64,000 bases of DNA, taken from contig CADBEF010000008.1 of NCBI GenBank assembly GCA_902793555.1, positions 420-64,419 on the forward strand, in the 5' to 3' direction. The notes below the pieces were generated by a model. The model had not been told where the DNA came from and did no database searches. It was given only the letters and a program-made list of their open reading frames with translations. The position numbers and the translations under genes are program-made. The stretch comes from an uncultured bacterium. GTDB lineage: Bacteria; Verrucomicrobiota; Kiritimatiellia; RFP12; UBA3636. Position 1 is the first letter of the stretch. Every line of letters starts with the position of its first letter. Below, one piece after another: positions 1 to 64,000 of this stretch.

Positions 1-836
1 TGCGCGCCGGCGCGCAGACCGTGACGGGCGACGGCCGCGGCGGGGTGCAGGCCTCGACGCTCTGCTTCCACCTCGACAACGTCGACACCTACGCCTTCGA
101 GCACCAGGGCAGCATCCGCTACGGCAAGGAGCCGCGCTGCATCGACGCGATCGTCGCCTCGCCGAAGTATCCGCGCATCGACGACGACCACGCCTGCGCG
201 AACCTCGTCGGCCCGGCGGCCGTCGGCCTCAACGCCGGGCACCTGCGCGACGTCGACGCCACCGACCCGCGCTCCACGAGCCCCGCCTACCGCGAGGGGC
301 GGCGATTCGCGCGCGAGTTCCGCGACGCGCTCCGCGAGCACTTCCCCGCCGCGTTCGGCAACGCGCGCATTGCGGCGACCGCGCCCGCGCTCGGCATCCG
401 CGAATCGCGCCGCATCGTCGGCGACTACGTCCTCACGCGCGAGGACTACGTCGCGCGGCGGTCGTTCCCGGACGAGATCTCGCGCAACTGCTACTACCTC
501 TCGCGCAACTGCTACTACCTCGACATCCACGACACGCACGCGGACGGCACCGTGCGCCACGACCCCGTCCGGTACGGCCGCGGCGAATCGCACGGCATCC
601 CGTACCGCTGCCTCGTCCCGCGTGGGCTCTCCGACGTGCTCGTCGCGGGCCGCTGCATCTCCACCGACCGCGAGGTCCAGGGCTCGACGCGCGTCATGCC
701 CGACTGCCTCTGCACGGGCGAGGCCGCCGGCCTCGCCGCCGCGATGGCCGCGCGCCTGCCCGTGCCGGACGTCCGAGCGGTCGACGTCTCCGCCCTGCGC
801 GCCACCCTCCGCGACCACGGCGCCTACCTGCCGTAA
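1..836 (+). CDS. FAD-dependent oxidoreductase (PF12831-like), 5'-truncated by window edge
   Basis: In-frame ORF to stop at 834-836. C-terminal motifs 'GIPYRCLVPRG...LVAGRCIS' and 'TGEAAGLAAA' are shared with the two other FAD oxidoreductase paralogs in this window (6315-8102, 59762-61057). GC3-rich codon usage. Confidence 0.8.
   Translation, partial: RAGAQTVTGDGRGGVQASTLCFHLDNVDTYAFEHQGSIRYGKEPRCIDAIVASPKYPRIDDDHACANLVGPAAVGLNAGHLRDVDATDPRSTSPAYREGRRFAREFRDALREHFPAAFGNARIAATAPALGIRESRRIVGDYVLTREDYVARRSFPDEISRNCYYLSRNCYYLDIHDTHADGTVRHDPVRYGRGESHGIPYRCLVPRGLSDVLVAGRCISTDREVQGSTRVMPDCLCTGEAAGLAAAMAARLPVPDVRAVDVSALRATLRDHGAYLP
480..521 (+). repeat. Perfect 21-bp tandem duplication (tcgcgcaactgctactacctc x2), in-frame, encoding SRNCYYL-SRNCYYL
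   Basis: Read directly from the sequence: 480-500 is identical to 501-521. Confidence 0.95.
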
Positions 837-866
837 AACATCCCGCTGGCACGGGGCGCCGCCCCG

Positions 867-875
867 TGGTAGAAT
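867..875 (+). promoter_or_regulatory. Extended -10-like element TGGTAGAAT upstream of the GH94 gene
   Basis: tggtagaat sits 38 nt upstream of ATG 913. The same TGGTAG(A/G/T)(A/T)T motif recurs upstream of several genes in the window. Confidence 0.35.
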
Positions 876-912
876 AACCGCCGTCAACCGGTTTACACGA
901 GGACCCCGCCAC

Positions 913-3384
913 ATGAGATTCGGACACTTCGACGACAAGGCCCGCGAATACGTCATCGAGACGCCGCACACGCCCTACCCCTGGATCAACTACCTCGGCA
1001 ACGAGGACTTCTTCGCGCTCGTGTCGAACACGGCCGGCGGCTACGCGTTCTACAAGGACGCCCGCCTGCGCCGCCTCACGCGCTACCGCTACAACGACGT
1101 CCCGCTGGACGCCAACGGCCGCCACTTCTACGTGAAGGACGGCGACACGGTCTGGAACCCCGGCTTCAAGCCGACGCGCACGCCGCTGGACTTCTACGAG
1201 TGCCGTCACGGCTTCGGCTACACGAGGATCGCCGGCGCGAAGAACGGCGTCCGCGCGGACCTGCTGCTCTTCGTCCCCAACGGCGCCAACGCCGAGGTGC
1301 AGGTGCTGACGCTCAAGAACGAGTCGAAGAAGCGCAAGAGGCTCGTCCTCACGTCGTTCGTCGAGTGGTGCCTCTGGAACGCGCAGGACGACTGCACGAA
1401 CTTCCAGCGCAACTTCTCCACCGGCGAGGTGGAGGTCCTCGGCGGCGCGATCTACCACAAGACCGAATACCGCGAGCGCCGCGACCACTACGCGTTCTAC
1501 TCCGTGAACGCCAGGCCCGACGGCTTCGACACCGACCGCGAGACGTTCCTCGGGCCGGACGCCGGCTACGACGCTCCGCGCGCGGTCCTTTCCGGCAAGG
1601 CCGGCAACTCGGTCGCGGACGGCTGGTCGCCCATCGCCTCGCACCAGCTCAAGGTCGAGCTCGCGCCCGGCGAGAGCAGGTCGTTCGTCTTCGTCCTCGG
1701 CTACGTCGAGGTGCCCGAGAAGGACAAGTGGACGAAGAAGCCCGAGCGCGGGCTCCTCCAGACGAACCCCGCGATGGCCGTCATCAACAAGGCCCCCGCC
1801 CTCGCGCTGCAGAGGCGCTTCTCGACCGTCGCCAAGGCGATGCGCGAGTTCCGCGCGCTCCGCGCGTTCTGGGACGCGCAGCTCTCGCACTTCGCGCTCT
1901 CCGGAACGGGCGACGCGAAGCTCGAGCGCATGGCGCTCTGGAACCAGTACCAGTGCGTCGTCACCTACAACTTCGCGCGCAGCGCGTCCTACTTCGAGAG
2001 CGGCATCGGCCGCGGCATCGGCTTCCGCGACACGTCCCAGGACATGCTCGGCGTCGTGCACCAGATGGCGCCGCGCGCCCGCGCCCGCCTCTTCGACGTC
2101 GCCGCGACGCAGTTCCCGGACGGCTCCGCGTACCACCAGTTCCAGCCGCTCACCAAGCGCGGCAACGCGGACATCGGCTCGAACTTCAACGACGACCCGC
2201 TCTGGCTCGTCCTGGGCGTCGGCGCCTACGTCCGCGAGACGGGCGACGCGGCCTTCCTGAAGGAAATGGTCCCCTTCGACAACTCGCCGACGGACAAGGC
2301 CTCGCTCTACGAGCACCTGCGCCGCTCGTTCCACTACACCGTGGACCACCTCGGCCCGCACGGCCTGCCGCTCATCGGCCGCGCCGACTGGAACGACTGC
2401 CTGAACCTCAACTGCTTCTCGAAGGACCCGAACGACTCGTTCCAGTGCTGCACGAACAAGGACGGCAAGAACGCCGAGTCCGTGATGATCGCGCAGATGT
2501 TCTGCTACGTCGCGCCCGACTACGCCGCGCTCTCGCGCCTCGCCGGCCGCGAGGACGAGGCCGCGTTCGCCGAGCGCGAGGCCGCGAAGATGGAGAAGGC
2601 GATCTGCAAGGCGGGCTGGGACGGCGAATGGTTTCTGCGCGCCTACGACGATTTCGGCCACAGGATCGGCTCGAAGGCGTGCGAGGACGGCAAGATCTTC
2701 ATCGAGACGCAGGGCTTCGGCTCGATGGCGCGCATCGGCGCGGACAAGGGCTACCCGATCCAGGCGCTCGACAGCGTGAAGAAGCACCTCGACACCCCGT
2801 GGGGCATCGTCATCCTCGACCCGCCCTACCGCCGCTACCACCTGGAGCTCGGCGAAGTCTCGTCCTACCCGCCTGGCTACAAGGAGAACGGCGGCGTCTT
2901 CTGCCACAACAACCCGTGGGTCATCGTCGGCGAGGTCGCGAACGGCCGCCCGCAGCGCGCGTGGGAGTACTACGTGAAGATCGCCCCTGCCTACCTCGAA
3001 AATAGGAGCGACGTCCACCGGCTCGAGCCCTACGTCTACGCGCAGATGGTCGCCGGCAAGGCGGCGCGCCGCCACGGCGAGGCGAAGAACAGCTGGCTCA
3101 CCGGCACGGCCGCGTGGAACTTCGTCGCGCTCTCGCAGTGGATCTGCGGCGTGCGGGCCGAGTTCGGCGGGCTGCGCGTCGAGCCGCGGCTCCCGGCGCA
3201 CGTGAGGAAGGCGACGATCGCGCGCGACTGGCGCGGCGTCCGCTACGAGGTCCGCGTCGAGAACCGCCGCAACGACGGCACCGTCCGCCTGGAACTCGTC
3301 TCCGGCAAGGCGACGGTCGAGGGCACGCTCGTCCGCGCCGCGCGCGGCGAGAGGAAGGTCGTCCTCCGCGCCGTCGTCGGCTAG
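913..3384 (+). CDS. GH94 cellobiose/cellodextrin (or chitobiose) phosphorylase
   Basis: N-terminus 'MRFGHFDDKAREYVIETPHTPYPWINYLGNEDFF' is the classic GH94 start. 823 aa, a typical length. The rest of this long ORF upstream of 913 is Arg-rich out-of-frame junk overlapping the first gene. Confidence 0.9.
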   Translation: MRFGHFDDKAREYVIETPHTPYPWINYLGNEDFFALVSNTAGGYAFYKDARLRRLTRYRYNDVPLDANGRHFYVKDGDTVWNPGFKPTRTPLDFYECRHGFGYTRIAGAKNGVRADLLLFVPNGANAEVQVLTLKNESKKRKRLVLTSFVEWCLWNAQDDCTNFQRNFSTGEVEVLGGAIYHKTEYRERRDHYAFYSVNARPDGFDTDRETFLGPDAGYDAPRAVLSGKAGNSVADGWSPIASHQLKVELAPGESRSFVFVLGYVEVPEKDKWTKKPERGLLQTNPAMAVINKAPALALQRRFSTVAKAMREFRALRAFWDAQLSHFALSGTGDAKLERMALWNQYQCVVTYNFARSASYFESGIGRGIGFRDTSQDMLGVVHQMAPRARARLFDVAATQFPDGSAYHQFQPLTKRGNADIGSNFNDDPLWLVLGVGAYVRETGDAAFLKEMVPFDNSPTDKASLYEHLRRSFHYTVDHLGPHGLPLIGRADWNDCLNLNCFSKDPNDSFQCCTNKDGKNAESVMIAQMFCYVAPDYAALSRLAGREDEAAFAEREAAKMEKAICKAGWDGEWFLRAYDDFGHRIGSKACEDGKIFIETQGFGSMARIGADKGYPIQALDSVKKHLDTPWGIVILDPPYRRYHLELGEVSSYPPGYKENGGVFCHNNPWVIVGEVANGRPQRAWEYYVKIAPAYLENRSDVHRLEPYVYAQMVAGKAARRHGEAKNSWLTGTAAWNFVALSQWICGVRAEFGGLRVEPRLPAHVRKATIARDWRGVRYEVRVENRRNDGTVRLELVSGKATVEGTLVRAARGERKVVLRAVVG

Positions 3385-6143
3385 CGCGCCGCGAGCTCGT
3401 AGGCCATCGTCGGGGCGTTCGCGCCCTCGCCGGCGGCGATGCGCGCGGTGAAACGGTAGACGCCGTTCCCGTAGGTCGCGGGGACTTCGCGCAGGCGGGT
3501 GCCGTCCGCGGCGACCGCCCAGACCTTGAGGCCGGGGTTCGCGTTCTTGAGCGAGATCGTCGCCTCGCCCGCGGCGGCGAGGTACATGTCCGTGCACTTG
3601 TCGTTCGTGAACGCGGCGCCGGTGTTGCGGATGTCGGTGACGTGCAGGACGAGGACGCGCTTGGATTGCGCGAGGCGCGCGCCGTCCATCGACGAGGCGG
3701 AGACGGAGCAGAACGCGGTGACGCCCGAGACGGCAAGCGGGCCGGCGGAGAGGTCCGCCTTGCCGACCGAGCAGACGCCCGCCGTGCGCGGCGTGGCGAC
3801 CTGCAGCGTGCCCTTGTCGTGGTCGATCGCGATCTCGCGCGTGTCGGAGACGCCGGCCCTCTTGAACTTGGGGATCAGGTCCTTGTCCGCTTCGGTGTAG
3901 ACCTTGTCGACCGCGACGGCGGGCTTCCGGCCGCCGTCCGCGACGAACGAGCCGATGCGCGTGGTGTAGGCCAGCTGGGTGAACACATGCGGGAAGAGGC
4001 CCTTGGCCCACATGTCGCCGAGGCCGCCGCCGAACGCCTCGCCGGCGGTGACGCCGTAGGCGGCGGTCGCCTTGGCGGGCGAGGCGTCGCGCCGCCCGAA
4101 GAGCAGCGCGACCTGGCGCTCGGTGAGCTGGCCGATCGGGTCGGTCACGATGTCGAAGCCCTTCGCGGGGCACGGCTTGAACATGTTGGCCTGCGAGTGG
4201 CTCCACGCGAAGCGGTAGACGCCGTCCCAGTCCTGCAGCGAGGCGTACGCGCCCATCAGCAGGCCCGCCTCGGCGCGCCACTTCTTCGGGTTGCAGAAGT
4301 TCCACTCCGTCACGGTGAACGGCTTGCCCCACACGCGCGTGGGCGCCATCATGATCGGCGTCGCGTAGGTCGGGTGGCCGCTCTGGATGTCGGCCGTGTT
4401 GTTGATGTGGAACGCGGGCTTGCTGTAGTCGCCCTGCGGGTGGTCGCTGTACTGGTGGTTGTCCACGACCTCGAGCGCCTCGCGCTCGTAGGTCTGCTGC
4501 TGCGTGTCCCACCAGTTGCCGCCGGAGACCAGCGTCCGCACGCCCGCGTCGTGCAGGCGCTTGGCCATGCGGCGGTTCGCGTCCGCCTTCACCTCGTGGA
4601 CGAACTCGGCGAACTCCTTGTGCTTGCCGATGTCCTTCTTTTCGTACTGCGGGTAGCCCTTGCCCTTCGCCCACTCGTTGTACTTGGCGACGTAGACGTC
4701 CGCCGCGCCCCACCAGACGCTCGCGATCGAGTCCTCGTTGAGGAGCGTGACGAAAAGCACGGACGGCTCGTCCTTCCACTTCGCGCCCGTGTAGGGGTTC
4801 ACGTGGTCGAAGATCTCCATCGCGCGCTTGAACCACTGGTCCTCGGCGGGCCTGTGGATCGGGACGATCGCCTTGACGGTGTTGCAGTTGAGCGGCTTGT
4901 CGAAGCCCTCGCACGAGCCGAGGCACCCCATCGCGTAGAGGTCGAACGTGACGTAGATGCCGGCCTTCTTGCACGCCGCGAGGAGGTAGTCGAGGCGGTC
5001 GAGCTGCTCGGGCGAAATCTCCGGATAGGTGCGACGGTTCCAGATGTCGTTCCACTGGTCCTTCGTGATCGTCACGTCGATGTGGTGGAAGCGGATCGTG
5101 TTCCAGCCGCGGGCGACGAAGTCGCGTACGGCGCGGTCGGCCTGCTCCTTCGAGAGGAAGTTCGCGTCGAAGCAGAGGTTGCCGCCGACGAAGCGGTGCG
5201 GCGTCTTCTTCGCGTCCTTCTCGAACACGAAGTGGCCCTCGGGCGAGACGCGCGCGAAGCCGAACTTTCCCGCGGGCGCCTCGCGCGGCGTGACCTTCGA
5301 GAAGTCGAGGATCGAGCCGGGCTTCACGTCGTTCGTCCAGGGGAACGGCACCCACTTGTCGCCGGCCTCCATTTTCGCGGGCGGCGGCGGAAGGTCGAGC
5401 TTCACGACGCCCTTGCCCTTCTTGAGCGAGTCGGCGAACGCGCCGGAGAAATCGAACTCGATCGTCGAGCTCGCCGCGTTCTTCGCGTCCGGGAAGTCGA
5501 TTCGCAGCTCGAAGCGCTCGAGCTTGTCCTTGCGGCCGTCCCACAGGACCGGGTTGCCCTTCGCGACGGCGAGGCGGAACGTCTTGCCGCCGTCCTTCGA
5601 GACGAGCTCGATCGCGCCCTTGTCGCCGACGCCGATCCACTCCTGGCCGTAGTCGACCGGGAGCGGGGCGCCGGAGACCGTGCCGCCGGCGAAGTCGTTC
5701 AGCGCGAGCGGGAAGCGGACGTAGGCGCGCTCGAGCGCCATCGGCTTGCCGTCCTGCGAGGAAATGGTCCAGCGCACGCGCGCCTTGGCGGGGCCGCCCT
5801 TCGAGACGTCGAAGAACTCCTCGCGGATCGCGAGCCCGCGCGAGCCGGCCCAGATCTTGCCGGTGAAGAGCAGTCCGCGTCCGAGCGCGGGGTCGTCGAC
5901 CGACGCCTTCTTGCCCTCCTTCGTCGCGTAGTCCTGCGCCGTGAACTGCCAGCCGGGGCCGAACGCGACGAAGTTCGCGAAGCCCCAGTCGACCTTGTTG
6001 CCGTCGCGAACGATGCCCTGCACCTGCGGCAGGCCGCGCCCCTCGACGGAGATGTTCGCGGGCGTCTCGCCCCGCGCCGCGGGGACCGCGAGCGCCGCGA
6101 GGGCGGCGAGCGGGAAAAGGGATTGGAGGAACGAAGGCTTCAT
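3381..6143 (-). CDS. Secreted glycoside hydrolase, TIM-barrel clan GH-A (GH5-like)
   Basis: Signal peptide 'MKPSFLQSLFPLAALAALAVPAARG'. Candidate catalytic acid 'LLNEDS' (NEP-like) and nucleophile 'VTEWN' (TE-like). RBS-like AGGAGA upstream. Start chosen at the Met preceding the signal peptide (6143) rather than the ORF-track start 6260. Confidence 0.75.
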   Translation of the reverse strand: MKPSFLQSLFPLAALAALAVPAARGETPANISVEGRGLPQVQGIVRDGNKVDWGFANFVAFGPGWQFTAQDYATKEGKKASVDDPALGRGLLFTGKIWAGSRGLAIREEFFDVSKGGPAKARVRWTISSQDGKPMALERAYVRFPLALNDFAGGTVSGAPLPVDYGQEWIGVGDKGAIELVSKDGGKTFRLAVAKGNPVLWDGRKDKLERFELRIDFPDAKNAASSTIEFDFSGAFADSLKKGKGVVKLDLPPPPAKMEAGDKWVPFPWTNDVKPGSILDFSKVTPREAPAGKFGFARVSPEGHFVFEKDAKKTPHRFVGGNLCFDANFLSKEQADRAVRDFVARGWNTIRFHHIDVTITKDQWNDIWNRRTYPEISPEQLDRLDYLLAACKKAGIYVTFDLYAMGCLGSCEGFDKPLNCNTVKAIVPIHRPAEDQWFKRAMEIFDHVNPYTGAKWKDEPSVLFVTLLNEDSIASVWWGAADVYVAKYNEWAKGKGYPQYEKKDIGKHKEFAEFVHEVKADANRRMAKRLHDAGVRTLVSGGNWWDTQQQTYEREALEVVDNHQYSDHPQGDYSKPAFHINNTADIQSGHPTYATPIMMAPTRVWGKPFTVTEWNFCNPKKWRAEAGLLMGAYASLQDWDGVYRFAWSHSQANMFKPCPAKGFDIVTDPIGQLTERQVALLFGRRDASPAKATAAYGVTAGEAFGGGLGDMWAKGLFPHVFTQLAYTTRIGSFVADGGRKPAVAVDKVYTEADKDLIPKFKRAGVSDTREIAIDHDKGTLQVATPRTAGVCSVGKADLSAGPLAVSGVTAFCSVSASSMDGARLAQSKRVLVLHVTDIRNTGAAFTNDKCTDMYLAAAGEATISLKNANPGLKVWAVAADGTRLREVPATYGNGVYRFTARIAAGEGANAPTMAYELAAR

Positions 6144-6195
6144 GGCTGTCTCCTGGAGGTTCCGTGGCGGGCGCGGTTCCGTCCGCACGCCCTTC

Positions 6196-6204
6196 AGTCT
6201 ACCA
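6196..6204 (-). promoter_or_regulatory. -10-like TGGTAGACT (minus strand) for the GH5-like gene
   Basis: Reverse complement of agtctacca. Followed by a ~50-nt leader with AGGAGA RBS before ATG at 6143. Confidence 0.3.
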
Positions 6205-6300
6205 GAACCCTCCGGACGCGTCCATTGATTCCGTGCCGAATGCCGGCAGTTTCCGTGCACGTCGTCCCGAGCGCGCTTGCCGCCCGGATGCGTTCTGCGC

Positions 6301-6306
6301 TAGAAT
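6301..6306 (+). promoter_or_regulatory. -10 hexamer TAGAAT, 8 nt upstream of ATG (leaderless-type promoter)
   Basis: gcgcTAGAATtggcggccATG. The same TAGA(A/C)T-7/8 nt-ATG arrangement is seen at 54919, 59748 and 63027. Confidence 0.45.
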
Positions 6307-6314
6307 TGGCGGCC

Positions 6315-8102
6315 ATGCAGTACCCAACCCAGCGGCTTTCGGCCGACTTCTGCGTCGTGGGCGGCGGCATCGCCGGCCTCTGCGCCGCGCTCGCCGCGGC
6401 GCGCCACGGCGCCAAAACGGTCCTCGTCCAGGACCGCCCGATGCTCGGCGGCAACGCCAGCAGCGAGATCCGCATGCACATCTGCGGCGCGCACGGGCCG
6501 AACCGCCGCGAGACGGGCCTCCTCGAGGAGATCCAGCTCGAGAACCTGCGCTACAACGCGGGCTCGTGCTGGCCCGTCTTCGACTCCGTCCTCTGGGGCC
6601 TCGCCCGCCGCGAGCCGAACCTGTCGCTCCTGCTCGACGCCTCGGTCTGCGCGTGCGAGACGGCGGAGGACCGCTCGATCCGCTCCGTCCGCGCGTGGCA
6701 GGGCACGACGCAGCGCTGGATCGAGGTCGCCGCGCGCCTCTTCGCCGACTGCTCCGGGGACGCCGTCCTCGCGCCGCTCTCCGGCGCCGACTTCCGCGTC
6801 GGCCGCGAGGCGCGCTCCGAATACGGCGAGAGCGAGGCGCCGCCCGAGTCCGACGCCTGCACGATGGGCAACTCGATCCTCCTCCAGGCGATGGAGTTCG
6901 CGACGCCGCAGGACTTCACGCCGCCGCCGTGGGCGATCGACTTCTCCGCGCCGGACATGCGGCGCTGGGTCCTCAACCGCGGCGCCGACCCGACGGACAA
7001 CAACTACTGGTGGATCGAGGTCGGCGGCGCGGACGACTCGATCGGCAACGCGGAGAAGCACCGCGACGAGCTCCTCCCGATCGCCTACGGCGTGTGGGAC
7101 TGGATCAAGAACAAGTGCGAGGAGCGGGAGAAGTTCCGCAACTTCGGGCTCGAATGGGTCGGCTCGCTCCCCGGCAAGCGCGAGAGCCGGCGCTACCTCG
7201 GCGACCACGTGCTCGCGCAGGGCGAGGTGCAGGCCGGCGGCGACTTCCCGGACGTCGTCGCCTACGGCGGCTGGAAGATCGACAACCACTACCCGAAGGG
7301 CTTCTGGCACGACGGCCCCGGCACCAAGTACACCGACTGCCCGAGCCCGTTCGGCATCCCGTACCGCTGCCTCTACTCGCGCAACGTCCCGAACCTGCTC
7401 TTCGCCGGCCGCGACATCAGCTGCACGCATGTCGCCATGAGCGCGACGCGCGTCATGGCGACCTGCGGCCTCTGCGGCCAGGCCGTCGGCACGGCCGCCG
7501 CCATCGCCGCGCGGGAACACGCGGACCCGCGGGACGTCTCGAAGGGCCCTCTCCTCGCGGAGCTGCAGCGCACGCTCCTCGAGGACGACTGCATGCTGCC
7601 GGGACTTCGCCGCGAGGTCCGCGGCCCCTGCGCCGCGGCAAAGCTCGCCGCGACCGCCGGCGACGGCGTGGGGCGCCTGCGCGACGGAATGGACCGCGAC
7701 TGGGACGACGGCGGTCACGGCTGGCGCGCGCCGCTCGGCTCCGCCGCCGAGTACCGTTTCGCCGAGGAGATCGAGCTGCGCGAGGCGCGCATCGTGTTCG
7801 ACAGCCACCTCGACCGCCGCGAGAAGGGCCGTCCGCTGGGCGGCGACGACATCTGCAGCCAGGGGCGATACTACCGCGCGCTCGCGGACAAGCCGCGCGT
7901 CGTCCCGGAAACGCTCGTGCGAGCCTTCCGCATCGACCGGCTCGACGCCGACGGCTCGTGGAAGCCCGAGGCCGAGGTGACGGACAACCACCAGCGCCTC
8001 GTCCGCGTTCCGCTCAACTGCCGCGCCCGCGGCCTCCGCCTCGTCCCGCTCTCCACCTGGGGCGCACCCGACGCGCACGTCTTCGCCTTCGACGCCCGCT
8101 AG
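6315..8102 (+). CDS. FAD-dependent oxidoreductase (PF12831-like)
   Basis: 'FCVVGGGIAGLCAALAAARHGAKTVLVQDRPMLGGN' dinucleotide-binding motif. C-terminal 'GIPYRCLYSRN...LFAGRDIS'. Start chosen at 6315 (TAGAAT-8-ATG); in-frame alternative ATG at 6288. Confidence 0.8.
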   Translation: MQYPTQRLSADFCVVGGGIAGLCAALAAARHGAKTVLVQDRPMLGGNASSEIRMHICGAHGPNRRETGLLEEIQLENLRYNAGSCWPVFDSVLWGLARREPNLSLLLDASVCACETAEDRSIRSVRAWQGTTQRWIEVAARLFADCSGDAVLAPLSGADFRVGREARSEYGESEAPPESDACTMGNSILLQAMEFATPQDFTPPPWAIDFSAPDMRRWVLNRGADPTDNNYWWIEVGGADDSIGNAEKHRDELLPIAYGVWDWIKNKCEEREKFRNFGLEWVGSLPGKRESRRYLGDHVLAQGEVQAGGDFPDVVAYGGWKIDNHYPKGFWHDGPGTKYTDCPSPFGIPYRCLYSRNVPNLLFAGRDISCTHVAMSATRVMATCGLCGQAVGTAAAIAAREHADPRDVSKGPLLAELQRTLLEDDCMLPGLRREVRGPCAAAKLAATAGDGVGRLRDGMDRDWDDGGHGWRAPLGSAAEYRFAEEIELREARIVFDSHLDRREKGRPLGGDDICSQGRYYRALADKPRVVPETLVRAFRIDRLDADGSWKPEAEVTDNHQRLVRVPLNCRARGLRLVPLSTWGAPDAHVFAFDAR

Positions 8103-8111
8103 CGCGTCATT

Positions 8112-8139
8112 CCCGACCATCAAGACCATCCCGACCATG
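8112..8139 (+). repeat. Three 9-bp units (cccgaccat / caagaccat / cccgaccATG) ending in the start codon of the CE4 gene
   Basis: Member of the GACCATNNN leader-repeat family seen at seven gene starts. Confidence 0.85.
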
Positions 8140-8844
8140 AAACTCAAAGTCTGCACCTGCTGGGACGACGGCGTCCTCAACGACGAACGCCTCGTCGGCC
8201 TTCTCCGCAAACACGGCGCCAAGGCGACGTTCAACCTCAACCCCGGCCTCATGTCCGAGACGCGCGGCGTCCGGGAGTGGGCCACCCCGCGTTCGCCGGG
8301 CTGGAGCCATCTGGGCTTCCGCTGCGGCAAGCTCTCGCTGCGAGACATCCCGGAGATCTACGCCGGCTTCCAGCTCGCCTCGCACTGCTGGTGCCACGAG
8401 AACGCCGGCTCGATGCCGGACGACGAGTGGATCGCGAGCGCCATGCGCGCCCGGACGTACCTGGAGGACGCCGTGCAGCGCCCGTGCACCGGCTTCGCGT
8501 GGCCCTGCGGCGTCACCACGCCCGGCACGATCGCGAAGCTGCGCGAGGCGGGCTTCGAGTACGGCCGCACGACGAAGTACGCGGAGGACGTCCTCGCCGA
8601 GAACCCCGAGCCGATGGCGCTCAAGTCGAGCTGCCATTTCCTCTCGCCCGCGTTCTGGCAGCGCTACGACGAAGCGAAGGCGCGTGGCGGGGTCTTCTAC
8701 TTCTGGGGACACAGCTACGAGATCTTCGAGTACGACCCGCTCTGGGACCAGCTCGAGGGCAAGCTCCGCCTCATCGCCGAGGACCCCGACGCCGAATGGA
8801 TCGACGTCGTCGACCTCGCCCGGATGCTGCCGAAGAAGGCCTGA
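8137..8844 (+). CDS. Polysaccharide deacetylase (CE4, NodB-homology)
   Basis: 'VCTCWDDGVLNDERLVGLLRKHGAKATFNL' (TxDDG-type motif), 235 aa. Starts 35 nt after the oxidoreductase stop, so probably co-transcribed. Confidence 0.85.
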   Translation: MKLKVCTCWDDGVLNDERLVGLLRKHGAKATFNLNPGLMSETRGVREWATPRSPGWSHLGFRCGKLSLRDIPEIYAGFQLASHCWCHENAGSMPDDEWIASAMRARTYLEDAVQRPCTGFAWPCGVTTPGTIAKLREAGFEYGRTTKYAEDVLAENPEPMALKSSCHFLSPAFWQRYDEAKARGGVFYFWGHSYEIFEYDPLWDQLEGKLRLIAEDPDAEWIDVVDLARMLPKKA

Positions 8845-8845
8845 C

Positions 8846-8871
8846 GCGCGGGCGCCCCGGCGTCCGCGCGC
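8846..8871. terminator. Possible bidirectional hairpin between convergent genes
   Basis: gcgcgggcgcc cc ggcgtccgcgc: 11-bp imperfect stem with one mismatch. No clear U-tract. Confidence 0.25.
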
Positions 8872-9785
8872 TAGACGATCGGGCCGTGATAGTCGCGCCA
8901 ACCGAGGATCTTGAGCTGCTCCGAGCGGTAGCGCTGCGGGGAGACGCCGAAGCGGCGCCGGAACAGCGCCGCGAAGTAGGCCGGGTTCGGAAAGCCGCAC
9001 GAGACCGCGACCTCCGAAACCGAGCGGGAGTCGAGCACGAGGCCGCGCGCGGCGTTGAGGAGGCGGATCTCGCGCAGGTGCGCCTGCGGCGTGTCGCGGA
9101 AGACGTCCGCCCACCGCCGGAAGAACGTCCGCCGCGACATCCCCGCCGCCCGCGCGAGGTCCTCGAAATTCGTCTCCTGCGCGAAGCCGAGCCGCATCCG
9201 CTCCTCGGCCGCGCGCAGACGCTGCGCGACGGCGTCGCCCGCGTTCACGCCCGGCCGGCGGGCCCGCGGCGCGTTGAGGCGCGAAGCGACGGGCTTCTGC
9301 GCCAGCAGGTTCGCCAGGACGAACCAGCAGGACGAGTCGATCTCGTCCGCCACGCCGCGCTCCGACACGCGCGGGAAGAGCTCGTCCCGCACGAAGTCGA
9401 CGACCTTCCGCAGCCGCGGCGACACGGAGACCCGCATCACGGGCGCCACGAAGTCGACGCCCGCCAGCTCCAGCAGCGGCATCATCGACGGCTGGTAGAT
9501 GAAGAAGAACGACTCCCGCCACGCGGGCGCGTCGTAGTCGTGCCGCACGCCGGGCCGCTGCACCAGCAGATGCGGATAGGTGGTGCGCCAGGGCTTCCCG
9601 TCGAAGCGGTCCGTCGCCGCCGGCTCGTCGGACCGCAGCCGCAGGCAGAACTCGACCCCGCCCTCGTGCCTGCCGTGGTAGTGCGCGTCGCCGCGGTCCA
9701 CCCACCCGACCGTCGAAACCCGGAACGGGAACTCGGTCACGCGCGGCAGCGCGCCGATGTTGAGCCATTGGAGGGGAGCGGACAT
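8871..9785 (-). CDS. AraC-family transcriptional regulator (cupin N-domain + C-terminal AraC HTH)
   Basis: C-terminal 'RRTFFRRWADVFRDTPQAHLREIRLLNAARGL...CGFPNPAYFAALFRRRFGVSPQRYR'. Start set at 'MSAPLQWLNIG' (9785), because the upstream part of the ORF is low-complexity and GC-poor. Confidence 0.8.
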   Translation of the reverse strand: MSAPLQWLNIGALPRVTEFPFRVSTVGWVDRGDAHYHGRHEGGVEFCLRLRSDEPAATDRFDGKPWRTTYPHLLVQRPGVRHDYDAPAWRESFFFIYQPSMMPLLELAGVDFVAPVMRVSVSPRLRKVVDFVRDELFPRVSERGVADEIDSSCWFVLANLLAQKPVASRLNAPRARRPGVNAGDAVAQRLRAAEERMRLGFAQETNFEDLARAAGMSRRTFFRRWADVFRDTPQAHLREIRLLNAARGLVLDSRSVSEVAVSCGFPNPAYFAALFRRRFGVSPQRYRSEQLKILGWRDYHGPIV

Positions 9786-9936
9786 GGGAGGGACGAGGGA
9801 CGAGTGACGAAAGACGGGGGACGAGGGAATCGTGGCGGGGAAAACGTTGGAAATCATACACGCAACGGTTCGGATTGTCACGAAGAATCGGGCAAGCGCC
9901 TGGCACGGATTCAAACAGGAATTGGCACAAAAATGA

Positions 9937-9965
9937 TTGAATTGCACATCGCCATCCACTACTAT
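9937..9965 (+). promoter_or_regulatory. Sigma70-like promoter TTGAAT-17-TACTAT in an AT-rich island
   Basis: ttgaat tgcacatcgccatccac tactat. Located ~110 nt upstream of the GH16 start, in the only AT-rich stretch of this intergenic region. Confidence 0.35.
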
Positions 9966-10014
9966 TAATGCTGTCTTCAGGATGAATTCCGACCATCTGC
10001 CCCCACCCGCACCG

Positions 10015-10055
10015 CATTCATCATTCAGCATTCAGCATTCAGCATTCAGCATTCC
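10015..10055 (+). repeat. Heptanucleotide microsatellite (CATTCAG)4 with partial flanking units
   Basis: cattca t cattcag cattcag cattcag cattcag cattcc. Lies in the 5' leader between the promoter candidate and ATG 10074. Confidence 0.95.
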
Positions 10056-10073
10056 ACTCAAATCCTCCCGACC

Positions 10074-11045
10074 ATGAACCGCATCATCCTCGCCACCCTC
10101 CTCCTCGCCGCTGGCGCGGCGCTCGCCGACGGCGCGCCCGATCCGAAAAAGGACCCTCGCCGCACCTACTCCACCGATGGCTGGGAGCTCGCCTGGAGCG
10201 ACGAGTTCAACGGCGCCGATCCGCTCGGCTACCTCGGGAACTGGCAGCACGAGGTCGGGTTCCTCCGCAACCACGAGCCGCAGTACTACACCAGCAACCG
10301 CGTCGCGAACTGCGTCCAGCGGGACGGCGTCCTCACGATCACGGCGCGCAAGGAGAAGTGGCCCAACCCGCTCTACAAGGACCGCGCGCTCGGCGGCTGG
10401 TACCGCCAGCGCGAGTTCGCGGACTACACATCCGCCGACCTCCAGTCGCGCCGCACGTTCCACTACGGGCGCGTCGAGTTCCGCGCGCAGATGCCCGGCG
10501 GCTGGGGCGCGTGGCCCGCGCTGTGGTTCCTCGGCGACTGCCTCCGCAAGCCAAAGGACGACCCCGAATACTACAACTGGCCCTGCTGCGGCGAAATCGA
10601 CCTCGTGGAGATCTGGGGAAACGCGCCGACCGGCGTCAAGGCCTGCCTGCACTCGTCGAAGATCGGCACGCGCGTGAAACCCAACGAGCAGCACACGGTG
10701 ACGGGCGGCGGCGAATTCCGCGCCAACCAGCCCGGCCAGGAGCCCTGGAACGGCTTCCACACCTACACGCTCGACTGGTACGAGGACCGGCTCTACATGT
10801 TCTACGACGGGCACCTCTACGCCGACGTCAACCTCGCCCGCAGCGACTGGCCGGACGGGCAGAACCCCTTCCGCAAGCCGATGTTCATCATCATGAACCT
10901 CGCCCTCGGCGGCTACGGCAACAAGGTCGTCGACGTGGACACCGTGGACGAGAAGAGCGGCAAGACGATTCCCGCCGCGAAGTTCCCGATGGAGCTGAAG
11001 ATCGACTGGGTGCGGCACTACCGCCGCGCCGGCTCCGCCGATTGA
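10074..11045 (+). CDS. GH16 beta-glucanase (laminarinase/licheninase-like), secreted
   Basis: Signal peptide 'MNRIILATLLLAAGAALA'. GH16 catalytic motif 'CGEIDLVE'. Preceded by 'tcccgaccATG'. Confidence 0.9.
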   Translation: MNRIILATLLLAAGAALADGAPDPKKDPRRTYSTDGWELAWSDEFNGADPLGYLGNWQHEVGFLRNHEPQYYTSNRVANCVQRDGVLTITARKEKWPNPLYKDRALGGWYRQREFADYTSADLQSRRTFHYGRVEFRAQMPGGWGAWPALWFLGDCLRKPKDDPEYYNWPCCGEIDLVEIWGNAPTGVKACLHSSKIGTRVKPNEQHTVTGGGEFRANQPGQEPWNGFHTYTLDWYEDRLYMFYDGHLYADVNLARSDWPDGQNPFRKPMFIIMNLALGGYGNKVVDVDTVDEKSGKTIPAAKFPMELKIDWVRHYRRAGSAD

Positions 11046-11064
11046 CGCCATTTCCATCCCGACC

Positions 11065-12384
11065 ATGAAACGAATCCTCCCGATCCTTCTCGTCCTCGCC
11101 GCCGCGCTCTGCGCCCCGCCCGCCGCCCGCGGCGCGGATCCCGCCGCGCCCTACGTTCCGACCTACGACGCCGAAACGGCGTGGTATTTGGGCGAGCTCG
11201 GCGTCACGAACCTTCTCGACGCCGGCATCACCGGCCGCGGCGTCCGGGTCGGCGTCATCGACTTCGGCATGGGCGACATCGTGACGGGAACGCGCACGAA
11301 CGTGCACTGCGCGGCGAAGGCCGGCCGGTCCCGCAAGGCCATGCACGGCCCGGCCGTCGAGGGCATCGTCGCCTCCGACGTCTACGGCATCGCGCCCGAA
11401 TGCGAGCTCTACGTCTACGACGACGGCGACGGCACCGTCGACGACCTGATCGCCGGCTTCGCCTGGTGCGCCTCGAACGGCTGCCGCGTGATTAACTACT
11501 CGGGCGGCGTCCACCGGTTCTCGCGGGGCGTCGTCGACCTTTCGGAGGAGGACGCCGCCGCGAAGCTGGAGGAGCTCCGCGACGCGGTCCGCGCGGCGAT
11601 GGGCGCGGGGTGCGTCGTCGTCGCGGCGGGCGGCAACGCGCCGAACGAGACGCTGACCTGCCCGCAGGACGTCGAGGGCGTGATCAACGTCGGCGGAATC
11701 ACGCGTTCGCGCCAGTCCGCCGGGCTCAACGACAACTGGTCGAAGGACTTCTGCGCCTTCGGCAAGGACGTGCCGGTCTTCGTCTCGCGCTCCGGCGCGA
11801 CCGGCCGGGAGAGCGGCTCGTCCTTCGCCGCGCCGATGGCGACCGGCCTCATCGCGCTCCTGCTGCAGCAGGAGCCCTCGCTCACGCGCGACGAGATCTA
11901 CGGCATCCTGGAATCCACCTCCGCGAAGCTCGCCGAGGGCCGCTCGAAGATCTACGGCTTCGGCCTCCTCCGGGCCGCGCGGGTCCCGGCGGACTACAAG
12001 CGCCAGGCCGCGTTCGACGCCGAGCGCGCCGCGTTCGTGCGCATGACCTCGGCCGAGCTCCTCAACGAGGGCCTCGGCTGGAACGCCGAGCGCGGCTTCT
12101 ACGAGGCGAAGATGCGTCCCGGCGAGTCGATCCGGCTGGAATACCGGGGCTTCCCCGGGAACGCCACCGACACCAACCTCTACTGGTACTGCGGCAACAT
12201 GCCGACCTTTTCGCCGATCGGCCTCGACCAGGTCCTTTCGATCCCCGCGAAGACGAAGCCCGGCGAGTTCCTCGTCTACGACGCCCGCAACGACGCGCGG
12301 CAGATCGTCTGCCGCCTCCGCGTCGACGTCGTCGCGCCCCCGCCCGCGGACTCGGCGCCCGCCGGCGCACCGTCGAAGCGCTGA
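11065..12384 (+). CDS. Subtilisin-like serine protease (S8), secreted
   Basis: Signal peptide. Asp in 'VGVIDFG', His in 'HGPAVEGIV', Ser in 'GSSFAAPMATG'. Preceded by 'catcccgaccATG'. Confidence 0.9.
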   Translation: MKRILPILLVLAAALCAPPAARGADPAAPYVPTYDAETAWYLGELGVTNLLDAGITGRGVRVGVIDFGMGDIVTGTRTNVHCAAKAGRSRKAMHGPAVEGIVASDVYGIAPECELYVYDDGDGTVDDLIAGFAWCASNGCRVINYSGGVHRFSRGVVDLSEEDAAAKLEELRDAVRAAMGAGCVVVAAGGNAPNETLTCPQDVEGVINVGGITRSRQSAGLNDNWSKDFCAFGKDVPVFVSRSGATGRESGSSFAAPMATGLIALLLQQEPSLTRDEIYGILESTSAKLAEGRSKIYGFGLLRAARVPADYKRQAAFDAERAAFVRMTSAELLNEGLGWNAERGFYEAKMRPGESIRLEYRGFPGNATDTNLYWYCGNMPTFSPIGLDQVLSIPAKTKPGEFLVYDARNDARQIVCRLRVDVVAPPPADSAPAGAPSKR

Positions 12385-12490
12385 TCCCGCCCGACCCACC
12401 GCTGCACGCGGGAATTTGCCTTCCCGCGGCGCGCGGATCCCGCCGAGCGGCCGCCCTTTCGCAATCGCGAATTATCTCTAAATCAAACGA

Positions 12491-12520
12491 TTGACTTGAC
12501 GGGGTGGTCTATGGTAGGAT
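12491..12520 (+). promoter_or_regulatory. Promoter candidate TTGACT/TTGACG ... TGGTAGGAT
   Basis: ttgacttgacggggtggtctatggtaggat, ~50 nt upstream of ATG 12570. AT-richer than the flanks. Confidence 0.35.
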
Positions 12521-12561
12521 TCGCGTTGTCGGACGAACACGCCGCTCTCGGTTTCAACAAG

Positions 12562-12569
12562 CCCCCCCC
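12562..12569 (+). repeat. Homopolymeric C8 tract immediately 5' of the start codon
   Basis: caagccccccccATGgca. Confidence 0.9.
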
Positions 12570-15377
12570 ATGGCACCTGGCTATCCGCTCCTCCGTTCAC
12601 GGTCCGCGCTCGCGGCCGCGCTGGCGCTCGCCGCCGCCAGCGCGCTCGCCGCCGTCCCGGACGTTACCGCCTCGCTCGAGTACGTCGGCAATCCCGCCCT
12701 GCACCGCTGGCCCGCCGACTCCTACATGCGCGGCGCGCTCGACCTGCAGTTCCACCGCGGGACGCTCCTCGTCGGAGGCGGCGAGGTCGAGAACAACCGC
12801 GGCCCCGTCCACGTCTACGGAACCGACCCGGTCACGCTCGACGAGACGTTCGAGTACTCCGCCGGCACCGAGGCACTCGCCAACTGCCGCGTCGCGTCGT
12901 GGGGCGAGCTGCTCGCCCCCTCGCAGGACCCGCGCGAGGGCGACCCGAACAACGGCCACGTCTTCATCCGCGCCGCGGACGGGACCTGGTCGCGCCGCTC
13001 GAGCATCGGCGGCAGCGTCCCCTACAAGGTGGGCAGCTCGACCGGCTCCGTCGCCTCCAACACGCACGTCTGGGACATGGAGGAGTTCGATGGGCGCGTC
13101 TTCTCGGCCAGCTACCAGCTCCATTGGTCGACGAACCGTTTCGCCAATTTCACGAACACCGGCTCGATCACGAACGCGTACCGGCCTTTCTACTACATGC
13201 TCTCGGACGGTGGCTACACGTGGTGGTCGCTGCGCCGCCAGATGCAGCTGCTGCGCTTCTCCGGCGACCTCTACGCGGTCCCGAACGCCCTGGTCCAGCC
13301 GAACTACGCCGTCCAGGATTCGAACAAGTGGTACAACAAGGCCGAGGTTTTCCACTGGAACCCGTCGACGCTGAAGTTCGACGAGGGGCGGCAGGCGATG
13401 TCGACGCTCTTCCCGAACATCTCGTCGAACGACTTCCGGCTCGTCCTCTCGTCCTCGGGCGGCAAGACCTGGGACCCGCTGCCGACCGGCACGTATGACG
13501 CGCTGCTCGTGCGCCTCTGGCACACCACGCCGTTCAAGGACCGCGTGCTCTACGTGGGCTGCTACGACACGCAGGCGGGCGAACCCGCCCTTACCTCCTA
13601 CCCGCTCCCGCTCATGGGCTGCTCGGCGTACGTGCAGACGAAGACGAGCTGGGGGACCACGACCAAGACGCTCAAGGCGGACCGCCTCTCGTTCGACAAC
13701 GACAAGGAGGAGTACCCGTGGGACTTCGCGGTCGTCGGCGACACGTGCTACGCGCTCACGTCGAAGCCGAACGCCTCGACGAAGGTCGTGCGCCACTCGG
13801 TCTGGAAGTCGACGAACGGCACGAGCTTCACGCGCGTCTTCTCGTTCGACTTCCACCAGAACATGATCTCGCTTGACTACCGCGACGGCTGGTTCTGGCT
13901 CGGCGTCGGCGTGAAGAACGCGACGCGGGGCTACGCCTACGACGGCAAGGCAGACGAGTCCGGCGCGGTCTACCGCGTGCGCCTCCCGCAGGAGCCGACG
14001 TCCGTCGAGGCGGTCGATCCGCCCGCGACGCTCGCCGAGGGCGGTTCCGCGTCGATCGCGTTCCGGCTGACCGCGCAGCCGTCGAGCAACCTGACGCTGC
14101 GCGTCGCGGCGCGCGAGCGGCGCGGCGTCTCGCTCGACAAGGACTCGCTCGCGTTCACCACGTCGAACTGGAGCACGCCGCAGACCGTGGCCGTGTCGCT
14201 CGCGAACGACGACGTGGGCGACGATTCGCCAATCGTTGTGCAGTGCGGCGCGTTCGGGGACGACGTCCAGCGCGGCGAGTTCTGCAGCCCCGAGGTGACC
14301 TCCTCCGCCGTGCGGCTCGCGCCCGTCGAGAACGACCTGCCCCCCTCGGTGGTGTCCGAATCCGTCGACGTCGGCCCGACGACGGCCTCCTACCGCGTCG
14401 CGCTCGATTCGTTCGGGGCCGTGAACGGCGTCGCGGCGACGTCCGCGTCGGTCGCGGTACGCGTCTACGCGGACGCCGCGCACGCGACGCTCGCCGGGCA
14501 GGCGTCCGGCACGGTCGGCGAAACGGGCGTCGTTCGGGCGTTCCCCGTGGCCGGCCTTGCGCGCGGGACGCGCTACTGGCTCGTCGCCGAGGTCGCCGCC
14601 GCGCCGGGCGTCGTGCATGTCTTCGAGACGGAGTTCCTCACGCCCATCGCCAACCCGGAGGAGCTCGTTGACCTCATGGACGACACGGACAACCGCGAGC
14701 TCACGCTCTCCAACGCCACGTCCGGTGGCGCGGCCGGCCAGGGCGCCTACGACAACACGAACACGAAGTTCGGCGGCTACAACAAGCCGCCGTGGTTCAT
14801 CTACCAGTTCAAGACGCCGGTCGTCGTCAGCGGGATCGGCGTCTGCTCGTCGGGGGAGTCCGACCCCGACCGGAACCCGACCACGATCCAGCTCTACGGC
14901 GCGAACACGACGAACAAGAACGACTTCGTGCTGCTCTTCTCGCGAACGGGCGAGACGGACTGGACCGCGGGCGAATGGCGCCGCTGGCTCGTCGGGAACG
15001 GGACCGCCTACACCTGCTACAAGTTCCAGATGTCGGCCGCGAGCCAGCACGCCTACATCCGCGAGGTCGAGCTCTACGGCACCGGCGCCGGCGGCGAGCC
15101 TCAGAAGCCCGTTTTCCGCGACGCGGCGGACGGCGGTGCGCTCTCGCTTGCCGGCGACGCGCTTTCGCTGAACCTCGTCGCGTGCGAAGCGGACTGCTGG
15201 TACGCGCCCTTCACCAACGGGACCGTCGCCGGCCCCTACTTCGCCGAGCGTGAGGGCGTCCATCCGGAGACGGACGGCACGCTCTCGTTCTTCGTCGCCG
15301 CAGCCGATTCCGCCAAGTTCGTCGTCGTCGGCGCCTCCCGCAGTCCAATCCACGAAGGGGACTTCGTCATCCCATGA
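12570..15377 (+). CDS. Large secreted protein (935 aa), unknown function; C-terminal region resembles an F5/8-type C (discoidin) module
   Basis: Signal peptide 'MAPGYPLLRSRSALAAALALAAASALAA'. Protein-like composition throughout. Stop overlaps the next start (ATGA). Confidence 0.7.
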   Translation: MAPGYPLLRSRSALAAALALAAASALAAVPDVTASLEYVGNPALHRWPADSYMRGALDLQFHRGTLLVGGGEVENNRGPVHVYGTDPVTLDETFEYSAGTEALANCRVASWGELLAPSQDPREGDPNNGHVFIRAADGTWSRRSSIGGSVPYKVGSSTGSVASNTHVWDMEEFDGRVFSASYQLHWSTNRFANFTNTGSITNAYRPFYYMLSDGGYTWWSLRRQMQLLRFSGDLYAVPNALVQPNYAVQDSNKWYNKAEVFHWNPSTLKFDEGRQAMSTLFPNISSNDFRLVLSSSGGKTWDPLPTGTYDALLVRLWHTTPFKDRVLYVGCYDTQAGEPALTSYPLPLMGCSAYVQTKTSWGTTTKTLKADRLSFDNDKEEYPWDFAVVGDTCYALTSKPNASTKVVRHSVWKSTNGTSFTRVFSFDFHQNMISLDYRDGWFWLGVGVKNATRGYAYDGKADESGAVYRVRLPQEPTSVEAVDPPATLAEGGSASIAFRLTAQPSSNLTLRVAARERRGVSLDKDSLAFTTSNWSTPQTVAVSLANDDVGDDSPIVVQCGAFGDDVQRGEFCSPEVTSSAVRLAPVENDLPPSVVSESVDVGPTTASYRVALDSFGAVNGVAATSASVAVRVYADAAHATLAGQASGTVGETGVVRAFPVAGLARGTRYWLVAEVAAAPGVVHVFETEFLTPIANPEELVDLMDDTDNRELTLSNATSGGAAGQGAYDNTNTKFGGYNKPPWFIYQFKTPVVVSGIGVCSSGESDPDRNPTTIQLYGANTTNKNDFVLLFSRTGETDWTAGEWRRWLVGNGTAYTCYKFQMSAASQHAYIREVELYGTGAGGEPQKPVFRDAADGGALSLAGDALSLNLVACEADCWYAPFTNGTVAGPYFAEREGVHPETDGTLSFFVAAADSAKFVVVGASRSPIHEGDFVIP

Positions 15378-17275
15378 AAAAATCGTTCGCAATCCTGCTT
15401 CTCCTCCCGCTCGCGCTTCAGGCGGCGGAGGTGTCCGTCGAGGACGCCGCGACCGCCGCGCGCGCCTGGGTCGATCGCGGCTACGCGATGGGCAAGCTCC
15501 CCGCCGGGCGCACGGTCGCCGGCGTGGACGAGGTCCAGGACCCCGACACGGGCGCGAAGCTGCTCGTCGCGCGCTTCGCGGGCGGCGGCTTCGTCGTCCT
15601 CTCGGCCGACGACCTCGTCGATCCCGTGATCGCGTTCTCCGAGACCGGGACCGGCCTCGACCTCGACGAGGAGAATCCGTTGTGGGCGCTGCTGCGCGGC
15701 GGCATCGCCGAACGCGAGGCGGAGGCGGGCGTCGTCCGCGGCGACGCCGCCGGCGGCGTTCGGCGCGCCGCCGCCGCGAAGGCGTCCGGCGAGACGGACG
15801 CGCAGCGCAAGTGGGCGGCGCTCCTCGCGCCCCGGACGCGCGCGGCCGGCCAGGGCGTCACGACGCTATCCGACGTGCGCGTCGCGCCGCTCATCCGGTC
15901 GCGCTGGAACCAGCTCACGCACACGCACTCCTCCTCCACCGGGCTTCCGTGCTACAACTACTACACGCCGAACGGCTATCCCTGCGGGTGCGGGGCCACC
16001 TCGTTCGCGCAGGTCATGCGCTACTTCGAGTGGCCGACGAACAACGTCCCGACCAACAAATACTCCGTCGCCGTGGACAACGTGGCCGGATACCGGGCCA
16101 TGATCGGCGGACACTACGACTGGTCCAACATGCCGCTCCATCCCTGGGAGGGCGAGATCACCGAGGCGCAGCGCGAGGCGATCGGCCGCATCTGCCACGA
16201 CACGGGCGTCGTCATGAACATGAAGTACGCCCAGTCCGGCAGCAGCTCCCTCATCGAAAGCGGACGCTACGCCCTCGTGAACGAGTTCGGCTACTCGAAC
16301 GCCGTCTCGCGCCAGAAGATCGACAACAACATCGCGATCCTAAAGCAGTGCATCATCCCCTCGCTCGACGCGAAGACGCCCGCCGTGATCGGCATCCGGG
16401 GCAACGCCGGCGGGCACTTCGTCAACATCGACGGCTACGGCTACTCTGACGGCGACTGGTTCATGCACGTCAACGCCGGCTGGGGCTCGGCGACCAACGT
16501 CTACTCCGACGTCTGGTACTGCCCGCCCGCCCTGAACATGCTGGCGCGGCCGGACTACGTCCTCGAGTTCGAGAAGGTCCAGGACTGCGTCTACAACATC
16601 TTCCCCGAACGCACCGGCTCGATCCTGAGCGGCCGCGTGCTGGACCGCGACGGGCGCCCCGTCGCCCGCGCGACGGTCTCGCTCGACAACGGGGACACGG
16701 TCCTCTCGGACGCGAACGGAATCTACGCGTTCGTCCAGGACGTCTCGGCCGACACGTCCTTCACCGTCACGGCCGCGAAGGGCGGCGTCACGGCGTCCGT
16801 CTCCGCGACGCTCGGCAAGTGCGTGACGGGCGCGACCACCCGCCTGGCCGAATCGCTGTCCCAGAACACCTACCTGTTCGTCATGGCCTATCCCGACTCG
16901 CGCCAGCCCGGAAGCTGCGGCAACTCCTACGACAACGACATCGTCCTGCCGGCGTCCGCGGGCGGGATCCCGCCCGACGAGAACGACATCTTCCGACCCG
17001 AGTTCGCGTCGCTCCCGCAGGACGGCGTCGCGCCGCTCGCGTTCGGCGGGACGCCCACGGCTCCGACGTTCATCGTTTCGGTCGGGAACGCCGTTTCCGG
17101 CGTCTGGTACACCGTCTACGCCTCCGACAACGTGGCGACCGGCTTCGCCGCCGTCCTTTCGACCAACGCGCCCGCGGACGGCGTCCTCTCCATCTCGGTC
17201 GACGCCTCCGATCCGACGAAGTTCCTCCGCGTCAAGCCGTCGCTCGAGCCCGTCCAGCCCGGCACGCCGCTCTGA
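15374..17275 (+). CDS. C10-family cysteine peptidase (streptopain/SpeB-like), secreted
   Basis: 'WNQL...PCYNYYTP...GCGATSFAQVMRYFEWP' (catalytic Cys region) and 'GHFVNIDGY' (His). Signal peptide 'MKKSFAILLLLPLALQAA'. Confidence 0.8.
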   Translation: MKKSFAILLLLPLALQAAEVSVEDAATAARAWVDRGYAMGKLPAGRTVAGVDEVQDPDTGAKLLVARFAGGGFVVLSADDLVDPVIAFSETGTGLDLDEENPLWALLRGGIAEREAEAGVVRGDAAGGVRRAAAAKASGETDAQRKWAALLAPRTRAAGQGVTTLSDVRVAPLIRSRWNQLTHTHSSSTGLPCYNYYTPNGYPCGCGATSFAQVMRYFEWPTNNVPTNKYSVAVDNVAGYRAMIGGHYDWSNMPLHPWEGEITEAQREAIGRICHDTGVVMNMKYAQSGSSSLIESGRYALVNEFGYSNAVSRQKIDNNIAILKQCIIPSLDAKTPAVIGIRGNAGGHFVNIDGYGYSDGDWFMHVNAGWGSATNVYSDVWYCPPALNMLARPDYVLEFEKVQDCVYNIFPERTGSILSGRVLDRDGRPVARATVSLDNGDTVLSDANGIYAFVQDVSADTSFTVTAAKGGVTASVSATLGKCVTGATTRLAESLSQNTYLFVMAYPDSRQPGSCGNSYDNDIVLPASAGGIPPDENDIFRPEFASLPQDGVAPLAFGGTPTAPTFIVSVGNAVSGVWYTVYASDNVATGFAAVLSTNAPADGVLSISVDASDPTKFLRVKPSLEPVQPGTPL

Positions 17276-17288
17276 AGAGATCCCCGCC

Positions 17289-18173
17289 ATGAACGAAACG
17301 ACGACAACGACGACGAACAGCGAGCCCCGGCTCGGATTCTGCTCCTGGCTTCTGCGCGGGCGGAGCCTGCCCGGCACGGTCGCGTTCCTGGCGGAGGCCG
17401 GCTACCGCTCCGTGGCGTTCCTGCAGGACGTGATGGGCGTCCGCGGGAGCGAGCGCGACGAGGCCGCCGCCGCGATCCGCGAGCTCGGATTCTCGATCAC
17501 CTACCACGGCTGCGTGCAGTGGTGGGTGGGACAGGACCAGCGCTTCGACGACGCGAAGGTGCAGGCCATGTTCGAGGACGTCCGCTGGTGGCACGAGAAC
17601 GCGGGCGGCGTCGTGTCGTGCTGCTCGGACCGCGTCGCCGGCCCGACCGAGGAGGGCCCCAACCGCCGCTACCTCGAGGGCGAGACGCGCCGCCTCGCGC
17701 AGCGCGAGCGCGACTTCTTCGAGCCGCTCGGCGTCGGCTACGGCATCGAGAACTGCTTCCACCGGTACTGCCTCCACGAGGAGATGCAGGGGCTCAAGGA
17801 CTCGGTCCCCTCCCCCGCCCCGCATCTCGGCTCGATCCTCGACGTCGGCCACGCGTACGTCCACGTCAACGTCGACCGGACGGACGGCATGTCCTTCGAG
17901 GAGTACCTCGACCGCATCCCCGTCCGCATCTGGGAGCTGCACATCACGGACAACCACGGCTCGGCCGACGAGCACCTCGCCCCCGGCGCGGGCACGCTCG
18001 ACTTCCGCGCGCTGCGACGTGCGATGGACCGCCGCGGCTTCGACGGCCCGATCTCCATGGAGGTCTGCAAGGACGCCGCGCACGGCGACAACTGCTTCGA
18101 CCTCTCGAACCCGACGCACCGCGACGCGATCCGGCGCATGCGCGACGACTTCCTCCAACTCTACGTGCCATGA
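17289..18173 (+). CDS. Sugar phosphate isomerase/epimerase (xylose-isomerase-like TIM barrel)
   Basis: 'LHITDNHGSADEHLAPGAGTLDF' metal-binding region typical of the family. 13 nt after the previous stop. Confidence 0.75.
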   Translation: MNETTTTTTNSEPRLGFCSWLLRGRSLPGTVAFLAEAGYRSVAFLQDVMGVRGSERDEAAAAIRELGFSITYHGCVQWWVGQDQRFDDAKVQAMFEDVRWWHENAGGVVSCCSDRVAGPTEEGPNRRYLEGETRRLAQRERDFFEPLGVGYGIENCFHRYCLHEEMQGLKDSVPSPAPHLGSILDVGHAYVHVNVDRTDGMSFEEYLDRIPVRIWELHITDNHGSADEHLAPGAGTLDFRALRRAMDRRGFDGPISMEVCKDAAHGDNCFDLSNPTHRDAIRRMRDDFLQLYVP

Positions 18174-19366
18174 GAAGAACGATCCTCCCCCTGATTTCCG
18201 CCGCCGCGCTTCTTGCGCCGGCCGCCAACGCCGCGGAACCCGCGGCCGCAACCGCCGAACTTCCCGCCTGGCGCGACGCGCAGGGCGCCGGGCGCGGTGC
18301 GTACACGGTCGCCGTCCTCGGCGACACGCACTTCGACGCGGCGCCGGAGTCGGTCTACCATTCGCACTACGACGAGTCCAACCGCTACGCGAAGGTCCAG
18401 CACGAGGAGTTCCGCCGCAACGGCGAGATGTGGGCCCCCGGCGGACGCTGCCGATCGCTCGTCGCCGCCGGCGCGGCGCTCGCCGCCGCGGACCCCGCCA
18501 CGCGCTTCGTCCTGCAGCTCGGCGACCTCGTGCAGGGCGACTGCTACGACGACGGCGACCACCGCCGGATGCTCGACGACGGCCTGGCCGCCGTCCGCGG
18601 CCCCTTCCCCGCGGGCCTGCCGTTCCTCGCGGTCCTCGGCAACCACGACTACCGCGGCGCCGCCAGCGCGCGCGGCGTCACCCTCCGCTGGTTCGACGAG
18701 CTCCTCTCGCGCGAGACCGGCGCGCCGGTCTCCCTCCCGCTCCTCTCCTTCCGCGTGGACGACGACCGCTGGATCCTCTGCGACTTCGAGACGGTGGACC
18801 TCCTCGCCCTCGCGCGCGAGGTCGAGTCCGACCCGGACGCGCGCTACGTGTTCCTCGTCACGCACGGCCCCCTCACCGCGCCGGACGCGGCGAGCTGGCG
18901 CTGGAGCCTCAGCGGCTGGCCGAACAAGGGCGGCTGCGGGCGCGGCGTCCAGGAGCTCTTCGAGGCGGTCTCGCGCCGCCGCGCCATCGTGCTCTCCGGC
19001 CACATGCACTGGACGGCCTTCTTCCGCAACGAGAATCCGCTCGGCGGCTACACCGAGCTCACCGTCAACTCCGTCTGGAAGTCCGACGAGATCGCCACCG
19101 CCGAACCCGTCAACGACACCCCCGCCCAGTACGGCCTCCGCCGCCGCGACAAGGTGAACGCATGGGACCTCAAGGACTACGACGCCGCGATCGCACGCTA
19201 CAAGGCGGGCCTGAAGGAATACTTCCTCGGCCTCGGCGCGGGCCACTACCGCCTCGAGATCTCCGACGACAAGGTCCTTGCGCGCTTCTATCCCGGCGCC
19301 GCGACCGAGCCCGCGCGCACGTTCGATCTAACCCCAGGCAAGCCGCTTTGCGGCCGTGACGAGTGA
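18170..19366 (+). CDS. Metallophosphoesterase (calcineurin-like), secreted
   Basis: 'VAVLGDTHFD', 'LQLGDLVQGD', 'VLGNHDY' motifs. Signal peptide 'MRRTILPLISAAALLAPAANA'. ATGA overlap with the upstream gene. Confidence 0.85.
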   Translation: MRRTILPLISAAALLAPAANAAEPAAATAELPAWRDAQGAGRGAYTVAVLGDTHFDAAPESVYHSHYDESNRYAKVQHEEFRRNGEMWAPGGRCRSLVAAGAALAAADPATRFVLQLGDLVQGDCYDDGDHRRMLDDGLAAVRGPFPAGLPFLAVLGNHDYRGAASARGVTLRWFDELLSRETGAPVSLPLLSFRVDDDRWILCDFETVDLLALAREVESDPDARYVFLVTHGPLTAPDAASWRWSLSGWPNKGGCGRGVQELFEAVSRRRAIVLSGHMHWTAFFRNENPLGGYTELTVNSVWKSDEIATAEPVNDTPAQYGLRRRDKVNAWDLKDYDAAIARYKAGLKEYFLGLGAGHYRLEISDDKVLARFYPGAATEPARTFDLTPGKPLCGRDE

Positions 19367-19423
19367 AGAGTGAAGAGTGAAGAGTGAAGAGTAAAGAGTG
19401 AAGAGTGAAGAATGAAGAGTGAG
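19361..19423 (+). repeat. Heptanucleotide microsatellite (GAGTGAA)n, 9 units (variants gagtaaa, gaatgaa, gagtgag)
   Basis: Overlaps the TGA stop of the phosphoesterase (19364-19366) and contains the first ATG (19412) of the next gene. Confidence 0.95.
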
Positions 19424-20872
19424 CGGATGGACCCTGACGCGGTCGAGCTCGCCCCGTTGCCGGCGCCGGTCGACTTCGAAAGCGACATGGACCGCCCCGT
19501 CCCGTTCGACGCGGGCGCGACGGTCCACCTCGACTGCCCGGATGCCGCCGCCGCGCCGTGGCTCGCCGCGCACTTCGCCGACTGGTTCGGCGCGCAGGCG
19601 CCGCGCGTCGCCCCCGGCCCCGCGGCGCTCCCGCTGCGCGCGGGCGACGAAGCCTACGCGGTCTCCGCCGACGCCTCCGGCGTCCGTATTGCCGCGCGCT
19701 CCCTCGCGGGCGTCCGCTGGGCGGCGTATTCGCTCCGCCAGCTCGCCATCGCCCGGCGCGGGACGCTGAGGACCGAGGGCCGCCTCCTGCCGACGCTGCG
19801 CATCTCCGACGCGCCGCGCCTCGCGCTGCGCGCCGTGCACCTGTGCTGGTTTCCCGAGACGCGCCCCGAGCGGATCGAGCGGGCGATCCGCCTCGCGGCG
19901 CTGCTGAAGTTCAACTGCGCCATCGTCGAGCCGTGGGGGACGTTCCGGAGCGCGCGGCACCCGTGGTTCGGATGGCCGGACGCCCCCGGCACGCCGGAAG
20001 CGCTCTCCCGGCTCGCCGCGATCGGGTGCGACCTCGGCGTGACGCTGGTTCCGCAGCTCAACGTCTTCGGCCACGCCTCCCTGTCGCGGACCTCGTCCCT
20101 CAAGCACGCGGCGCTCGACCTGCGGCCCGAGTACGAGCCGCTCTTCGAGCCGGGCGGCTGGAACTGGTGCCTCTCGAACCCCGAGGCGCGCCGCGTCCTG
20201 CGCGAGCTCGTCGACGAGATGCACGAGGCCTGCGGGCGGCCGCCGTTCTTCCACCTCGGCTGCGACGAAGCGCAGCCGCCGTCCTGCCCCGCGTGCCGCC
20301 GGCGCCCCTACGGCGAGCTCGTGCGCGAGCACGTCGCGGCGTTCGCCGCCTTCGTGCGGGAGCGCGGCGCCCGGGCGATGGTCTGGCACGACATGCTCCT
20401 CGACCGAGCCGACCCGCGCTGGGCGGGCTTCGTCGCCAGCGGAAGCCCGGCGACCGCGACGCTCGCCGACACGCTCCCGCGGGACGTCGTGGTCTGCGAC
20501 TGGCAATACGCGGACCCCGACCCGAAGCGGCCGCGCAACGACTGGCCGACGCTCGCCCACTTTCTCGGGAAGGGCTTCGCCGTGGCGGGGTGCCCGTGGC
20601 TCAACTTCGCCGCGATGGAGCCGATGGCGGCCTTCCTCGCGGCGCACGGCGGCCTCGGCATGATTGCGACCACCTGGCACCATCTGCACGGCACAGACTG
20701 GCGCGACATCTTCCGCACCGCGGCCTGCGCCGCCTGGGGGACGCCCCCGCGCCCCGTCGCGCCGCAGTTCGACACCGCGTTCGCCGTCGCCCTCCGCCTC
20801 GCCGGCCGCGACGCGGGCATTTCCGGCTACCGCGACACCGGCCTCGACGAGGACCAGATCACCCTGCCATGA
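19412..20872 (+). CDS. GH20-like beta-N-acetylhexosaminidase domain protein
   Basis: 'FFHLGCDEA' resembles the GH20 H-x-G-G-D-E catalytic motif, in a TIM-barrel-like context. Alternative start ATG 19427 (MDPDAV) lies just after the microsatellite. Confidence 0.6.
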   Translation: MKSERMDPDAVELAPLPAPVDFESDMDRPVPFDAGATVHLDCPDAAAAPWLAAHFADWFGAQAPRVAPGPAALPLRAGDEAYAVSADASGVRIAARSLAGVRWAAYSLRQLAIARRGTLRTEGRLLPTLRISDAPRLALRAVHLCWFPETRPERIERAIRLAALLKFNCAIVEPWGTFRSARHPWFGWPDAPGTPEALSRLAAIGCDLGVTLVPQLNVFGHASLSRTSSLKHAALDLRPEYEPLFEPGGWNWCLSNPEARRVLRELVDEMHEACGRPPFFHLGCDEAQPPSCPACRRRPYGELVREHVAAFAAFVRERGARAMVWHDMLLDRADPRWAGFVASGSPATATLADTLPRDVVVCDWQYADPDPKRPRNDWPTLAHFLGKGFAVAGCPWLNFAAMEPMAAFLAAHGGLGMIATTWHHLHGTDWRDIFRTAACAAWGTPPRPVAPQFDTAFAVALRLAGRDAGISGYRDTGLDEDQITLP

Positions 20873-21027
20873 ACCGCGCTCACGCCCTTCCCGGACGAGA
20901 ACGGCCACGCCACGCTGCCCTGCGCCGCGGGCAAGGCCGTGAACGGCTGCTAGGCCGCCGCAACGCCGGCCGCGGCGGCGGGCAAAGCCCGCGCCGCGAG
21001 CCTGGCGTTGCAAAGCCGCGCACGGGC

Positions 21028-21057
21028 TTGACACGCGCGCGCGAAGTTTGGTAGTTT
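21028..21057 (+). promoter_or_regulatory. Sigma70-like promoter TTGACA-18-TAGTTT, followed by a conserved ~80-nt leader and AAGGAG RBS
   Basis: cttgacacgcgcgcgcgaagtttggtagttt. A paralogous copy sits at 32219-32248. Confidence 0.45.
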
Positions 21058-21138
21058 TATCCCCGAAGGGGCGCCCCGGAAGGGACGAACCTCTTTTTAA
21101 AGGCCCGACAATCACACGATTGATACAAGGAGATTCCC

Positions 21139-24100
21139 ATGAAACTGCGATTTCTCCCCGCCGTCGCGATCCTCCTGTCCCTCCTCGCGCCCGCCGCGCG
21201 GGCGGAGGAAGTCACCCTCCCCGCCGGCTACGTGCCCGTCAACCTTGTCACGAACGTCGGCGGCTCCGCCTCCAGCGACACCAAATGCCTGAACAACAAC
21301 AGCTCGTATGGCGTCTCGAGGGCGTTCGACAAGAAATACTACTCCGACGACACGCGTTGGATCGGGCATGGTTCGACCTTTCCGCAGCACGCCGTCTGGA
21401 CCTTCCCGGACCCGACGATCGTGGACACGGTTCGCATCTACAACGCGAGCTACGACGGCGCCAAGCAGTCGCCATCCGATTTCACGATCGCCGGCTCGAA
21501 CGACGGATCGGACTGGACGACGCTCGACACGGAGTCCGGCGTGACGGGCTGGTCGGCCAATAAGTTCCGGACGTTCCAGTTCGTCAACCGAACGCCGTAC
21601 CTGAAGTATCGACTGGAGGTCACGGACGTGCAGGGCCACAGCCGCATGTCGATTTCGGAGATCGAACTGTACCGGGTCAACCAGGCGTCCTTCGACGTCG
21701 TTCCCAGCGGTTCGCCGGCAGTCGGCATCGATTCCTTCTCGACGGACTGGATCCTGGCCGTGGAAGAAGGTTCGACGGCGGACGCGGGGCTCGTCTGGAG
21801 CACGGACGACTCGTTCGCCACGGCCACGACGAATTCGCTCGGCACGGGTCTCGCGGCAGGCACGCGCACGGCGTCGCTCGCCGATCTCGAACCCGCCACG
21901 ACCTACTGGTGGAAGATCTACGCCGACAACGGGACGGACGTCGCCGAATCGACCATCGGTTCGTTCACCACGACCGGTTCGCCCCTGTTCGGCGCCGTGT
22001 CCGCCGCGTCGGACGGAAACGCCGCGTCCTTCTCCGTCGCGCTCGCCGAAGCGGCGCTCGGAAACACGCTCTCCACGTCCGTCTCCGTCCTCTACGGAAC
22101 GGACGGAGAAACCTGGACGGCGCTCCCCCTCGGTTCGTCCGCGACGCCGGCTGCGATGTCGGGAACGCTGGAGAACCTCGACTGGGGCACGACCTACCAG
22201 TGGTTCGCCCTCGCGACGGCGACCATGGAGGGCGGCCGCGTTCTCTCGACCTCGACCTCGACCAATTCCTTCACGACGCTCTGGGATGGCGACCTGTACG
22301 TCTCGAACGGCAACGCGAGCGCCGAGGCCCCGTACTCGACCTGGGCGACCGCGGCGCCGGACATCGCGACGGCGATCTCCCTCGCCACGGACGGCGCGAC
22401 GATCCACGTCGCGCCGGGACGCTACAAGATTTCGACGTCCCTTTCGCTGGCGAAGGCGGTCCGCATCGTCGGCAACGACGCCGATCCGTCCCGCGTCGTC
22501 GTGTCGAACACCGGGGATGTCAGCTATTCCGAACAGAACCACCGGTGCATCCGGATCGACCATGCCGGCGCCGTCGTTTCCGGCCTCGCGTTCGAGAACG
22601 GGAAGGTCTACGGGCAGGGCGGCAACGTCCTGATCGGCTCGAACGGCGGCATGGTCACCAATTGCATCCTCTCCGGCGGTTACGCCCGGAGCGGCACGTC
22701 TTCCGCCGGCGCGAACGTGTCGATCCAGGGCCCCGGACGGGTGACGCACTGCACGATCCTCGGCGGCTGGCAGAACAACTGCACCGGCTGCACGAAAACC
22801 TCCTCCGCCCACGTCGGACACGCGGACGCCCGCATGGAGAACTGCCTCGTCGACGGGTTCCGAGGGTCGGACGTCTCCTCGCAGGCCACAAAGAACGCCT
22901 GCGGAATCTACGTGGAAAAGGGCGTCGCCGCCAACTGCACGGTCGTGAACTGCACGTCGCCGTACACGGAGGCTTCCGGCTTCGCGGGCATCCTGATTCC
23001 GACGAACGACGGCCTGGCGCTGAACTGCGTGTCGGTCGCCAACGCGGACAGCAACGACACCGTCCGCGCGTTCGTTCCGTCGCAGGTTTCCCGGACCTCG
23101 CACTGCGCGTTCGACGCGATCGCCGGCGAGGCGGCCGTTCCGGAGGGCATGGCCGGCGCCGTCGTCGGGACGCCCGAATCGTTCTTCCCGCGTTTCGCGG
23201 ACGACGCCATCGCCGCCATCAAGTACCGACCGGGCCCCTCGAGCCCGCTCCTCGACGCGGGCGAGGACTACGCCCCGATGGCGGCCTTCGACCTCTCCGG
23301 GCAGCAGCCGCGCCGGGTCGGCGCTTCCGTCGACATCGGCTGCTACGAGGACGGGTATCTCGCCATCGAGGCGACGGGCGAGCCGACGGTCGGCCTCGAG
23401 TCGTTCGCGACGGACTTCGTCCTCGGGACGGACGTCCCCGCGGACGTCTGGATCGTCTGGAGCGCGGACGCGTCGTTCGCGGCCGCCTCGACGAACCGGG
23501 TCGCGGAAGGCGCCACGAACGGCGTCCACGAGGCGGCGGTCGGCGGACTCGCGACGGACACGGCCTACTGGTGGAAGCTCGTGGCGACCAACGGCGTCTT
23601 CGCGGTCGAGACCGCGCCGGCGTCGTTCCGGACGCTCGGCGCGCCGGTGATCGGCACCTTGTCCGAAGCCGTCTCCGGCCCGACCGTGACGTTCTCGGTC
23701 GACCTGGCGTCCGTCGCGCGCGACGCGCTCGGAAACGGCATCCGGACGTACGTCACCGTCTTCTGCTCGACGAACGGGACGGACTGGATCGAGCAGTCGC
23801 TCGGCTCCGCGATCCGGGCTCGGACGGTTCTCGGCGCCGCGACCCTTCCCAACGGGGTCTGGACGTGGTACGCCCGCGCCTCCGCCGAGTCCGGCGGACG
23901 GACGTTCGCGGCGGAAAGCGGGACGCGGACGTTCCGCGTCTTCCACAACGCGACGCCGCCGGCCGGCTTCCGCCGCGTCGACGTTGAGATCGCGTACGAC
24001 GGCGAGCCCGCCGAGGACATCCCCGTGCTGCTGCGCCTCTCCGAGGCGATCGAGGGCTTCCGCTACGCGGACGTCGCCAACGACGGCAGGGACTTCCTCT

Positions 24101-26730
24101 TCTCGGACGGCGACGGCAACCGCCTCCCCTTCGAGATCGACACGTGGAACCCGGAGGGCGAATCGCTCGTCTGGGTCCGGCTGCCCGTCTTCGCCGACGG
24201 CGCGACGATCCACCTCGACTACGGCGCCTCGGACGCCGACGGCACCGCGGACGCCGCGGACGTCTGGCGGCGCTATGTCGCCGTCTGGCACATGAACGAA
24301 ATCCGCACGGACGCCGCCACGGGCAGACGCTACACCCCCGACTCCTCCGCGAGCGGCTGGCACGCCTACAAGTCCGTCGAGGCGGATGCCGTGCCCGCGC
24401 CCGTCACCGTCGCGGCCGGCGCCACCGCGCAGCCGACGCCCCCGACCGGCAGGGCGATGAACGTCGCCTTCGGCGCGGGGAAGTCGGATACGTCCGTCGG
24501 CGGCTTCGCGGTCCCCGCGAGCCAGACCGCCTCCACGACGCTGAACGGCCCCGGTTTCACGCTTTCGGCCTTCGTCAACTCGCATCAGGCCGCGAACAAC
24601 GGCCGCTGCCGCGTCATCGCGTTCGGAAACGCCTACAACGACAAGGCAAATCTCGCGGTCGGCAGCGACAGGATCTACAGCATGGGATCCAACAGCCACA
24701 ACAAGACCAATCCGAAGGGCGCGACGGGCTGGGTCCACGCGGCGGCCGTCTTCGGTTCGCCGCGGTCGAAGATCTACGCCGACGGCGTCTGCCTTTCCGG
24801 CAACAACGACGGCAATCCCGACCTCGCGAGTCTCGCGCTCGACAAAGGCATCGGACTCGGCTGCTTCACGGACGGCACGCAAAGCCTCGACGGCTACATC
24901 GACGAGGCGCGCATCCGCAACGCCGCCTCGACCGCTTCGTGGGCCGCCGCCGAGTACGCCGCGATGGCGGACCCGGACGTCGTCCGCTTCGGCGGGGCGC
25001 GCTACCTCGAGATGCCGGTCCTCGAAGCGCCGCCTTCCCTGGCCTGGTACCGGAACGGGTTCGTCCACTCCGCCACCGTCGCCTACGGGCGCGGCGACGT
25101 GCTCCTCGCGACGGTCGACCTGTACGACGGTTCCGCGACCACGAACGCGGCGCACTCGTTCGATTCGGCCGCCTCGCTGCCGCAGGCGCTATCGGAGAAC
25201 GTCGAACTCCCGGAGAACCGGATGTACCGGGGCGTCGCGATTCTGCGCTCGCCGGACGGCTCGGAGGAAGATCTCGCGGCCGCCCGCGAGACGGTCTACT
25301 CCGGATCGATTTCCGTCACGTGGGTCCGGGACGCCGACATCGCGGCGATGACGCCCGCCATCGTCCGGCTTTCCCGCGCGGACACCGAGGCCGCGACCTG
25401 CGCGCCTCTCGAAGTGTCGTTCGCGCTTGCCGGCGAGGCGGTCTCGAAGGGCCTTGTCGAGCCCGTCGCGTCCGCGACGATTCCGGCCGGGGAAAGCTTC
25501 GTCGAGGTCGAGATCCGGCCGATCGCCCGGAGCGTCGTTCCCGGCGACTACCTCGCGACGCTGACGGTCGCGGGGACGAACGTCGCCCGTCCCGGCGCGC
25601 AGGTCGAGTTCGGCGTCCGCAACGCCGGCGCCGACCCCTACGTGCGCTACGTCGCCCCGAACGGCGACGACGGGAACGACGGCGCGCTCGCCACGACCCC
25701 CAAGCGGACCGTCGCCGCGGCCCTCGCCTCGTTCTCCGAGAACGCCCGGTCGGTGCTCTGCACGGTCCGCGTCGCCCCGGGCCTCTACCCGGTCTCCTCG
25801 CCGATCGTGCTCACGAACGCCGTCCGCATCATCGGCGACGACTCCGATCCGTCCCGCGTCGTCGTGTCGAACACGACGAACGTCGACTATTACAACCAAA
25901 ACCACCGGTGCATCCGGATCAACCATGCCGATGCCGTGGTTTCGGGAATGACGTTCGAGAACGGAAAAGACTACGGCAACGGCGGCAACCTCCGCATCGA
26001 CGCGAACGGAGGCATGGTCACCAACTGCATTCTGGTCAACGGTTACACGCGCGAAGGCAGCGATTCCGGCGGCGCGAACGTGGCGATCACGGGCCCCGGA
26101 CTCGTGACGCATTGCCGGATTCTCGGCGGCAGCCAGAACAACTGCAGCGGCTGCAAACGGGTGTCCTCGGTCTGTCTCGAGCATGCGGACGCCCGGATCG
26201 AGAACTGTCTCGTAAGCGGATTCCGGGGAGCGACGGTTTCCACCCAGCCAACCGTGGGATGCGCCGGAATCCTCGTCGACAAAGGAGCCGCGATCAACTG
26301 CATGGTCGTGGATTGCACGTCGCCCTACACGACGGCATCCGGCTTCGCGGGAATCCTGCTGTGGGCGAACGGTCGCGCCGTGGACTGCGTTTCGGTCGGC
26401 AACGTCGACAGCAACGGCACGGTCCGCGCGTTCATGGCGTCGCAGGCGACCCGCGCGATCAACTGCGCGTTCGACGCGATCGCCGGCGAGGCGGTCGTTC
26501 CGGAAGGCATGGTCGGCGCCGTCGTCGGCACGCCCGCGTCGTTCTTCCGCAACTACGCCCGCGGCGACTACCGCCCGCGCAGCGGCGGGCCGCTCGTGAA
26601 CGCCGGCGCGAACTACGAGCCGATGGCGGGCGTCGACCTCTCCGGCGTCCAGCCGCGCAAGGTCGGCTCCCGCGTCGACATCGGATGCTACGAAGCCTTC
26701 GCCGAAACTTCGATCCTGATCCTGAGATGA
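21139..26730 (+). CDS. Giant secreted multidomain protein (1863 aa): discoidin-like N-domain, Ig/FN3-like repeats, two right-handed beta-helix domains, DUF2341-like and LamG-like modules
   Basis: Signal peptide 'MKLRFLPAVAILLSLLAPAARA'. RBS AAGGAG 7 nt upstream of ATG. Beta-helix signature 'NQNHRCIRIDHAGAVVSG...GGMVTNCIL' occurs twice. Ends '...ETSILILR'. Confidence 0.85.
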   Translation: MKLRFLPAVAILLSLLAPAARAEEVTLPAGYVPVNLVTNVGGSASSDTKCLNNNSSYGVSRAFDKKYYSDDTRWIGHGSTFPQHAVWTFPDPTIVDTVRIYNASYDGAKQSPSDFTIAGSNDGSDWTTLDTESGVTGWSANKFRTFQFVNRTPYLKYRLEVTDVQGHSRMSISEIELYRVNQASFDVVPSGSPAVGIDSFSTDWILAVEEGSTADAGLVWSTDDSFATATTNSLGTGLAAGTRTASLADLEPATTYWWKIYADNGTDVAESTIGSFTTTGSPLFGAVSAASDGNAASFSVALAEAALGNTLSTSVSVLYGTDGETWTALPLGSSATPAAMSGTLENLDWGTTYQWFALATATMEGGRVLSTSTSTNSFTTLWDGDLYVSNGNASAEAPYSTWATAAPDIATAISLATDGATIHVAPGRYKISTSLSLAKAVRIVGNDADPSRVVVSNTGDVSYSEQNHRCIRIDHAGAVVSGLAFENGKVYGQGGNVLIGSNGGMVTNCILSGGYARSGTSSAGANVSIQGPGRVTHCTILGGWQNNCTGCTKTSSAHVGHADARMENCLVDGFRGSDVSSQATKNACGIYVEKGVAANCTVVNCTSPYTEASGFAGILIPTNDGLALNCVSVANADSNDTVRAFVPSQVSRTSHCAFDAIAGEAAVPEGMAGAVVGTPESFFPRFADDAIAAIKYRPGPSSPLLDAGEDYAPMAAFDLSGQQPRRVGASVDIGCYEDGYLAIEATGEPTVGLESFATDFVLGTDVPADVWIVWSADASFAAASTNRVAEGATNGVHEAAVGGLATDTAYWWKLVATNGVFAVETAPASFRTLGAPVIGTLSEAVSGPTVTFSVDLASVARDALGNGIRTYVTVFCSTNGTDWIEQSLGSAIRARTVLGAATLPNGVWTWYARASAESGGRTFAAESGTRTFRVFHNATPPAGFRRVDVEIAYDGEPAEDIPVLLRLSEAIEGFRYADVANDGRDFLFSDGDGNRLPFEIDTWNPEGESLVWVRLPVFADGATIHLDYGASDADGTADAADVWRRYVAVWHMNEIRTDAATGRRYTPDSSASGWHAYKSVEADAVPAPVTVAAGATAQPTPPTGRAMNVAFGAGKSDTSVGGFAVPASQTASTTLNGPGFTLSAFVNSHQAANNGRCRVIAFGNAYNDKANLAVGSDRIYSMGSNSHNKTNPKGATGWVHAAAVFGSPRSKIYADGVCLSGNNDGNPDLASLALDKGIGLGCFTDGTQSLDGYIDEARIRNAASTASWAAAEYAAMADPDVVRFGGARYLEMPVLEAPPSLAWYRNGFVHSATVAYGRGDVLLATVDLYDGSATTNAAHSFDSAASLPQALSENVELPENRMYRGVAILRSPDGSEEDLAAARETVYSGSISVTWVRDADIAAMTPAIVRLSRADTEAATCAPLEVSFALAGEAVSKGLVEPVASATIPAGESFVEVEIRPIARSVVPGDYLATLTVAGTNVARPGAQVEFGVRNAGADPYVRYVAPNGDDGNDGALATTPKRTVAAALASFSENARSVLCTVRVAPGLYPVSSPIVLTNAVRIIGDDSDPSRVVVSNTTNVDYYNQNHRCIRINHADAVVSGMTFENGKDYGNGGNLRIDANGGMVTNCILVNGYTREGSDSGGANVAITGPGLVTHCRILGGSQNNCSGCKRVSSVCLEHADARIENCLVSGFRGATVSTQPTVGCAGILVDKGAAINCMVVDCTSPYTTASGFAGILLWANGRAVDCVSVGNVDSNGTVRAFMASQATRAINCAFDAIAGEAVVPEGMVGAVVGTPASFFRNYARGDYRPRSGGPLVNAGANYEPMAGVDLSGVQPRKVGSRVDIGCYEAFAETSILILR

Positions 26731-27869
26731 AAACGCCTGTCCTTTCCGCCGACTTTCCCGGCGGCAACGTCCGCGTCCTCGGCATCGAGGGCGACACCGT
26801 CCACCTCGCGCCCGATCTGCGCGAGACGCAGCGCTTCTGGTTCTTCTGGCGCTTCCGCGCGACGTTCCCGGCCGCGGGGACATGGCGCTTCGAGTTCCCG
26901 GACGGCAATTGCGTCGGGACGCGCGGGCCCGCCGTGCGTCGAGCTGGCGAGCGTGCCTGGCGCTGGCTCTCCGGCGACGCGCTCCACGAGTCCGACCGCG
27001 TCTTCGAGTGGACGTCCGCCGGGACGGAGACGGTCGAGTTCTGCCAGTGCATCCCGTACCAGGGCGCGGACTTCGACGCGTTCGCCGCGTCCTTCGCGGG
27101 CGACCCGCGCGTCACGGTCGCCGAGCTCTGCCGCTCGCGCGCCGGGCGGTCCGTCCCGCTGCTCCGCCTGCGCGAAGGCGAGCCGGCGCAGGCGGTGCTC
27201 TTCACCTGCCGGCACCACGCGCAGGAGTCGATGGCGTCCTTCGCGCTCGAGGGACTGCTCCGCGCGCTCGCGTCGGACGAACCGTGGGCGGCGGCGTTCC
27301 GGGGCGCGTTCGAGGTCCTCGCGGTGCCGTTCGTAGACCGCGACGGCGTCGAGGACGGCACGCAGGGCAAGTTCCGCCTCCCGCACGACCACAACCGCGA
27401 CTACGGCGCGGCGGGCGGGCACCTCTACCCCGAGTGCGCGGCGCTCGAACGGCTCCTCGACGAGCGGCGGCCCGCCGCCGTGCTCGACCTGCACTGCCCC
27501 TACATCCGCGGCGGCGAGACGAACGAGCACGCCTACCTCGTCGGCATCCAGGCGGAGCGCCTGCGGCCCGCGCAGGCCGCCTTCGGCGCGCTGCTCGAGA
27601 GGCGCTGCCCGCCCGAGTCGCCCTACTTCGCCGCGGACACGCTCCCCTTCGGCGCGCTGTGGAACCAGCCGACCGACTTCTCCGGCGGCTCCGGCATGGG
27701 CTTCTCGCGCTGGGCGGCGGCGAAGCCCTGGCCGCGCCTCGCGAGCGGCATCGAAATCCCCTTCGCGAACTTCCGCGAGAAGACCCAGACGCCGGACACA
27801 ATCCGCGCATTCGGCCGCGGCATCGCCGCCGCCCTCGCCGAGTTTCTCGCTACGCCCGCAAGGGGTTGA
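26727..27869 (+). CDS. M14-like zinc hydrolase (carboxypeptidase / AstE-AspA-like fold)
   Basis: 'CRHHAQESMAS' (HxxE zinc motif), 'HDHNRDY', 'LDLHCPYIRGGE'. Start overlaps the giant gene stop (ATGA). No signal peptide. Confidence 0.65.
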   Translation: MKTPVLSADFPGGNVRVLGIEGDTVHLAPDLRETQRFWFFWRFRATFPAAGTWRFEFPDGNCVGTRGPAVRRAGERAWRWLSGDALHESDRVFEWTSAGTETVEFCQCIPYQGADFDAFAASFAGDPRVTVAELCRSRAGRSVPLLRLREGEPAQAVLFTCRHHAQESMASFALEGLLRALASDEPWAAAFRGAFEVLAVPFVDRDGVEDGTQGKFRLPHDHNRDYGAAGGHLYPECAALERLLDERRPAAVLDLHCPYIRGGETNEHAYLVGIQAERLRPAQAAFGALLERRCPPESPYFAADTLPFGALWNQPTDFSGGSGMGFSRWAAAKPWPRLASGIEIPFANFREKTQTPDTIRAFGRGIAAALAEFLATPARG

Positions 27870-27937
27870 CACCACCCCGCCACGCCCCGGGTGGGGTCGC
27901 ATGGCACGGATTCAGCCAAGATTCGGCACGGAAACAA

Positions 27938-27966
27938 TTGCCGCGTGTGCGCGCGTTCGCTATAAT
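27938..27966 (+). promoter_or_regulatory. Sigma70-like promoter TTGCCG-17-TATAAT
   Basis: ttgccg cgtgtgcgcgcgttcgc tataat, ~105 nt upstream of ATG 28071. Confidence 0.5.
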
Positions 27967-28012
27967 CGGTTTCAAACTTGTGGCCCTTCCGCCCTCGTCC
28001 GGCCGTACGCCA

Positions 28013-28073
28013 GCCCAGACCATCCAGACCATACGACCATACGACCATACGACCATCTGACCATCCGACCATG
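28013..28073 (+). repeat. Leader repeat array: seven degenerate 8/9-bp units (cagaccatc cagaccata cgaccata cgaccata cgaccatc tgaccatc cgaccATG) ending in the start codon
   Basis: Preceded by the conserved module 'cggccgtacgccagcccaga', which recurs at 37465-37487. Confidence 0.9.
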
Positions 28074-31000
28074 AAACGCATCCTCCCGCTCCTCCTCGCC
28101 GCCGCGGCCCTGTCCGCCCGCGCCACGGTCCAAGGCACCGACTTCGAAAAGAAGATCGCCTTCACCCCCTCGTCCACCGCGCTCGCGAAGATCGGCGAAA
28201 CGGCTTGGGCGGACTTCCCCGTCCTCGTGCGGCTTCCGGCCGCCGTTTCGTCCCAGTTGCAGAGCGCGAATGGGACCGACCTTTACGTCGAGGATGAGAA
28301 CGAAGTTCCGCTTGCGTTCGAGGTCGAGTCGTTTGACCCGGCCGGCACGACGCTCGTCTGGGTCAAGGTGCCGTCGCTTTCGTCCGCAACGGTGCTCAAC
28401 GTTTTCTTTGGCGGTTCAGCGAACGCCGACAACGACCCGACCGCCGTCTGGTCGAACTACGTCGGCGTGTGGCACTTCCCCGGCTCGGCCGCCGGAACGA
28501 CGACCGTCGCCGACGCGACCGGACACTCGCTCGACGGCACGACGACGGGCACGATTTCGACCTACGCCGGCCCGTTCGGCGGCGACACTCTCCAATGCAC
28601 CGAGAAAATCAACGCGCCGGACTACGATTCGCTGCTCTCCAACGTCGCGCAGTTCAGCGTCTCCGGCTGGTTCAAGGCGCCGAACCAGAGCAACGCGTAC
28701 TTCACGTACGTCTCGAAGAAGGCTGACCTGGCCTGGAACGCCGACAAGGGCTGGTATCTTGAAATGTCCCAAAGCAAGACCAAGGCGAACCTGGTCCTGA
28801 CCGGCTCGAACAACTTCACCATTCCGGACGTTTCGGCGAACTGGAACTACTTCCACCTCGTTTCGGACGGTTCGACGGTGAAGGTCTACATGAACGGCTC
28901 CACGAGCGCATCCAAATCGGTATCCTACAAGGTCAAGGCGAGCAGCAAGGTCTTCCTGATCTGCGGCAAGGACGGCTGCTCCGACGAATACCGCGTCCGC
29001 GCCGGCGCTGCGAGCGCGGCGGAGACCGCGCTCGAATACGCGACGATGGCCGATGCGGCGTTCTTCGACGCCGGCGCGATCGAGTCCGTGGATGCAACGG
29101 CGCAGGTCTTCGAGACGCCGACCGCCGTGCGCAACGCGAACGGCTCGACTACGGTCACGGTCGTCCTCTCCGCCTACAATGGCGACGTGGGCGTGATCTA
29201 CGAGGGCGGCGAGACGCCCGTCACGAACATCGTCGCGAACGCCGCCACGCCCGGCACCTACACGGACACGCCGGCGAATCTGGCGGCGGACACGACCTAC
29301 GCATTCTCCGCCTACGGAAAGAACGCGAACGACACCGAGGTCGTCAAAGCGGGCAACATCTTCTACAACGGCGACCTCTCCGTCACGACGGTCTCGGACG
29401 CGAACGAAAGCGGACTCGTCCCCGGCGTCTTCCGCATCTCGCGCGCCGATTCGGCGCACAACCTTACAGTGACCTACACTGTCGGTGGAACCGCCGTTGC
29501 GGACCAGTCCTACGTCGCGCTTTCCGGCACGGCGACGATTCCGGCCGGCGCAACGTACGTGGACGTGACCGTGACGCCGCTCAACGACCCGACCGTCACG
29601 GAGAACGTGTCGGTTGCGCTTTCTCTTGCGTCCGGACTTTACGGCATCTCGGCATCTGCCGGCACGGCGACGATGACGATCGCGAACCTGAACGCCCCCG
29701 CCGGCTTCAACACGTGGGTCGCGTCCGCGGCAGGCCTTGCGTCCGTCAGCAACAACTGGTCCGCCGGCCACCCGCCGAACGCCTCCGAACACGCTCTCTT
29801 CGACGGTCGCTTTTCTTCGGCGAACTGCGAGTGGGACGCCGCCGCATCTGCAACGGTCGCCTCTTGGACGCAGACGAACGACTACGCCGGCGTGATCACG
29901 CTCAAGACGGTCTATCCCGGCAAGGGCGACTTCCAGTGCCTGACCGTGACAGGGCCGATGGCGGTCATGAGCGGCACCATCACCCACCCGCAGTCGCGGA
30001 CACAGGGCCAGAGTGCGACGGATTACCTGCAGGACCTCCTCGACAACGAGACCTACCGCGTCCGCATCGACGCAGGGTCCCTCGTCATCGGACCGGACGG
30101 CCGGATCGACGCCCTCAACAAGGGCTACTACCATTCCAACACCGGCAGCCACACGTCGCCCGAGCCTTCCCACGGCGGACGTCTCTCCGCGTCCGGGCAG
30201 GCCCCCTACGACGACGTCAAGGAGCCGATCCACATCGGCATGCCCTACAAGCGGGATAGCGGCACCTACTATATCGGCATCGGCGGCGGCGCAATCTATC
30301 TCACGTCGACCGGCGCCATCGTCGTGAACGGCTACATCGGGGCCGACACGGGTTCCGACACGTGGAACCGCGGCTACACGCTCCGCGGCGGCGCGGCGGC
30401 GGGCTCCGTCTATGTCCGCGGCGCCTCCGTCACCGGCTCCGGCACGATCTCCGCAAGCGCGCTGAAGACGGACGAGCAGAAGTACCGCGGCGTGGGCGGT
30501 CGCGTCGCCGTCATCGCCACCTCTTCGACGCCGATCGACTACACGACACTCCAGCTCAAGGCAACGGTCTATCCGTTCAACAACAACAACGGGCAAAGCT
30601 CGACATACGGCGGGTGCGGCACGGTCTTCGTCAAGGACGGCACGATGACGAACGGCGTCCTCATCGTGCGGAATTTCGACCTGACCTTCGCCGAAGACGC
30701 ATCTGGACGCCGGACCGATGTCACGGCCGAAGGCGACTGGACCTTCGATCGGCTCGAGCTGGGAGGAGGGGTGCAGTTGTCCGTTCCCTACGGAACGACC
30801 CTCACGCTCCCCGGCTGGGACTGCGTGACGGCCCCGGCCAACAACACCGGCACCGGAACGCCATCCGGGTTCATCTACCGGGGCGGAACGCTCGACTTCG
30901 GCTCCGCCGCGGAAGTCATGTTCTCCGGCCACTGGTATTTCGCCCCGATTTCGAACTACGTCTTCAACGCGGACGTCTCGCTCGCGGACGGCGCCGCGAT

Positions 31001-32000
31001 CGGCTTCGGCGGGAAATACACGCAAAAGATCGCCAACAACGCTTATCCTGACAAGCTCGACAAGATCCAGTGCACCGTGAACGGCAATCTGACTATCCCG
31101 TACGGGTGCTCCGTCAATGTCAACCAGGCCGGCGCCATGCAGGACAGCCACGGCGTGCCCGCTGACTACCCGCAGGGGGCGCACGGCGGGCGCCGCTCGA
31201 ACACGATGAAGACGATCGGCTCGGCGTTCCATCCCCGGACCTTGCCGCACGGTCAGTCGAACAGCTACGGATGGATCATCCCGGGAGGGGCGGTCGAGCT
31301 CGTAGTCTCAGGGACACTGACCCTCGGCGGCACCATTGAATCGACCGCCTACACTGGGAACGACGGCACCAAGTCCGAGGTCGGCGGCGGATCGATTGAC
31401 ATCACGGCCGGGCGACTTGCGGGCGACGGCTCGATCAAGGCGGGGGCCGTCAAGGACGGCCAGCCGGGCGGCCGCATCGCCATCCATCTGACGGGCGTTG
31501 GTGCAACGTTTGATGATTTCGATGGAGCTGTCAACTGCGCCACGCTGGGAGCTGGCAGCATAGGTTCATGCGGTTCGATCTACATAGAGACTGCAGCAGA
31601 CGGCGATAGGCGCGGAACGGTCATCCTTGACGACAACAACGTGACCTGCACGACCTACACGCCCATCTGCGCGACGGGCTACGAAGCGGATGACGTCGCC
31701 GACTTCCGGCACGCGGATCTCGTCGTCCGGAACCAGGCCAAGGCGCAGGTGGCCGTCGCCGACGACAAAGGGACCTTCACGATGGACAACGTCGAAATCG
31801 ACGAAACCGGCGCGCTCGACCTGTTCGGGAACCGCTTCGTCGTCACGTCCGCGAGGATCGGCGGAAAGAACGTCCATACCGGCACCTACACGGCCGCGCA
31901 GCTCGCCGCGCTCGGCTTCCCGCAGGTCGTCGACACCGACGAGAACGCCGCCGGAACGCTCGTCATCCGCGGCGCGGCGACGGTGCTCATCGTGAAATAG
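28071..32000 (+). CDS. Giant secreted DUF2341/LamG-like protein (1309 aa) with a C-terminal beta-helix-like region
   Basis: Signal peptide 'MKRILPLLLAAAALSARA'. 'VWVKVPSLSSATVLNVFFGG...VGVWHF' DUF2341-like module. Ends '...GAATVLIVK'. Confidence 0.85.
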   Translation: MKRILPLLLAAAALSARATVQGTDFEKKIAFTPSSTALAKIGETAWADFPVLVRLPAAVSSQLQSANGTDLYVEDENEVPLAFEVESFDPAGTTLVWVKVPSLSSATVLNVFFGGSANADNDPTAVWSNYVGVWHFPGSAAGTTTVADATGHSLDGTTTGTISTYAGPFGGDTLQCTEKINAPDYDSLLSNVAQFSVSGWFKAPNQSNAYFTYVSKKADLAWNADKGWYLEMSQSKTKANLVLTGSNNFTIPDVSANWNYFHLVSDGSTVKVYMNGSTSASKSVSYKVKASSKVFLICGKDGCSDEYRVRAGAASAAETALEYATMADAAFFDAGAIESVDATAQVFETPTAVRNANGSTTVTVVLSAYNGDVGVIYEGGETPVTNIVANAATPGTYTDTPANLAADTTYAFSAYGKNANDTEVVKAGNIFYNGDLSVTTVSDANESGLVPGVFRISRADSAHNLTVTYTVGGTAVADQSYVALSGTATIPAGATYVDVTVTPLNDPTVTENVSVALSLASGLYGISASAGTATMTIANLNAPAGFNTWVASAAGLASVSNNWSAGHPPNASEHALFDGRFSSANCEWDAAASATVASWTQTNDYAGVITLKTVYPGKGDFQCLTVTGPMAVMSGTITHPQSRTQGQSATDYLQDLLDNETYRVRIDAGSLVIGPDGRIDALNKGYYHSNTGSHTSPEPSHGGRLSASGQAPYDDVKEPIHIGMPYKRDSGTYYIGIGGGAIYLTSTGAIVVNGYIGADTGSDTWNRGYTLRGGAAAGSVYVRGASVTGSGTISASALKTDEQKYRGVGGRVAVIATSSTPIDYTTLQLKATVYPFNNNNGQSSTYGGCGTVFVKDGTMTNGVLIVRNFDLTFAEDASGRRTDVTAEGDWTFDRLELGGGVQLSVPYGTTLTLPGWDCVTAPANNTGTGTPSGFIYRGGTLDFGSAAEVMFSGHWYFAPISNYVFNADVSLADGAAIGFGGKYTQKIANNAYPDKLDKIQCTVNGNLTIPYGCSVNVNQAGAMQDSHGVPADYPQGAHGGRRSNTMKTIGSAFHPRTLPHGQSNSYGWIIPGGAVELVVSGTLTLGGTIESTAYTGNDGTKSEVGGGSIDITAGRLAGDGSIKAGAVKDGQPGGRIAIHLTGVGATFDDFDGAVNCATLGAGSIGSCGSIYIETAADGDRRGTVILDDNNVTCTTYTPICATGYEADDVADFRHADLVVRNQAKAQVAVADDKGTFTMDNVEIDETGALDLFGNRFVVTSARIGGKNVHTGTYTAAQLAALGFPQVVDTDENAAGTLVIRGAATVLIVK

Positions 32001-32010
32001 CTTCCGTCTT

Positions 32011-32042
32011 CGCCCGGCGCCCGCGTCGGCTTCGGCCGGGCG
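32011..32042 (+). terminator. Hairpin cgcccggc-N16-gccgggcg downstream of the giant gene
   Basis: 8-bp perfect GC stem, 11 nt after the stop. Weak U-tract. Confidence 0.3.
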
Positions 32043-32218
32043 TCGCGGTTCCGTCCGAAGGAAGGACCGACATGGCAGAATCCTCGCAAGTGGCAGCCGC
32101 CGACCACGCGCGCCCCGGGCCCGACTGGCGCGCGGCGGGCGGCCTCTTCCATCTCTTCGAAGCGCTCTGGCGCGGATTCTGCCAGGGTTCGGCGCTGCCA
32201 GGCCTCCGTTTCGCGCGC

Positions 32219-32248
32219 TTGACACGCGCGCGGGGAGTTTGGTAGGTT
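32219..32248 (+). promoter_or_regulatory. Sigma70-like promoter TTGACA-18-TAGGTT (paralog of 21028-21057) plus a conserved leader and GGAG RBS
   Basis: cttgacacgcgcgcggggagtttggtaggtt. The ~110-nt leader is ~75% identical to the leader upstream of 21139. Confidence 0.45.
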
Positions 32249-32327
32249 TCGACCTGAAGGGACGCCCCATCCGGGCGGACCTGCTTTCAAAGCCCGTCAA
32301 TCACCCGGTTGACACGTGGAGATTCCC

Positions 32328-35300
32328 ATGAAACATCCGTTCGCTCTCGTTGCGGCCGCGCTTCTCGCGGGCGCGCTCGTTCTCCCCTCCGCGCGCGCGG
32401 CGGACGCGGACGCCACCGGCCTCGTGCCCACGATCTGGTGGGACTTCGAGACCAAGCCCAGCGCCTCGGGCCTCGCCACGGCGAACAAGGGCGCGACCTA
32501 CCAGGCGGGCGTCACGAACGGCTGGGCCGTTGACACGTCGAAGTTCACGCCGTATTCGCAGGCGAACGGCGCCTTCTCGACGGCCGGCGGCGCCTACACC
32601 GTGTCCCTCGTCATGAACCTCGGGACGACCAAGAACGGCATCACGCTGAACCTCCGCAATGAAACCGGCGAAAGGGACCTGATCGTCCGCCGCGGTTCGA
32701 CCGCGGGCTCGCTCGTCGTCGGCTGCGACGTCTGGAAGGTCGCCACAAGACACAATCTCACGACGACGTTCGAGGACGACTCGACCTACCATCTCGTCTC
32801 CGTCGTCGTGGAGGAGTCTGGCTTCTCGCTCTACGTGGACGGCGAGTTCGTCGGGTCCGAGACGGGCTTCACCCTGTGGACCGCCACGGGCCGCGCCAGC
32901 CGCCTCCAGTTCGGTGCGCACCTCAGCGGCATGCCCTCCGGCGAGGCGAAATACGGCGGCTGCATCGACGACCTGCGCATCCACGACGCGGCGCTCACGC
33001 CCGCGCAGATGAAGCTGATCGCCGCCGAATACGGCCTTGCCTCCATCGATGGCTTCATCGCCGTCGTCCCGTCCGGGGAACCGACGGTCGGAACGGATTC
33101 CTTCCGCGCGCCGTTCGCCCTGCGCGTGCCCGAGGGCGACGCGGCCGAGGCCGCGATCGTCTACGGCACGGACGCCGCGCTGTCGGCCCCGGCCACGAAC
33201 GTCGTCGGTTCGGCGCTGACGGCCGGCAACTACGAGGCGTTGCTTCCCAATCTCGTGTCTGGCACGACCTACTGGTGGAAGATCGTCGCGAGCAACGGCG
33301 TCAACCGGGCCGAGACGGACGTTGCGTCATTCCGCACGCTCGACGTGATCGTCCCGACGGACTACGCCAGGCGCATTCCCGCCGTCCTCTCCGGCTATGC
33401 CGGAACGGATACGCTCACGAATTTCCCCGTTCTCGTGAAGCTCGCGGCGGACGCGCCCATCGGCTTCGACTACGCCGACTGCGCGGAGGATGGCGCGGAC
33501 ATTCGCTTCGCGACTCCGGACGGCACGGTGCTGCCGCACGAGATCGACACGTGGAACACGAACGGCGAGTCGTTCGTCTGGGTGAAGATCCCGGCGATCT
33601 CCGGTACCGCTACGGCGTTCTCGATGTACTACGACGCGCCGGACCCGGCGGCGCTTCCGCCGGTCGATCCGCACGACGTCTGGACCGCGGCCGGGCACCG
33701 CGCCGTGTGGCACTTCGCGACAAACGCGACGGAATCCGCGCAGGGTCTGGTCGCCTCCACGGCCACCGGCACGCCGTCCTACGCGAACGACGGCGCCGTC
33801 GGCAAGTGCTGGCAGAGCGCGGGCGAGGCGTGGTTGCAGTACGCCAACGACGCCTCGTGGAGCGCACTCGGCGCGGGTTCGACGCTCACGATTTCCACCT
33901 GGGCCAAGTTCGACTCCACTTCCTATGGCTACAACCGCATCCTCTCCACGATGTCGACCTGGGAACAGCCGGCCGGCTACGAATTGACCGTCCAGGACGA
34001 CAAGAACGAGATCACCGTCGGATCGAGCGGGAAAAGCCAGTACCAGAAGGTCGTTTCGCCGGGCCCGTCGGACGAGATGGTCTACCTCACGGCCGTCTAC
34101 AACGCCGACCGCTACGCGGACCTCTACGTGAACGGCGTCCGGCAGGAGCACAAGCAGCTCAACGCGGTCGTGCAACCGACGGAGACGATGACGGTCGCCT
34201 GTTTGGCCGGCGGCGGCAACGTCTGGAACGGCTCCCTGGACGAGCTCCGCCTCCACGCGGCCGCCGAATCGGCCGACTGGGTCAAGGCCTGCTACGACAC
34301 GATGGCGACGCCGGCGTCGTTCGTCGCCCTCTCGCCGGCCGAGTCGACCGACCCCGACCTGCCGCGGTTCGGCGCGCTCTCCGCGTCCGATGCGAACGGC
34401 GTCGCAACCTTCACCGCTCCGCTCGCCGTGCCCGGCTACGGCGGCGAAGTCCCGACCTCCGTCTCGGTCTTCTACGGGACGGACGGCGAAACCTGGACGG
34501 AGCTTTCCCTCGGTTCGACGAACGAGGCCGCGACGCTGACCGTCTCGGCGTCCGGGTTCGCGGTCGGCGTCCGGTACCTCTGGTACGCCGTCGCCACCGC
34601 GACGAGCGGCGGCACGCCCAAGACGACGGTCTCCCAGCCGCAGTCGTTCGTCGCCAGGGCCTTCGATCCGACGGGGAACTACAAGTCCTTCACGGCGACC
34701 GTCGTCTGGGACGGCGCGCCCGCGGAGAACCTCCCGTTCCTGCTGCGCATCTCCGAGGGCGGCGTCAACGGCTTCGACTACGACGACGTCACGGCGTCCG
34801 GCCTCGAGATCCTCGACGCGGACGGACAGCTGCTTCCCTTCGAGATCGACACGTGGAACACGAACGGCGAATCGCTCGTCTGGGTCCTCCCGCCCGTCTA
34901 CGAGGACGGTGCGACGGTCACGGTCCGCTACGGCGCCCCGTTCGCCAACGCGCCGCTCCCCGCGACGAACGTCTGGACGGCCTATGTCGCCGTGTGGCAC
35001 ATGAACGAAATCCTCGTGGACGCCGAGTCCGGCAACCACTACACGCCCGATTCCACCGCGAGCGGCTGGCATGCCTTCAAGTCCGACGAGGCGGACGCCG
35101 TTCTGTCGCCTGTGACAACCGCGCCCGGCGCCTCCGCGCATCCGACGCCCCTCACCGGAACGGCGATGAACATCGCCTACGGCGCAGGGAAGTCGAGCTC
35201 GTCCCTCGGCGGCTTCCGCGTCCCGGCGGACCAAACCTCCTCGACCACGCTGGACGGCCCCGGCTTCACGCTCTCCGCCATCGTCAACTCGCAGCAGGCC

Positions 35301-37375
35301 GCCAACGACGGCCGCTGCCGCGTGATCGCCTTCGGAAACGAATACAACGACAGGGCCAACTTCGCGGTCGGCTCCGACAAGATCTACTGCATGGGATCCA
35401 ACTCCCACAACAAGACCAATCCGAAGGGCGCGACGGGCTGGGTCTACGCCGCGGACGTCTTCAACTCGCCGTATTCGAAGATCTACGCCGACGGCGTCTG
35501 CCTTTCCGCCAGCAACGAGGGCAACCCCAACCTCGCTAGCCTCACGCTCGACAAGGGCATCGGCCTCGGCTGCTTTACGGGCGGCAAACAGTGCCTCGAC
35601 GGCTACCTCGACGAGGCGCGCATCCGCAACGCGGCTTCGACCGCCGACTGGATCGCCGCCGAATACCACACGATGGCGGACGGCGCCGTCTCCTTCTCCT
35701 CCGTTTCGTCATCCGACACGTCCGTCCCCGTTCTCGGGACGCCGTCCGTCGCGCGCAACCCGGACGGCTCGTTCACCGTCTCGGTCGCCGTTTCCGAAAA
35801 CGACCCCGCGTCGATCGCCTGCATGATCGGAGGGACCGACTACGCGATGACGCCCGCGAACGCATCGCTCCCAACGACGTATTCCGCCACGGTTTCCGAT
35901 CTCGCGCCCGGCACCTACGTCGCGTCCGTCCATGCGACGGCGACGAGCGGAACGTCCGTTTCCTCGACCTGCCCGGACGCCTTCCACGCCGGAGCGCTGA
36001 CGATCGTAAAGATTTCCGACGCCGACGAAGGCACGCTCTCGCCCGGCGTCTTCCGTGTCTCGCGTGCGGACGCCGATTCCACGAGCCTGCCGGCGCTGAC
36101 GTTCGACGTGGCGTTCTCCGGCCCCGGGCTCGCCGGGATCGCCGATCCGGGGATTTCGGCCGCCACGATCCCCGCCGGCGCGGCGTATGTCGACATCGCC
36201 GTCACGCCCATTCCGAACGATGCCGTGAACGAGAATCTCGAACTCGTCCTGACCGTCTCGGGCGCGCACGTCGGCCAATCCTCCACCGCCTCGCTGACCG
36301 TCGTGAACTCGAGTTTCGACCTGGCGGTCCGCTACGTCGCCACGACCGGCAACGACGCCAACTCCGGCGGCACGCCCGAGTCTCCCAAGAAGACGATCGC
36401 CGCCGCCGTCGCCGCCCTCGGCCCCATCGCGCCGACGCGGACCTGCACCGTCCACGTCGCGCCGGGGCTGTACCCGATCACGTCGCCGATCGTCGTCACG
36501 AACGCGATTTCCGTCATCGGCGATGATTCGGACCCTTCGCGCGTTATCGTATCGAATACAGTGCCAAGTGGCAACGCAAGCCAGGAACATCGGGTGTTTA
36601 TCATTGCGAATGCCGACGCTCTTATAGCCAACCTGACGATGCAGAAGGGCGAAGCCTACAGCCGGAACGGGGGCAACTTCAACATCGGCACGGCTGGCGG
36701 CATGGTTTCCAATTGCGTGGTGGAAGCGGGCTATGCACGCGACAACGGAAAGGCGGCCGGTGCCTGGCTCGATGCGGGCGTCGTCACGCACACGGTCTTC
36801 CGGAAGAACTATTCGAGTGCCGGATCCGTCACCTGGGAGGGCGTTCGTGCGGGGCTTCTCCAGCTCAACGGCCAGGCCCGCGCCGAAAACTGCCTCTTCG
36901 TCCAGAACAACCAGACCGCATCCGTCCGGCTGATCAACGTGCACGGCTCCTCGGTCATGCGCAACTGCACGATCGCCGATTCGTCCCTTTCGAAGACGAA
37001 TGACGCCTGCACGACGTGGTGCGTACTCAACATCGCCTCCGGCGCGACCGTGCAGAATGTCGTGATCGCCGGCGTGACGAACACGATCGACGGCGCGACC
37101 TGCGCGATCACGGGGACCGTCGCGAACTTCCGGAACGGCGCGTTCGACGGCGACGCGACACGGCGGCTTCGTTCTTCCCGCACTACGCGAAGAACGTCCC
37201 CTACGCGATCAAGTACCAACCCAAGGCCGGCGGCCCGCTCTACGACAAGGGCGCCGACTACGCGCCGATGGCCGCGTTCGACCTCTCGGGGACGCAGAAG
37301 CGCAAGATCGCCTCGCATATCGACATCGGCTGCTACGAGGCGAACGGAGCTGCAACGGTGGTCATCGTGAAATGA
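32328..37375 (+). CDS. Giant secreted LamG/DUF2341/beta-helix protein, paralog of 21139-26730. Carries an apparent -1 frameshift near 37155-37170, so it is a possible pseudogene or a sequencing error
   Basis: Signal peptide 'MKHPFALVAAALLAGALVLPSARA'. Main frame runs to ~37160 ('...NGAFDGDAT'). The authentic C-terminus '...ASFFPHYAKNVPYAIKYQPKAGGPLYDKGADYAPMAAFDLSG...GCYEANGAATVVIVK' is in the -1 frame (ORF 37016-37375). Relative to the paralog, a ~45-nt, non-triplet deletion sits at this point. Confidence 0.6.
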
Positions 37376-37458
37376 ACCCCGTCCTTTCCGCGGACTTTCC
37401 CGGCGGCGGCGCGGTGGTGCTCGGCCCCGACGGCGCAACCGTCCGCCTCGCGAACCCA
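37372..37458 (+). pseudogene. Remnant of the M14-like gene 5' end (first ~29 codons: 'MNPVLSADFPGGGAVVLGPDGATVRLA'), fused in-frame to the downstream leader repeat and GH16 gene
   Basis: Nucleotide and protein homology to 26727-26815 ('MKTPVLSADFPGGNVRVLGIEGDTVHLA'). Homology ends at ~37458, where the 'cgtacgccag...gaccatcc' leader module begins. Confidence 0.6.
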
Positions 37459-37483
37459 ACGCCCATCGTTCGGTCGTACGCCA

Positions 37484-37512
37484 GTCCAGACCATCCGGAC
37501 CATCCGACCATG
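37484..37512 (+). repeat. Leader repeat (cagaccatc cggaccatc cgaccATG) ending in the GH16 start codon
   Basis: Same family as 28013-28073, with the same upstream 'cggtcgtacgccagtcca' module. Confidence 0.9.
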
Positions 37513-38406
37513 GACACTTCACTCGACTCCCTCCCCCTCGTCTGCGAAACGGCGGACGCCGTCCCCGGCCACGAGCCGAGCCTGCTGCCGCCCGGGCGGA
37601 AATGGACGCTCGCCTGGAACGACGAGTTCGACGGCGACCGCCTCGACGAGACGAAGTGGCGCTTCCGCACGAACTTCTGGGGCCGCCGCGCGCACTGGTT
37701 CGCGACGCCGGAGGACGGCGCCGTCGAGGTCCGCGACTCGCTCTGCCGGCTCAAGCTCGTGAAGAAGCCCGACGGACAGTTCGTCACGCCGCAGCTGCAG
37801 ACCGGCGAGCTCGTCTGGGACATCCCGCACGAGAAGGAACCGAAGGGCTTCTGGCCGCTCCCGAAGCGCGAGCCGCCGACGTTCATGCACCGCTACGGCT
37901 ACTACGAATGCCGCTGCCGCACGCAGCAGATGCCGGGCTGGTGGACGGCCTTCTGGATGCAGGCGCCGATGCAGGGCTGCTCGCTCGACCCGCGCCGTGC
38001 GGGCATCGAGCACGACATCATGGAGTCGTTCGAGCCGGGGACTCTCATCCCGCACTACTTCCACGCGAACGGCTACGGCGACGACTACGCCCCCTTCCAC
38101 ACGCCCCGCGCGGCGGAGATGAGCGACACGCTCTCGTTCGACAAGGCCGCCTTCCACCGCTTCGGGATGCTCTGGGAGCCCGACGGCTACACGATCTACA
38201 TCGACGGCCGCCAGCACGGCGAGAAGGTCGGCGGCGGACCCGGCGAGGCCGTCTCGCAAACCGAGGAGTTCGTCCTGATCTCCGCCGAGGCGAAGTGGTA
38301 TCGCGACCGCCACATGACCGGCGAGGGCGTCCCTGAGCTCGAGGACGCCTGGCGCGCCGGCGACGCCTTCCTCGTCGACTACGTCCGCGTCTTCGATCCC
38401 GCCTAG
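37510..38406 (+). CDS. GH16 beta-glucanase-like protein (no signal peptide)
   Basis: GH16 catalytic motif 'GIEHDIMES'. 'WTLAWNDEFDGDRLDETKW' N-terminal region is typical of GH16. Start placed at the ATG ending the leader repeat; an in-frame upstream extension to 37372 exists (see the pseudogene remnant). Confidence 0.8.
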   Translation: MDTSLDSLPLVCETADAVPGHEPSLLPPGRKWTLAWNDEFDGDRLDETKWRFRTNFWGRRAHWFATPEDGAVEVRDSLCRLKLVKKPDGQFVTPQLQTGELVWDIPHEKEPKGFWPLPKREPPTFMHRYGYYECRCRTQQMPGWWTAFWMQAPMQGCSLDPRRAGIEHDIMESFEPGTLIPHYFHANGYGDDYAPFHTPRAAEMSDTLSFDKAAFHRFGMLWEPDGYTIYIDGRQHGEKVGGGPGEAVSQTEEFVLISAEAKWYRDRHMTGEGVPELEDAWRAGDAFLVDYVRVFDPA

Positions 38407-38411
38407 GTCTC

Positions 38412-38493
38412 CTAGCCCATCCAGACCATCCCGACCATCCCGACCATCCCGACCATCCCGACTATCCAGACCATCCAGACCATCCCGACCATG
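38412..38493 (+). repeat. Tandem array of nine 9-bp units (consensus GACCATCCC; one 'gactatcca' variant) ending in the ATG of the GH10-like gene
   Basis: cccatccagaccatcccgaccatcccgaccatcccgaccatcccgactatccagaccatccagaccatcccgaccATGccc. Confidence 0.95.
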
Positions 38494-39933
38494 CCCTCCC
38501 CGCTCTCCCCCGCCTACTACGACCGCTGGAACGCCGACGAACAGGCGCGCATCGACGCGGACATCGAGAAATACCGCAAGGCCGACGCGACCGTCGCGCT
38601 CGGTGCCCCCGCCGGCGCCGAGGTGACGGTCGAACAGACCACGCACGCGTTCCGCTTCGGCGCGCACACGTTCAACTTCGACCAGCTCGGCTCGCACGAG
38701 CGCAACGAGCGCTACAAGGCGCTCTGGAACGGCGCCTTCGCCGACGGCGCGCTCTTCAACTCCGGCACCATCGCGTTCTACTGGCGCCCGTTCGAGCCCG
38801 TCGAGGGCAAGATGCGCTTCGACCCCGCCCCCGAGGACTCGGAGGACTGGTGGAACGCCTGCCCCGACCCGAAGGAGCAGCGCTTCTGGCGCCGCCCGCC
38901 GAGCGAGCCCGTCGTGCGCTTCCTGGAGGACAAGGGCGCCTGGCGCCACGGCCACCCGCTCGTCTGGTCCAACCACGAATGGCACTATCCGGACTGGCTC
39001 ATGGCGAAGCTCCCCAAGGAGATCATGGCCGAGATGCTCACGGACGACCGTTCCGGCGTCTCGATCATGAAGCAGCCGATGGAGACGGTCCTCAAGCGGC
39101 TCCCCGCGGACTTCCCCGCCCAGGTCGAGTCCGCGCACCGCCGCCGCATCGAGGCCATCGCCGCGCGCTACGCCGACCGCGTGGACAGCTGGGACGTCTG
39201 CAACGAGAGCGCGAACGACTGGACCGCCGGCCGGCTCGTCCGCGGCGCCCCGCTCTCCCGCAGCTACCGCTTCTCGTGGCTGCCCGGCGACTACTGCCAC
39301 TGGGCCTTCCGCGAGTGCATGCGCCTCTTCCCCGCGAAGAGCGTCCTCTCGATCAACGACTACCAGCTCGACGCCGACTACGCCGAGCAGACGCGCGACC
39401 AGCTCGCCCGCGGCGACAAGATCGACCTGCAGGGCATGCAGATGCACCTGTTCAACCCCGCGGACTGCGAGGCGATCGCGCAGGGGAAGATCGAGCTGCG
39501 CTCGCCGGCGCACGTCCGCTCGCAGATCGCCGCCGCGCACGCGCGCCCCGGCCTGCCGATCCACCTCTCCGAGATCACGATCTCCGCGCCCGGCGGCGAC
39601 GAGCGCGGCGAGGTCGTCCAGGCCGAGATCGCCCGCAACCTCTACCGCCTGTGGTTCTCGCTGCCGGACATGGTGGCCATCACCTGGTGGAACGTCGTCG
39701 ACGACTGCGGCGCGCCCGGCGAGCCGTCCGTCTCGGGGCTCTTCCGCCGCGACATGACGCCGAAGAAGGCCTTCTTCGCGCTCGACCGCCTGATCAACGA
39801 CGAGTGGCGCACGCGCCTCACGGCGAAGGCCGACGCCACCGGCGCCGTCGCCTTCCGCGGCTTCCGCGGCTCCTACCGCCTCTCCTGGCGCGACGCCTCC
39901 GGCGCGTCCTGCGAAGCAACCACATCCATCTAG
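38491..39933 (+). CDS. GH10-like glycoside hydrolase (clan GH-A), xylanase-type motifs
   Basis: 'WDVCNE' (catalytic acid motif WDVVNE-like) and 'HLSEITISA' (nucleophile ITE-like). No signal peptide. Confidence 0.7.
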   Translation: MPSPLSPAYYDRWNADEQARIDADIEKYRKADATVALGAPAGAEVTVEQTTHAFRFGAHTFNFDQLGSHERNERYKALWNGAFADGALFNSGTIAFYWRPFEPVEGKMRFDPAPEDSEDWWNACPDPKEQRFWRRPPSEPVVRFLEDKGAWRHGHPLVWSNHEWHYPDWLMAKLPKEIMAEMLTDDRSGVSIMKQPMETVLKRLPADFPAQVESAHRRRIEAIAARYADRVDSWDVCNESANDWTAGRLVRGAPLSRSYRFSWLPGDYCHWAFRECMRLFPAKSVLSINDYQLDADYAEQTRDQLARGDKIDLQGMQMHLFNPADCEAIAQGKIELRSPAHVRSQIAAAHARPGLPIHLSEITISAPGGDERGEVVQAEIARNLYRLWFSLPDMVAITWWNVVDDCGAPGEPSVSGLFRRDMTPKKAFFALDRLINDEWRTRLTAKADATGAVAFRGFRGSYRLSWRDASGASCEATTSI

Positions 39934-39975
39934 ACCAACCCGACCATCAAGACCATCTAGACCATCTAGACCATG
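39934..39975 (+). repeat. Leader repeat (ccgaccatc aagaccatc tagaccatc tagaccATG) ending in the GH2 start codon
   Basis: Same 9-bp family. Contains in-frame TAG codons, so it is not translated from upstream. Confidence 0.9.
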
Positions 39976-41649
39976 GACCCTCTTTCCCTGAACGGCTCCT
40001 GGGCCTTCCGATTCGAGGAGGGCGCCCTCCTCGCCGACGCCGCCCGCCCCGACTTCGAGCCCGCCTGCACGATCGCCGTGCCCGCGTGCTTCGATACGCT
40101 CCCGGACTGGTACCTCCGGCGAGGCGTCGGCCTCTACCGGCGCACGTTCCGCCTCGACCGCGACGTCCCCGCCGCGTGGCTCCGCGTGGACGGGATGGGG
40201 CTCGTCGGAGCCTTCTGGATCGACGGCCGCCCGATCGGCGAAAGCGCCCTCCCCTACTCCACCCTGCGCATCCCGACCGGACCGCTCGCCGCCGGCGAGC
40301 ACGTGCTCGCCGCCGCGCTCGGCAACCGGCTCGACGAGCCGCGCCTCGCGCTCGCCAAGCCCTACTACGACTTCTACCTCCACGGCGGCTTCTACCACGG
40401 CGTCTCGCTCGTCTTCGACGACCGGTCCCTCCGAGTCCGCACGCGCGACATCCGCGACGGCACCGTCGAGATCGAGGTCGTGAACGTCCCGAAGCCCGAC
40501 TTCGGCGCGACGCTTCTCTTCGACGGCCGCAACGCCGTCTCCGCGTCCTTCCGCGGCGGCCGCGCGACCGTCCGCGTCCCGGACTTCCGCCTCTGGTCAC
40601 CGAATTCTCCGAACCTCCACACCGTGGAGCTTGTCGACCATCCCGACCATCCAGACCATCCGACCATCCAGACCAAGTTCGGCATCCGCGCCATCGAGGC
40701 CCGCGCCGGCCGCATCCTCCTCAACGGCGAGCCGATCTTCCTCAAGGGCGCGAACCGCCACGAGGCGCACCCGACCTTCGGCGCGGCGACGCCCGAGGCG
40801 GTGATGCTCGCCGACATCCAGAACCTCAAGGCGCTCGGCGCGAACTTCGTCCGCGGCGCGCACTACCCGCAGGCGGAGCGCTTCCTGGACCTCTGCGACG
40901 AGAACGGCCTCCTCGTCTGGGAGGAGACGCTCGGCTGGGGCAACGGCACGCCGTGGAACGACCCCGCGAAGAAGGAGTTCGCGAACCCCGACTTCCTCGC
41001 GGACAACCTCGCACAGGCGCGGCTGATGGTCGAAAAGTCGTTCAACCACCCGTCCGTGGTCCTCTTCGGCTTCCTCAACGAGTTCGCGAGCGACACGCCC
41101 GACGGCAAGGCCGTCGCCGACCGGATCGTCGCGCAGATCCGCTCCTACGACTCCGGCCGGCTCGTCACCTTCGCGTGCAACCACAACGCGAGCGACATCG
41201 CCAACGAGGCCACGGACGTCGTCTCCTTCAACACCTACCCGGGCTGGATCGGTTCGCAGCCCGGCACGCCGGAGCATCTGCAGGAACTGATGGAGAAGGA
41301 CCTCGCGGGCATCGTCGCGTACTTCCGCTCGAAGTGGCCGGGCAAGCCCATCCTCGTCTCCGAAATGGGCGCGTGCGGCGAATACGGCCGCCACGACGCG
41401 GCCGCGGCGCAGTGGACCGAGGAGTTCGAGGCCGAGTACCTCGCGGACGCCGCGCGCGCCGTCGCCGCGCGTCCGGAGATCTGCGGCTTCACGATCTGGC
41501 AGCTCGCCGACTGCCGCAGCTTCCACCGCGGCGGCGCGGACGTCCGCTGCAAGCCCTTCGCGGAGAACCTCGCCGGGATCTACGACGGCTACCGCCGCCC
41601 GAAGCTCCCCGTCGTCGCCGCCGTCAAGGCCGCCTTTCGTGCCGGCTAG
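39973..41649 (+). CDS. GH2-family glycoside hydrolase (beta-glucuronidase/beta-galactosidase/beta-mannosidase-like)
   Basis: 'LKGANRHE', 'NHPSVVLFGFLNE' (acid/base) and 'ILVSEMGA' (nucleophile). Contains the in-frame DHP repeat insert at 40636-40672. Confidence 0.85.
   Translation: MDPLSLNGSWAFRFEEGALLADAARPDFEPACTIAVPACFDTLPDWYLRRGVGLYRRTFRLDRDVPAAWLRVDGMGLVGAFWIDGRPIGESALPYSTLRIPTGPLAAGEHVLAAALGNRLDEPRLALAKPYYDFYLHGGFYHGVSLVFDDRSLRVRTRDIRDGTVEIEVVNVPKPDFGATLLFDGRNAVSASFRGGRATVRVPDFRLWSPNSPNLHTVELVDHPDHPDHPTIQTKFGIRAIEARAGRILLNGEPIFLKGANRHEAHPTFGAATPEAVMLADIQNLKALGANFVRGAHYPQAERFLDLCDENGLLVWEETLGWGNGTPWNDPAKKEFANPDFLADNLAQARLMVEKSFNHPSVVLFGFLNEFASDTPDGKAVADRIVAQIRSYDSGRLVTFACNHNASDIANEATDVVSFNTYPGWIGSQPGTPEHLQELMEKDLAGIVAYFRSKWPGKPILVSEMGACGEYGRHDAAAAQWTEEFEAEYLADAARAVAARPEICGFTIWQLADCRSFHRGGADVRCKPFAENLAGIYDGYRRPKLPVVAAVKAAFRAG
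40636..40672 (+). repeat. In-frame intragenic copy of the GACCATCCN 9-bp repeat, encoding 'DHPDHPDHPT' in a GH2 inter-domain loop
   Basis: gtcgaccatcccgaccatccagaccatccgaccatccag. The same DNA unit forms the upstream leaders. Confidence 0.9.
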
Positions 41650-44600
41650 GGGGCGGGATCGAAGCGGAAGGCGCCCCACAGGCGCGGCTCCACGCCGGCC
41701 TGCGAGGGGCGGTCGCTCATGAGCGAGGTGGCCTTGTTGCTCCAGTAGTCGCGGCGCACCGCCGTGGCGCCGGCGGGGTCGCCGTTCACGCGGCCCACGT
41801 CGGCGCGCGTCTCCGCGGGCGCCTTCTTCCAGCCGAGCACTTCGAAGGGGATCACCGCGCGCACGGTCCAGAGCCCGCCCTTCTCGATCCAGGTCGTCAC
41901 GCGCGGCTCCACCGCAACCGAGGAGGCGGCAATCTTCCCGACCGGCGACTCGAAGACATGGCGCGCGCAGGGCGGCGTGGAGGGGTTGTCGTAGTCGTAC
42001 TTCACGCACACGGCCTTGCCGCCCATCTCGGCGAAGAGCAGGCGGACGTCGCCGCGCGCGGGGCCCTTGCGCGCGGGGTCGGCCTTCTTCGCGGTCTGTA
42101 GCATGAGGTCCCACGCGCCGCCCGTCTCGAAGAGCGTGGCGGGGTCCGTCCCCTTGTTCGCCATCGAGGAGCCGTTCGGGCGGCAGGTGTAGGCGAAGTA
42201 GAGGTTCGCGCCGTCGTGCTGCAGGCGGAAGAGGTCGCCGTTCGGGCCCTTCTCGAGAACGCCCACGTCCCACACGGCCTTCGGCGGACGGCCGTTCGCG
42301 TCGAGCGTCTGGCGCGGCATCGAGCGGATCTGCAGCGTCGGGCGCGTGCCGGCGGCGGCCTCGCGGTCGGCCTTGCGGCGCGCGTCCTCGGCGAGCGTCC
42401 TGGCGGTCACGCGGAAGCGGCCGGGACGGAGGCGGCGCGCCTTCTCGAGGCCGCCGATCTCGATGATGGAGGCGTGGGTCTTGCCGCACACCATCGCGAG
42501 GGCGTCGCGGCCGTCGAACTTCGTGCGCTGGAACTCGCCGAGGAAGTGCTCGTCCTGCATCGAGGTCCTCTTGAGCGTGTCGGAGTCCGGGATCTCGGGC
42601 TGCGTCCACGGCAGGCCGCAGCGCTGGTCCTGCATGAGCTGCGCGAGGAAGATCCCGTCCGCGGTCATGAGGTAGGCGCAGCCGAGGTTGGAGTTGAAGC
42701 AGACGACCTCGCCGACGTCGTCGTTGAGGCGCACGGAGCCCCAGAAGCGCGTCGTTCCGATGAGCTCGCCGAGGCGGCGGCCGCTCTCGGTCGTATCGTG
42801 GCTGTCGTGCAGCGACGGCCAGCGGTTGCGGTAGCGGAAGAGGACCTTCCCGTCGGGCGCGATGGACATGAGCGGCTTGGAGAGCGTGAGGATGTTGCCC
42901 GCTTCGTCGACCAGATGCGAGCTTGCGAAGCGCCCTTGGTGGTGCGCGGCGACGAACGGCGGGTGGAGCGGTTCGCCGAGGTGCCCGTAGACGGGATACC
43001 CCTTGTCGGTGAAGCGCACGGGGGTGAACTTCACGATGCCGTTGCCGTCGCAGCCGAACGCGATCTCGAAGTTCTCGTTCACGCGGTTCACCCAGCCCGT
43101 GCCGAGTCCCGTGACGTGCTCGTCGATCACGCACTCGTCCTCGGTCATCGCGCCGTCGTCGTTGAGGTCGGTCCACGAGAACGAGACCTTCTTCCCCTTG
43201 TATTCGGGCAGGTTGAAGCCGAGGAAGTCGCCGTTGCCCCACGCGGCGACGGCGCGCGCGTGGCCGTCCTCGTAGACGTAGAGGACGTTGCCGCCGTTGC
43301 CCATCACGTTCTGCTGGTCCGTGAACCAGAGCCTCCCGCGGGCACGAAAGGCGTAGGTCGGCGTGCCGCCCCACGGGCCGCACGGGGGCGTGCGCGGACG
43401 GAAGAAGATGCGCGCCGGGCGGTACTTGCCGTCCGGGCCGCGGTGCAGCTCCAGGTAGCCCCAGAACGCGCGGTCGGCGTCGTCCGGGTCGATCGTCCCG
43501 CCGCCGCCGTAGTTCGTGGGCCCGACGACCGACTTCTCGCAGTGCCCGGTGTCGACGTTCCACACGCCGACGCGCTTGGGCTGCTGGCTCTGCTCGCAGA
43601 TCCAGAGGCGGCCGTCCGGGCCGAACTCGATGCCGAACGGGTCCTCGAGCGTGTCCTCGTCCCACGGCCCGACCGGCCGCCGCCCGCCCTTGCCGAGCGT
43701 GCGGAGCGGCTTCGCGTCGGGACCGTAGACGGTCACGACGTGCCGCCCGCAGTCGCCGACCGCGAAGACGCCGTCCTCGCGGATCGCGAGGCCGCCGGGG
43801 TTTTCCGCGGCGTCGCGCAGGACGGTCTCGACCGCCTTCGTGGCGGGGTTCACGCGCACGACGTCCTTGTCGCTCCAGAGCAGGAGCTTCTTGTCCGGGG
43901 TGCGGCGGATCTGGCCGGCCTTCGGGACAGGGATGGTGTCGATCGGCTTGTCCACGACGGCGCCGGGCGCCTCGGAGAAGTCCCAGACCTGGATCTCGTC
44001 GTCCTTCGTGAAGTACGCGCGGCCGTCGATTACGGCGAAGGAGTTGCCCGCGGCCTTCGTGTTCACGTTGGCCGTCGCGTTCGAGCGCGAGTCGACCTTG
44101 CGCACGCCGTTCTTGAAGCCGTAGTAGAAGTCGCCGTCGGACGCGGACGTGAACGGCGTGTTGAACACCCACTGGCGCGTGCCCCAGAGCTTGTTCAGGT
44201 CCTTGTCGCACTTGATGAGCCCGTGCGCGGCCTCGCACATCGCGGTGATGTACATGAACTCGCCGACGCGGACGATGGACTTGGGCGCGAAGTGGTCGGC
44301 CGTCCACCCGCCGGTGCCGGCGGGCGTGTGCCAGGGCGTGGCGCCGTCGGGCAGCGGCGTCGGGTAGAAGCAACCCCGCCACGTCAGCGTGTGCTCGGGG
44401 ACCCAAACCGCCTTGTAGGTGTATTCGCCCTCGGGCGCGCGGGCGCCGTCGTCCGGGCCGGTGAGGTCCCAGTCCACGTACTGCCGCCCCTTTTCGAGCG
44501 GCTCGGGGCTGATCGCGTTGCCGACCACCTCGCCGGCCGCGTTGCGGATCTGGAGCGAGACGTAGCCGCGCTCCGGCACCTCGACCGGGATGTCGATCGC

Positions 44601-44744
44601 GCCGGCGGCGAGCGCCGCGAGCGCGAAGAGGGGGGCGAGGAAGCGGCCCCGCCCGAGCTGCGCGGGGCTGCCGCCCCGCTCCGCCGGCCGGGCGGGGCCG
44701 GGGACTGCGGACGGGTAGGAGCGAGGATGGGTTTTTGAGTTCAT
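41646..44744 (-). CDS. Secreted protein of unknown function (1032 aa), paralog of 54932-58555
   Basis: Internal signal-like 'FLAPLFALAALAAGA' after a 33-aa N-terminal extension. Shared C-terminal region with the 54932 protein ('GANLYF...DLMLQ...' versus 'NLYAMGDTVDFQL...'). Stop overlaps the GH2 stop (CTAG). Confidence 0.7.
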   Translation of the reverse strand: MNSKTHPRSYPSAVPGPARPAERGGSPAQLGRGRFLAPLFALAALAAGAIDIPVEVPERGYVSLQIRNAAGEVVGNAISPEPLEKGRQYVDWDLTGPDDGARAPEGEYTYKAVWVPEHTLTWRGCFYPTPLPDGATPWHTPAGTGGWTADHFAPKSIVRVGEFMYITAMCEAAHGLIKCDKDLNKLWGTRQWVFNTPFTSASDGDFYYGFKNGVRKVDSRSNATANVNTKAAGNSFAVIDGRAYFTKDDEIQVWDFSEAPGAVVDKPIDTIPVPKAGQIRRTPDKKLLLWSDKDVVRVNPATKAVETVLRDAAENPGGLAIREDGVFAVGDCGRHVVTVYGPDAKPLRTLGKGGRRPVGPWDEDTLEDPFGIEFGPDGRLWICEQSQQPKRVGVWNVDTGHCEKSVVGPTNYGGGGTIDPDDADRAFWGYLELHRGPDGKYRPARIFFRPRTPPCGPWGGTPTYAFRARGRLWFTDQQNVMGNGGNVLYVYEDGHARAVAAWGNGDFLGFNLPEYKGKKVSFSWTDLNDDGAMTEDECVIDEHVTGLGTGWVNRVNENFEIAFGCDGNGIVKFTPVRFTDKGYPVYGHLGEPLHPPFVAAHHQGRFASSHLVDEAGNILTLSKPLMSIAPDGKVLFRYRNRWPSLHDSHDTTESGRRLGELIGTTRFWGSVRLNDDVGEVVCFNSNLGCAYLMTADGIFLAQLMQDQRCGLPWTQPEIPDSDTLKRTSMQDEHFLGEFQRTKFDGRDALAMVCGKTHASIIEIGGLEKARRLRPGRFRVTARTLAEDARRKADREAAAGTRPTLQIRSMPRQTLDANGRPPKAVWDVGVLEKGPNGDLFRLQHDGANLYFAYTCRPNGSSMANKGTDPATLFETGGAWDLMLQTAKKADPARKGPARGDVRLLFAEMGGKAVCVKYDYDNPSTPPCARHVFESPVGKIAASSVAVEPRVTTWIEKGGLWTVRAVIPFEVLGWKKAPAETRADVGRVNGDPAGATAVRRDYWSNKATSLMSDRPSQAGVEPRLWGAFRFDPAP
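44652..44700 (+). repeat. Copy 1 of the ~45-bp palindromic element (cgagctgcgcggggc-tgcc-gccccgctccgccggccgggcgggg)
   Basis: Inverted repeat GCGGGGC/GCCCCGC. Lies inside the first ~95 nt of the minus-strand gene 44744. Confidence 0.8.
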
Positions 44745-44793
44745 CGTCGGATGCGTTTTGTTGCAGTGATTTCAAGCGCCCGGCGCGGCGGCG

Positions 44794-47553
44794 TCAGCCG
44801 CGCAGTTCGGGCCCGACCTGCCGCGGCGTCGGCGGCGGGCCCTCGAGGTACTCGATCTCGCACTCGTTCGCGCCGTCGTCGCGGACCGTGCAGCCTTCGC
44901 CGAGCCACGCGCGGCGGAAGATGAAGTGTCGGCAACCCCTGAGGTCGAAGTCCGTGTCCGTCCACGTGCCGCCCTCGAACATCGCGCCGTCGGCGAGCCT
45001 CACCGCGAGCCGCCCGCCGGGCGGCGGCGCGAACTTCGCTCCCTGGTCGGCCAGGAAGACCTGGCCGGGCCCGAGCTCGATCGCGCCGCGCAGCACCACG
45101 GTCTTCTCGCCCTCGTTCACGAAGACGGCGCCGTGCTCCGCGAGCGAGGCGCGGATCTCCGCCTCGGCCTCGGGGCGTCCCTCCGGCACGACCGGGTACT
45201 CGCACCCGCGGCCGTAGGAGAGCTCCACGTCGCGCAGCGCGTCGGCGACGCGCCGCTCGCGCTCGTGGCGCGCCGCGGTTTCCGCGTCGGGACTGCCCTT
45301 CGCGAGCGAGACCACGCGCCGCAGCTGCGCCATCTGCACGGGGTTGCAGTACCCGAGTTCGTGCACGAAGCCCACGTCGAAGCACACGCTCGCGCCGAGC
45401 GGCAGCACGCGCCGGAGCCAGTCGACCCAGACGTCGTCCGTGTGCCGCACGTCGGTCCAGCCCCACATGCCGCCCAGATAGGTGAGCGAGAACCACTGGC
45501 GGCCGAGCGCCTCGCGGCCGTCGCACGGCAGGCGCATCGGGTTCGTGGACTCGCCGGCGGTGAAGTCGCAGCCGGCCCACACGTCGTGGCGGGCCTCGCC
45601 GGGGCAGCGGAATTCATGGAAGAGCGTGCCGAGCTCGCGGCCCTCCTTGCGCTCCATGCCGAGCACCCAGCGGAAGCCGTGGTCGTAGTCGACGATCCGC
45701 TTCGCGAAGGCGCAGACCGCGTCCGGGTTGCCGCGACGCGCGGCGGCCCGGATCGCGAGTGTCTCGCGGTCGCCGGCGAAGCCGGGGCCGCCGGCGCCGT
45801 CGAACCACCAGGCGTGGACGTCGCGCCCGTAGCGCTCGCTCCATTCGCCGATCACCTCGCACCAGTTCGCGAGCCCCTCGGGCGTGTCGGTGCAGTCCGA
45901 GCGGCCGTCGAGGGAAGGGACGTACCCCATTCTCTCGCAGTCCTCCGGCGCGCGGGCGGGGGCGCGGCACGGCAGGTAGAGGCAGAACTTGATCCCCGTG
46001 CCGCGCAGCGCCTCGATCATCTCGCGAGGAAGGTCGCGTCCGTTGCAGGCCGCCGTGGCGATCCCGCGCTGCCGCCGCGTGATGCGCTCGTAGGTCGCGT
46101 TCGGGGCGATGTAGGTGCCGGCGTTCTGGCCGAGCGTGAGGAAGAAGTAGTCCACGCCGGCCGCGACGAGGTCGCGCTTCATCCGCTCCACGTCGAACTT
46201 GCGCGCCTCGCGGCTCGCGATGCCCGGCCAGTAGTGGACGAACGCGCCGACCTTGCCGGCCATCCAGTCGGTCTCCGGCGGCGGCGCGGGACGGTGCGCG
46301 CGCCGCGCCGCGCGGTTCTCCTCGAGGTAGGCGCCCGCGAGGGCGCCCCAGAAGAACTCGGAGACGTTCGGCGTGTCGTAGTCGTAGAAGAGGAGCGTCT
46401 TCTCGATCTCCTCCTCGTAGCACGGGTCGCCCGTCGCAGCGCAGATCGCCGCGGCGCAGAGCGGGTTCGTCATCGTGTGCCGCTCGAACCACTTGCGCAC
46501 GCCGAGCAGCTCCGTCCGCGGCGAGGCCGCGAACGAGACCGAGACGTCCTGGTCCGTGTGCGGATGCCACGGATAGCCCTCGCGCCAGTTGGCGTAGCGG
46601 AACTCGGCCTTTTTATTGTCGTATCCCGCGCGGTCGGCCATGAAGGGCGCGGTGCGCGCGGCGAAGTCGCGGAAGCCCGCGCGGTAGACCGCTCTCCACT
46701 CGGGGTCCTCCTCGAGGGCGATGAGATCCCGGAGCGCCATCGCGACGGAAACGTAGATCCAGTGTCCGTCCGTGCGCCCGGCCTTGTCCTTCTCGCAGTC
46801 GGCGAGCCCCTTCGCCATCCGGTCGCGCACGGCGGCGCGCTCGGAGCGGTAGAGCTCGAGCCAATGCGCGTCGCCCGTCATTTCGTGGAGGGCGCGCAGG
46901 GTGAAGAGGAACCGCGCAACCTCGTAGTACGGCAGGACGACGTCCCTGAGCCCGCCGCGGTTCTGCCCCTTGAAGAGGCCGTCGCACGGGCACCACCAGC
47001 CGTTGGCCTCGAGCGCGCGGGCGATCTCGGCGCAGCGCGCGGCGATCTTCGCCTGGAGCGCGGGCTCGGCGAATGGCGCGCGCCAGTAGCTCCAGAGGCC
47101 GATCAGCCACGGCGTGGTCTGGTCGTTGGAGCCGCAGGGCCAGTGCGAGCGGCCGTCCTCGAGCACGCAGCGCGCGATGAAGCCGGGCACGTCCGAGACC
47201 TCGGAGAGCTTGAGCAGGCCCTCGGCGAGGCGCTTCGCGAGCGCCGCGTCGCCGCGCTGCACCACGGCGGGCATCCACTGGCCGGTGAACATCGCGCCGT
47301 TCTCGACCGGCGTCCACCAGCCCATCGCGTTGGGAAACGCGCGCGCCGCCTCCTCGGGGGTCGGCATCGGGCCGACATAGTCGAGCAGCAGCCCGGGGCC
47401 GTAGACGAACTCTCGCGCGAGCCGCGCGTGGGCCTGGTCCATCGCCGAAGCGAGGGAGGCGTGACCGCCCGGGCCGAGCGGGGCACTTGCCCCGCTCGCC
47501 GGGCGGTCAGGACCGGGGGTGGAAGATGCTTTGGCCGGAGTTTTGGTTTTCAT
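44794..47553 (-). CDS. Putative two-domain glycoside hydrolase-like protein (six-hairpin-like N-region + TIM-barrel-like C-region), 919 aa
   Basis: Long protein-like ORF; family assignment uncertain ('AWWFDGAGG', 'DYFFLTLGQNAGTY'). In-frame alternative start at 47442 (MDQAHARL). Confidence 0.6.
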   Translation of the reverse strand: MKTKTPAKASSTPGPDRPASGASAPLGPGGHASLASAMDQAHARLAREFVYGPGLLLDYVGPMPTPEEAARAFPNAMGWWTPVENGAMFTGQWMPAVVQRGDAALAKRLAEGLLKLSEVSDVPGFIARCVLEDGRSHWPCGSNDQTTPWLIGLWSYWRAPFAEPALQAKIAARCAEIARALEANGWWCPCDGLFKGQNRGGLRDVVLPYYEVARFLFTLRALHEMTGDAHWLELYRSERAAVRDRMAKGLADCEKDKAGRTDGHWIYVSVAMALRDLIALEEDPEWRAVYRAGFRDFAARTAPFMADRAGYDNKKAEFRYANWREGYPWHPHTDQDVSVSFAASPRTELLGVRKWFERHTMTNPLCAAAICAATGDPCYEEEIEKTLLFYDYDTPNVSEFFWGALAGAYLEENRAARRAHRPAPPPETDWMAGKVGAFVHYWPGIASREARKFDVERMKRDLVAAGVDYFFLTLGQNAGTYIAPNATYERITRRQRGIATAACNGRDLPREMIEALRGTGIKFCLYLPCRAPARAPEDCERMGYVPSLDGRSDCTDTPEGLANWCEVIGEWSERYGRDVHAWWFDGAGGPGFAGDRETLAIRAAARRGNPDAVCAFAKRIVDYDHGFRWVLGMERKEGRELGTLFHEFRCPGEARHDVWAGCDFTAGESTNPMRLPCDGREALGRQWFSLTYLGGMWGWTDVRHTDDVWVDWLRRVLPLGASVCFDVGFVHELGYCNPVQMAQLRRVVSLAKGSPDAETAARHERERRVADALRDVELSYGRGCEYPVVPEGRPEAEAEIRASLAEHGAVFVNEGEKTVVLRGAIELGPGQVFLADQGAKFAPPPGGRLAVRLADGAMFEGGTWTDTDFDLRGCRHFIFRRAWLGEGCTVRDDGANECEIEYLEGPPPTPRQVGPELRG
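47476..47514 (+). repeat. Copy 2 of the palindromic element: perfect 9-bp inverted repeat gagcggggc-acttg-ccccgctc followed by gccgggcggtcaggacc
   Basis: Read directly from the sequence. Within the first 80 nt of minus-strand gene 47553. Confidence 0.9.
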
Positions 47554-47623
47554 CGCAGGGTTTTCTGAGACGGTGATCCTACGTGCCCGGTAAGCGGGAG
47601 TGTGGCCCCGCGCAACTCGGGCG

Positions 47624-48850
47624 CTACCACGCCGCCGGGATCTTCAGCGTCTCGCCGCCCTTCATCGCGGAAAGGTGCGCGTAGACGCCCGCAAGCGTGG
47701 TGTCGAGCGCGGTCCTGAGGTCCACGCAGACCTTGTGCCCCGGCACGAGGATGCCGCGCAGGAAGTCGTCGGTGAGGTAGCTGTGCGAGCCGCCGTGGCC
47801 GCCGGCGTCCACGCCGGGCGGAAGCGGCGGCTTGGCGAGGTCCATCTCCGCGACCTCGGCGTCGAACCAGCCGCGGTAGCCGCCCTTCTCGGGCACGTAG
47901 CAGCCCTTGTTGCCGAAGATGCGGCCGATCTCGCCGCCGAAGGCCGGGACGTCCCACGCCACGAGCATGCGCGCGGTGGAGCCGTCCTCGCAGCGCATCA
48001 TGGCGAACTCGCTGCCGTAGGGGTTGGCATAGCGGTTGTTCTCCGGCTTGTAGTGGGTCTTGAGCGACGGCACCCCGGAGCACGCGACCTCGACGAAGCG
48101 CTTGTGCGTGACGCAGGTGTAGAAGGCGTTGGAGTGGGTCGGGTAGTACTGCGGCGGGCAGCCCTCGCGCCACTTGCCGAAGCTGCCGCACATCACCGAG
48201 TCGAGGTCGTTGCCGTCCGGGTGGTAGTATTCACCCTCGGTGTAGACGACGTCGCCGAGCATGCCGGCCTCGTAGAGCTTGCGCATGGCGTAGCCCTCGG
48301 GGCGGAACGCGGTGGTCTCGTTCATCATGTAGAGCCTCCCGCTCGCCTTCACGGCGTCCACGAGCTTCGGCACCATCTCGAGCTGGTCCGCGCCGAAGAA
48401 GGCCGGCACGGCGCTCGCGACGTGCAGGCCGTGCTCGAGGGCCATGATCGCGAGGCGCACGTGGCTCGGCGCGTCGGTCGCGATGTAGACCGCCTCGACC
48501 CGGTCCTCCTCCGCGTGCTTCAGCAGCTCCTCGAACGTCGGGTAGCGGTTCTTCGCGCGGGTGCGCTCCTGCAGCTTGAGGCAAAGGTCCGGATCGAGGT
48601 CGGAGACCGCGACCACCTCGGCGTTGGGATGCTGCTGGTAGCCGAACTGCGAGCCGAAGGAGCAGACCCCTTCGCCCACGATGGCGACGCGCACGCGACG
48701 TTCGGAGAACGGCTGCCAGACCGCGCTGGCGTTCGCGCCGGCGTCGGTTTCCTCGAAGCCCTGGATCCGCGCGAGCTGCGCGGGGCTCGCGCCCCGCTCC
48801 GCCGCGCTATCAGGACCATGATCGGGATGGGTTTCGGGATTCGTTTTCAT
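47624..48850 (-). CDS. Gfo/Idh/MocA-family NAD(P)-dependent oxidoreductase
   Basis: Rossmann N-terminus 'VRVAIVGEGVCSFGSQFGYQQHPNAEVVAVSD'. True start may lie downstream of the annotated ATG, because the first ~50 codons contain the palindromic element. Confidence 0.75.
   Translation of the reverse strand: MKTNPETHPDHGPDSAAERGASPAQLARIQGFEETDAGANASAVWQPFSERRVRVAIVGEGVCSFGSQFGYQQHPNAEVVAVSDLDPDLCLKLQERTRAKNRYPTFEELLKHAEEDRVEAVYIATDAPSHVRLAIMALEHGLHVASAVPAFFGADQLEMVPKLVDAVKASGRLYMMNETTAFRPEGYAMRKLYEAGMLGDVVYTEGEYYHPDGNDLDSVMCGSFGKWREGCPPQYYPTHSNAFYTCVTHKRFVEVACSGVPSLKTHYKPENNRYANPYGSEFAMMRCEDGSTARMLVAWDVPAFGGEIGRIFGNKGCYVPEKGGYRGWFDAEVAEMDLAKPPLPPGVDAGGHGGSHSYLTDDFLRGILVPGHKVCVDLRTALDTTLAGVYAHLSAMKGGETLKIPAAW
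48773..48817 (+). repeat. Copy 3 of the palindromic element (gagctgcgcggggc-tcgc-gccccgctccgccgcgctatcaggacc)
   Basis: Near-identical to copy 1 over ~35 nt. Within the first 80 nt of minus-strand gene 48850. Confidence 0.9.
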
Positions 48851-48892
48851 GGTGGAGGTATCGATGGTTGGGATGTCCTTGGGAAGACGCCG

Positions 48893-48901
48893 TAGATTCT
48901 A
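48893..48901 (-). promoter_or_regulatory. -10-like TGGTAGAAT (minus strand), ~45 nt upstream of ATG 48850
   Basis: Reverse complement of attctacca, in an AT-rich island at 48890-48990. Confidence 0.35.
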
Positions 48902-49000
48902 CCATCGCCACGCATACGGCGCAAGGGATAATTCAGCCATAATACGCAGAATCTTTCGCTCGAAAAACGAATGATCTTGAGCGAGGCGCCCGCCCCGATC

Positions 49001-49140
49001 GGCGGGATTCGGGTTTCGGGAGACGGGTTTCGCGGCGGGTTTCGGCGCGGCGCCGTCGCGCCGCGGGCGGGTTTCGCGAAACCCGAAACCCGAGTCCCGC
49101 GGCGAATCCCGAAATCCGAATCCCGAATCCCGAAATTGCA
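49001..49140. repeat. Imperfect long inverted repeat built from GGGTTTC / GGGATTC heptamers, centred on the 16-bp palindrome gggtttcgcgaaaccc. The right arm is (CGAATCC)-like x5
   Basis: gggattcgggtttcggg...gggtttcgcgaaacccgaaaccc...gaatcccgaaatccgaatcccgaatcccgaaa. Confidence 0.85.
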
Positions 49141-49171
49141 GGCGGGGTGCGGCGACTGCCGCACCCCGCCA
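49141..49171 (-). terminator. Rho-independent terminator candidate for the giant minus-strand gene
   Basis: Perfect 13-bp stem ggcggggtgcggc / gccgcaccccgcc with a 4-nt loop. Starts ~19 nt after the stop (49190-49192). On the transcript it is followed by the U-rich stretch 'ugcaauuucgggauucgg'. Confidence 0.45.
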
Positions 49172-49189
49172 CGACGCACGATGGCGCGC

Positions 49190-52100
49190 CTACTTCACGA
49201 TCAGCACGGTCGCCTGCGGCGGCGGGCGGTACCAGATCTGCGTGATCTGCGCGGCGGTCTTGCCGGCGGCCTCGATTGCCGCGGCGTCGGCGTAGGCGTT
49301 GCCGTCCGCGTCCTTGAAGAAGAAGCCGCAGTAGTTCGGGCGAACGTCCTCGAAGCGGACGTTCGCCGCGTTCACGCCGCCCGGCGACTGCAAGAGCTGG
49401 ATGCCGTACTTGCCCGAGACCGAGGCCAGGCCGGGGCTCTCCTTCGGCACGCGGAGCGTCATCTTCGCGTCGTTCGCGTTGTTCGGGAACTTGTTGGAGC
49501 CGCTCGTGAACCGCACTGGCACCGCCGTGTAGCCGCCGACCGGGACCACGAACTCGAACACGTTCGTGCTCGTCGCGTATTTGAGCTGCAGCCACTGCGG
49601 CGTGAACACCGAACCCGCGCCGACGAGCCGGACCATCGTTCCATTGACGGAACTCCAGGTGTCGGGCTCGAGCTTGCCGGCGGTCACGGTGCCGCCGTCG
49701 ATTTCGAGGACGGGCGGTGGCGCGGCGGAGCCGCCGGAAAGGCCGCCCGCATTGAGCGTTGCGCCGTCCTCGACGCGGACCTTCGTGCCCGGGTAGCTCA
49801 ACTTAAAGCCGTTGAACTGCGCCGTCGTCCCCCCTGTCAGGGTGATGGTGAAGTTTTCGCCGTTCTCGTCCGCAGCGGACGCGCCAACACCTTGGATGTT
49901 GTCGAGGTACACGTTGCAATCGTCGAAGACAAGGCGCGTGCCGGCCCCCGTGTTGGCGAGGGCGTACGCCCGGAACTTGGCCGCGGCGACAGTCTTGTCC
50001 TCGGAGATGAAGACGAGATTGGTGTTCATTCCACCGACGTCCAGGGCCGAAACCCACCACCATGTCGCGTTGCCATAGCGTGTGGTCCCCTGCGTCTCCG
50101 GGATCGTCACGACGATCGGGTCGTCGCCCGCGGCCGTGGCGAAGAGCGCCGTGGAGCCGAAGACAGGATAGCCCTCGTAGCCGGTTGGGGCAAGGCTGCC
50201 CGCCGCCGTGAGCTGCCAGTTCGCGGGAACGTTCCACACGCCGGCGCTGCCGCCGATCCACGTGTAGGTGGAGTTGTCCTGGAGCTCGAAGGCCTTGTTG
50301 TAGAAGACGTTGCTCCCCGCGACATTCACGTTCGGCCAGTTGGTGGTCGCGCTTTCCGCCGTGCCGTTCACGAGCATGAGCGAGTAGTAGACCTTCGTGC
50401 CCCACGGCGAATCGGGGAAGGTGGCCGTGAGCGAATACGTTCCCGGCTCCGAGACAACCACGGAATCGGCGATGGTGTTCTCGCTGTTCCAGTTGCTGCC
50501 CGTCATCAGGTAGAGGGTCGTCGTGCCGACGCCGAGGCTCGTGACCGGTACCGTCGCGATGAGAGACTTGCCGTCGGGCGTGAAGGTCGCCCTGGCGGTG
50601 TTCCACGCGGACGCGCCGGCGGCGGTCGTGAAGGTCGCGACGGCGGAGTCGACGCCGACGGGCGTCGCGGCGTTGTTCGTCGCGGTGGCGTAGAAGGTGT
50701 AGGCCGTCTCGGGAGCGAGCCCGGTGACCGCGACGGCGAGGTTCGTGCGGCCGGTCGCCGTGCCGGCCGGGATCGTCCGCGTCTCGCCGCCGCCGGAGAG
50801 GACGAACCACACCTGCGCCGAGGTCGCGTCCGCGCCGGGCGCGTTGAGGACCGCGGAGAGGGTCGCGCTGTCGCCGGAGATGGCGGATGCGTCGGGATCG
50901 CCGAGGAAGGCGAATGCCGCCGCGATCGAACCTTCGCCGGCCCAGTCGAGCGAGACCGTGGCGGACCAGGTGACCGCGTCGCCTTTCTGCGTGTAGAAGC
51001 GCACGAAGCGCGTGTCCGCCGCGATGGCGACGAGGTAGTCGTTCGTCACCGCCGTCGCCGGGAGCGACGACGCGACGAGGCTGCCGCCCTCCCAGTCCGC
51101 CGGGTCGTTCCCGCCGTCCGTCGCGCCGTAGACGTAGCGCAGCACGCTCGACTCGCCGGGGAAGGCCTCGCCCAGCGCGACCTTCGCGGAGAGGAGCGTG
51201 CCGTCGCGCACCGCCGAGAGGACGGACACCGCGCGCGTGGGCGCCTCCGTGATAAAGAGCGAGCCGTCGCCCGGATCGACCGCCTCCTGCCACTCCGCGT
51301 CGGCCGCCGCCGGCGCGGACGCGCCGCTTGCCAGCGCGATGTAGCGCATCTTGGGGTAAAGAATCGATGTCGTCGGCTCCGCCCCCGCGCCGCCGCTGTT
51401 GTTCCAGCCCGCGAAGACGACGCGGTAATAGCCGGTCTCGGCGATGGCGAAGGGGCCGACGGCCTTCCAGCCGCCGTAGCCGCCGAACTGCGAGGCCGTG
51501 CGTTTCGCCTCCCAGTTTGCGTCGCCGTTGTCGACCCACACGTAGCCCGCGTCGTCGGCCGAGGCGCCGAACCAGTAGTCCTTGCCGCCCTCCATGTACA
51601 TGTAGCCCGCGTAGCCGAAGCCGACGTTGTTGCCCCATGTGAAGGACGTTCCGTCGACCGACGTCCAGATGTCGTGGTTGTTTCCGGAGGACCGCATCGC
51701 GAGCGGACCGAGCGTGACGACGCCGGACGCGGCAATGTCCCAGCTTGCCGCGGCGTCGGCGGGAAGGTTTGCGTCGTTGACCGCAATTGCCTGGTAGAGG
51801 CCCGGCGAGCCGGCGCCGGCATCGGAGAGCGTCGAGAACGCGGCGAGAGCGGAATCCACGCCAGCGCCAAGATTGTTCGTGGCCGTCAGGTAGGCGGTCC
51901 AGTCCGCGCCCGGCTGTAGGCCGGAAACAGTCGCCTCGATGACCTTCGGCTCCGTCGCCGGAGCAAGCGGGTAGGCGCGCGTCTGGCCGAAGCCGGTGAC
52001 GACAACCCAGAGGTTCGCGGACGTCGCATTGTCGCCAATCCCCTTGAGACGCGCCGAAATGGTCGCGCCCGTCGCCGAGACGGACGAAACGGACGGCGTT

Positions 52101-54550
52101 CCGAACTCGAACGACATGACGGCAGCGGCTTCCTCCACGTCGCCGAAGGAGACGTAGTTCGCCCTCGCCATCGTCGCGTATTCCGCCGCCATCCAATCGT
52201 CCGAGGAGGTCACGCGGCGGATGCGGATTTCGTCGAGGCCTCCGGTGAGGGGGTTGACGGTGCCGCTGCCGCCCATGCCGCCGAGGGTCAGGGCCTCGGT
52301 CGGCGTGACGACCGCGTTCAGCGTCTTCTCGTTTTTCTTGTCGCCGTCGTCGTAGAACTTCACCGCGGTTCCCAACCAGGTGCCCGCAAAGTGCTTCCAC
52401 GCGGTGTTCGGCCCGGTCGCGATGTCCGTCTGGAACTGGCTCTGGTTGGATGACCCGACCGTGATCTTGGTGTAGCTGTTCTGGAGCGTGATTTCGTAGC
52501 CGGCCGGCTTGCTCCAGTCGGACATGCACGAGACCATGCGCGTGAAGCCCGCGTTCCCCGTGACGCGCGCCCAGAAGGAGACGGTGAGCGCCGGGCCGTC
52601 GCCGAGCGTCGTCCACGCGGGATCGGGGGCGTAGCGCAGGTCGGACGAGCCGTCGAGCCAGAGCGTCTTGCCGACCGGGCCGGGATAACCGGCATTGCCG
52701 TCGTAGGTCGGCGTGCCGCGCATCGCGGTGGGGACGAGGTTCGTCACGGACTCCGCGTTGCTGCCGCTGAAGTGCCAGACGGCGTTGTATCCGGCGCGCG
52801 TCCAGACCTCGCGCGCGGCGGGCGAATCCTCGACGCTGCCCGCGTCGTTCGCCCAGTGCATCGTGATCGTCGTCGAAGAGGAGAAGGACGGCACCGAGAC
52901 CCAGATGAGCGATTCGCCAGCCGTGTTCCACGTGTCGGCCTCGAAGGGAAGGACGGCATCGTATCCGTCCGTGAACCAGAGGTGCGCGGCAGTCGGGCAG
53001 TCCTCGTAGAGGAAGCCCTCGGGCGCGTCATTGGCAAGGCGCACGAGGACGGGGAAGTTCTCAAGGGGCGTCGCAGGCGCGGACGGGAAGGAAAGCTCGC
53101 ACTCGTAGATGCCTGTTCCGGTCGGAATCCGCTTCGTCTTGAACGACGCCGTGGCGGAGTCCGCGCCGGCCGAGAGGTTGTTCGTCGCGGTGAACCAGCA
53201 GGTGTAGGTCGTCTGCTCGGCAAGGTTCTCGAGCGTGGCCGAGAGCGCCGAGGGTTCGACGCTCTTCGTGCCGAGGGCGATGCGGTTCGTCGTGGCGCCG
53301 CCGTCCGTATAGACAAGCCAGACGTCGGCCGAGGTCGCGCCTTCGCCGAGCGTGCGCAGCTCGCCCGTGACGAGCGCATTCGTCGGCGTCACGTCCGAGA
53401 CGGCGACCGCGCCGAAGCGTAGCACCTCGACGCCGGTCTCCACCTCGCCGAAGGAGACATAGTTCGCCGTCGTCACGGTCTTGTATTCCTCGGCGATCCA
53501 GTCGGCGGTCGAGGCGACGTTGCGGATGCGGATTTCGTCGAGATTGCCGCCGAAGGTCTGCGTATGGTCTGTAAAGGTGCCGAGGCCGATGCCGTTCACA
53601 AGCGTCTTTGACACATTCCAGCCGCTCTTTCCGAGGGCGCGTGACGCTCCACCGACATAGCCGACCGGAACGGAAGCGTAAACGCCGGCGACATGCCGCC
53701 AGTCATTGGCTGACAGACCATCGGAGTAGTTGAACTCCTTGTGATCGCCGCCGTTCATGACATAGCTCCGTGTTGTGGAGGCAGTCATGTTACCCAGAAC
53801 ATTGTAGTCGCTACTAAAGGCGACTGCGCGGTCGTCACCCGTCGAGTAGCATGCCTCGAAGAAGGAGATCGTGAAGCCGTTGGCGCCGATGGTCGTTGCG
53901 GACGTGCTGGCAGAGGGGACGATGAAGCCGCCGACGATGCGGTTTCCGCCCGATGTATTGTCGTTACGAATTGTCATGCCGCAGCCGGTGGGTGCGGCAG
54001 ATGCGGCCTGCCACGCCGTGGCGTCGGTCGTCTTCACCGGATATGCATCGCTCTCACTCCCCTTGTAGGCGTTCCAGCCGCTCGCGGAGGCGTCGGGGGT
54101 GTAGTGGAGGCCGTTGTCTTCGAGAATCTCGTTCATGTGCCAGACGCCGACGTAGTTCGCGAGCGACCACACCTGCGACGACGCGGGCTGGCCCGCCGGC
54201 GCGCCGCTGGCGTCCCAGTGCATCGTGATTTTCGCGGAGGATGAGAGCGAGGGGACGGAGACCCAGACGAGCGACGTGCCTTCATCGTCCCACGTATCGA
54301 CGTCGCAGGGAATCGCGTCGTCGTTCGCGTCCGTGAACCAGAGGCAGCCGCCAGTGGGACAGTCCGTGTAGGAGAAGCCCGTGGGGGCGCCCTCGGCGAG
54401 GCGCACGAGGACGGGGAAGTTTGCGAGCGCGGTCGATGGCGCGGACGGGAACGAGAGTTCGCACGTGAGATCGGCGAGCGCGGGCGCGGCGAGAAGCGCG
54501 AGCGCCGCGGCGAGCGCATGGGGAAAGAGGGGACGGGATTCGGATTTCAT
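49190..54550 (-). CDS. Giant secreted protein (1786 aa): two tandem DUF2341/LamG/FN3 units, a PA14-like module and a beta-helix-like C-region
   Basis: Signal peptide 'MKSESRPLFPHALAAALALLAAPALA'. DUF2341-like 'FPVLVRLAEGAPTGFSYTDC...LVWVSVPSLSS' present twice. Ends '...QATVLIVK'. RBS GGAAAGGA upstream. Confidence 0.85.
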   Translation of the reverse strand: MKSESRPLFPHALAAALALLAAPALADLTCELSFPSAPSTALANFPVLVRLAEGAPTGFSYTDCPTGGCLWFTDANDDAIPCDVDTWDDEGTSLVWVSVPSLSSSAKITMHWDASGAPAGQPASSQVWSLANYVGVWHMNEILEDNGLHYTPDASASGWNAYKGSESDAYPVKTTDATAWQAASAAPTGCGMTIRNDNTSGGNRIVGGFIVPSASTSATTIGANGFTISFFEACYSTGDDRAVAFSSDYNVLGNMTASTTRSYVMNGGDHKEFNYSDGLSANDWRHVAGVYASVPVGYVGGASRALGKSGWNVSKTLVNGIGLGTFTDHTQTFGGNLDEIRIRNVASTADWIAEEYKTVTTANYVSFGEVETGVEVLRFGAVAVSDVTPTNALVTGELRTLGEGATSADVWLVYTDGGATTNRIALGTKSVEPSALSATLENLAEQTTYTCWFTATNNLSAGADSATASFKTKRIPTGTGIYECELSFPSAPATPLENFPVLVRLANDAPEGFLYEDCPTAAHLWFTDGYDAVLPFEADTWNTAGESLIWVSVPSFSSSTTITMHWANDAGSVEDSPAAREVWTRAGYNAVWHFSGSNAESVTNLVPTAMRGTPTYDGNAGYPGPVGKTLWLDGSSDLRYAPDPAWTTLGDGPALTVSFWARVTGNAGFTRMVSCMSDWSKPAGYEITLQNSYTKITVGSSNQSQFQTDIATGPNTAWKHFAGTWLGTAVKFYDDGDKKNEKTLNAVVTPTEALTLGGMGGSGTVNPLTGGLDEIRIRRVTSSDDWMAAEYATMARANYVSFGDVEEAAAVMSFEFGTPSVSSVSATGATISARLKGIGDNATSANLWVVVTGFGQTRAYPLAPATEPKVIEATVSGLQPGADWTAYLTATNNLGAGVDSALAAFSTLSDAGAGSPGLYQAIAVNDANLPADAAASWDIAASGVVTLGPLAMRSSGNNHDIWTSVDGTSFTWGNNVGFGYAGYMYMEGGKDYWFGASADDAGYVWVDNGDANWEAKRTASQFGGYGGWKAVGPFAIAETGYYRVVFAGWNNSGGAGAEPTTSILYPKMRYIALASGASAPAAADAEWQEAVDPGDGSLFITEAPTRAVSVLSAVRDGTLLSAKVALGEAFPGESSVLRYVYGATDGGNDPADWEGGSLVASSLPATAVTNDYLVAIAADTRFVRFYTQKGDAVTWSATVSLDWAGEGSIAAAFAFLGDPDASAISGDSATLSAVLNAPGADATSAQVWFVLSGGGETRTIPAGTATGRTNLAVAVTGLAPETAYTFYATATNNAATPVGVDSAVATFTTAAGASAWNTARATFTPDGKSLIATVPVTSLGVGTTTLYLMTGSNWNSENTIADSVVVSEPGTYSLTATFPDSPWGTKVYYSLMLVNGTAESATTNWPNVNVAGSNVFYNKAFELQDNSTYTWIGGSAGVWNVPANWQLTAAGSLAPTGYEGYPVFGSTALFATAAGDDPIVVTIPETQGTTRYGNATWWWVSALDVGGMNTNLVFISEDKTVAAAKFRAYALANTGAGTRLVFDDCNVYLDNIQGVGASAADENGENFTITLTGGTTAQFNGFKLSYPGTKVRVEDGATLNAGGLSGGSAAPPPVLEIDGGTVTAGKLEPDTWSSVNGTMVRLVGAGSVFTPQWLQLKYATSTNVFEFVVPVGGYTAVPVRFTSGSNKFPNNANDAKMTLRVPKESPGLASVSGKYGIQLLQSPGGVNAANVRFEDVRPNYCGFFFKDADGNAYADAAAIEAAGKTAAQITQIWYRPPPQATVLIVK

Positions 54551-54610
54551 GGCGGATTCCTTTCCGTGGGCCCGGGGTCGTCAGGGTACACTCCGGGTCC
54601 GGCAATGGAA

Positions 54611-54639
54611 ATTTTAGCACACGCGGGCGCGCCGCGCAA
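54611..54639 (-). promoter_or_regulatory. Sigma70-like promoter (minus strand) TTGCGC-17-TGTGCTAAAAT (extended -10) in an AT-rich island
   Basis: Reverse complement of gcgcaa...attttagcaca. ~60-nt leader with GGAAAGGA RBS before ATG 54550. Confidence 0.4.
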
Positions 54640-54706
54640 GGGTGGATTTGCGCAGATTACGCACAAATTTTCGCCTAAAAAACGAATACGACCAAACTGC
54701 CCCCCC

Positions 54707-54846
54707 CTGCCCCGCTCACCGGCCGCTCAGGACCAGAAAGCGGAATAGCCACGCAGTGCGAAGAAGCATACGGGACCTTTCCTCACAGCGGTCCTGAGTG
54801 CCCGGCGAGCGGGGAGGCGGGGAGGGGGCCCCGCGGAGCTCGGGCA
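54707..54846. repeat. Inverted pair of palindromic-element arms (54707-54732 plus orientation; 54789-54846 minus orientation) flanking a ~55-bp spacer. MITE-like or long-hairpin structure
   Basis: gccccgctcaccggccgctcaggacc ... ggtcctgagtgcccggcgagcggggaggcggggagggggccccgcggagctcg. A C8 homopolymer sits at 54698-54705. Confidence 0.8.
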
Positions 54847-54918
54847 CATTCGCTTTCCGGGCGAAGGAATCTGCGCATTCCGCCCGCTTCTCCCTTGACC
54901 CGCCGCGCACCGCTCGGG

Positions 54919-54924
54919 TAGAAT
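54919..54924 (+). promoter_or_regulatory. -10 TAGAAT, 7 nt upstream of ATG 54932 (leaderless-type)
   Basis: gggTAGAATgggccccATGaaaacc. Confidence 0.45.
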
Positions 54925-54931
54925 GGGCCCC

Positions 54932-57900
54932 ATGAAAACCCTGCCTTTCCTTCTCCTCGCCGCGGCGGCGCTCGCCGCCGGCGCCACCGAGACCGAGAAC
55001 GTCGACTTCCGCATCGTCCGCGCGCCGGGCGCGGTGGCGGTCGACGCGGAGTTCGCCGACTGGAACCTCGCCGGCTCGATCTTCTGCTGCCCCGACGTGG
55101 AGTCGTTCCGCTCGAGCTACGGCGTCTGGATCGCGGCAATGTTCGACAAGGACAACCTCTACTTCCTTTTCCGCTGGCTCGACCAGACGCCCATGAACAA
55201 CCCCGGCCTCGCGGGGAGCGACTACCCCTGGCAGGGCGACTGCATGCAGGCCCGCCTCGCGACGAGCCCCCAGTCGCGCACGGTCTGGAACGACCTGCGC
55301 CACAACACCGACACGTCGCGGCTGCCGATGAAGTTCGCGCACTTCGACCTGTGGCGCGACCGGGACGGCGTCGCCGCCGCCGGCGCGACGCTCGCGAAGG
55401 ACGCCCAGCCGAAGGGCGACGACATGGTGCCGCGCGGCGTGAAGGAGGCGTTCCGCGAGGTCGCCGGCGGCTACGTGCAGGAGGTCGCGATCCCGTGGTC
55501 GCTGATCTGCGACGGCGCCTACCGCCCCGCCGCCGGCGATTTCCTGCTGCTCACGTTCGAGCCGAACTACCGCACCACCGGCGACCAGCGCCTCACGACG
55601 AAGGACTTCTTCCGCAAGGGCGTGCAGCCCGACCGCGCGATGACCTTCATGCGCCCCGACGTGTGGGGCCGCGCCGAGTTCGTCGACCGCCTCGGCGCGC
55701 CGCAGCCGCTGCGCCTCGCCGACGGCCGCACGCTCCCCGTCTCGATGAAGGACGGCGTCCCCGAGGTGGACTGGCGCTCGCTCAAGACCGCGGCGGAGAA
55801 ACCCGGCTTCCTGCCGATCCGCTTCACGCTCGACGAGCCCGGCGAGGTGTCGGTCGTCGTGAAGAACGCCGCGGGCGAGGCCGTCGCGTGGCCGCTCTCC
55901 GCGCAACCGCTCCCGGCGGGCGCGCACGAATTCTTCTGGAACGGCCTTTCGGCCTGCTTCGACTCGCACGTCGGCGAGCCGGTCCCCGCCGGCCGCTACA
56001 CGTGGGAGGGCCTCGTCCGCAAGCCGCTCCACCTCGAGCTGGAGGGCTGGGCGCACGGCGCCGGCCCGAACCCCTACGACGTCGCCGGCGGCGGCTGGGG
56101 CGGCGACCACGGCGACCCGTGCGCCGTGGCGTGCGACGCGGAGCGCGTCTACCTCGGCTGGGAGCGCGCGGAGGCGGGCTGGGCGGTCGTCGCGACGGAC
56201 TACGACGGCAACCTGCTCTGGCACCACAAGCGCGGCGGCTTCGGCACGGCGCGCGCGCTCGCCGCGGACCGCGCGGGGCACCTCTACGTCTACGACGCCG
56301 GCCAGGGCAACGTCGTCTACCGCCTTGACGCGGCGACGGGCCGCTACGACAACTTCCCCGGCACGAAGAGCGGCGAGTTCTCGCTCGAGCCGCACGGCCT
56401 CGGCGAGGCCCGGCGGATGCGCTTCGCGGACGGCCGCCTGGAGCTCGCCTTCGAGAAGGAGGTCGTGTCCGTCGCGGTCGCGAACCTCAAGGACGTGAAG
56501 CGCCGGCCCGCGAAGCCCGAGGACCTCGCCGCGCGCGCCGTCGCGCCGGACGGCACCGTCTACGCGGCGACCGGCGCGCCCGACCACCGCATCCTCGTCT
56601 CGAAGGACGGCCGCGAGGTGCGCCGCATCGGCCGGCAGGGCGGGCGCCGCCTCTCCGGAAAGTGGGACCCCGACGGCGTCTACAACGTCGCGGACCTCGC
56701 GCTCGACGACGCGGGCTTCCTGTGGGTCGCGGAGAAAGACTCGATGCCGCGCCGCGTCTCGAAGTGGAACGCCGCGACGGGCGCGCTTGCGGGCGAGTTC
56801 TTCGGCGCGACCGTCTACGGCGCGCTCGGCGGCGCGGTCTGCCCGAGCGATCCGCACATCGTCGTGGGGCAGGGCTGCGAATGGCGGCTCGACGGCACGT
56901 CGCCCCGCGCGAAGTGCGTCGGCACCGTCGCCCGCGACGCCGGATGGGGCTGCTCGCGCTTCGGGCGCGGCCCGAAGGGCGAAACCTACCTCGCCGTGGC
57001 GGGATGGTGGATGGGCGGCGGCGGCAACGGCGTCGTGAAGATCTTCCAGCGCCTCGGCGAGGCCGACTGGCGCCTGCGCGCCACGATCTCGCAGAGCGGC
57101 AAGGGCTTCCGCGCGTGGGCCGACGAGAACGGCGACGCCACGGAGCAGCCGAACGAGGTTCGCGACGGCTCCGGCCTCGACATCGGCTCGTGGATCACCG
57201 GCTGGTACATGACGATGAACCCGGCGATGACGTGGTTCTCCGGGCGCTACGTCATCCCCGTGGCGGGGTGGACGGCATGCGGCGCGCCGATCTACGACCC
57301 GGCCAAGGTCGTGCGCATGTCCGACGAGGCCGCGAAGCACGCGGGTGGCATGGGCGCCACGGCGGGCGTCGTCTCGGAGGACGGCCGCTTCGCCATCTAC
57401 AACGCGCAGTACAACACCCAGCACTCCGCCTCGCCGTGCTACGAGGTCGCGACCGGGCGCCGCGTCTTCGCCTACCCGAACTGCTACGTCGGCGTCCACG
57501 GCGGCCACTCCGCGCCGTCCGCGCGGCGCGGGCTGATCCGCGCGGCCTACGACTTCATCGGCACCGCGAAGTTCCCCGAACCGCTCGGCAACGTCTTCGC
57601 GATCGGAACGGACAAGGGCGAGTGGCACCTCCTCAACGACAAGGGGCTCTACGTCGGGCGGCTCTTCGAGCCCGACCCGATGCGCGTCGAGTGGCCGGCC
57701 GAGTTCCGCGTCGGGACGCGCCTCGACCGCACGCCGCCCGGACAGGGCTCGGAGGACTTCGGCGGGTCGATGACGCGCGCCGACGACGGCTCGCTCCACG
57801 TGCTCTTCGGCAAGACCGCGTTCATCGTCGCAAAGGTCACGGGCCTCGAGTCCGCGAAGGCCCTGCCCGGCGGTGCAATCGACGTGAAGCCCGCCGACGT

Positions 57901-58555
57901 CGAAACCGCGAAGGGCTTCGCCGCGAAGCTGCGCTCCGGCGCGCTGCGCTCGCCCACCTGCGACTTCATGCCCGAGGAGGACGAGGTCGCCGCCGAGTCA
58001 GCGCCGTTCACCGCGACCGCGCGCTGCGAAGGCGGACGCGTCCGCTTCGAATTCGACGTCACCGACCGCACCCCGTGGGTGAACGGCGCGAGCGACTTCC
58101 GCAACCTGTACGCGATGGGCGACACGGTCGACTTCCAGCTCGCCGACGCCAACGGCGACCTGCGCCTTTCCGTCGGCCCGCTCGGTGGCGGCACCGCCGC
58201 CGCGCTCTACAAGCAGACGAGCCGGGGCGAGAAGGCGCCGCACACGTTCTACTCCGGCGTGTACCGCGACGGCGTCACGTGGGACCTCGTGAAGGAGATC
58301 CCCGTGGAGGCCGCGGTCGAGAAGCGCGCGGACGGCTACCGGATCGTCTTCTCCGTCGCCGAGAAGGACCTCGGGCTCGCCGCGCCGCTCGCCGGCCGCG
58401 CCGCGAAGGGCGACTTCGGCGTCACCTTCGGCGACGCCGCGGGCAAGGACACCGTGCTGCGCGCGTTCCGGTTCGACAAGGCCGCCGGCATCGTCTCCGA
58501 CGAGGTCGAGGAGCTCAAAATCCATCCCGCCAACTGGGGCGACCTGCAATTCTGA
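54932..58555 (+). CDS. Large secreted protein of unknown function (1207 aa), paralog of 41646-44744
   Basis: Signal peptide 'MKTLPFLLLAAAALAAGA'. The upstream in-frame ATG 54923 overlaps the -10 hexamer and is unlikely to be used. Confidence 0.75.
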   Translation: MKTLPFLLLAAAALAAGATETENVDFRIVRAPGAVAVDAEFADWNLAGSIFCCPDVESFRSSYGVWIAAMFDKDNLYFLFRWLDQTPMNNPGLAGSDYPWQGDCMQARLATSPQSRTVWNDLRHNTDTSRLPMKFAHFDLWRDRDGVAAAGATLAKDAQPKGDDMVPRGVKEAFREVAGGYVQEVAIPWSLICDGAYRPAAGDFLLLTFEPNYRTTGDQRLTTKDFFRKGVQPDRAMTFMRPDVWGRAEFVDRLGAPQPLRLADGRTLPVSMKDGVPEVDWRSLKTAAEKPGFLPIRFTLDEPGEVSVVVKNAAGEAVAWPLSAQPLPAGAHEFFWNGLSACFDSHVGEPVPAGRYTWEGLVRKPLHLELEGWAHGAGPNPYDVAGGGWGGDHGDPCAVACDAERVYLGWERAEAGWAVVATDYDGNLLWHHKRGGFGTARALAADRAGHLYVYDAGQGNVVYRLDAATGRYDNFPGTKSGEFSLEPHGLGEARRMRFADGRLELAFEKEVVSVAVANLKDVKRRPAKPEDLAARAVAPDGTVYAATGAPDHRILVSKDGREVRRIGRQGGRRLSGKWDPDGVYNVADLALDDAGFLWVAEKDSMPRRVSKWNAATGALAGEFFGATVYGALGGAVCPSDPHIVVGQGCEWRLDGTSPRAKCVGTVARDAGWGCSRFGRGPKGETYLAVAGWWMGGGGNGVVKIFQRLGEADWRLRATISQSGKGFRAWADENGDATEQPNEVRDGSGLDIGSWITGWYMTMNPAMTWFSGRYVIPVAGWTACGAPIYDPAKVVRMSDEAAKHAGGMGATAGVVSEDGRFAIYNAQYNTQHSASPCYEVATGRRVFAYPNCYVGVHGGHSAPSARRGLIRAAYDFIGTAKFPEPLGNVFAIGTDKGEWHLLNDKGLYVGRLFEPDPMRVEWPAEFRVGTRLDRTPPGQGSEDFGGSMTRADDGSLHVLFGKTAFIVAKVTGLESAKALPGGAIDVKPADVETAKGFAAKLRSGALRSPTCDFMPEEDEVAAESAPFTATARCEGGRVRFEFDVTDRTPWVNGASDFRNLYAMGDTVDFQLADANGDLRLSVGPLGGGTAAALYKQTSRGEKAPHTFYSGVYRDGVTWDLVKEIPVEAAVEKRADGYRIVFSVAEKDLGLAAPLAGRAAKGDFGVTFGDAAGKDTVLRAFRFDKAAGIVSDEVEELKIHPANWGDLQF

Positions 58556-58563
58556 ACGGACCG

Positions 58564-59727
58564 ATGAAAAACCGCAACATCTTCCTCCTGTCATCGTCCG
58601 GACCGTCCGAACTCGGGGCGATCGCGGCCGGCGTCATCGTGCAGCGCGAAGCGGCGGACTGGCGGCTGCACACGCTGCCCGAGCCCGCGAGCCGGCCGCA
58701 GCTCGCCCGCCTCCTCCGGGCGAAGCCGGACGGCTGCATCGTGCACTGCGGGCAGCACGGGAGCCGGTTCCGGGAAGCGGACTTCGGGCGCATCCCCGTC
58801 GTGTGGATGGACCGCGACCCGGCGGAGCTCGGCCCGCGCGCGCTGTGCGTCGTGCAGGACTCGAGGCCGGCCGGACGCCTCGCCGCGCGGGAGCTGCTGC
58901 GCTACGCGGACCTGGCCGTCTTCGCCTTCGCGGACCGGGCGGAGCCGGCGTTCTGGGCGGACGAACGCCGCGACGCCTTCCGCGACGAGATCGTCGCGGC
59001 GGGGCGCCCCTACCGCGAGTTCCGCGACCGGAACGCGCGGCAGCGCCGCCGCCGGCTGGCGGCGTTCCTCGCCGCGCTGCCGCGCCCGGCGGGCGTCTTC
59101 TGCGCCAACGACGGCATCGCCGGGGAAGTGCTGGAGGCGGCCGCCGCGCTCGGCATCCCGATGCCGGACGAACTGGCGGTCGTGGGCGTGGACGACACCG
59201 AGATGTTCTGCGAACAGCAGGAGCCGACGCTCACGAGCGTGCGGCCGCCGTTCGTCGCCGCGGGGCGAGCCGCCGCGCAGCTGCTCGCGCGCCGGCTCGC
59301 GAACCCGCGCATGGGCGGCGCCGTCGCGACGTTCGAGGCGACCGAGATCACGCGGCGGCAGTCCACGCGGCGCATCGAGGTGCGCGGCGCGCGCTTCGGC
59401 CGGGCGATGGAGCTGATCCGGCGCGGCGCCGCGGCGGGCGTGGGCGTGGACGACGTCGCCGCCGCGCTGGGCTGCTCGCGGCGCTCGGCGGAGATCCGCT
59501 TCCGCAAGTGGGCCGGGACGACCGTCCTGGGCGCGATCCACGCCGCGCGCGTGGACCTCGCCAAGCGCCTCCTCGCGGAGGGGGCGGTCCGCGTAGGCGA
59601 CCTCCCGTCGCGCTGCGGCTTCAAGTCCGCCTCCACCTTCCGCCGCGTCTTCACGGCCGTCGCCGGCCTTTCCCCGCTCGCCTACGCGAAGAAGGCCCGG
59701 ACCTCCTCGCGGCCCCGGGGCGCTTGA
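58564..59727 (+). CDS. XylR-like regulator: periplasmic-binding-protein-like sugar-binding domain + AraC-type HTH
   Basis: C-terminal 'GCSRRSAEIRFRKWAGTTVLGAIHAARVDLAKRLL...CGFKSASTFRRVFTAVAGLSPLAYAKK'. 8 nt after the upstream stop. Confidence 0.8.
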   Translation: MKNRNIFLLSSSGPSELGAIAAGVIVQREAADWRLHTLPEPASRPQLARLLRAKPDGCIVHCGQHGSRFREADFGRIPVVWMDRDPAELGPRALCVVQDSRPAGRLAARELLRYADLAVFAFADRAEPAFWADERRDAFRDEIVAAGRPYREFRDRNARQRRRRLAAFLAALPRPAGVFCANDGIAGEVLEAAAALGIPMPDELAVVGVDDTEMFCEQQEPTLTSVRPPFVAAGRAAAQLLARRLANPRMGGAVATFEATEITRRQSTRRIEVRGARFGRAMELIRRGAAAGVGVDDVAAALGCSRRSAEIRFRKWAGTTVLGAIHAARVDLAKRLLAEGAVRVGDLPSRCGFKSASTFRRVFTAVAGLSPLAYAKKARTSSRPRGA

Positions 59728-59753
59728 CCCGGGAGTTTGCGGTCGGGTAGAAT
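59724..59753 (+). promoter_or_regulatory. Promoter TTGACC-18-TAGAAT with ATG 8 nt downstream (leaderless-type). Overlaps the 3' end of the regulator gene
   Basis: ttgacc cgggagtttgcggtcggg tagaat ccttgccg ATGaaaacg. Confidence 0.5.
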
Positions 59754-59761
59754 CCTTGCCG

Positions 59762-61057
59762 ATGAAAACGAACGATCTCGCCTTCGATCTCGTCGTCGCC
59801 GGCGGCGGCCTCGCCGGCTGCGCCGCCGCGATCGCCGCCGCGCGCCGCGGCCTCTCCGTCCTCCTCGCCGAGCGCGAGGCCGCACTCGGCGGCGCGCCCG
59901 TCGGCAACCTCGTGATGCCGTTCATGTGGTGGCGCACCCACGTGCCGAAAGCGGGCGGCGCGCCCGGCGAAACCGAGGAGATCGACCTGGTGCGCGGCTT
60001 CTTCCTCGAGCTGGTCGAGCGCCTCCAGGCGATGGACGGCATGGAGACCGGCCGCGACTGCTGTGCGCCCTTCTCCGAACCCTACATGCGCGTCGCCCTC
60101 GACCGCCTCTGCGCCGAGGCCGGCGTGAAGGTCCTCTTCCACGCCGCGCTCGCGGGCGTCGAGAAAGAGGGCGCCCGCATCGCCGCCGCGACCTTCGCGT
60201 GCAAGGGCGGGCTCGTCCGCGCCGAGGCGCCGCTCTTCGTCGACGCCACCGGCGACGCCGACCTCGTCGCGATGGCGGGCGTCCCGTTCCGCGTCGGGCG
60301 CGAGGCCGACGGCCTCTGCCAGCCGATGACGCTCTGCTTCCGCGTCTCTGGCGTGAAGGACGGCGTCGACTGGAAAGCCGTCAACGCGCGCTGGCGGGAG
60401 GCGCAGGCGGCGGGCCGCCTCGCCAACCCGCGCGAGAACGTGCTCGTGTTCCGCCCGATGGAGCCGGGGACGGTCCACTTCAACTCCACGCGCGTCGTGA
60501 AGCTCTCGCCCGTCGATCCGTGGGCGCGATCCCGCGCCGAGGCCGTCGCGCGCGAGCAGATGCTCGAGCTCTTCGGCTTCCTGCGGGCGGAGTTCCCGGA
60601 GCACTTCGGCGCGTCCCGCATCTCCGCCGCCGCGCCCGCCGCGGGCGTTCGCGAGAGCCGGATGCTCGAGGGGAGGCACGTCCTCACGGCGGACGACCTG
60701 CTCGCCTGCACGCGCTTCCCGGACGCGATCGCCGCGGGCAACTACGACATCGACATCCACAGCCCGGACGGCTCCGGCACGAGCCACCACTACTTCGACC
60801 AGGGCCAGTGGTACACGATCCCCTACCGCTCGCTGCTGCCGCGCGAGGGCGGCGACAACCTGCTCGTCGCGGGCCGCTGCATCTCCGCCACGCACGAGGC
60901 GCAGGCCTCGATCCGCATCATGCCGATCGTGACCGCGATCGGCCAGGCGGCCGGCACGGCCGCCGCGCTCGCGCGCCGGGCCGGCGTCCTCCCGCCGGAC
61001 GTGGACGTCGGCGCGCTCCGCGACGCGCTCCGCGGCGACGGCGCGTTCCTCGGCTGA
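59762..61057 (+). CDS. FAD-dependent oxidoreductase (PF12831-like), third paralog
   Basis: 'DLVVAGGGLAGCAAAIAAARRGLSVLLAERE'. C-terminal 'TIPYRSLLPREGGDNLLVAGRCIS'. ATG chosen 8 nt after TAGAAT; the upstream TTG at 59756 is less likely. Confidence 0.8.
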   Translation: MKTNDLAFDLVVAGGGLAGCAAAIAAARRGLSVLLAEREAALGGAPVGNLVMPFMWWRTHVPKAGGAPGETEEIDLVRGFFLELVERLQAMDGMETGRDCCAPFSEPYMRVALDRLCAEAGVKVLFHAALAGVEKEGARIAAATFACKGGLVRAEAPLFVDATGDADLVAMAGVPFRVGREADGLCQPMTLCFRVSGVKDGVDWKAVNARWREAQAAGRLANPRENVLVFRPMEPGTVHFNSTRVVKLSPVDPWARSRAEAVAREQMLELFGFLRAEFPEHFGASRISAAAPAAGVRESRMLEGRHVLTADDLLACTRFPDAIAAGNYDIDIHSPDGSGTSHHYFDQGQWYTIPYRSLLPREGGDNLLVAGRCISATHEAQASIRIMPIVTAIGQAAGTAAALARRAGVLPPDVDVGALRDALRGDGAFLG

Positions 61058-61170
61058 CCGGCCGCCGCGTCCCGGAGAAGCGCCGTTCCGCGCGCGCCGC
61101 CTCGCGTCCGAGTGCGTCGGCGGATGGCATGGCCCGAAGGACGGCACGCCATTCGCGGCGGTGCAACGCG

Positions 61171-62881
61171 CTACGGCGCGGGCTCGAGCATGAGGTCCCG
61201 GAACCGGGCGATGTTCTCCGGCGTGAAGCCGAGGTCGAGGACGTAGGCCTCGACGCGCTCGTTGATCGTGTCTCCGGGCCAGCGGTCGAAACCGCGCACG
61301 AGCTTGAAGAAGAGCTTCTCGTGGTTGAAGTGCGGCGAGGGGTTCCAGAACGCCGTCGCCTCCCAGTCGAGGTAGAGCTGCTCCTCCTCCACGCCGAGCA
61401 GCGCGTTGAGGATGAACGCGACGGCGCCGGTGCGGTCCTGGCCCGCGATGCAGTGGAAGTCGATCGGATAGTTCTCCGGATCGAGGAACACGCGGAAGAC
61501 CTTCGCGAACGCCTTCCGCCCCCCCTCGTCCTGCATGCCGCCGTAGGCGGAGGACGAGACGTTGACCGCAGGTCGACGTCGGTCTTCACGCCGAGCGTCC
61601 CGAGCCAGCGGTCGCGGTTCTCGTCGTTGATGCGCGTCGTGCCGGGCTGGCGGCACTTGAGGACGTGGAAGAGCTGGTCGAGTCGGTATCGCGCGTTGTC
61701 GGCGAGCGTCTGCAGCAGCGTCGCGACGGGAACGGCGGGGGACGTCTTGCAGCACCAGCGCCAGCCGCCGGAACCGGGCTTCAGGACGACGGCGAGGAGG
61801 TTCGGGCCCTTGCGGACGCGGACGGGGAAGGCGAAGTTGTCGGCGCCGATCGGCTTCCTGTCGTTGCCTTCCCGACGGTCGAAGACGAGCTCCCCGTTCA
61901 CGTACAGCGTCCAGTACCAGTCGGCCCCGCAGCCGAGCGAAAGCCAGCCGTCGCCGGAGGCGTCGACCACGGCGAACAGCACGGCGGGGCCGACCGCCTT
62001 CGCGCGGCCGTGGATGTACCAGTCGCCGCTTTCGTTCTTGGAAAGGGCTTCGGCCGGGGTGCCGCAGAACGTCGCCGGAATCTCGCGCAGCGCGGCGAGC
62101 GCGGCCCCGCCGTCCGCGTCGAAGGCGGCCTGCGCGGGACGGAACAGCGCCCACTGCGGGGGCAGCTCGCCGGAGACGAGCTCAAGCCGCGCCGAGCCCG
62201 CGAGCTCGGCGCGCAGGCGCACGACCTCGTTGGAAAGCGCGGCCTCCTGCGCGAGGAGCGCGGCGGGGTCGGCCGCCTCCGCGAGCAGCTCCTCGCGGGT
62301 GTAGAAGACGTCGGAGGCGTTGCTGTTGAGCCCGGCGGAGCGGTAGACGAGGCCCTGCCGGACGCGGCGGCCGCCGAGGCCGACGCGCCCGCCGAGGTCG
62401 CGGACGTTCGCGGCGCGCGGTCCTCGGTGCGGAAGGTCCCGGTCGCGGCCGCGTGCCCGAAGGCGTTCGCGTGGACCGTCCATTCGTACTCGCGCGCGAT
62501 CTCGAGGTTGTCGACCTCGACGGACGTCCCGACCGTGTCCGCGCGGAAGACGGGGGTGCCGTCGGGCCGGCGGCGCACCTCGACCGTGTAGACGGTGCGT
62601 GCGCCGCCGGTCGCGTCGCCGCCGTCCCATTCGAGGCGGACCGCGGCCGGGCGGCACCCGGCCGTCTTGCGGAGCTCCGCGCGGAACGCCTCGTTGGAGT
62701 AGGCCGCGATGCGCTCCTCGTGCGGCATCGAGAGGAACGCCCTCTGCCGCTCGTTGAGGAGCGGAACGACCGCGCCCTCGGCGGGCGCGACGAGGCGCGG
62801 CGGCGCAGGCGGCTGCGCGGCGGTGGAGAGAAGGGCCGAGCCGACCAGCGCGGCGGCGAGCAGGAGGTGCGTGCGTTTCAT
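61171..62881 (-). pseudogene. Secreted protein with a C-terminal protein-tyrosine-phosphatase-fold domain (Y_phosphatase3-like, CX5R P-loop 'HCIAGQDRTG'), split across three reading frames (two frameshifts)
   Basis: Frame 1, 62881 to ~62410: signal peptide 'MKRTHLLLAAALVGSALL' plus an N-domain. Frame 2, ~62405 to ~61565: 'NVRDLGGRVGLGG...LVYRSAGL' and 'DVDLRS'. Frame 3, ~61560 to 61171: 'FHCIAGQDRTGAVAFILN'. Promoter TTGACA-17-TATCCT-8-ATG lies upstream. Confidence 0.55.
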
Positions 62882-62954
62882 GGCGCCGTAGGATACGGGA
62901 CGGCGCCGGTCGTGTCAACGAAAACGCAAGCCCGCGGGCGCCCCGTCGGGAATC

Positions 62955-62965
62955 GGGGGGGGGGG
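62955..62965 (+). repeat. Homopolymeric G11 tract in a divergent promoter region
   Basis: aatcgggggggggggcggcg. Sits between the -35 elements of the minus-strand phosphatase-like gene and the plus-strand isomerase gene. Confidence 0.9.
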
Positions 62966-63002
62966 CGGCGAAGCCGCGAGATCCGGACGATGCGGGGCGC
63001 CG

Positions 63003-63032
63003 TTGACGCGACACGCAGCGAACTGCTAGACT
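63003..63032 (+). promoter_or_regulatory. Promoter TTGACG-18-TAGACT with ATG 7 nt downstream (leaderless-type)
   Basis: ttgacg cgacacgcagcgaactgc tagact tggcccc ATGaaacga. Confidence 0.5.
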
Positions 63033-63039
63033 TGGCCCC

Positions 63040-63954
63040 ATGAAACGAACCGCGCGTCCCGCCCTCCAGCTCTACTCCATCCGCGACTACATCGCCGCAA
63101 ACGGCCTGCCGCGCGCCCTCGAGGAGGTCGCCGGGCTCGGCTACGAGGGCGTCGAGTTCGCGGGGTACTGGGGCTTTTCCGCGCCCGAGCTGGCGAGGAT
63201 GCTCGCCGACGCCGGCCTCGTCGCGTGCGGCACGCACGTCGACCGGTCGGCCTTCTCGCCGGAGAGGGTCGCCGAGACCTGCGGCTTCGAGCGCGCCTAC
63301 GGCAACTCGCTCGTCGTCTGCCCCGGCGGCGGCAACATGCCGCCCGGCGTCGACTGGGGCCATCCCGACGCGCCGCCCTCGGCGGAGATCGACGACTTCG
63401 TGAAGCGCCTCTGCGACGACTACAACCGGGCCGCCGCCGACTGCGCGCGCCACGGCTGCCGCGTCGGCCTCCACAACCACGCATGGGAGTTCGCCGTCAG
63501 GATGACGGACGGCACGACGTTCTGGGACTACTTCCTCCGGAACACCGACCCGGCCGTGGCGATGGAGCAGGACGTGGGCTGGACGGTCGCCGCGGGCGTC
63601 GACCCCGCCGCGCAGTACCGTGCCTATCCGCACCGCTCGCTGACGCTCCACGCCAAGGAGAACGGCCGCGACGACGATCCGTCCTTCGACGCGATCCTCG
63701 GCCGCCCCGGCGCCTCGCGCGGCGTCGACTGGGGCGCGGTCCTCGCCGCCGCCGCCGCGGACGGCGTCGAGTGGCTCGTCGTCGAGTGCGAGAAGCGCTG
63801 CGACGGCCTCGTCGCCGCCGCGGGCTCCCTCGAGTTCCTCCGGGGCGTCGCCCCCTCCCCACGCGGCGCGAGCACGTGTCGCGGGACGAATGCCGCTCCG
63901 AGCGGAACCGTTGCCACGCGCGGCGGGCGGTCGCGTCGCGACGCGCCGCGCTAG
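63040..63954 (+). CDS. Sugar phosphate isomerase/epimerase (xylose-isomerase-like TIM barrel)
   Basis: 'GYEGVEF', 'GLHNHAWEF', 'WLVVECE' family-typical motifs. C-terminal ~40 aa are low-complexity, so the true stop may be earlier. Confidence 0.7.
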   Translation: MKRTARPALQLYSIRDYIAANGLPRALEEVAGLGYEGVEFAGYWGFSAPELARMLADAGLVACGTHVDRSAFSPERVAETCGFERAYGNSLVVCPGGGNMPPGVDWGHPDAPPSAEIDDFVKRLCDDYNRAAADCARHGCRVGLHNHAWEFAVRMTDGTTFWDYFLRNTDPAVAMEQDVGWTVAAGVDPAAQYRAYPHRSLTLHAKENGRDDDPSFDAILGRPGASRGVDWGAVLAAAAADGVEWLVVECEKRCDGLVAAAGSLEFLRGVAPSPRGASTCRGTNAAPSGTVATRGGRSRRDAPR

Positions 63955-64000
63955 CGCAGGAGCGCGAGCGGGCCGAGAAGGCCTTCGGGCGGGATCGGCA

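What the first reader, a model, noticed from the sequence alone, without database searches (positions are those of the whole stretch)
10015..10055. AT-rich heptanucleotide microsatellite (CATTCAG)4-5 in the leader of the GH16 gene
In a ~70% GC genome, a perfect 7-bp microsatellite lies between a TTGAAT-17-TACTAT promoter candidate and the GH16 start, and between the divergent AraC regulator and GH16. Heptamer repeats change promoter-to-start spacing and leader length in 7-nt steps. This is a classic contingency-locus architecture.
Basis: seen in the sequence. Interest (0 to 1): 0.6.

Follow-up and report, generated by a model that had tools for sequence, protein, structure and literature searches.

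The report
Variable heptamer repeat in GH16 leader
The 7-base repeat in front of the GH16 gene is real and changes in copy number between strains, but it is one of many short repeats that this rumen Kiritimatiellia bacterium places just ahead of start codons, so it looks like a genome-wide feature of untranslated leaders rather than a dedicated on/off switch.

Summary
Window 10014-10054 carries (GCATTCA)x5.9: four perfect CATTCAG units, one TCATTCA variant and a partial unit. It ends 19 nt before the GH16 ATG (10074), downstream of the TTGAAT-17-TACTAT candidate, and is divergent from an AraC-type gene.

The array is not a one-off. The 64-kb window has 7 strong 7-9-nt arrays (0 in 30 shuffles), and 6 end within 20 nt 5' of a start codon on the sense strand, including one in the AraC leader. 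Related high-GC contigs show such arrays before housekeeping genes (cytidylate kinase, GDP-mannose dehydratase).

Same-species strains (~97% DNA identity) carry four different alleles of the heptamer array. Sister strains have a (GGCCATCCC)2-3 array there instead. Near-clonal assemblies never differ. The array is in the leader, not between -35 and -10 or inside GH16.

Best reading: slippage-generated leader repeats giving G-poor, start-codon-free, weakly folded RNA before Shine-Dalgarno-less starts. Copy number would tune expression, not switch it. Closest precedents are Beggiatoaceae TAACTGA and Xanthomonas/Nostoc GGGNATC heptamers.

One switch-like possibility remains: an upstream AUG (9982) opens a uORF through the array, and its frame depends on copy number.

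The parts
10014..10054 (+). Heptamer array (GCATTCA)x5.9, the finding. It lies in the predicted 5' UTR of GH16.
   Evidence: TRF; sequence; unique in the window; alleles in other strains.
9937..9965 (+). Candidate sigma-70-type promoter TTGAAT-17-TACTAT for GH16.
   Evidence: Read from the sequence. It matches 8/12 consensus positions and was not called by the scan. The -10 is TACAAT in L110/L111. It sits at the same 36-nt distance from a GGCAC motif as two other promoters in the window. Function is inferred.
9901..9936 (+). Two direct copies of a TGGCACGGATTCA-like motif (9901-9913 and 9922-9936), probably an activator (AraC-type) operator.
   Evidence: Conserved in L094-L099 and L110/L111 although the downstream promoter and leader are replaced. 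The motif recurs upstream of the genes at 28071 and 6143. Inferred.
9982..10077 (+). 31-codon uORF that runs through the array. Its TGA overlaps the GH16 ATG (ATGA).
   Evidence: Whether this AUG is used is unknown.
10055..10073 (+). Non-repeated 3' leader CACTCAAATCCTCCCGACC, carrying the lineage's usual pre-start context (...CCCGACC ATG) and no SD.
10074..11045 (+). GH16 glycoside hydrolase with an N-terminal signal peptide.
9788..9828 (-). Second heptamer array (GTCCCTC-type on the sense strand) in the AraC leader, ending 2 nt before the AraC ATG (9785).
   Evidence: TRF. Unit gain or loss between strains.
9853..9881 (-). Promoter-like site GTGACA-17-TATGAT for the AraC gene.
   Evidence: 10/12 matches.
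8871..9785 (-). AraC-family regulator.
8110..8138 (+). Leader array (CATCCCGAC-type, 3 units) abutting the deacetylase ATG. Same class.
   Evidence: 3 versus 6 units between strains.
19356..19422 (+). (GTGAAGA)x9.6 array between the upstream gene's stop codon and the GH20 ATG (19427). Same class, but a purine-rich unit.
28018..28072 (+). (GACCATAC)x6.8 array that runs into the ATG at 28071.
37485..37511 (+). (TCCGGACCA)x3.1 array that runs into the ATG of a second GH16 gene (37510).
   Evidence: The 298-aa gene call in L183 confirms this start.
38417..38492 (+). (CCATCCCGA)x8.4 array that runs into the GH10 ATG (38491).
   Evidence: Unit order differs in L183-187.
39917..39974 (+). (CCATCTAGA)x5.4 array that spans the GH10 stop codon and runs into the GH2 ATG (39973).
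   Evidence: L187 has 2 units.
40635..40675 (+). Array of the same family inside the GH2 coding sequence (translated DHPDHPDHPTIQT). It is a recombination junction in other strains.

Best explanation
The (GCATTCA)~6 tract is a slippage-generated simple-sequence repeat in the 5' untranslated leader of a secreted GH16 enzyme, in a high-GC rumen Kiritimatiellia bacterium. It belongs to a lineage-wide population of 7-9-nt tandem repeats that sit immediately 5' of start codons on the sense strand. Shown here: the placement, the strand bias, the absence of a Shine-Dalgarno sequence, the weak predicted folding, and the turnover of units between strains. Inferred: these arrays persist in leaders because they supply G-poor RNA that contains no AUG, GUG or UUG and cannot fold. 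In a 70% GC genome this keeps the SD-less start site (...CCCGACC-AUG-AAn) accessible as a ribosome landing or standby region. Under this reading, copy-number changes (7-nt steps by replication slippage or unequal recombination) lengthen or shorten the spacer and at most tune GH16 output. They do not switch it on and off.
For: The array is real and non-random. 7 strong arrays occur in 64 kb against 0 in 30 shuffles, and 6 of the 7 end within -2 to +20 nt of a curated start codon in the sense orientation (binomial P about 7e-12). In the single AraC|GH16 divergent spacer, each gene has its own array, and each array is G-poor on its own mRNA strand. None of the 8 repeat-bearing leaders has an SD 4-mer, against 5 of 20 others; this difference is not significant. 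Their G content is lower (0.17 vs 0.25, P=0.006) and the predicted folding of -40..+20 is weaker (mean -4.7 vs -10.3 kcal/mol, P=0.003). The whole GH16 leader folds no better than shuffles (z=+0.5), and no Rfam family matches. None of the array-led genes' last 40 leader nt contains NTG, except the GTGAAGA array. Downstream genes have no functional theme: GH16, GH10, GH2, GH20, deacetylase and AraC in the window, and cytidylate kinase, GDP-mannose dehydratase, UDP-glucose dehydrogenase, LacI, Zn-ADH and an Hpt protein in related high-GC contigs. Turnover by units: the heptamer array has 4 alleles among strains about 97% identical in DNA; the AraC-leader array gains or loses 7 nt among contigs encoding an identical AraC protein; the deacetylase leader has 3 vs 6 units; the GH2 leader has 2 vs about 6 units. 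Precedents with the same anatomy are the TAACTGA repeats of Beggiatoaceae (PMC4679880) and the GGGNATC repeats of Xanthomonas and Nostoc (PMC4692102).
Against: There is no direct evidence of any effect on translation. The weaker folding could simply follow from skewed composition. The sample is one 64-kb window with 28 hand-curated starts. Most genes here are co-directional with short gaps, so an intergenic array is almost bound to lie upstream of some start. The precise abutment and the strand bias are the stronger arguments. This particular array stops 19 nt short of the ATG, and its unit, unlike the GACCATCC family, does not recur elsewhere in the window. GH16 homologues at about 80-87% identity in lower-GC relatives have plain GGAGG-type leaders and no array, so the array is not needed for GH16 expression in general. 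An AUG at 9982 upstream of the array does not fit a strictly start-codon-free leader. The TSS is predicted, not mapped.
Confidence: 0.5

Rival explanations
1. Contingency locus. Slipped-strand mispairing changes the heptamer count at high frequency, and this switches or grades GH16 expression. The most concrete route found here is translational. The AUG at 9982 opens a uORF through the array. With the window's count, its stop overlaps the GH16 AUG (AUGA), which favours termination-reinitiation. With one unit fewer, the same AUG reads through GH16 out of frame. With one unit more, it fuses in frame to GH16.
For: Four array alleles occur among same-species strains. All three Logan contigs that reach this locus (from three different runs) end inside the array although it contains no repeated 31-mer, which suggests branching from mixed alleles. 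The uORF geometry has a period of 3 in copy number, and the natural L093 allele is in the read-through state. Precedents for SSRs in a 5' UTR that modulate expression are the hmw1A/hmw2A ATCTTTC heptamers (PMC8262952) and the uspA2 AGAT repeats (cited in PMC4679880). This organism also seems able to start at 5'-proximal AUGs: four genes have a -10 box 7-9 nt before the ATG.
Against: There are only 4 perfect units. Near-clonal assemblies (identical, or 3 SNPs in 4.4 kb) share the same allele, and in the AraC-leader array pairs at 99.6% identity or above never differ. This points to rates far below classic contingency loci. The array does not overlap the -35/-10 boxes or the GH16 ORF. Sister strains have a completely different array and no uORF at the same position. 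Arrays of this class precede housekeeping genes. The 9982 AUG has an atypical context (GG-AUG, against CC-AUG in 20 of 28 starts) and the uORF has 47% GC3.
Confidence: 0.17
2. Neutral by-product. This lineage has a replication or repair background that readily creates 7-9-nt tandem duplications. They survive wherever they do no harm (short leaders, a few protein loops) and have no function of their own.
For: Many different unit sequences occur (GCATTCA, GTCCCTC, GTGAAGA, GACCATCC, CCAACGAC and others). Arrays also occur inside coding regions (GH2 at 40635-40675; a GH3-like loop in L121). Heptamers are reported to be the commonest long SSR class in many genomes and are attributed to polymerase slippage (Mrazek 2007, as summarised in PMC4679880). 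Relatives lack the array.
Against: There is a strong sense-strand and start-proximal bias, including opposite polarity of the two arrays within one divergent spacer. Many arrays end exactly on the AT of the ATG. The GH10 leader array kept the same total length while its units were re-ordered.
Confidence: 0.2
3. The units are binding sites for a repeat-recognising RNA-binding protein (for example S1, a cold-shock-domain protein or a CsrA-like protein). That protein would recruit or block ribosomes, forming a post-transcriptional regulon as proposed for the TAACTGA repeats. A variant is that they load Rho (C-rich, G-poor rut-like RNA), coupling transcription to translation.
For: The placement over the expected ribosome-binding region without an SD is the same as in Beggiatoaceae, where this was proposed (PMC4679880). 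The GACCATCC family recurs at many genes. The leaders are C-rich and G-poor.
Against: Unit sequences differ widely between genes, and the GCATTCA unit occurs only once in the window, so a single sequence-specific binder cannot cover them. The same orthologous leader carries unrelated units in sister strains. A 41-nt tract with 29% C is a poor rut site. No candidate protein was identified.
Confidence: 0.1
4. A non-B DNA element (G-quadruplex or i-motif), as shown in vitro for the GGGNATC heptamers of Xanthomonas and Nostoc.
For: Other arrays in the window have G3 runs on the antisense strand (GGGATGGTC, GAGGGAC) and have the same position and strand as the Xanthomonas repeats (PMC4692102).
Against: Neither strand of the GCATTCA/TGAATGC unit has a run of G or C, so the element under study cannot form a G4 or an i-motif.
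Confidence: 0.02

Closest known systems
TAACTGA heptamer direct repeats of marine Beggiatoaceae (MacGregor 2015, PMC4679880)
   Same: Tandem heptamers with 2-6 copies per site at many sites per genome. Most lie a few nt upstream of start codons in the forward orientation, over the expected RBS. SD is rare in repeat-bearing leaders. Downstream genes show no functional theme and include essential genes. A few arrays lie inside ORFs. The function is unproven, and translational roles have been proposed.
   Different: In Beggiatoaceae one unit sequence is used genome-wide. Here several unrelated 7-, 8- and 9-nt units occur, and GCATTCA occurs once. The genome here is high-GC and from a different phylum (Kiritimatiellota). 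The main family here (GACCATCC) includes the start context itself.
GGGAATC / GGGGA(C/T)T heptamer repeats of Xanthomonas and Nostoc (Rehm et al. 2015, PMC4692102)
   Same: Abundant intergenic heptamer SSRs. Most lie within 50 bp upstream of an ORF with the G-rich strand antisense, so the mRNA strand is C-rich. Length and sequence vary widely between close relatives. The genes have no functional theme, and the authors judged phase variation unlikely. The window also contains a GGGTTTC/GAAACCC array pair (49003-49135).
   Different: Those repeats are defined by G-tracts and G4 formation, with a preference for 4 units. GCATTCA has no G-tract.
Haemophilus influenzae hmw1A/hmw2A (ATCTTTC)n and Moraxella catarrhalis uspA2 (AGAT)n 5'-UTR repeats (PMC8262952; cited in PMC4679880)
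   Same: An SSR between a promoter and the start codon that is carried in the 5' UTR. For hmw the unit is also 7 nt. Copy number differs between isolates.
   Different: Those tracts are long and perfect (13-24 units for hmw in the cited study, 6-23 for uspA2). They overlap promoter elements (hmw P2 -10 and P1 -35), control surface adhesins of host-adapted pathogens, and have measured effects on expression. Here the tract has about 6 units, lies 48 nt from the -10, is one of many such arrays before unrelated genes, and has no expression data.
Long simple sequence repeats with 5-11-nt units (Mrazek et al. 2007, as summarised in PMC4679880) and cyanobacterial STRR heptamers (own knowledge)
   Same: Certain lineages are rich in 5-11-nt tandem repeats, heptamers being the commonest, and this is attributed to polymerase slippage.
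   Different: Kiritimatiellia are not among the LSSR-rich genomes named in that summary. The tight abutment to start codons is not a general LSSR property.

Membership tests
SSR-mediated phase-variable contingency locus | A long, perfect, hypermutable repeat tract | tested here: inconclusive
   5.9 units, of which 4 are perfect (33 nt of perfect periodicity). This is shorter than the hmw tracts studied experimentally (13-24 units, PMC8262952).
SSR-mediated phase-variable contingency locus | The tract is placed so that one-unit changes alter expression: inside the ORF, between -35 and -10, or over a regulator site | tested here: not met
   The array lies 48 nt downstream of the candidate -10 and 19 nt upstream of the GH16 ATG, outside the ORF. 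The only possible route is a hypothetical uORF from AUG 9982.
SSR-mediated phase-variable contingency locus | Copy-number heterogeneity within clonal populations or among very close isolates | tested here: inconclusive
   Identical and 99.93%-identical assemblies share the allele. Strains at about 97% identity carry 4 alleles. Three Logan contigs break inside the array. Raw reads were not available.
SSR-mediated phase-variable contingency locus | Association with surface, host-interaction or restriction-modification genes rather than general metabolism | tested here: not met
   Arrays of this class precede AraC, deacetylase, GH10, GH2 and GH20 genes. In related contigs they precede cytidylate kinase, GDP-mannose dehydratase, UDP-glucose dehydrogenase, LacI and ADH genes.
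SSR-mediated phase-variable contingency locus | Copy number changes expression | not testable with these tools
   This needs reporter constructs or expression data.
Lineage-wide start-proximal 5-11-nt SSRs (TAACTGA / GGGNATC type) | Many tandem arrays of 5-11-nt units per genome, far above chance | tested here: met
   7 arrays in 64 kb against 0 in 30 shuffles. More arrays occur in related contigs.
Lineage-wide start-proximal 5-11-nt SSRs (TAACTGA / GGGNATC type) | Located within about 50 nt upstream of start codons with a consistent strand polarity | tested here: met
   6 of 7 arrays end at -2 to +20 nt from a start on the sense strand, P about 7e-12. The two arrays in the divergent spacer have opposite polarity.
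Lineage-wide start-proximal 5-11-nt SSRs (TAACTGA / GGGNATC type) | Repeat-bearing leaders usually lack a Shine-Dalgarno sequence | tested here: met
   0 of 8 repeat-bearing leaders have an SD 4-mer, against 5 of 20 others; the difference is not significant. The class Kiritimatiellae is reported to have a canonical anti-SD and 63% SD use (PMC10783764).
Lineage-wide start-proximal 5-11-nt SSRs (TAACTGA / GGGNATC type) | Length and sequence variation of arrays between close relatives at conserved positions | tested here: met
Lineage-wide start-proximal 5-11-nt SSRs (TAACTGA / GGGNATC type) | One characteristic unit sequence shared by the arrays of a genome | tested here: not met
   GCATTCA occurs only at this locus in the window. 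Other arrays use GTCCCTC, GTGAAGA and the recurrent GACCATCC family.
hmw-type heptamer 5'-UTR rheostat | The heptamer tract is transcribed in the 5' UTR and overlaps promoter hexamers | tested here: not met
   The tract is probably transcribed, given its position after the candidate -10 (inferred). It overlaps no promoter hexamer.

The most novel reading that the evidence does not exclude
The heptamer array is a three-state translational switch. The first AUG of the transcript (9982) opens a uORF through the array. At the window's copy number, the uORF stop overlaps the GH16 AUG (AUGA), which allows termination-reinitiation. With one unit fewer (as in strain L093), the same ribosomes run 358 codons through GH16 out of frame and occlude its start. 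With one unit more, they make an N-terminally extended GH16. This would be a new way for a non-coding-looking SSR to give phase variation in a commensal gut bacterium. More broadly, these repeat leaders may act as portable SD-independent initiation cassettes that also serve as recombination joints, shuffling CAZyme genes.
Probability: 0.1. Interest if true: 0.7.

Novelty: new member of a known kind. Interest (0 to 1): 0.4.

Why it matters
If the leader repeats do help SD-less initiation in a 70% GC genome, they point to an under-studied way of building ribosome entry sites. They would also explain why such repeats cluster before start codons in scattered lineages (Beggiatoaceae, Xanthomonas, Nostoc and now rumen Kiritimatiellia), a question the earlier papers left open. 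These arrays also break short-read assemblies. They mislead gene callers: here a start was called 138 nt too far upstream. They mark rearrangement junctions in polysaccharide-degradation loci of uncultured rumen bacteria. For the specific claim, the result is a caution: a start-proximal microsatellite is not by itself evidence of a contingency locus.

Tried and rejected
- Orthologous GH16 leaders in other species. The closest genome hits (L003-L007, 58-80% aa) and cluster members at about 87% (L086-L092) have different neighbours, SD-type leaders and no array, so they say nothing about copy number.
- JGI metagenome scan for the array's 3' junction found 0 hits.
- My last contig look-up (deacetylase variant P0034) returned contigs that stop before the GH16 leader.
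- Known RNA families. No Rfam match at gathering threshold anywhere in the window. At E up to 1 in the spacer there was only one chance-level snoRNA hit. The leader has no significant fold. A riboswitch or attenuator is rejected.
- Translated array. The GH16 frame is open from 9969, but no ATG, GTG or TTG precedes 10074 in that frame, and the protein starts with a normal signal peptide. Rejected.
- Sigma-54 reading of TGGCAC. The GG-to-GC spacing is 3 nt too long in all three copies (read from the sequence). Rejected in favour of an activator site.
- A promoter inside or after the array giving a leaderless GH16 mRNA. There is no acceptable -35/-10 pair (reading).
- G-quadruplex or i-motif. The unit has no G or C runs.
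- Protein-binding iterons on DNA. A 7-bp period puts successive units on different helix faces. No evidence for this; not pursued.

Full report
**1. Observation.**
Tandem Repeats Finder reports an array at 10014-10054 with period 7, 5.9 copies, 94% matches and consensus GCATTCA. The sequence reads GCATTCA TCATTCA GCATTCA GCATTCA GCATTCA GCATTC, followed by CACTCAAATCCTCCCGACC and the ATG at 10074. Four units are perfect.

The two-unit pattern with up to 1 mismatch occurs nowhere else in the window, and 0 are expected in shuffles. The downstream ORF (10074-11045) is a GH16 with a signal peptide. The divergent ORF (8871-9785, minus strand) is an AraC-family regulator. The spacer is about 49% GC in a 69.6% GC window.

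It matches only 8 of 12 consensus positions and was not called by the promoter scan. That scan did find GTGACA-17-TATGAT for the AraC gene on the other strand.

**2. Organism.**
The closest genome hits to the GH16 are Kiritimatiellia MAGs from rumen and gut. A cluster member is named as a Kiritimatiellae protein, and the window is part of an 86-kb NCBI contig. Two ENA rumen assemblies carry the locus at 100% identity and at 99.93% (3 SNPs in 4.4 kb).

**3. The array is not alone.**
The window has 7 arrays of period 6-10 with at least 4 copies and score at least 50, against 0 in each of 30 dinucleotide-preserving shuffles. I curated 28 gene starts using GC3 frame plots, signal peptides and gene calls on related contigs.

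- Six of the seven arrays end between -2 and +20 nt of a start codon on the sense strand (binomial P about 7e-12).
- These are the AraC leader (9788-9828, GTCCCTC-type on the mRNA strand), this GH16 leader, GH20 (19356-19422), the 28071 gene, GH10 (38417-38492) and GH2 (39917-39974).
- Weaker arrays precede the deacetylase (8110-8138) and a second GH16 (37485-37511).
- The seventh strong array lies inside the GH2 coding sequence (40635-40675, translated DHPDHPDHP).

The dominant family, GACCATCC(C/A), is a tandem copy of the normal pre-start context. Even genes without arrays read ...CATCCCGACC ATG AAA. In total 20 of 28 starts are CC-ATG, and 6 of the 10 CGACCATG occurrences in the window are gene starts.

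**4. Properties of repeat leaders.**
- None of the 8 repeat-bearing leaders has a 4-mer of AGGAGGT in the SD position, against 5 of 20 others. This difference is not significant.
- Overall SD use is 5 of 28, low against the 63% reported for reference Kiritimatiellae, which have a canonical CCUCCUUU anti-SD (PMC10783764).
- GH16 homologues at about 80-87% identity in lower-GC relatives have GGAGG/GAGGAG leaders and no array.
- Repeat leaders have less G (0.17 vs 0.25, P=0.006).
- They have weaker predicted structure over -40..+20 (mean -4.7 vs -10.3 kcal/mol, P=0.003).
- The whole predicted GH16 leader (9975-10110) folds at -11.8 kcal/mol, no better than shuffles (z=+0.5). The array itself is unpaired.
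- Rfam finds nothing.
- Except for the GTGAAGA array, the units contain no NTG triplet, so they add no start codons.

**5. No functional theme.**
A metagenome scan for three GACCATCCC units returned 71 contigs from varied sources. In the high-GC subset the arrays again end on GACCATG followed by long high-GC3 ORFs. Several of those contigs are homologous to window genes (GH2 in L128/L158, GH10 in L172). By Pfam the ORFs include GDP-mannose 4,6-dehydratase, cytidylate kinase, UDP-glucose dehydrogenase, a LacI regulator, a Zn-dependent dehydrogenase and an Hpt protein. The taxonomy of those contigs is inferred, not shown.

**6. Copy-number and sequence turnover.**
Writing G for GCATTCA, T for TCATTCA and g for the partial unit, the alleles of the GH16 heptamer array are:

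| Source | Allele | Note |
|---|---|---|
| Window, L001, L002, L084 | G T G G G g | L084 is partial |
| L093 (GH16 99.4% aa, about 97% DNA) | G G G G g | one unit fewer |
| L110 | G T T T G G... | contig ends in the array |
| L111 | G T G T G... | contig ends in the array |

In strains whose AraC is 98-99% identical (L094-L099), the segment from the promoter to the ATG is replaced. It reads TTGCTT-17-TATGAT followed by (GGCCATCCC)2 or 3 and then AGACCATG. The GH16 gene there is only 84% identical in DNA.

Other arrays also change by whole units:
- The AraC-leader array differs between these groups. In ten contigs that encode one identical AraC protein (98.2-100% DNA identity), three lack one 7-nt unit.
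- The deacetylase leader has 3 vs 6 units.
- The GH2 leader has 2 vs about 6 units.
- The GH10 leader keeps 8.4 units but with a different unit order.

Pairs at 99.6% identity or above never differ in any array. This places the rate of unit change near one event per roughly 1% sequence divergence. That is clearly faster per site than substitution, but by rough inference it is orders of magnitude slower than classic contingency loci.

All three Logan contigs that reach the heptamer array end inside it, although it has no repeated 31-mer. L110 and L111 also end in the deacetylase array at their other end. This hints at mixed alleles within samples but does not prove it.

**7. Arrays as rearrangement joints (class-level).**
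Relative to the window, L183-186 lack 27862-37485, with the junction between the arrays at 28018-28072 and 37485-37511. L183, L184 and L186 also lack 39965-40637, between the GH2 leader array and the GH2 intragenic array. L185 joins the same array to a different GH2 paralogue at the same TKFGIR junction.

**8. Interpretation.**
The array lies in the predicted 5' UTR, 48 nt after the -10 and 19 nt before the ATG. A 7-nt step therefore alters neither promoter spacing nor the GH16 frame. Together with points 3 to 6, this fits a slippage-generated leader SSR of a lineage-wide class.

I infer that such repeats are retained because they give G-poor, start-codon-free, unfolded RNA in front of SD-less starts in a very GC-rich genome. 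Copy number would then be a tuning or drifting parameter. The function is inference; the anatomy and population behaviour are shown.

**9. Rivals.**
- (a) Contingency locus. The architecture, tract length, near-clonal stability and gene spectrum argue against the classic form.
- One concrete switch remains possible. AUG 9982, 6-10 nt from the predicted TSS, opens a 31-codon uORF through the array, and its TGA overlaps the GH16 ATG. With one unit fewer (the natural L093 allele) it reads 358 codons through GH16 out of frame. With one unit more it is in frame with GH16. Four genes in the window have -10 boxes only 7-9 nt before their ATG, so 5'-proximal initiation may be common here. Against this, the AUG context is atypical (GG-AUG), and the sister-strain leaders have no uORF.
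- (b) Neutral by-product of slippage. This fits the diversity of units and the intragenic arrays. It does not fit the strand and position bias.
- (c) Sites for a repeat-binding protein or for Rho. This is weakened by the diversity of units and the uniqueness of GCATTCA.
- (d) G4 or i-motif. Excluded for this unit by its sequence.

**10. Comparison with known systems.**
The same anatomy has been described for TAACTGA heptamers in Beggiatoaceae. They lie just upstream of starts in forward orientation, SD is rare, there is no functional theme, and some are in ORFs (PMC4679880). It has also been described for GGGNATC heptamers in Xanthomonas and Nostoc. These lie within 50 bp upstream of ORFs with the G-rich strand antisense and vary widely between relatives, and the authors judged phase variation unlikely (PMC4692102).

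The hmw (ATCTTTC)n and uspA2 (AGAT)n tracts are the experimentally proven 5'-UTR SSR modulators. They differ in tract length, promoter overlap and gene class (PMC8262952).

The finding is therefore a new member of a known kind, in a phylum where I found no earlier description. It is not a classic contingency locus.

**11. Verdict.**
- Observation: confirmed.
- Interpretation: partly supported.
- Interest: moderate (0.4). The single array is fairly ordinary. The class-level picture is worth a targeted follow-up: start-context repeats, low SD use, recombination at arrays, and a possible uORF frame switch.

Noticed in passing
window 9901-9936; ~27880-27915; ~6190-6215 (minus strand): A GGCACGGAWWCA-like motif sits exactly 36 nt upstream of the -10 hexamer in three promoters, as two copies 22 nt apart at the first two. 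It is conserved in strains whose downstream promoter and leader are replaced. It is probably the operator of an AraC-type activator and may define a small polysaccharide-utilisation regulon.
   Followed up: partly
window 54932, 59762, 63040 (+) and 62881 (-): Four genes have a TTGAC(A/C/G)-17-TA(G/T)NNT promoter whose -10 ends only 7-9 nt before the ATG. This suggests leaderless or near-leaderless mRNAs.
   Followed up: no
window, 28 curated starts: The start context is unusual: C at -1 in 21 of 28 starts, C at -2 in 24 of 28, no T at -3 to -1, and an A-rich second codon (CC-ATG-AAA). SD 4-mers occur in only 5 of 28 starts, against 63% reported for the class.
   Followed up: partly
window 9982-10077: A 31-codon uORF runs through the heptamer array and its stop overlaps the GH16 ATG (ATGA). 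Its frame relative to GH16 rotates with copy number.
   Followed up: partly
window 40635-40675: A GACCATCC-family array lies inside the GH2 coding sequence (DHPDHPDHPTIQT), between the N-terminal domain and the TIM barrel. Orthologues in JGI contigs L128 and L158 have variant units.
   Followed up: partly
window 27862-37485 and 39965-40637 versus L183-L187: Large indels between strains have their junctions at arrays of the GACCATCC family. In L185 the array is joined to a different GH2 paralogue. The arrays behave as recombination joints.
   Followed up: partly
window 37372-37509: Remnant N-terminus (46 codons) of an M14-peptidase paralogue of gene 26727-27869, which is intact in L183. A gene caller extended the downstream GH16 to this ATG (344 aa in L085). 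The true start is probably 37510 (298 aa in L183).
   Followed up: partly
window 37158/37159: A 28-nt indel relative to the otherwise 99.98%-identical assembly L085, inside the giant ORF 32328-37370. It shifts the reading frame near the C-terminus and is either an assembly difference or a real variant.
   Followed up: no
window 61171-62881 (minus strand): The GC3 frame plot shows one apparent gene (signal peptide MKRTHLLLAAALVG...) continuing in three different frames. This suggests two frameshifts, from a pseudogene or from assembly errors.
   Followed up: no
window 49003-49135: Inverted heptamer arrays (CGGGTTT/CGGGATT facing CGAAACC/CGAATCC) lie between two co-directional minus-strand genes. 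They fold into a long hairpin (-88 kcal/mol, z=-4.4). The units resemble the Xanthomonas GGGAATC repeat. The element may be a terminator or a REP-like element.
   Followed up: partly
window 19356-19422: (GTGAAGA)x9.6 is the longest heptamer array in the window. It is purine-rich and almost free of C. It begins before the stop codon of the upstream gene and ends 4 nt before the GH20 ATG. Each unit contains both GTG and TGA.
   Followed up: no
L171 7138-7171 (JGI contig Ga0247608_10009437): A (GCATTST)x4.9 heptamer array, similar in unit to the one studied, lies inside a signal-peptide coding region (MKYTRALLPALCILHSALCIAP...). There a one-unit change would frameshift the gene, which is the classic phase-variation layout.
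   Followed up: no
L121 3728-3792: Two adjacent heptamer arrays (GGTCGCA x4.3 and GACTTGC x4.4) lie inside a GH3-like gene, in the loop after the FGFGLSYTTF motif.
   Followed up: no

What the first reader, a model, noticed from the sequence alone, without database searches (positions are those of the whole stretch)
19361..19423. (GAGTGAA)9 microsatellite bridging a stop codon and the next start codon
Nine heptamer units begin inside the TGA stop of the metallophosphoesterase. They contain the first ATG (19412) of the GH20-like gene; a second ATG (19427) follows immediately. Slippage by one unit (7 bp) would shift the upstream stop and alter which start is used. The CATTCA core is shared with the 10015 repeat.
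Basis: seen in the sequence. Interest (0 to 1): 0.65.

Follow-up and report, generated by a model that had tools for sequence, protein, structure and literature searches.

The report
Heptamer microsatellite between two operon genes
A real nine-copy 7-base repeat fills the gap between two genes of an uncultured gut or rumen bacterium and supplies the second gene's start codon, but it is one of many such spacer repeats in this group, and gaining or losing copies changes only the gap length, not either protein.

Summary
The (GAGTGAA)9 array at 19361-19423 is real and far beyond chance. It carries the TGA stop of a Metallophos gene in unit 1 and the first ATG of a GH20-like gene in unit 8.

Simulated gain or loss of any unit never changes the upstream ORF. 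It leaves the GH20 product unchanged in 15 of 18 cases; the other three only remove 5 N-terminal residues. The "CATTCA core" is absent.

The window comes from an uncultured gut/rumen Kiritimatiellae. In 1.23 Mb of related loci, heptamer arrays dominate (74 with at least 4 copies versus 1 in a surrogate), are depleted from coding sequence, and most differ by whole units between relatives.

At this locus a sister lineage (about 96% nt identity) has the homologous array 2 units shorter. Near-identical assemblies are identical. Other relatives lack the array because the gene order differs, so it sits at a young rearrangement junction. The array-borne ATG 19412 is the likely ancestral start.

The RNA is C-free and unstructured, has stops in all three frames, and pairs only weakly with the anti-SD.

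Verdict: a slippage-generated intergenic heptamer repeat serving as spacer and leader. It is a new lineage example of a known kind, at most a graded tuner, not an on/off switch.

The parts
19361..19423 (+). (GAGTGAA)9 heptanucleotide array: 6 perfect units plus GAGTAAA (unit 5), GAATGAA (unit 8) and GAGTGAG (unit 9). TRF extends it to 19356 through a degenerate unit GTGACGA.
18170..19366 (+). Upstream gene, calcineurin-like metallophosphoesterase (398 aa). Its TGA stop at 19364-19366 lies inside unit 1 of the array.
   Evidence: Pfam PF00149, 31.8 bits against a cut-off of 21.5; the same gene call appears in public assemblies; orthologs at 75-93% identity
19412..20872 (+). Downstream gene, GH20-like (GH20b plus GH20 catalytic domain), 486 aa from ATG 19412 in unit 8. 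An alternative in-frame ATG at 19427 would give 481 aa.
   Evidence: Pfam. The sister lineage has only the array-borne ATG, since 19427 is AAG there. N-terminal length matches the 83%-identical homolog in L170 residue for residue.
17289..18173 (+). AP_endonuc_2 (xylose-isomerase-like TIM barrel) gene. It overlaps the Metallophos start by ATGA. Operon-like context.
   Evidence: the ortholog in L004 abuts the GH20 gene directly
9788..9828 (+). Sibling array of the same unit family (GAGGGAC/GAGTGAC/GAAAGAC x5.9). Read on the minus strand it forms a C-rich leader ending 2 nt before the ATG (9786) of the minus-strand AraC-type gene.
10014..10054 (+). Sibling array (GCATTCA)x5.9 in the leader of the GH16 gene that starts at 10074.
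28018..28072 (+). Sibling array (GACCATNC)x6.8 that runs into ATG 28071.
38417..38492 (+). Sibling array (CCATCCCGA)x8.4 that runs into ATG 38491 (GH10 gene).
39917..39974 (+). Sibling array (CCATCTAGA)x5 with the same architecture as the finding: the stop TAG 39931-39933 of the upstream gene lies in an early unit and ATG 39973 of the next gene lies in the last unit.
49003..49135 (.). Paired inverted arrays (GGGTTTCG... / CGAAACCC...) that form a long hairpin between two minus-strand genes. This is the structured variant of the same repeat habit.

Best explanation
The array is a heptanucleotide simple-sequence repeat made and resized by strand slippage, which adds or removes whole units. It is one of many such arrays that fill intergenic spacers in this gut/rumen Kiritimatiellae lineage. 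It arose at a young gene-order junction that placed a GH20-like gene directly behind a metallophosphoesterase gene, and it now forms the whole 45-nt intercistronic spacer. Each unit contains TGA and 7 is not a multiple of 3, so the array closes all three reading frames right after the upstream gene. It contains no C, so its RNA cannot pair with itself, and the start codon sits in an open, purine-rich leader with only weak Shine-Dalgarno-like GAG/GUGA motifs. A point change in one unit (GAGTGAA to GAATGAA) supplied the ATG that the GH20-like gene uses. Unit gain or loss changes only the spacer length (38, 45, 52 nt and so on). Any effect on expression is therefore a graded change in translation initiation or re-initiation of the downstream gene, not an on/off frame switch. 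Shown: the repeat, its position, that the ORFs are invariant to unit changes, whole-unit differences between lineages, lack of RNA structure, and the lineage-specific origin. Inferred: slippage as the mechanism, co-transcription of the two genes, and any tuning effect.
For: The array is real and non-random. ORFs are invariant under unit gain or loss. The homologous array in L084/L088 is exactly 14 nt (2 units) shorter and has different unit variants, while the GH20 gene is 96-98% nt identical over its 3' 1.0-1.3 kb. Most other orthologous arrays differ by whole units: CGGATTCT 7 vs 2 copies at 98% flank identity, AGCTTAG 135 vs 58 nt, AAATCCGGA 37/64/73 nt. Heptamers dominate: 74 arrays with at least 4 copies in 1.23 Mb against 1 in an order-3 Markov surrogate. 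Arrays are depleted from coding-like frames, 25% vs 60%, Fisher p = 5e-10. Arrays that start in or next to the upstream stop codon and carry stops in all frames recur across the clade, and one more is in this window (39917-39974). RNA of 19300-19500 folds worse than 194 of 200 shuffles and the array is unpaired in the centroid structure. The array has no inverted partner, no promoter- or terminator-like site and no Rfam family. On origin: L004 is syntenic but lacks 18174-19430. In the Metallophos orthologs L169-L171 the gene overlaps the next gene by ATGA with no array. In L173 the next gene is on the opposite strand, 6 nt after the stop, also with no array. In L170 the GH20 homolog (83% identical) lies upstream instead. 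The array-borne ATG is the only in-frame ATG in L084/L088, and it gives the same N-terminal length as L170. The literature describes this class: heptamers are the commonest long SSR, intergenic, close to the end of the upstream ORF, and variable in length between close relatives (PMC4679880; PMC4692102).
Against: No within-species length variation was seen. Two other assemblies at 99.5-100% identity have identical copies of this array and five others, so ongoing slippage is inferred only from between-lineage differences. Anti-SD pairing of the leader (-7.1 to -7.9 kcal/mol) is barely above random 25-mers from the window (-5.25 +/- 2.9), and it was computed with an assumed canonical 16S tail. 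A positive role in ribosome recruitment is therefore unproven. Co-transcription is inferred only from the absence of predicted signals, and the scan covers sigma-70-type promoters only. Some GAGTGAM-type arrays recur at non-orthologous loci in other species, which simple local slippage does not by itself explain. A few orthologous pairs give non-integral length differences (for example -27 and -48 for a heptamer array), so not every comparison is clean.
Confidence: 0.6

Rival explanations
1. The array is a functionally neutral by-product. It is slippage-prone filler that accumulated at a new gene junction, has no effect on expression, and happens to contain the stop and a usable ATG.
For: Arrays of many unrelated units fill spacers throughout the clade, in both orientations. 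The array is absent from close relatives with other gene orders, without obvious harm. SD-like pairing is only weak. Unit sequences drift between lineages.
Against: The array supplies the only in-frame ATG in L084/L088, so at least that part is functional. It has been retained in both lineages since they split. The region is less structured than shuffles in a 70% GC genome, and all three frames are closed; both are what selection on an intercistronic region would favour.
Confidence: 0.25
2. The array is a contingency locus, a phase-variation switch. Slippage by one unit would move the upstream stop or switch start codons, turning the GH20-like gene (or the coupling between the genes) on and off.
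For: It is a non-triplet SSR of 9 units touching both a stop and a start. Copy number differs between lineages. Heptamer SSRs upstream of hmw genes modulate expression in H. influenzae (PMC2651432).
Against: No unit change alters the upstream ORF. 15 of 18 leave the GH20 product identical, and the other three only remove 5 residues. Near-identical assemblies are identical at six arrays. No promoter-like site lies in or near the array whose spacing could be altered. The GH20-like protein has no signal peptide and is not a typical phase-variable surface product.
Confidence: 0.05
3. The array is a binding-site array for a single-strand nucleic-acid-binding protein acting on the mRNA leader, for example a cold-shock-domain protein, ribosomal protein S1, or an oligomeric NAG-N4-type binder. 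Such a protein would regulate or drive translation of the GH20-like gene.
For: There are nine evenly spaced GAG triplets in an unstructured, C-free leader that overlaps the start codon. The same GAGTGAM unit recurs at unrelated loci and in other species. MacGregor proposed S1, Csp or CsrA-type binders for TAACTGA heptamer arrays that overlap start regions (PMC4679880). A Nostoc preprint reports that deleting heptamer repeats changes recO reporter behaviour.
Against: Units across the clade are very diverse and occur in both orientations relative to genes, which does not fit one sequence-specific binder. There is no GGA motif for CsrA. No candidate protein could be examined from a 64-kb window. 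The array is missing in close relatives.
Confidence: 0.1

Closest known systems
Long simple sequence repeats with 5-11 nt units, especially intergenic heptameric SSRs (Mrazek et al. 2007 as summarised in PMC4679880; Xanthomonas GGGAATC and Nostoc GGGGAYT arrays, Rehm et al. 2015, PMC4692102)
   Same: Tandem heptamers far longer than chance. Heptamers are the dominant period in the lineage. Arrays are mostly intergenic, between co-directional genes, and close to the end of the upstream ORF. Length and sequence vary between close relatives. Polymerase slippage is the proposed origin (here).
   Different: The lineage is different (Kiritimatiellae, PVC superphylum), and I found no prior description for it. 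There are many unit families rather than one dominant unit. This unit is not G-quadruplex forming. Here the array touches both the stop and the start codon.
TAACTGA heptamer direct repeats of marine Beggiatoaceae (MacGregor 2015, PMC4679880)
   Same: [quoted passage not shown] A translational role has been proposed but not shown.
   Different: The unit sequence is different. Those sets have 2-6 copies against 9 here. A single unit dominates that genome, whereas here many units coexist. Here the start codon itself lies inside the array.
H. influenzae hmw1A/hmw2A upstream (TGAAAGA)n heptanucleotide repeats (Dawid et al. 1999, as described in PMC2651432)
   Same: A purine-rich 7-nt unit containing TGA (TGAAAGA, against TGAAGAG when this array is read in rotation), upstream of the coding sequence. 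Unit number is reported to modulate expression in a graded way rather than by frameshift.
   Different: The hmw repeats lie about 70-100 bp upstream in a promoter/5' region of a surface adhesin, and they vary among strains of one species. Here there is no promoter signal, the position is intercistronic, the enzyme is cytoplasmic-type, and no variation is seen among near-identical assemblies.
Cyanobacterial tandem heptanucleotides (the three heptanucleotides of Calothrix PCC 7601, called STRR in my recollection; Nostoc heptamer repeats near start codons, bioRxiv 10.1101/2022.06.06.494920)
   Same: Tandem heptamers scattered through non-coding DNA, often near start codons or promoters. Their function is unresolved, with hints of effects on transcription or translation.
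   Different: Different units and phylum. Membership of those sequence families is excluded by sequence.
Classical SSR contingency loci (intragenic tetranucleotide or homopolymer tracts)
   Same: Slippage-prone tandem repeat with a non-triplet unit.
   Different: This array is not inside an ORF or between promoter elements, and unit changes do not alter reading frames.

Membership tests
Intergenic heptameric long SSR (LSSR) | Head-to-tail iterations of a 5-11 nt unit, longer than expected by chance | tested here: met
   9 units, TRF score 113; 0.00 matches expected in shuffles
Intergenic heptameric long SSR (LSSR) | Located in non-coding DNA, typically close to the end of the upstream ORF and between co-directional genes | tested here: met
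   It fills the 45-nt spacer between two + strand genes, and the stop lies in unit 1. Clade-wide depletion from coding frames, p = 5e-10.
Intergenic heptameric long SSR (LSSR) | Lineage-wide over-representation of period 7 relative to other periods | tested here: met
   74 arrays of period 7 against 15 (period 6), 17 (period 8) and 10 (period 9) in 1.23 Mb; the surrogate gives 1. This is a sample of loci, not whole genomes.
Intergenic heptameric long SSR (LSSR) | Copy number differs between related genomes by whole units | tested here: met
   Window vs L084/L088 differ by -14 nt, and several other orthologous arrays differ by integral units. A few pairs give non-integral differences.
SSR phase-variation (contingency) locus | Unit gain or loss changes a reading frame or promoter spacing so that expression switches | tested here: not met
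   All 18 single-unit changes leave the upstream ORF intact, and 15 leave the downstream product intact. No promoter-like hexamers lie in or near the array.
SSR phase-variation (contingency) locus | Length heterogeneity within populations or among strains of one species | tested here: inconclusive
   Two other assemblies at 99.5-100% identity are identical at six arrays. No reads were available. Contig ends inside the array (L002, L085) are uninformative.
TAACTGA-type start-proximal heptamer repeats | Unit sequence TAACTGA | tested here: not met
   The unit is GAGTGAA
TAACTGA-type start-proximal heptamer repeats | Array directly 5' of, or overlapping, the start codon and the ribosome-binding region | tested here: met
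   ATG 19412 lies in unit 8
Shine-Dalgarno ribosome-binding site | Strong complementarity to the 16S 3' tail 5-10 nt upstream of the start | tested here: inconclusive
   -7.1 to -7.9 kcal/mol with bulges, against -5.25 +/- 2.9 for random 25-mers. The 16S tail was assumed, not read from this genome.
Intrinsic terminator / REP-like hairpin | Inverted repeat that forms a stable stem | tested here: not met
   No inverted partner; folds worse than shuffles, z = +1.89; no terminator-like site. By contrast, window 49003-49135 does form such a hairpin.
Known structured RNA family (Rfam) | Match at gathering score | tested here: not met
   0 matches in the whole window

The most novel reading that the evidence does not exclude
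Gut and rumen Kiritimatiellae may use heptamer arrays as modular intergenic elements. Stop-proximal, G-rich arrays would close all three frames. Start-proximal, C-rich arrays without an SD (GACCATCC...ATG, with the over-represented CCGACC-ATG context) would act as leaders. A single-strand-binding factor with a 7-nt register might read them. On this view heritable changes in unit number act as rheostats that set the stoichiometry of enzymes in polysaccharide-degradation operons, and arrays can even donate new start codons when genes are rearranged, as appears to have happened here.
Probability: 0.1. Interest if true: 0.65.

Novelty: new member of a known kind. Interest (0 to 1): 0.35.

Why it matters
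For this locus the practical message is about annotation. The GH20-like gene most likely starts at the array-borne ATG 19412, and the repeat should not be read as an on/off switch. More broadly, this uncultured, polysaccharide-degrading gut lineage joins the short list of bacteria whose spacers are packed with heptamer repeats (Xanthomonas, Nostoc, Beggiatoaceae), whose function is still unknown. The locus gives a dated example: a repeat that formed at a new gene junction, supplied a start codon, and has changed by two units at about 4% sequence divergence. Such arrays also break short-read assemblies and can mislead gene callers, which matters for MAG-based catalogues of rumen enzymes.

Tried and rejected
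**Same-species length polymorphism.**
- Exact-protein look-ups for GH20, Metallophos, AP_endonuc_2 and two other array-flanked genes returned only identical copies or contigs that end in the array.
- The metagenome scan found no same-species copy; the best match was 88-89%.
- I considered contig ends inside the array (L002 starts at 19365, L085 likewise) as a sign of heterogeneity. I rejected this. The break points do not match where a de Bruijn branch between unit-number alleles would fall, and that sample is fragmented elsewhere too (L165 ends 87 nt into the Metallophos gene).

**Signals looked for and not found.** There is no Rfam family, no sigma-70-type promoter or intrinsic terminator, no inverted partner, and no open + strand frame through the array (stops in all three frames).

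**Methods that did not work well.**
- A quick GC3-based gene caller mis-called several genes, including missing Metallophos, so I replaced it with direct stop/start proximity tests.
- Single-linkage clustering of heptamer units was not discriminating, because random units also chain. I used it only as a list of recurrences.

**Ideas set aside.**
- The G-rich bias of stop-abutting arrays is partly forced by the C-free stop codons, so I did not treat it as independent evidence of function.
- A Rho/rut-related reading (C-poor sense strand, C-rich antisense strand) and a HutP/TRAP-like NAG-N4 reading came from memory only and could not be tested.
- The CATTCA link to the 10015 array was rejected.

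Full report
**Observation.** Window 19361-19423 is nine tandem heptamers: GAGTGAA x4, GAGTAAA, GAGTGAA x2, GAATGAA, GAGTGAG. TRF calls 19356-19422 with period 7, 9.6 copies, 91% matches and score 113. A three-unit probe with up to 3 mismatches hits only here, with 0.00 hits expected in shuffles. The window is 69.6% GC, and the array is a narrow purine-rich dip with essentially no C.

The upstream ORF 18170-19366 is a calcineurin-like metallophosphoesterase. The downstream ORF carries GH20b and GH20 catalytic domains. All three Pfam hits are above the curated cut-offs. The TGA stop (19364-19366) lies in unit 1. ATG 19412 lies in unit 8, where the G>A variant creates it. ATG 19427 follows 4 nt after the array, in frame. 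Independent public assemblies carry the same array (L001/L164 100% identical), so it is not an artefact. The claimed CATTCA core is absent on both strands.

I simulated deletion and duplication of each of the nine units.
- The upstream product is always the same 398 aa ending ...LCGRDE*, because any unit change regenerates GAC GAG TGA.
- The GH20 product is unchanged in 15 of 18 events.
- Only deleting unit 8, deleting unit 9 or duplicating unit 9 moves initiation to ATG 19427, giving a protein 5 residues shorter. These are the imperfect units, which are the least slippage-prone.
- What does change is the stop-to-start spacer: 38, 45 or 52 nt.

The frame-based switch is therefore not supported.

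**Organism and wider context.** Homologs of the GH20-like protein come from uncultured Kiritimatiellae MAGs of goat, sheep, yak, cattle and human gut. The best species-representative matches are 79-83% identical.

Other short-period arrays in the window sit immediately 5' of start codons. They are at 9788, 10014, 28018, 38417 and 39917. The array at 39917-39974 has the same architecture as the finding: the upstream stop is in an early unit and the next ATG is in the last unit.

Across 162 sequences (1.23 Mb) from relatives, arrays with at least 4 copies have these periods: period 7, 74 arrays; period 8, 17; period 6, 15; period 9, 10. An order-3 Markov surrogate gives one period-7 array. Arrays of period 7/8 are depleted from coding-like frames, 21 of 83 against 2305 of 3868 random segments, Fisher p = 5e-10.

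G-skewed arrays whose units contain a stop codon (AGCTTAG, TAGTGGC, GAGTGAC and others) typically begin in or next to the upstream gene's stop. C-skewed arrays typically end within about 0-20 nt of the next ATG. So "array begins inside the stop codon" is a recurrent arrangement. It is partly forced, because an ORF reading into such an array ends at the first in-frame stop.

GAGTGAM-type units recur at non-orthologous loci in several species: window 9788, L050 twice, L045/L046, L161 and L090. Some arrays come as inverted pairs that fold into long hairpins. Window 48990-49150 on the minus strand folds at -99.7 kcal/mol with z = -6.7. The finding's array has no such partner.

**Variation.**
- Most orthologous arrays differ by whole units: CGGATTCT 7 vs 2 copies at 98% flank identity (L087/L006), AGCTTAG 135 vs 58 nt, AAATCCGGA 37/64/73 nt, and others at +/-7 to 28 nt. 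A few pairs give non-integral differences.
- At the finding's own locus, the sister lineage L084/L088 is 96-98% nt identical over the 3' 1.0-1.3 kb of the GH20 gene and 88-89% aa identical overall. It has the homologous array exactly 14 nt shorter, with units GAGTAAC GAGTGAC GAGTGAA GAGTGAA GAGTGTC AAATGAA GAGTGAG.
- Two other assemblies at 99.5-100% identity (ERZ27280399, ERZ28613933) are identical to the window at all six arrays they cover.
- So the arrays change on the scale of a few per cent sequence divergence. Very fast switching is not indicated, but no read data were available.

**Origin and start codon.**
- L004 is syntenic with the window, but its AP_endonuc_2 gene abuts the GH20 gene with a 4-nt spacer, so window 18174-19430 (Metallophos gene plus array) is absent.
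- In L084/L088 only the last ~70 nt of the Metallophos gene and the array remain, fused to a new signal-peptide start as a 39-aa ORF.
- The closest Metallophos orthologs (93%, 87%, 84%) diverge right after the conserved ...TFDLTPGKP. In L169-L171 the gene overlaps the next gene by ATGA; that gene is PGA_cap in L169 and has no Pfam on record in L170/L171. In L173 the neighbour is on the opposite strand, 6 nt past the stop. None has an array there.
- In L170/L171 a GH20 homolog (83% identical in L170) lies upstream of the Metallophos gene instead.
- The Metallophos-array-GH20 junction is therefore a derived rearrangement shared only by the window and L084/L088.
- Homology to the L170 GH20 gene begins at (G/A)ACCC(T/C)GAC, so the codons MKSE(R/Q), including ATG 19412, are array-derived. 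The window's second ATG is AAG in L084 and CCG in L170, so it is a later change. From 19412 the protein has the same N-terminal length as L170. I conclude that 19412 is the likely start.

**RNA-level properties.**
- RNA of 19300-19500 folds worse than 194 of 200 shuffles (z = +1.89), and the array is unpaired in the centroid structure.
- No sigma-70-type promoter or intrinsic terminator was found, and no Rfam family matches in the window.
- The unit gives stops in all three + frames.
- Pairing of the leader with an assumed canonical anti-SD is -7.1 to -7.9 kcal/mol, against -5.25 +/- 2.9 for random 25-mers. The C-rich GACCATCC-type leaders have almost none, about -0.4 to -1.5.

**Interpretation.** The best-supported reading is a slippage-generated intergenic heptamer SSR that serves as the intercistronic spacer and translation-initiation leader at a young gene junction. 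Any effect of copy number is at most graded. The rivals are pure neutrality (0.25), a protein-binding array (0.1) and a true phase switch (0.05).

**Comparison with known systems.**
- Heptamers are the commonest long SSR class in the bacteria that have them, possibly because of how polymerase slippage works (Mrazek 2007, via PMC4679880).
- Xanthomonas and Nostoc heptamer arrays are about 90% intergenic, lie close to the upstream ORF end, sit mostly between co-directional genes, and vary in length between close relatives (PMC4692102).
- Beggiatoaceae TAACTGA arrays lie directly 5' of start codons that lack an SD.
- H. influenzae hmw (TGAAAGA)n repeats modulate expression.
- A Nostoc preprint links heptamer repeats to recF/recO regulation.
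- I found no report of such arrays in Kiritimatiellae.

This is therefore a new lineage example of a known kind.

Noticed in passing
window 8131-8139, 10068-10076, 11059-11067, 28065-28073, 38485-38493 (also 37504-37512 and 26508-26516 on the minus strand): CCGACCATG occurs 7 times against 0.45 expected, and five of those are at predicted gene starts. The GACCATCC-type arrays at 28018, 38417 and 39917 look like tandem copies of this start context and have essentially no anti-SD pairing. This may be an SD-independent initiation context.
   Followed up: partly
window 40635-40675: (CGACCATCC)x4.7, the same unit as the leader arrays, lies in frame inside the GH2-type ORF 39973-41649 and encodes ...VDHPDHPDHPTIQT... 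between domains.
   Followed up: partly
GH20b loop between APKV and EAY: L004 6250-6291, L022 6189-6226, L117 1777-1814, L017 876-909, L106 2682-2714, L090 2712-2745, L099 2420-2455, L116, L144, L154, L012, L120. The equivalent window region is about 19600-19645 and has no array.: In many homologs of the finding's own GH20-like gene, one loop is encoded by in-frame tandem 7/8/9-nt arrays (CAACCTTT, AACTTTC, AAGCTYC, ACTGGCAAC), the same unit types as the intergenic arrays. Gain or loss of one 7- or 8-nt unit there would shift the reading frame, yet most orthologs keep the same length.
   Followed up: partly
window 49003-49135: Two inverted arrays (GGGTTTCG-type and CGAAACCC-type) between two minus-strand genes fold into a hairpin of -99.7 kcal/mol (z = -6.7). 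Similar inverted array pairs occur in L018 4903-5063 and, by eye, in L030, L031, L037 and L063. They could be terminators or RNA-stabilising elements.
   Followed up: partly
window 37159 (gene 32328-37370): Relative to scaffold L166 (ERZ28613933), the window lacks 28 nt (CGGGCCTGCCCGCCGGCACCGTCACGGG) between ACGGGC microhomologies. This frameshifts the last ~70 codons of a 1702-aa Laminin_G_3/DUF2341 protein. It is either a strain variant or an assembly error.
   Followed up: partly
window 9901-9913, 27902-27914, 32168-32180, 6226-6238 (minus strand): A conserved box TGGCACGGATTCA...GATTCGGCAC lies about 90-170 nt upstream of four genes (10074, 28071, 32328 and 6143 on the minus strand), followed by -10-like TATAAT/TATTAAT/TAGGTT. 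It is probably a shared operator or promoter element.
   Followed up: partly
L087 994-1051 vs L006 about 3990-4010: (CGGATTCT) has 7 copies in one metagenome contig and 2 in the species-representative MAG, with 98% identical flanks. The adjacent (AACTTYY) array is unchanged.
   Followed up: yes
L084 about 470-590 and L088 about 2350-2470: A 39-aa ORF (MKRILPILLVLTAALDAATEPARTFDLTPGKPLRGSDE*) fuses a signal peptide, with a GACCATCCCGACC-ATG start, to the last ~24 codons of the Metallophos gene. It is a deletion remnant that still ends in the array.
   Followed up: partly
L170 2161-2293 and L171 1102-1234: In relatives with the order GH20 then Metallophos, the 133-nt spacer holds (CATTCACG)x3 and (AACCATCCA/AACCAACTG)x4 ending in AACC-ATG. 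Arrays therefore also fill the alternative junction between the same two genes.
   Followed up: partly
L043 3939-4106: (ACGAACC)x24 (168 nt) lies inside an apparently open, coding-like frame of a membrane-protein-like ORF.
   Followed up: no
L050 7416-7500 and 12473-12560: The same composite element, (GAGTGAC)n then agtgaatgaagaatggg then (ATTATGGC)n, follows the stop codons of two different genes in one genome. This suggests spread or gene conversion of whole intergenic cassettes.
   Followed up: no

What the first reader, a model, noticed from the sequence alone, without database searches (positions are those of the whole stretch)
21028..37375. Segmental paralogy of promoter, leader and giant gene with mosaic N-termini; copy B C-terminus frameshifted
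Region 21028-26815 and region 32219-37458 share the promoter (TTGACA-18-TAG(T/G)TT), a ~80-nt conserved leader, the RBS and the C-terminal halves (DUF2341-like + LamG + beta-helix + YEA...IV(K/R) tail). The N-terminal domains are unrelated: discoidin-like versus LamG-like. This indicates domain shuffling behind a conserved expression cassette. Copy B carries a ~45-nt non-triplet deletion at ~37155, which puts the conserved C-terminus (ASFFPHYAKN...VVIVK) in the -1 frame.
Basis: seen in the sequence. Interest (0 to 1): 0.65.

Follow-up and report, generated by a model that had tools for sequence, protein, structure and literature searches.

The report
Shuffled giant surface-protein genes, one broken
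Two neighbouring giant secreted-protein genes of an uncultured rumen/gut Kiritimatiellae bacterium share one promoter-plus-leader "expression cassette" and the same 3' junction but have re-assorted gene bodies, and one of them carries a recent 28-base deletion that cuts off its conserved tail; this is ordinary gene-family evolution with a few unexplained conserved signals.

Summary
Regions 21023-26810 and 32214-37452 share a promoter-like site, a ~80-nt leader, GGAG-ATG, homologous C-terminal halves, the stop/ATGA junction and the first ~27 codons of the next gene. Their N-terminal halves differ.

- **Frameshift.** It is real in this sequence, but the lesion is a 28-nt deletion at 37158/37159, not ~45 nt. 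Two other public assemblies are 100.000% identical over the 21 kb upstream and carry an intact 1702-aa gene. About 60 orthologues read in one frame. The window's copy also has a 33-nt in-frame deletion at 32491/32492. It is a recently broken allele or a local assembly variant, not programmed frameshifting.
- **Gene A.** It is a fusion of a ~750-aa discoidin/beta-helix gene, which stands alone in related genomes, with a B-like module.
- **Shared cassette.** The same promoter, leader and signal peptide (95-97% identical) drives at least three different gene bodies in other contigs. This supports "shuffling behind a conserved cassette".
- **Side findings.** All four giants in the window, and 95 of 120 homologues, end in four or more hydrophobic residues plus K/R (rarely Q). 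This may be an undescribed C-terminal sorting tag. Many neighbouring genes start after GACCATCCN tandem repeats.

Interest is moderate to low for the finding itself.

The parts
21028..21057 (+). Promoter-like site of gene A: TTGACA (21028-21033), 18-nt spacer, TGG-TAGTTT (-10 hexamer 21052-21057)
   Evidence: Sequence. Only two matches in the window, 0 expected. 95-97% conserved in six other contigs. Not called by the simple sigma-70 scan.
21058..21138 (+). A-type 5' leader, about 80 nt. Possible hairpins at 21061-21071, 21072-21087 and 21109-21122; GGAG at 21129-21132
   Evidence: No Rfam family.
21139..23349 (+). Gene A, 'S' part (aa 1-737): signal peptide, F5/8 type C, FN3-like, beta-helix and choice-of-anchor Q. 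It is orthologous to a stand-alone ~750-aa gene in related genomes
   Evidence: Pfam and NCBIfam. About 76% aa identity to the L008/L010 proteins and 69% to L007.
23350..26730 (+). Gene A, 'X' part (aa 738-1863): B-like FN3/DUF2341/LamG/Ig module, a second beta-helix/CAQ domain and the tail ...AETSILILR*
   Evidence: blastp of A 805-1863 vs intact B 656-1702 gives 44%. A 1542-1863 vs the S C-terminus gives 71.5%. Mosaic identity profile.
23998..24972 (+). DUF2341/LamG cassette of A that is 80.9% nt identical to B 34710-35681
26727..27869 (+). M14-like carboxypeptidase gene. Its ATG overlaps A's stop codon (ATGA)
   Evidence: Sequence. Pfam Peptidase_M14, 22.5 bits.
28071..32000 (+). Giant gene C (DUF2341 and LamG), with its own promoter and a GACCAT-repeat leader. 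It ends ...GAATVLIVK*
32219..32248 (+). Promoter-like site of gene B: TTGACA, 18 nt, TGG-TAGGTT
32249..32327 (+). B-type leader, 78-80% identical to the A-type leader. Found only in this lineage
32328..37370 (+). Gene B as it reads in the window (1680 aa, product P0121). The last ~70 codons are out of frame
32491..32492 (+). Site of a 33-nt in-frame deletion (loses SASLSFTSEGT) relative to L001/L002/L003 and all orthologues inspected
37158..37159 (+). Site of the 28-nt frameshifting deletion (loses GLPAGTVTG plus 1 nt)
37160..37375 (+). Conserved C-terminus of B (choice-of-anchor Q end and tail ...GAATVVIVK*), stranded in the -1 frame
   Evidence: tblastn. 100% identical to the intact allele. 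NCBIfam CAQ, 18.4 bits.
37372..37452 (+). 81-nt remnant of the 5' end of an M14-like gene (ATGA overlap with the intact B stop). This is the 3' edge of the duplicated segment
   Evidence: 85% identical to L010 3131-3211 and 78.7% to window 26736-26810. The two downstream proteins share only the first 27 aa.
37485..38406 (+). GACCATCC repeat leader (37485-37511) and the GH16 gene, whose true start is probably ATG 37510
   Evidence: Orthologous arrangement in L016.
49190..54550 (-). Giant gene D (DUF2341 and LamG), with a different promoter. It ends ...PQATVLIVK*

Best explanation
The window comes from an uncultured, high-G+C rumen/gut Kiritimatiellae bacterium. It holds a glycan-utilisation neighbourhood (GH94, GH20, GH16, GH10, GH2, peptidase C10) with four giant Sec-secreted modular proteins.

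Genes A and B are two units of one recombining family.
- The ancestral unit is [TTGACA/TGG-TAGTTT promoter, ~80-nt leader, signal peptide, body, beta-helix/choice-of-anchor-Q domain, hydrophobic tail, ATGA, M14-like gene].
- In A, the 750-aa 'S' gene was fused in frame to a 5'-truncated B-like module (X). The fusion removed S's tail and stop.
- In B, a body of the widespread ~1700-aa 'B' orthologue group sits between S-locus-derived flanks. These are the promoter and leader up to ATGAAAC on the 5' side and an 81-nt M14-gene remnant on the 3' side.
- Cassette exchange among paralogues accounts for the patchwork identity: an 81% LamG block and a hypervariable beta-helix core.

The window's B allele has two derived deletions. 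The 28-nt deletion shifts the frame. The product then loses its last ~80 residues, including the end of the beta-helix/CAQ domain and the conserved C-terminal tail. It is most likely a non-functional or mis-localised product present in one strain or population.

Shown: homology, breakpoints, the intact alleles and the recurrence of the cassette. Inferred: the direction and order of events, promoter activity, and the consequences for the protein.
For: - Paralogy and frame switch.
- Intact 1702-aa allele in L001/L002 and L003. Both are 100.000% identical to the window over 21,174 and 20,248 nt upstream. B differs only by the two deletions and 1-2 SNPs.
- The window's 1680-aa product clusters with two 1702-aa alleles.
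- All 38 orthologue sequences read run in one frame through NGAFDGDxTGLPxGT...FF. In the 120-hit list, 95 end with the strict tail and only about 7 lack a tail-like end.
- S genes of 746-751 aa stand behind the same leader in L007, L008, L010 and L020. They align to A 1-737 and again to A 1542-1863.
- B+X fusions of 2770-2832 aa reuse the same X module.
- B orthologues elsewhere have other upstream and downstream contexts.
- The M14 remnant after B.
- L016 has GH20, the cassette, a 927-aa B-like gene and GH16 in that order. This is a compact version of the same hotspot.
- No slippery heptamer in 37080-37200.
- Beta-helix fold with pLDDT 86.
Against: - No reads are available, so the two deletions could be local assembly variants.
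- L001 and L003 may derive from related or identical samples, so 'two independent assemblies' is not proven.
- The order of fusion and replacement events is inferred from a handful of contigs.
- Promoter activity, the transcription start site and any leader function are untested.
- Third-codon identity in the first 200 codons is already about 0.92 for L008 and L010. Leader conservation there is not clearly above its neighbourhood.
Confidence: 0.75

Rival explanations
1. The 28-nt and 33-nt deletions are assembly artefacts of the contig the window was cut from, and the organism's B gene is intact.
For: Two other assemblies of essentially the same strain have the intact gene. Both lesions fall in one repetitive, paralogue-rich gene, where graph assemblers can take wrong paths. 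The sequence downstream of the deletion is 100% identical to the intact allele, so there is no decay.
Against: The rest of the contig shows zero differences over 21 kb, so the assembly is not generally error-prone. De Bruijn assemblers normally need reads that span a junction. The deletions have only 1-nt microhomology and no matching paralogous sequence that would explain a chimeric path.
Confidence: 0.2
2. B is expressed in full through programmed -1 ribosomal frameshifting near 37155.
For: The conserved C-terminus is in the -1 frame and is undamaged. The zero frame stays open for 70 more codons, to 37368.
Against: There is no X XXY YYZ heptamer in 37080-37200. The shift coincides exactly with a 28-nt deletion relative to an otherwise identical allele. 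All orthologues read encode the region in one frame. Long open wrong frames are expected at 70% G+C.
Confidence: 0.02
3. The shared promoter and leader is a functional cis-regulatory unit (an RNA structure or operator that co-regulates these genes) kept by selection, not just a passenger of duplication.
For: - 95-97% identity over 114 nt, against third-codon identity of 0.71-0.73 (L007, L020) and 0.45 (L016, L024). Binomial P<1e-11.
- The core blocks survive in the diverged B copy.
- Three hairpins can form in all copies. All five one-sided changes are G.U-compatible.
- It is the only leader in the window with a GGAG Shine-Dalgarno. Neighbouring genes use ...CCGACCATG.
Against: - No compensatory double substitutions. 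The shuffle and slide controls are uninformative with 8 near-identical sequences.
- The fold z-score is 0.08 for A and -2.4 for B.
- No Rfam match above noise.
- For L008 and L010 the adjacent synonymous sites are almost as conserved.
- High identity next to an unrelated body could also reflect recent recombination that moved the cassette.
Confidence: 0.4
4. The deletions are part of an on/off (contingency) switch for a variable surface protein.
For: B is the only polymorphic gene in 21+ kb between near-identical strains. The family is mosaic and hypervariable. Short tandem repeats with copy-number change exist nearby.
Against: The deleted segments are not repeats and are not flanked by repeats, so no reversible mechanism is evident. 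Only one frameshifted allele is known.
Confidence: 0.05

Closest known systems
Choice-of-anchor Q domain proteins (NCBIfam NF041518) and rhombotarget A (PDB 9cdv/9cdu)
   Same: The C-terminal module is a right-handed beta-helix ending in the ...R-x-x-DIG-x-YE motif. A 698-737 scores 36.6 bits, above the cut-off of 25. The best structural match of the modelled B C-terminus is rhombotarget A, with E=9.5e-7 and TM 0.54. From my own knowledge: in both families this domain sits immediately before a C-terminal sorting signal.
   Different: Here the domain is followed by 4-5 variable residues, 4-6 hydrophobic residues and K/R-COOH only. There is no GlyGly-CTERM, PEP-CTERM, LPXTG or T9SS domain. Sequence identity to rhombotarget A is 11-13%.
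Pectate lyase family 9 (Pel9A, 1ru4) and CE8 pectin methylesterases
   Same: Parallel beta-helix fold (Foldseek E 1.6e-5 to 1e-4). Faint Pfam hits to Pel9A-like_beta_helix and Pect-lyase_RHGA_epim. The neighbourhood is glycan-degrading.
   Different: 10-16% identity. Catalytic residues were not examined. The central turns of the helix are hypervariable among orthologues, which fits a binding or antigenic surface better than a fixed active site.
PEP-CTERM/exosortase and other short C-terminal sorting signals
   Same: A lineage-restricted motif at the extreme C-terminus of many large secreted proteins, independent of the preceding domain.
   Different: No PEP motif, no membrane-spanning helix and no Arg cluster. 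The tail is too short to span a membrane. No NCBIfam model hits it. No candidate sortase was identified.
Recombining mosaic surface-protein gene families (cassette exchange among paralogues, as known for many bacterial adhesins; my own knowledge)
   Same: Patchwork identity, module fusions, shared 5' expression and signal-peptide cassette, and a strain-specific inactivated allele.
   Different: No silent-cassette donor locus, invertase or repeat-mediated switch was found. Exchange seems to occur between expressed paralogues and between species.
RfaH ops / JUMPstart-type leaders of long operons
   Same: A conserved leader in front of very long genes. It contains GGTAG, the core of ops GGCGGTAGnnTG (my own knowledge of the consensus).
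   Different: Only about 6-7 of 12 ops positions match (TTTGGTAGTTTT). The motif is better explained as TGG-TAGTTT, an extended -10 element 18 nt after TTGACA. The presence of a NusG paralogue was not tested.

Membership tests
Choice-of-anchor Q domain (NF041518) | HMM score at or above the curated cut-off (25 bits) | tested here: met
   A 698-737 scores 36.6 bits. The stranded B C-terminus scores 18.4 bits, below the cut-off, but it is 58% identical to A 678-737.
DUF2341 (PF10102) | Pfam gathering score of 23.4 | tested here: met
   A 27.9 bits, B 40.9, D 30.8. C scores 18.2, below the cut-off.
Laminin_G_3 (PF13385) | Pfam gathering score of 27.6 | tested here: met
   B 105.8 bits (3 stretches), C 28.5, D 54.2. 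A has no direct hit, but its block 1040-1290 is 70-87% identical to B's LamG region.
F5/8 type C (discoidin) domain | Pfam gathering score of 28.2 | tested here: met
   A 46-147 scores 36.1 bits. It is absent from B.
Right-handed parallel beta-helix (pectate-lyase-like) fold | Predicted or solved beta-helix with significant structural matches | tested here: met
   AF2 pLDDT 86.3 and pTM 0.88. Foldseek hits to rhombotarget A, Pel9A and CE8 enzymes. Catalytic residues were not tested.
PEP-CTERM / GlyGly-CTERM / LPXTG / T9SS C-terminal sorting domains | Signature motif plus a transmembrane helix and basic cluster, or an ~80-aa CTD, recognised by NCBIfam or Pfam models | tested here: not met
   No such hit for A, B, C, D or the B tail ORF at E<=0.01. 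The tail is only about 10 residues.
Programmed -1 ribosomal frameshift site | Slippery X XXY YYZ heptamer at the shift, with the two-frame arrangement conserved in relatives | tested here: not met
   No heptamer in 37080-37200. Orthologues and near-identical alleles read in a single frame.
Sigma-70-type promoter | -35 and -10 hexamers with 16-18 nt spacing; experimental transcription start site | tested here: inconclusive
   The -35 hexamer is 6/6, the spacer is 18 nt, and the -10 hexamer is 3/6 with a TGG extension. The element is conserved across contigs. The consensus scan did not report it. There are no transcription data.
Any Rfam cis-regulatory RNA family | Covariance-model score at or above the gathering threshold | tested here: not met
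   0 hits at gathering threshold in the window. The best hit at E<=10 is Mu-gpT-DE, 12 bits against a threshold of 49, for both leaders.
Intrinsic terminator / attenuator in the leader | G+C-rich perfect stem followed directly by a T-run | tested here: not met
   The terminator scan finds none in either leader. Stem 21072-21087 has a C.A mismatch, and the T-run starts 5 nt after it.
Structured RNA (generic) | Compensatory base-pair substitutions | tested here: inconclusive
   15 pairs, 0 double changes, 5 one-sided G.U-compatible changes, 8 near-identical sequences.

The most novel reading that the evidence does not exclude
Kiritimatiellae use a so-far undescribed, very short C-terminal tag of roughly G/A-x-T, then four to six hydrophobic residues, then K/R-COOH. 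It would sort or anchor their giant glycan-binding surface proteins. It occupies the position where choice-of-anchor domains normally meet a sorting signal.

The conserved promoter/leader/signal-peptide cassette would be a portable regulatory unit that recombination places in front of different bodies. On this reading, the broken B allele is a natural tail-less mutant.
Probability: 0.25. Interest if true: 0.6.

Novelty: new member of a known kind. Interest (0 to 1): 0.38.

Why it matters
Kiritimatiellae are abundant, mostly uncultured degraders of complex glycans in rumen and gut. Their giant DUF2341/LamG/beta-helix proteins carry only generic or no names in the source databases, and a literature search for Kiritimatiell* plus DUF2341 returned nothing.

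This locus shows how that repertoire diversifies. Modules are fused and swapped behind a fixed expression and secretion cassette, inside a GH20-to-GH16 hotspot. It also shows a strain-level loss allele.

The practical points are these:
- The frameshift should not be read as recoding.
- The 344-aa "GH16" ORF is over-extended by a gene remnant.
- The conserved C-terminal tail and the repeat-type leaders are concrete, testable leads on protein sorting and translation initiation in this phylum.

Tried and rejected
- **Rfam.** The gathering-threshold scan of the whole window and the E<=10 scans of both leaders gave nothing above noise.
- **Covariation.** The test of three leader hairpins on 8 sequences had no power and found 0 compensatory changes. 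My first fold_alignment call used wrong coordinates for two loci and should be ignored.
- **Leader terminator or attenuator.** The scan does not support it.
- **RfaH-ops reading of GGTAG.** Rejected in favour of an extended -10 element.
- **Programmed -1 frameshift.** Rejected.
- **Source genome.** I tried to find it among GTDB representatives with the leader pattern. It is not there, and only three related species were hit.
- **Metagenome promoter scan.** It gave 4 true and 7 chance hits and no further B-type leader.
- **Look-ups that failed.** The window's own B product returned no place in the position index. P0027 had no DNA available.
- **Leaders in front of B orthologues.** L011, L013, L014 and L015 have different or no leaders.
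- **Leader versus third codon positions.** My first comparison, against gene-wide third positions, overstated the case. The 5' CDS of L008 and L010 is itself about 92% identical at third positions. I corrected this.
- **Literature.** Searches for Kiritimatiell* with DUF2341 or 'sorting signal' found nothing relevant.


Full report
**Setting.** The window is about 70% G+C. Real genes were picked by GC3. The region lies in a glycan-degradation neighbourhood:
- GH94 (25-3384), peptidase C10, GH20 (19412-20872);
- gene A (21139-26730, 1863 aa), an M14-like gene (26727-27869), gene C (28071-32000), gene B (32328-37370);
- GH16, GH10, GH2, and gene D on the other strand (49190-54550).

Related contigs are named Kiritimatiellae or 'Verrucomicrobia' MAGs from goat abomasum and rumen.

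**Checking the observation.**
- blastn aligns 21023-21145 with 32214-32334 at 79.7% over 123 nt (E=6e-24). It also aligns 23998-24972 with 34710-35681 (80.9% over 984 nt) and 26583-26810 with 37228-37452 (71%).
- The 5' similarity begins just before TTGACA and ends at GGAGATTCCCATGAAAC. After that, the signal-peptide codons diverge.
- The promoter block and the hairpin block each occur only at these two places in the window. C and D have other promoters.
- Pfam finds F5/8 type C, DUF2341 and weak beta-helix hits in A. It finds three Laminin_G_3 stretches and DUF2341 in B. NCBIfam finds a choice-of-anchor Q (CAQ) domain inside A.
- tblastn places A's C-terminus, and also A's internal copy of the same domain, on B's main frame up to 37124 and on the -1 frame from 37160 to the stop at 37375.

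The description is therefore accurate.

**What the frameshift is.** The GH16 protein downstream and protein A are both encoded on other public contigs. L001/L002 (ERZ27280399) and L003 (ERZ28613933) are 100.000% identical to the window over 21,174 and 20,248 nt, ending at 32492. In those contigs B is a 1702-aa gene. It ends ...GAATVVIVK* and its stop overlaps the next ATG.
- Within B, the window differs from them by a 33-nt in-frame deletion at 32491/2, one or two SNPs, and a 28-nt deletion at 37158/9.
- The 28-nt deletion removes GLPAGTVTG plus one base and causes the frame switch. Sequence after it is identical to the intact allele.
- The window's 1680-aa product is itself on record (NCBI and ENA, an 86-kb contig) in a 3-member cluster with the two 1702-aa alleles.
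- A search with the intact protein found 226 relatives. All 38 sequences read carry NGAFDGDxTGLPxGT...FF in one frame, and most also carry the 11 residues lost at the 5' deletion.
- There is no slippery heptamer near the shift.

Both deletions are therefore derived and very recent. Programmed recoding is excluded. I cannot distinguish a real strain allele from a local assembly variant without reads. The error-free 21 kb alongside argues against general sequencing noise.

**What A and B are.** A genome-collection scan for the leader found it in three other species (L007, L008, L010). There the gene behind it is only 746-751 aa and ends DIGCYEGNAAATVIIMK*.
- These 'S' proteins align to A 1-737 (69-76%). 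Their beta-helix/CAQ half aligns again to A 1542-1863 (71.5%).
- A is therefore S fused, at DIGCYE|DGYLAIEA, to a module X plus a second S-like beta-helix.
- The same X module (75-90% identical) is fused behind B-type proteins in 2770-2832-aa relatives (P0005, P0015, P0020, P0022, P0027). A-like fusions also exist in other MAGs (P0048, P0051).
- The identity profile is a patchwork. A's LamG cassette (1040-1290) matches B and the A-orthologues but not the other X modules. The beta-helix core (about 1580-1780) differs in every comparison.

**B's flanks are borrowed.** B orthologues in L011, L013, L014 and L015 follow other genes at 20-170 nt, with unrelated upstream sequence and other downstream genes.
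- In the window, B has the A-like promoter and leader up to ATGAAAC.
- After its stop, it has an 81-nt copy of the start of the M14-like gene (85% to L010, 78.7% to the window's own). This is followed by a GACCAT-repeat leader and the GH16 coding sequence.
- The annotated 344-aa GH16 ORF is therefore probably over-extended. The likely start is ATG 37510, as in L016.

**The cassette recurs.** A metagenome scan added L016, L020 and L024.
- In L016 the order is: end of GH20, then the same promoter, leader and signal peptide, then a 927-aa DUF2341/LamG/beta-helix protein. That protein is 50% identical to B 812-1702 and has the tail GIVLVVK.
- It is followed by the GACCAT leader and the GH16 orthologue. 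This is a compact form of the window's GH20-to-GH16 interval.
- Promoter plus leader is 108-111 of 114 identical to A in all six contigs.
- Third-codon identity in the first 200 codons is 0.71-0.73 for L007 and L020 and about 0.45 for L016 and L024 (P<1e-11). It is 0.92 for L008 and L010, where the leader is not clearly better conserved than its surroundings.

The cassette is thus kept, or moved, independently of the body.

**Does the leader do something?** Three hairpins can be drawn in every copy: 21061-21071, 21072-21087 and 21109-21122. The last lies just before GGAG.
- There are no compensatory changes. All five one-sided changes are G.U-compatible. With eight near-identical sequences the test has no power.
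- Folding energy is unremarkable for A (z=0.08) and modest for B (z=-2.4).
- Rfam has nothing above noise. The terminator scan finds nothing.

I rate a specific regulatory role at about 0.4. It is plausible but not shown.

**The C-terminal tail.** A search of all six frames for four hydrophobic residues, then K/R, then a stop hits only the ends of A, B (-1 frame), C and D. That is 4 observed against 0.16 in shuffles.
- Of 120 homologues, 95 match the strict pattern, which also allows a terminal Q, and most of the others nearly do.
- The tail follows at least four unrelated preceding sequences...DIGCYE-xxxxx-...VTVTKKGNAG-...GTLVVRGAA- and ...ITGGRAG-.
- In an AlphaFold model of the intact B C-terminus (pLDDT 86.3, pTM 0.88) the beta-helix is confident, but the last nine residues have pLDDT below 50.
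- The best structural neighbour is rhombotarget A, followed by Pel9A and pectin methylesterases. From my own knowledge, rhombotarget A is a GlyGly-CTERM sorted protein.
- No known sorting-signal model matches, and no literature was found.

An undescribed sorting or anchoring tag is possible, at about 0.25. If so, the window's B product would be mis-sorted.

**Verdict.** The finding is real and its interpretation is essentially right. The phenomenon is a recombining family of modular surface proteins with one broken allele, which is a known kind of genome evolution. It is novel only in that the family, its tail and its leaders are undescribed.

Noticed in passing
window 8115-8138, 11052-11066, 28018-28072, 37485-37511, 38417-38492, 39917-39974; also L014 ~2990-3080 and L016 ~3075-3110: Tandem 8-9-nt repeats (GACCATCCN, 3-8 copies) run straight into the start codon of many genes. 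CCGACCATG occurs 7 times in the window against 0.45 expected, and six of these are at + strand gene starts. These leaders have no Shine-Dalgarno. One 9-nt copy-number difference separates the window from L001 at 38424. The function is unknown; it could be a translation-initiation element or a contingency spacer.
   Followed up: partly
window 19356-19422, 10014-10054, 9788-9828, 49077-49135: Other heptamer arrays lie in intergenic leaders: GTGAAGA x9.6 just before the GH20 start, GCATTCA x5.9, GAGGGAC x5.9 and CGAAACC x8.7.
   Followed up: no
window 37372-37509: The 344-aa 'GH16' ORF called in public assemblies begins with an 81-nt remnant of an M14-like gene, followed by a translated GACCAT repeat (…SPDHPDHPTM…). 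The real GH16 start is probably ATG 37510, as in L016.
   Followed up: yes
window ~25870-26480 (A aa ~1580-1780) and the equivalent part of B; homologues P0001-P0058: The central turns of the C-terminal beta-helix are hypervariable (15-50% identity) between proteins that are otherwise 75-90% identical. Identical beta-helix 'alleles' also turn up in proteins that are otherwise distant; for example, P0038 shares B's helix at only 53% overall identity.
   Followed up: partly
window 32072-32245: A 57-codon ORF with a GGAAGGA ribosome-binding site lies between gene C's stop and B's promoter and runs into the -35 element (MAESSQVAAADHARPGPDW…). It is a possible gene remnant; I did not search for homologues.
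   Followed up: no
window 20995-21010 and 32196-32209; L008, L010, L016, L020, L024: A second conserved block, GGCG(T/C)TGC(A/C)A(A/G)GCC, lies about 15-25 nt upstream of the -35 hexamer in A-type and B-type promoters. It could be an activator site or an UP-like element.
   Followed up: no
L016 1-3216: This compact locus reads GH20 end, A-type cassette, 927-aa B-like protein, GH16. It suggests that the window's 21028-37452 interval arose by expansion of a single-gene hotspot, or that L016 arose by collapse between the two cassette copies.
   Followed up: partly
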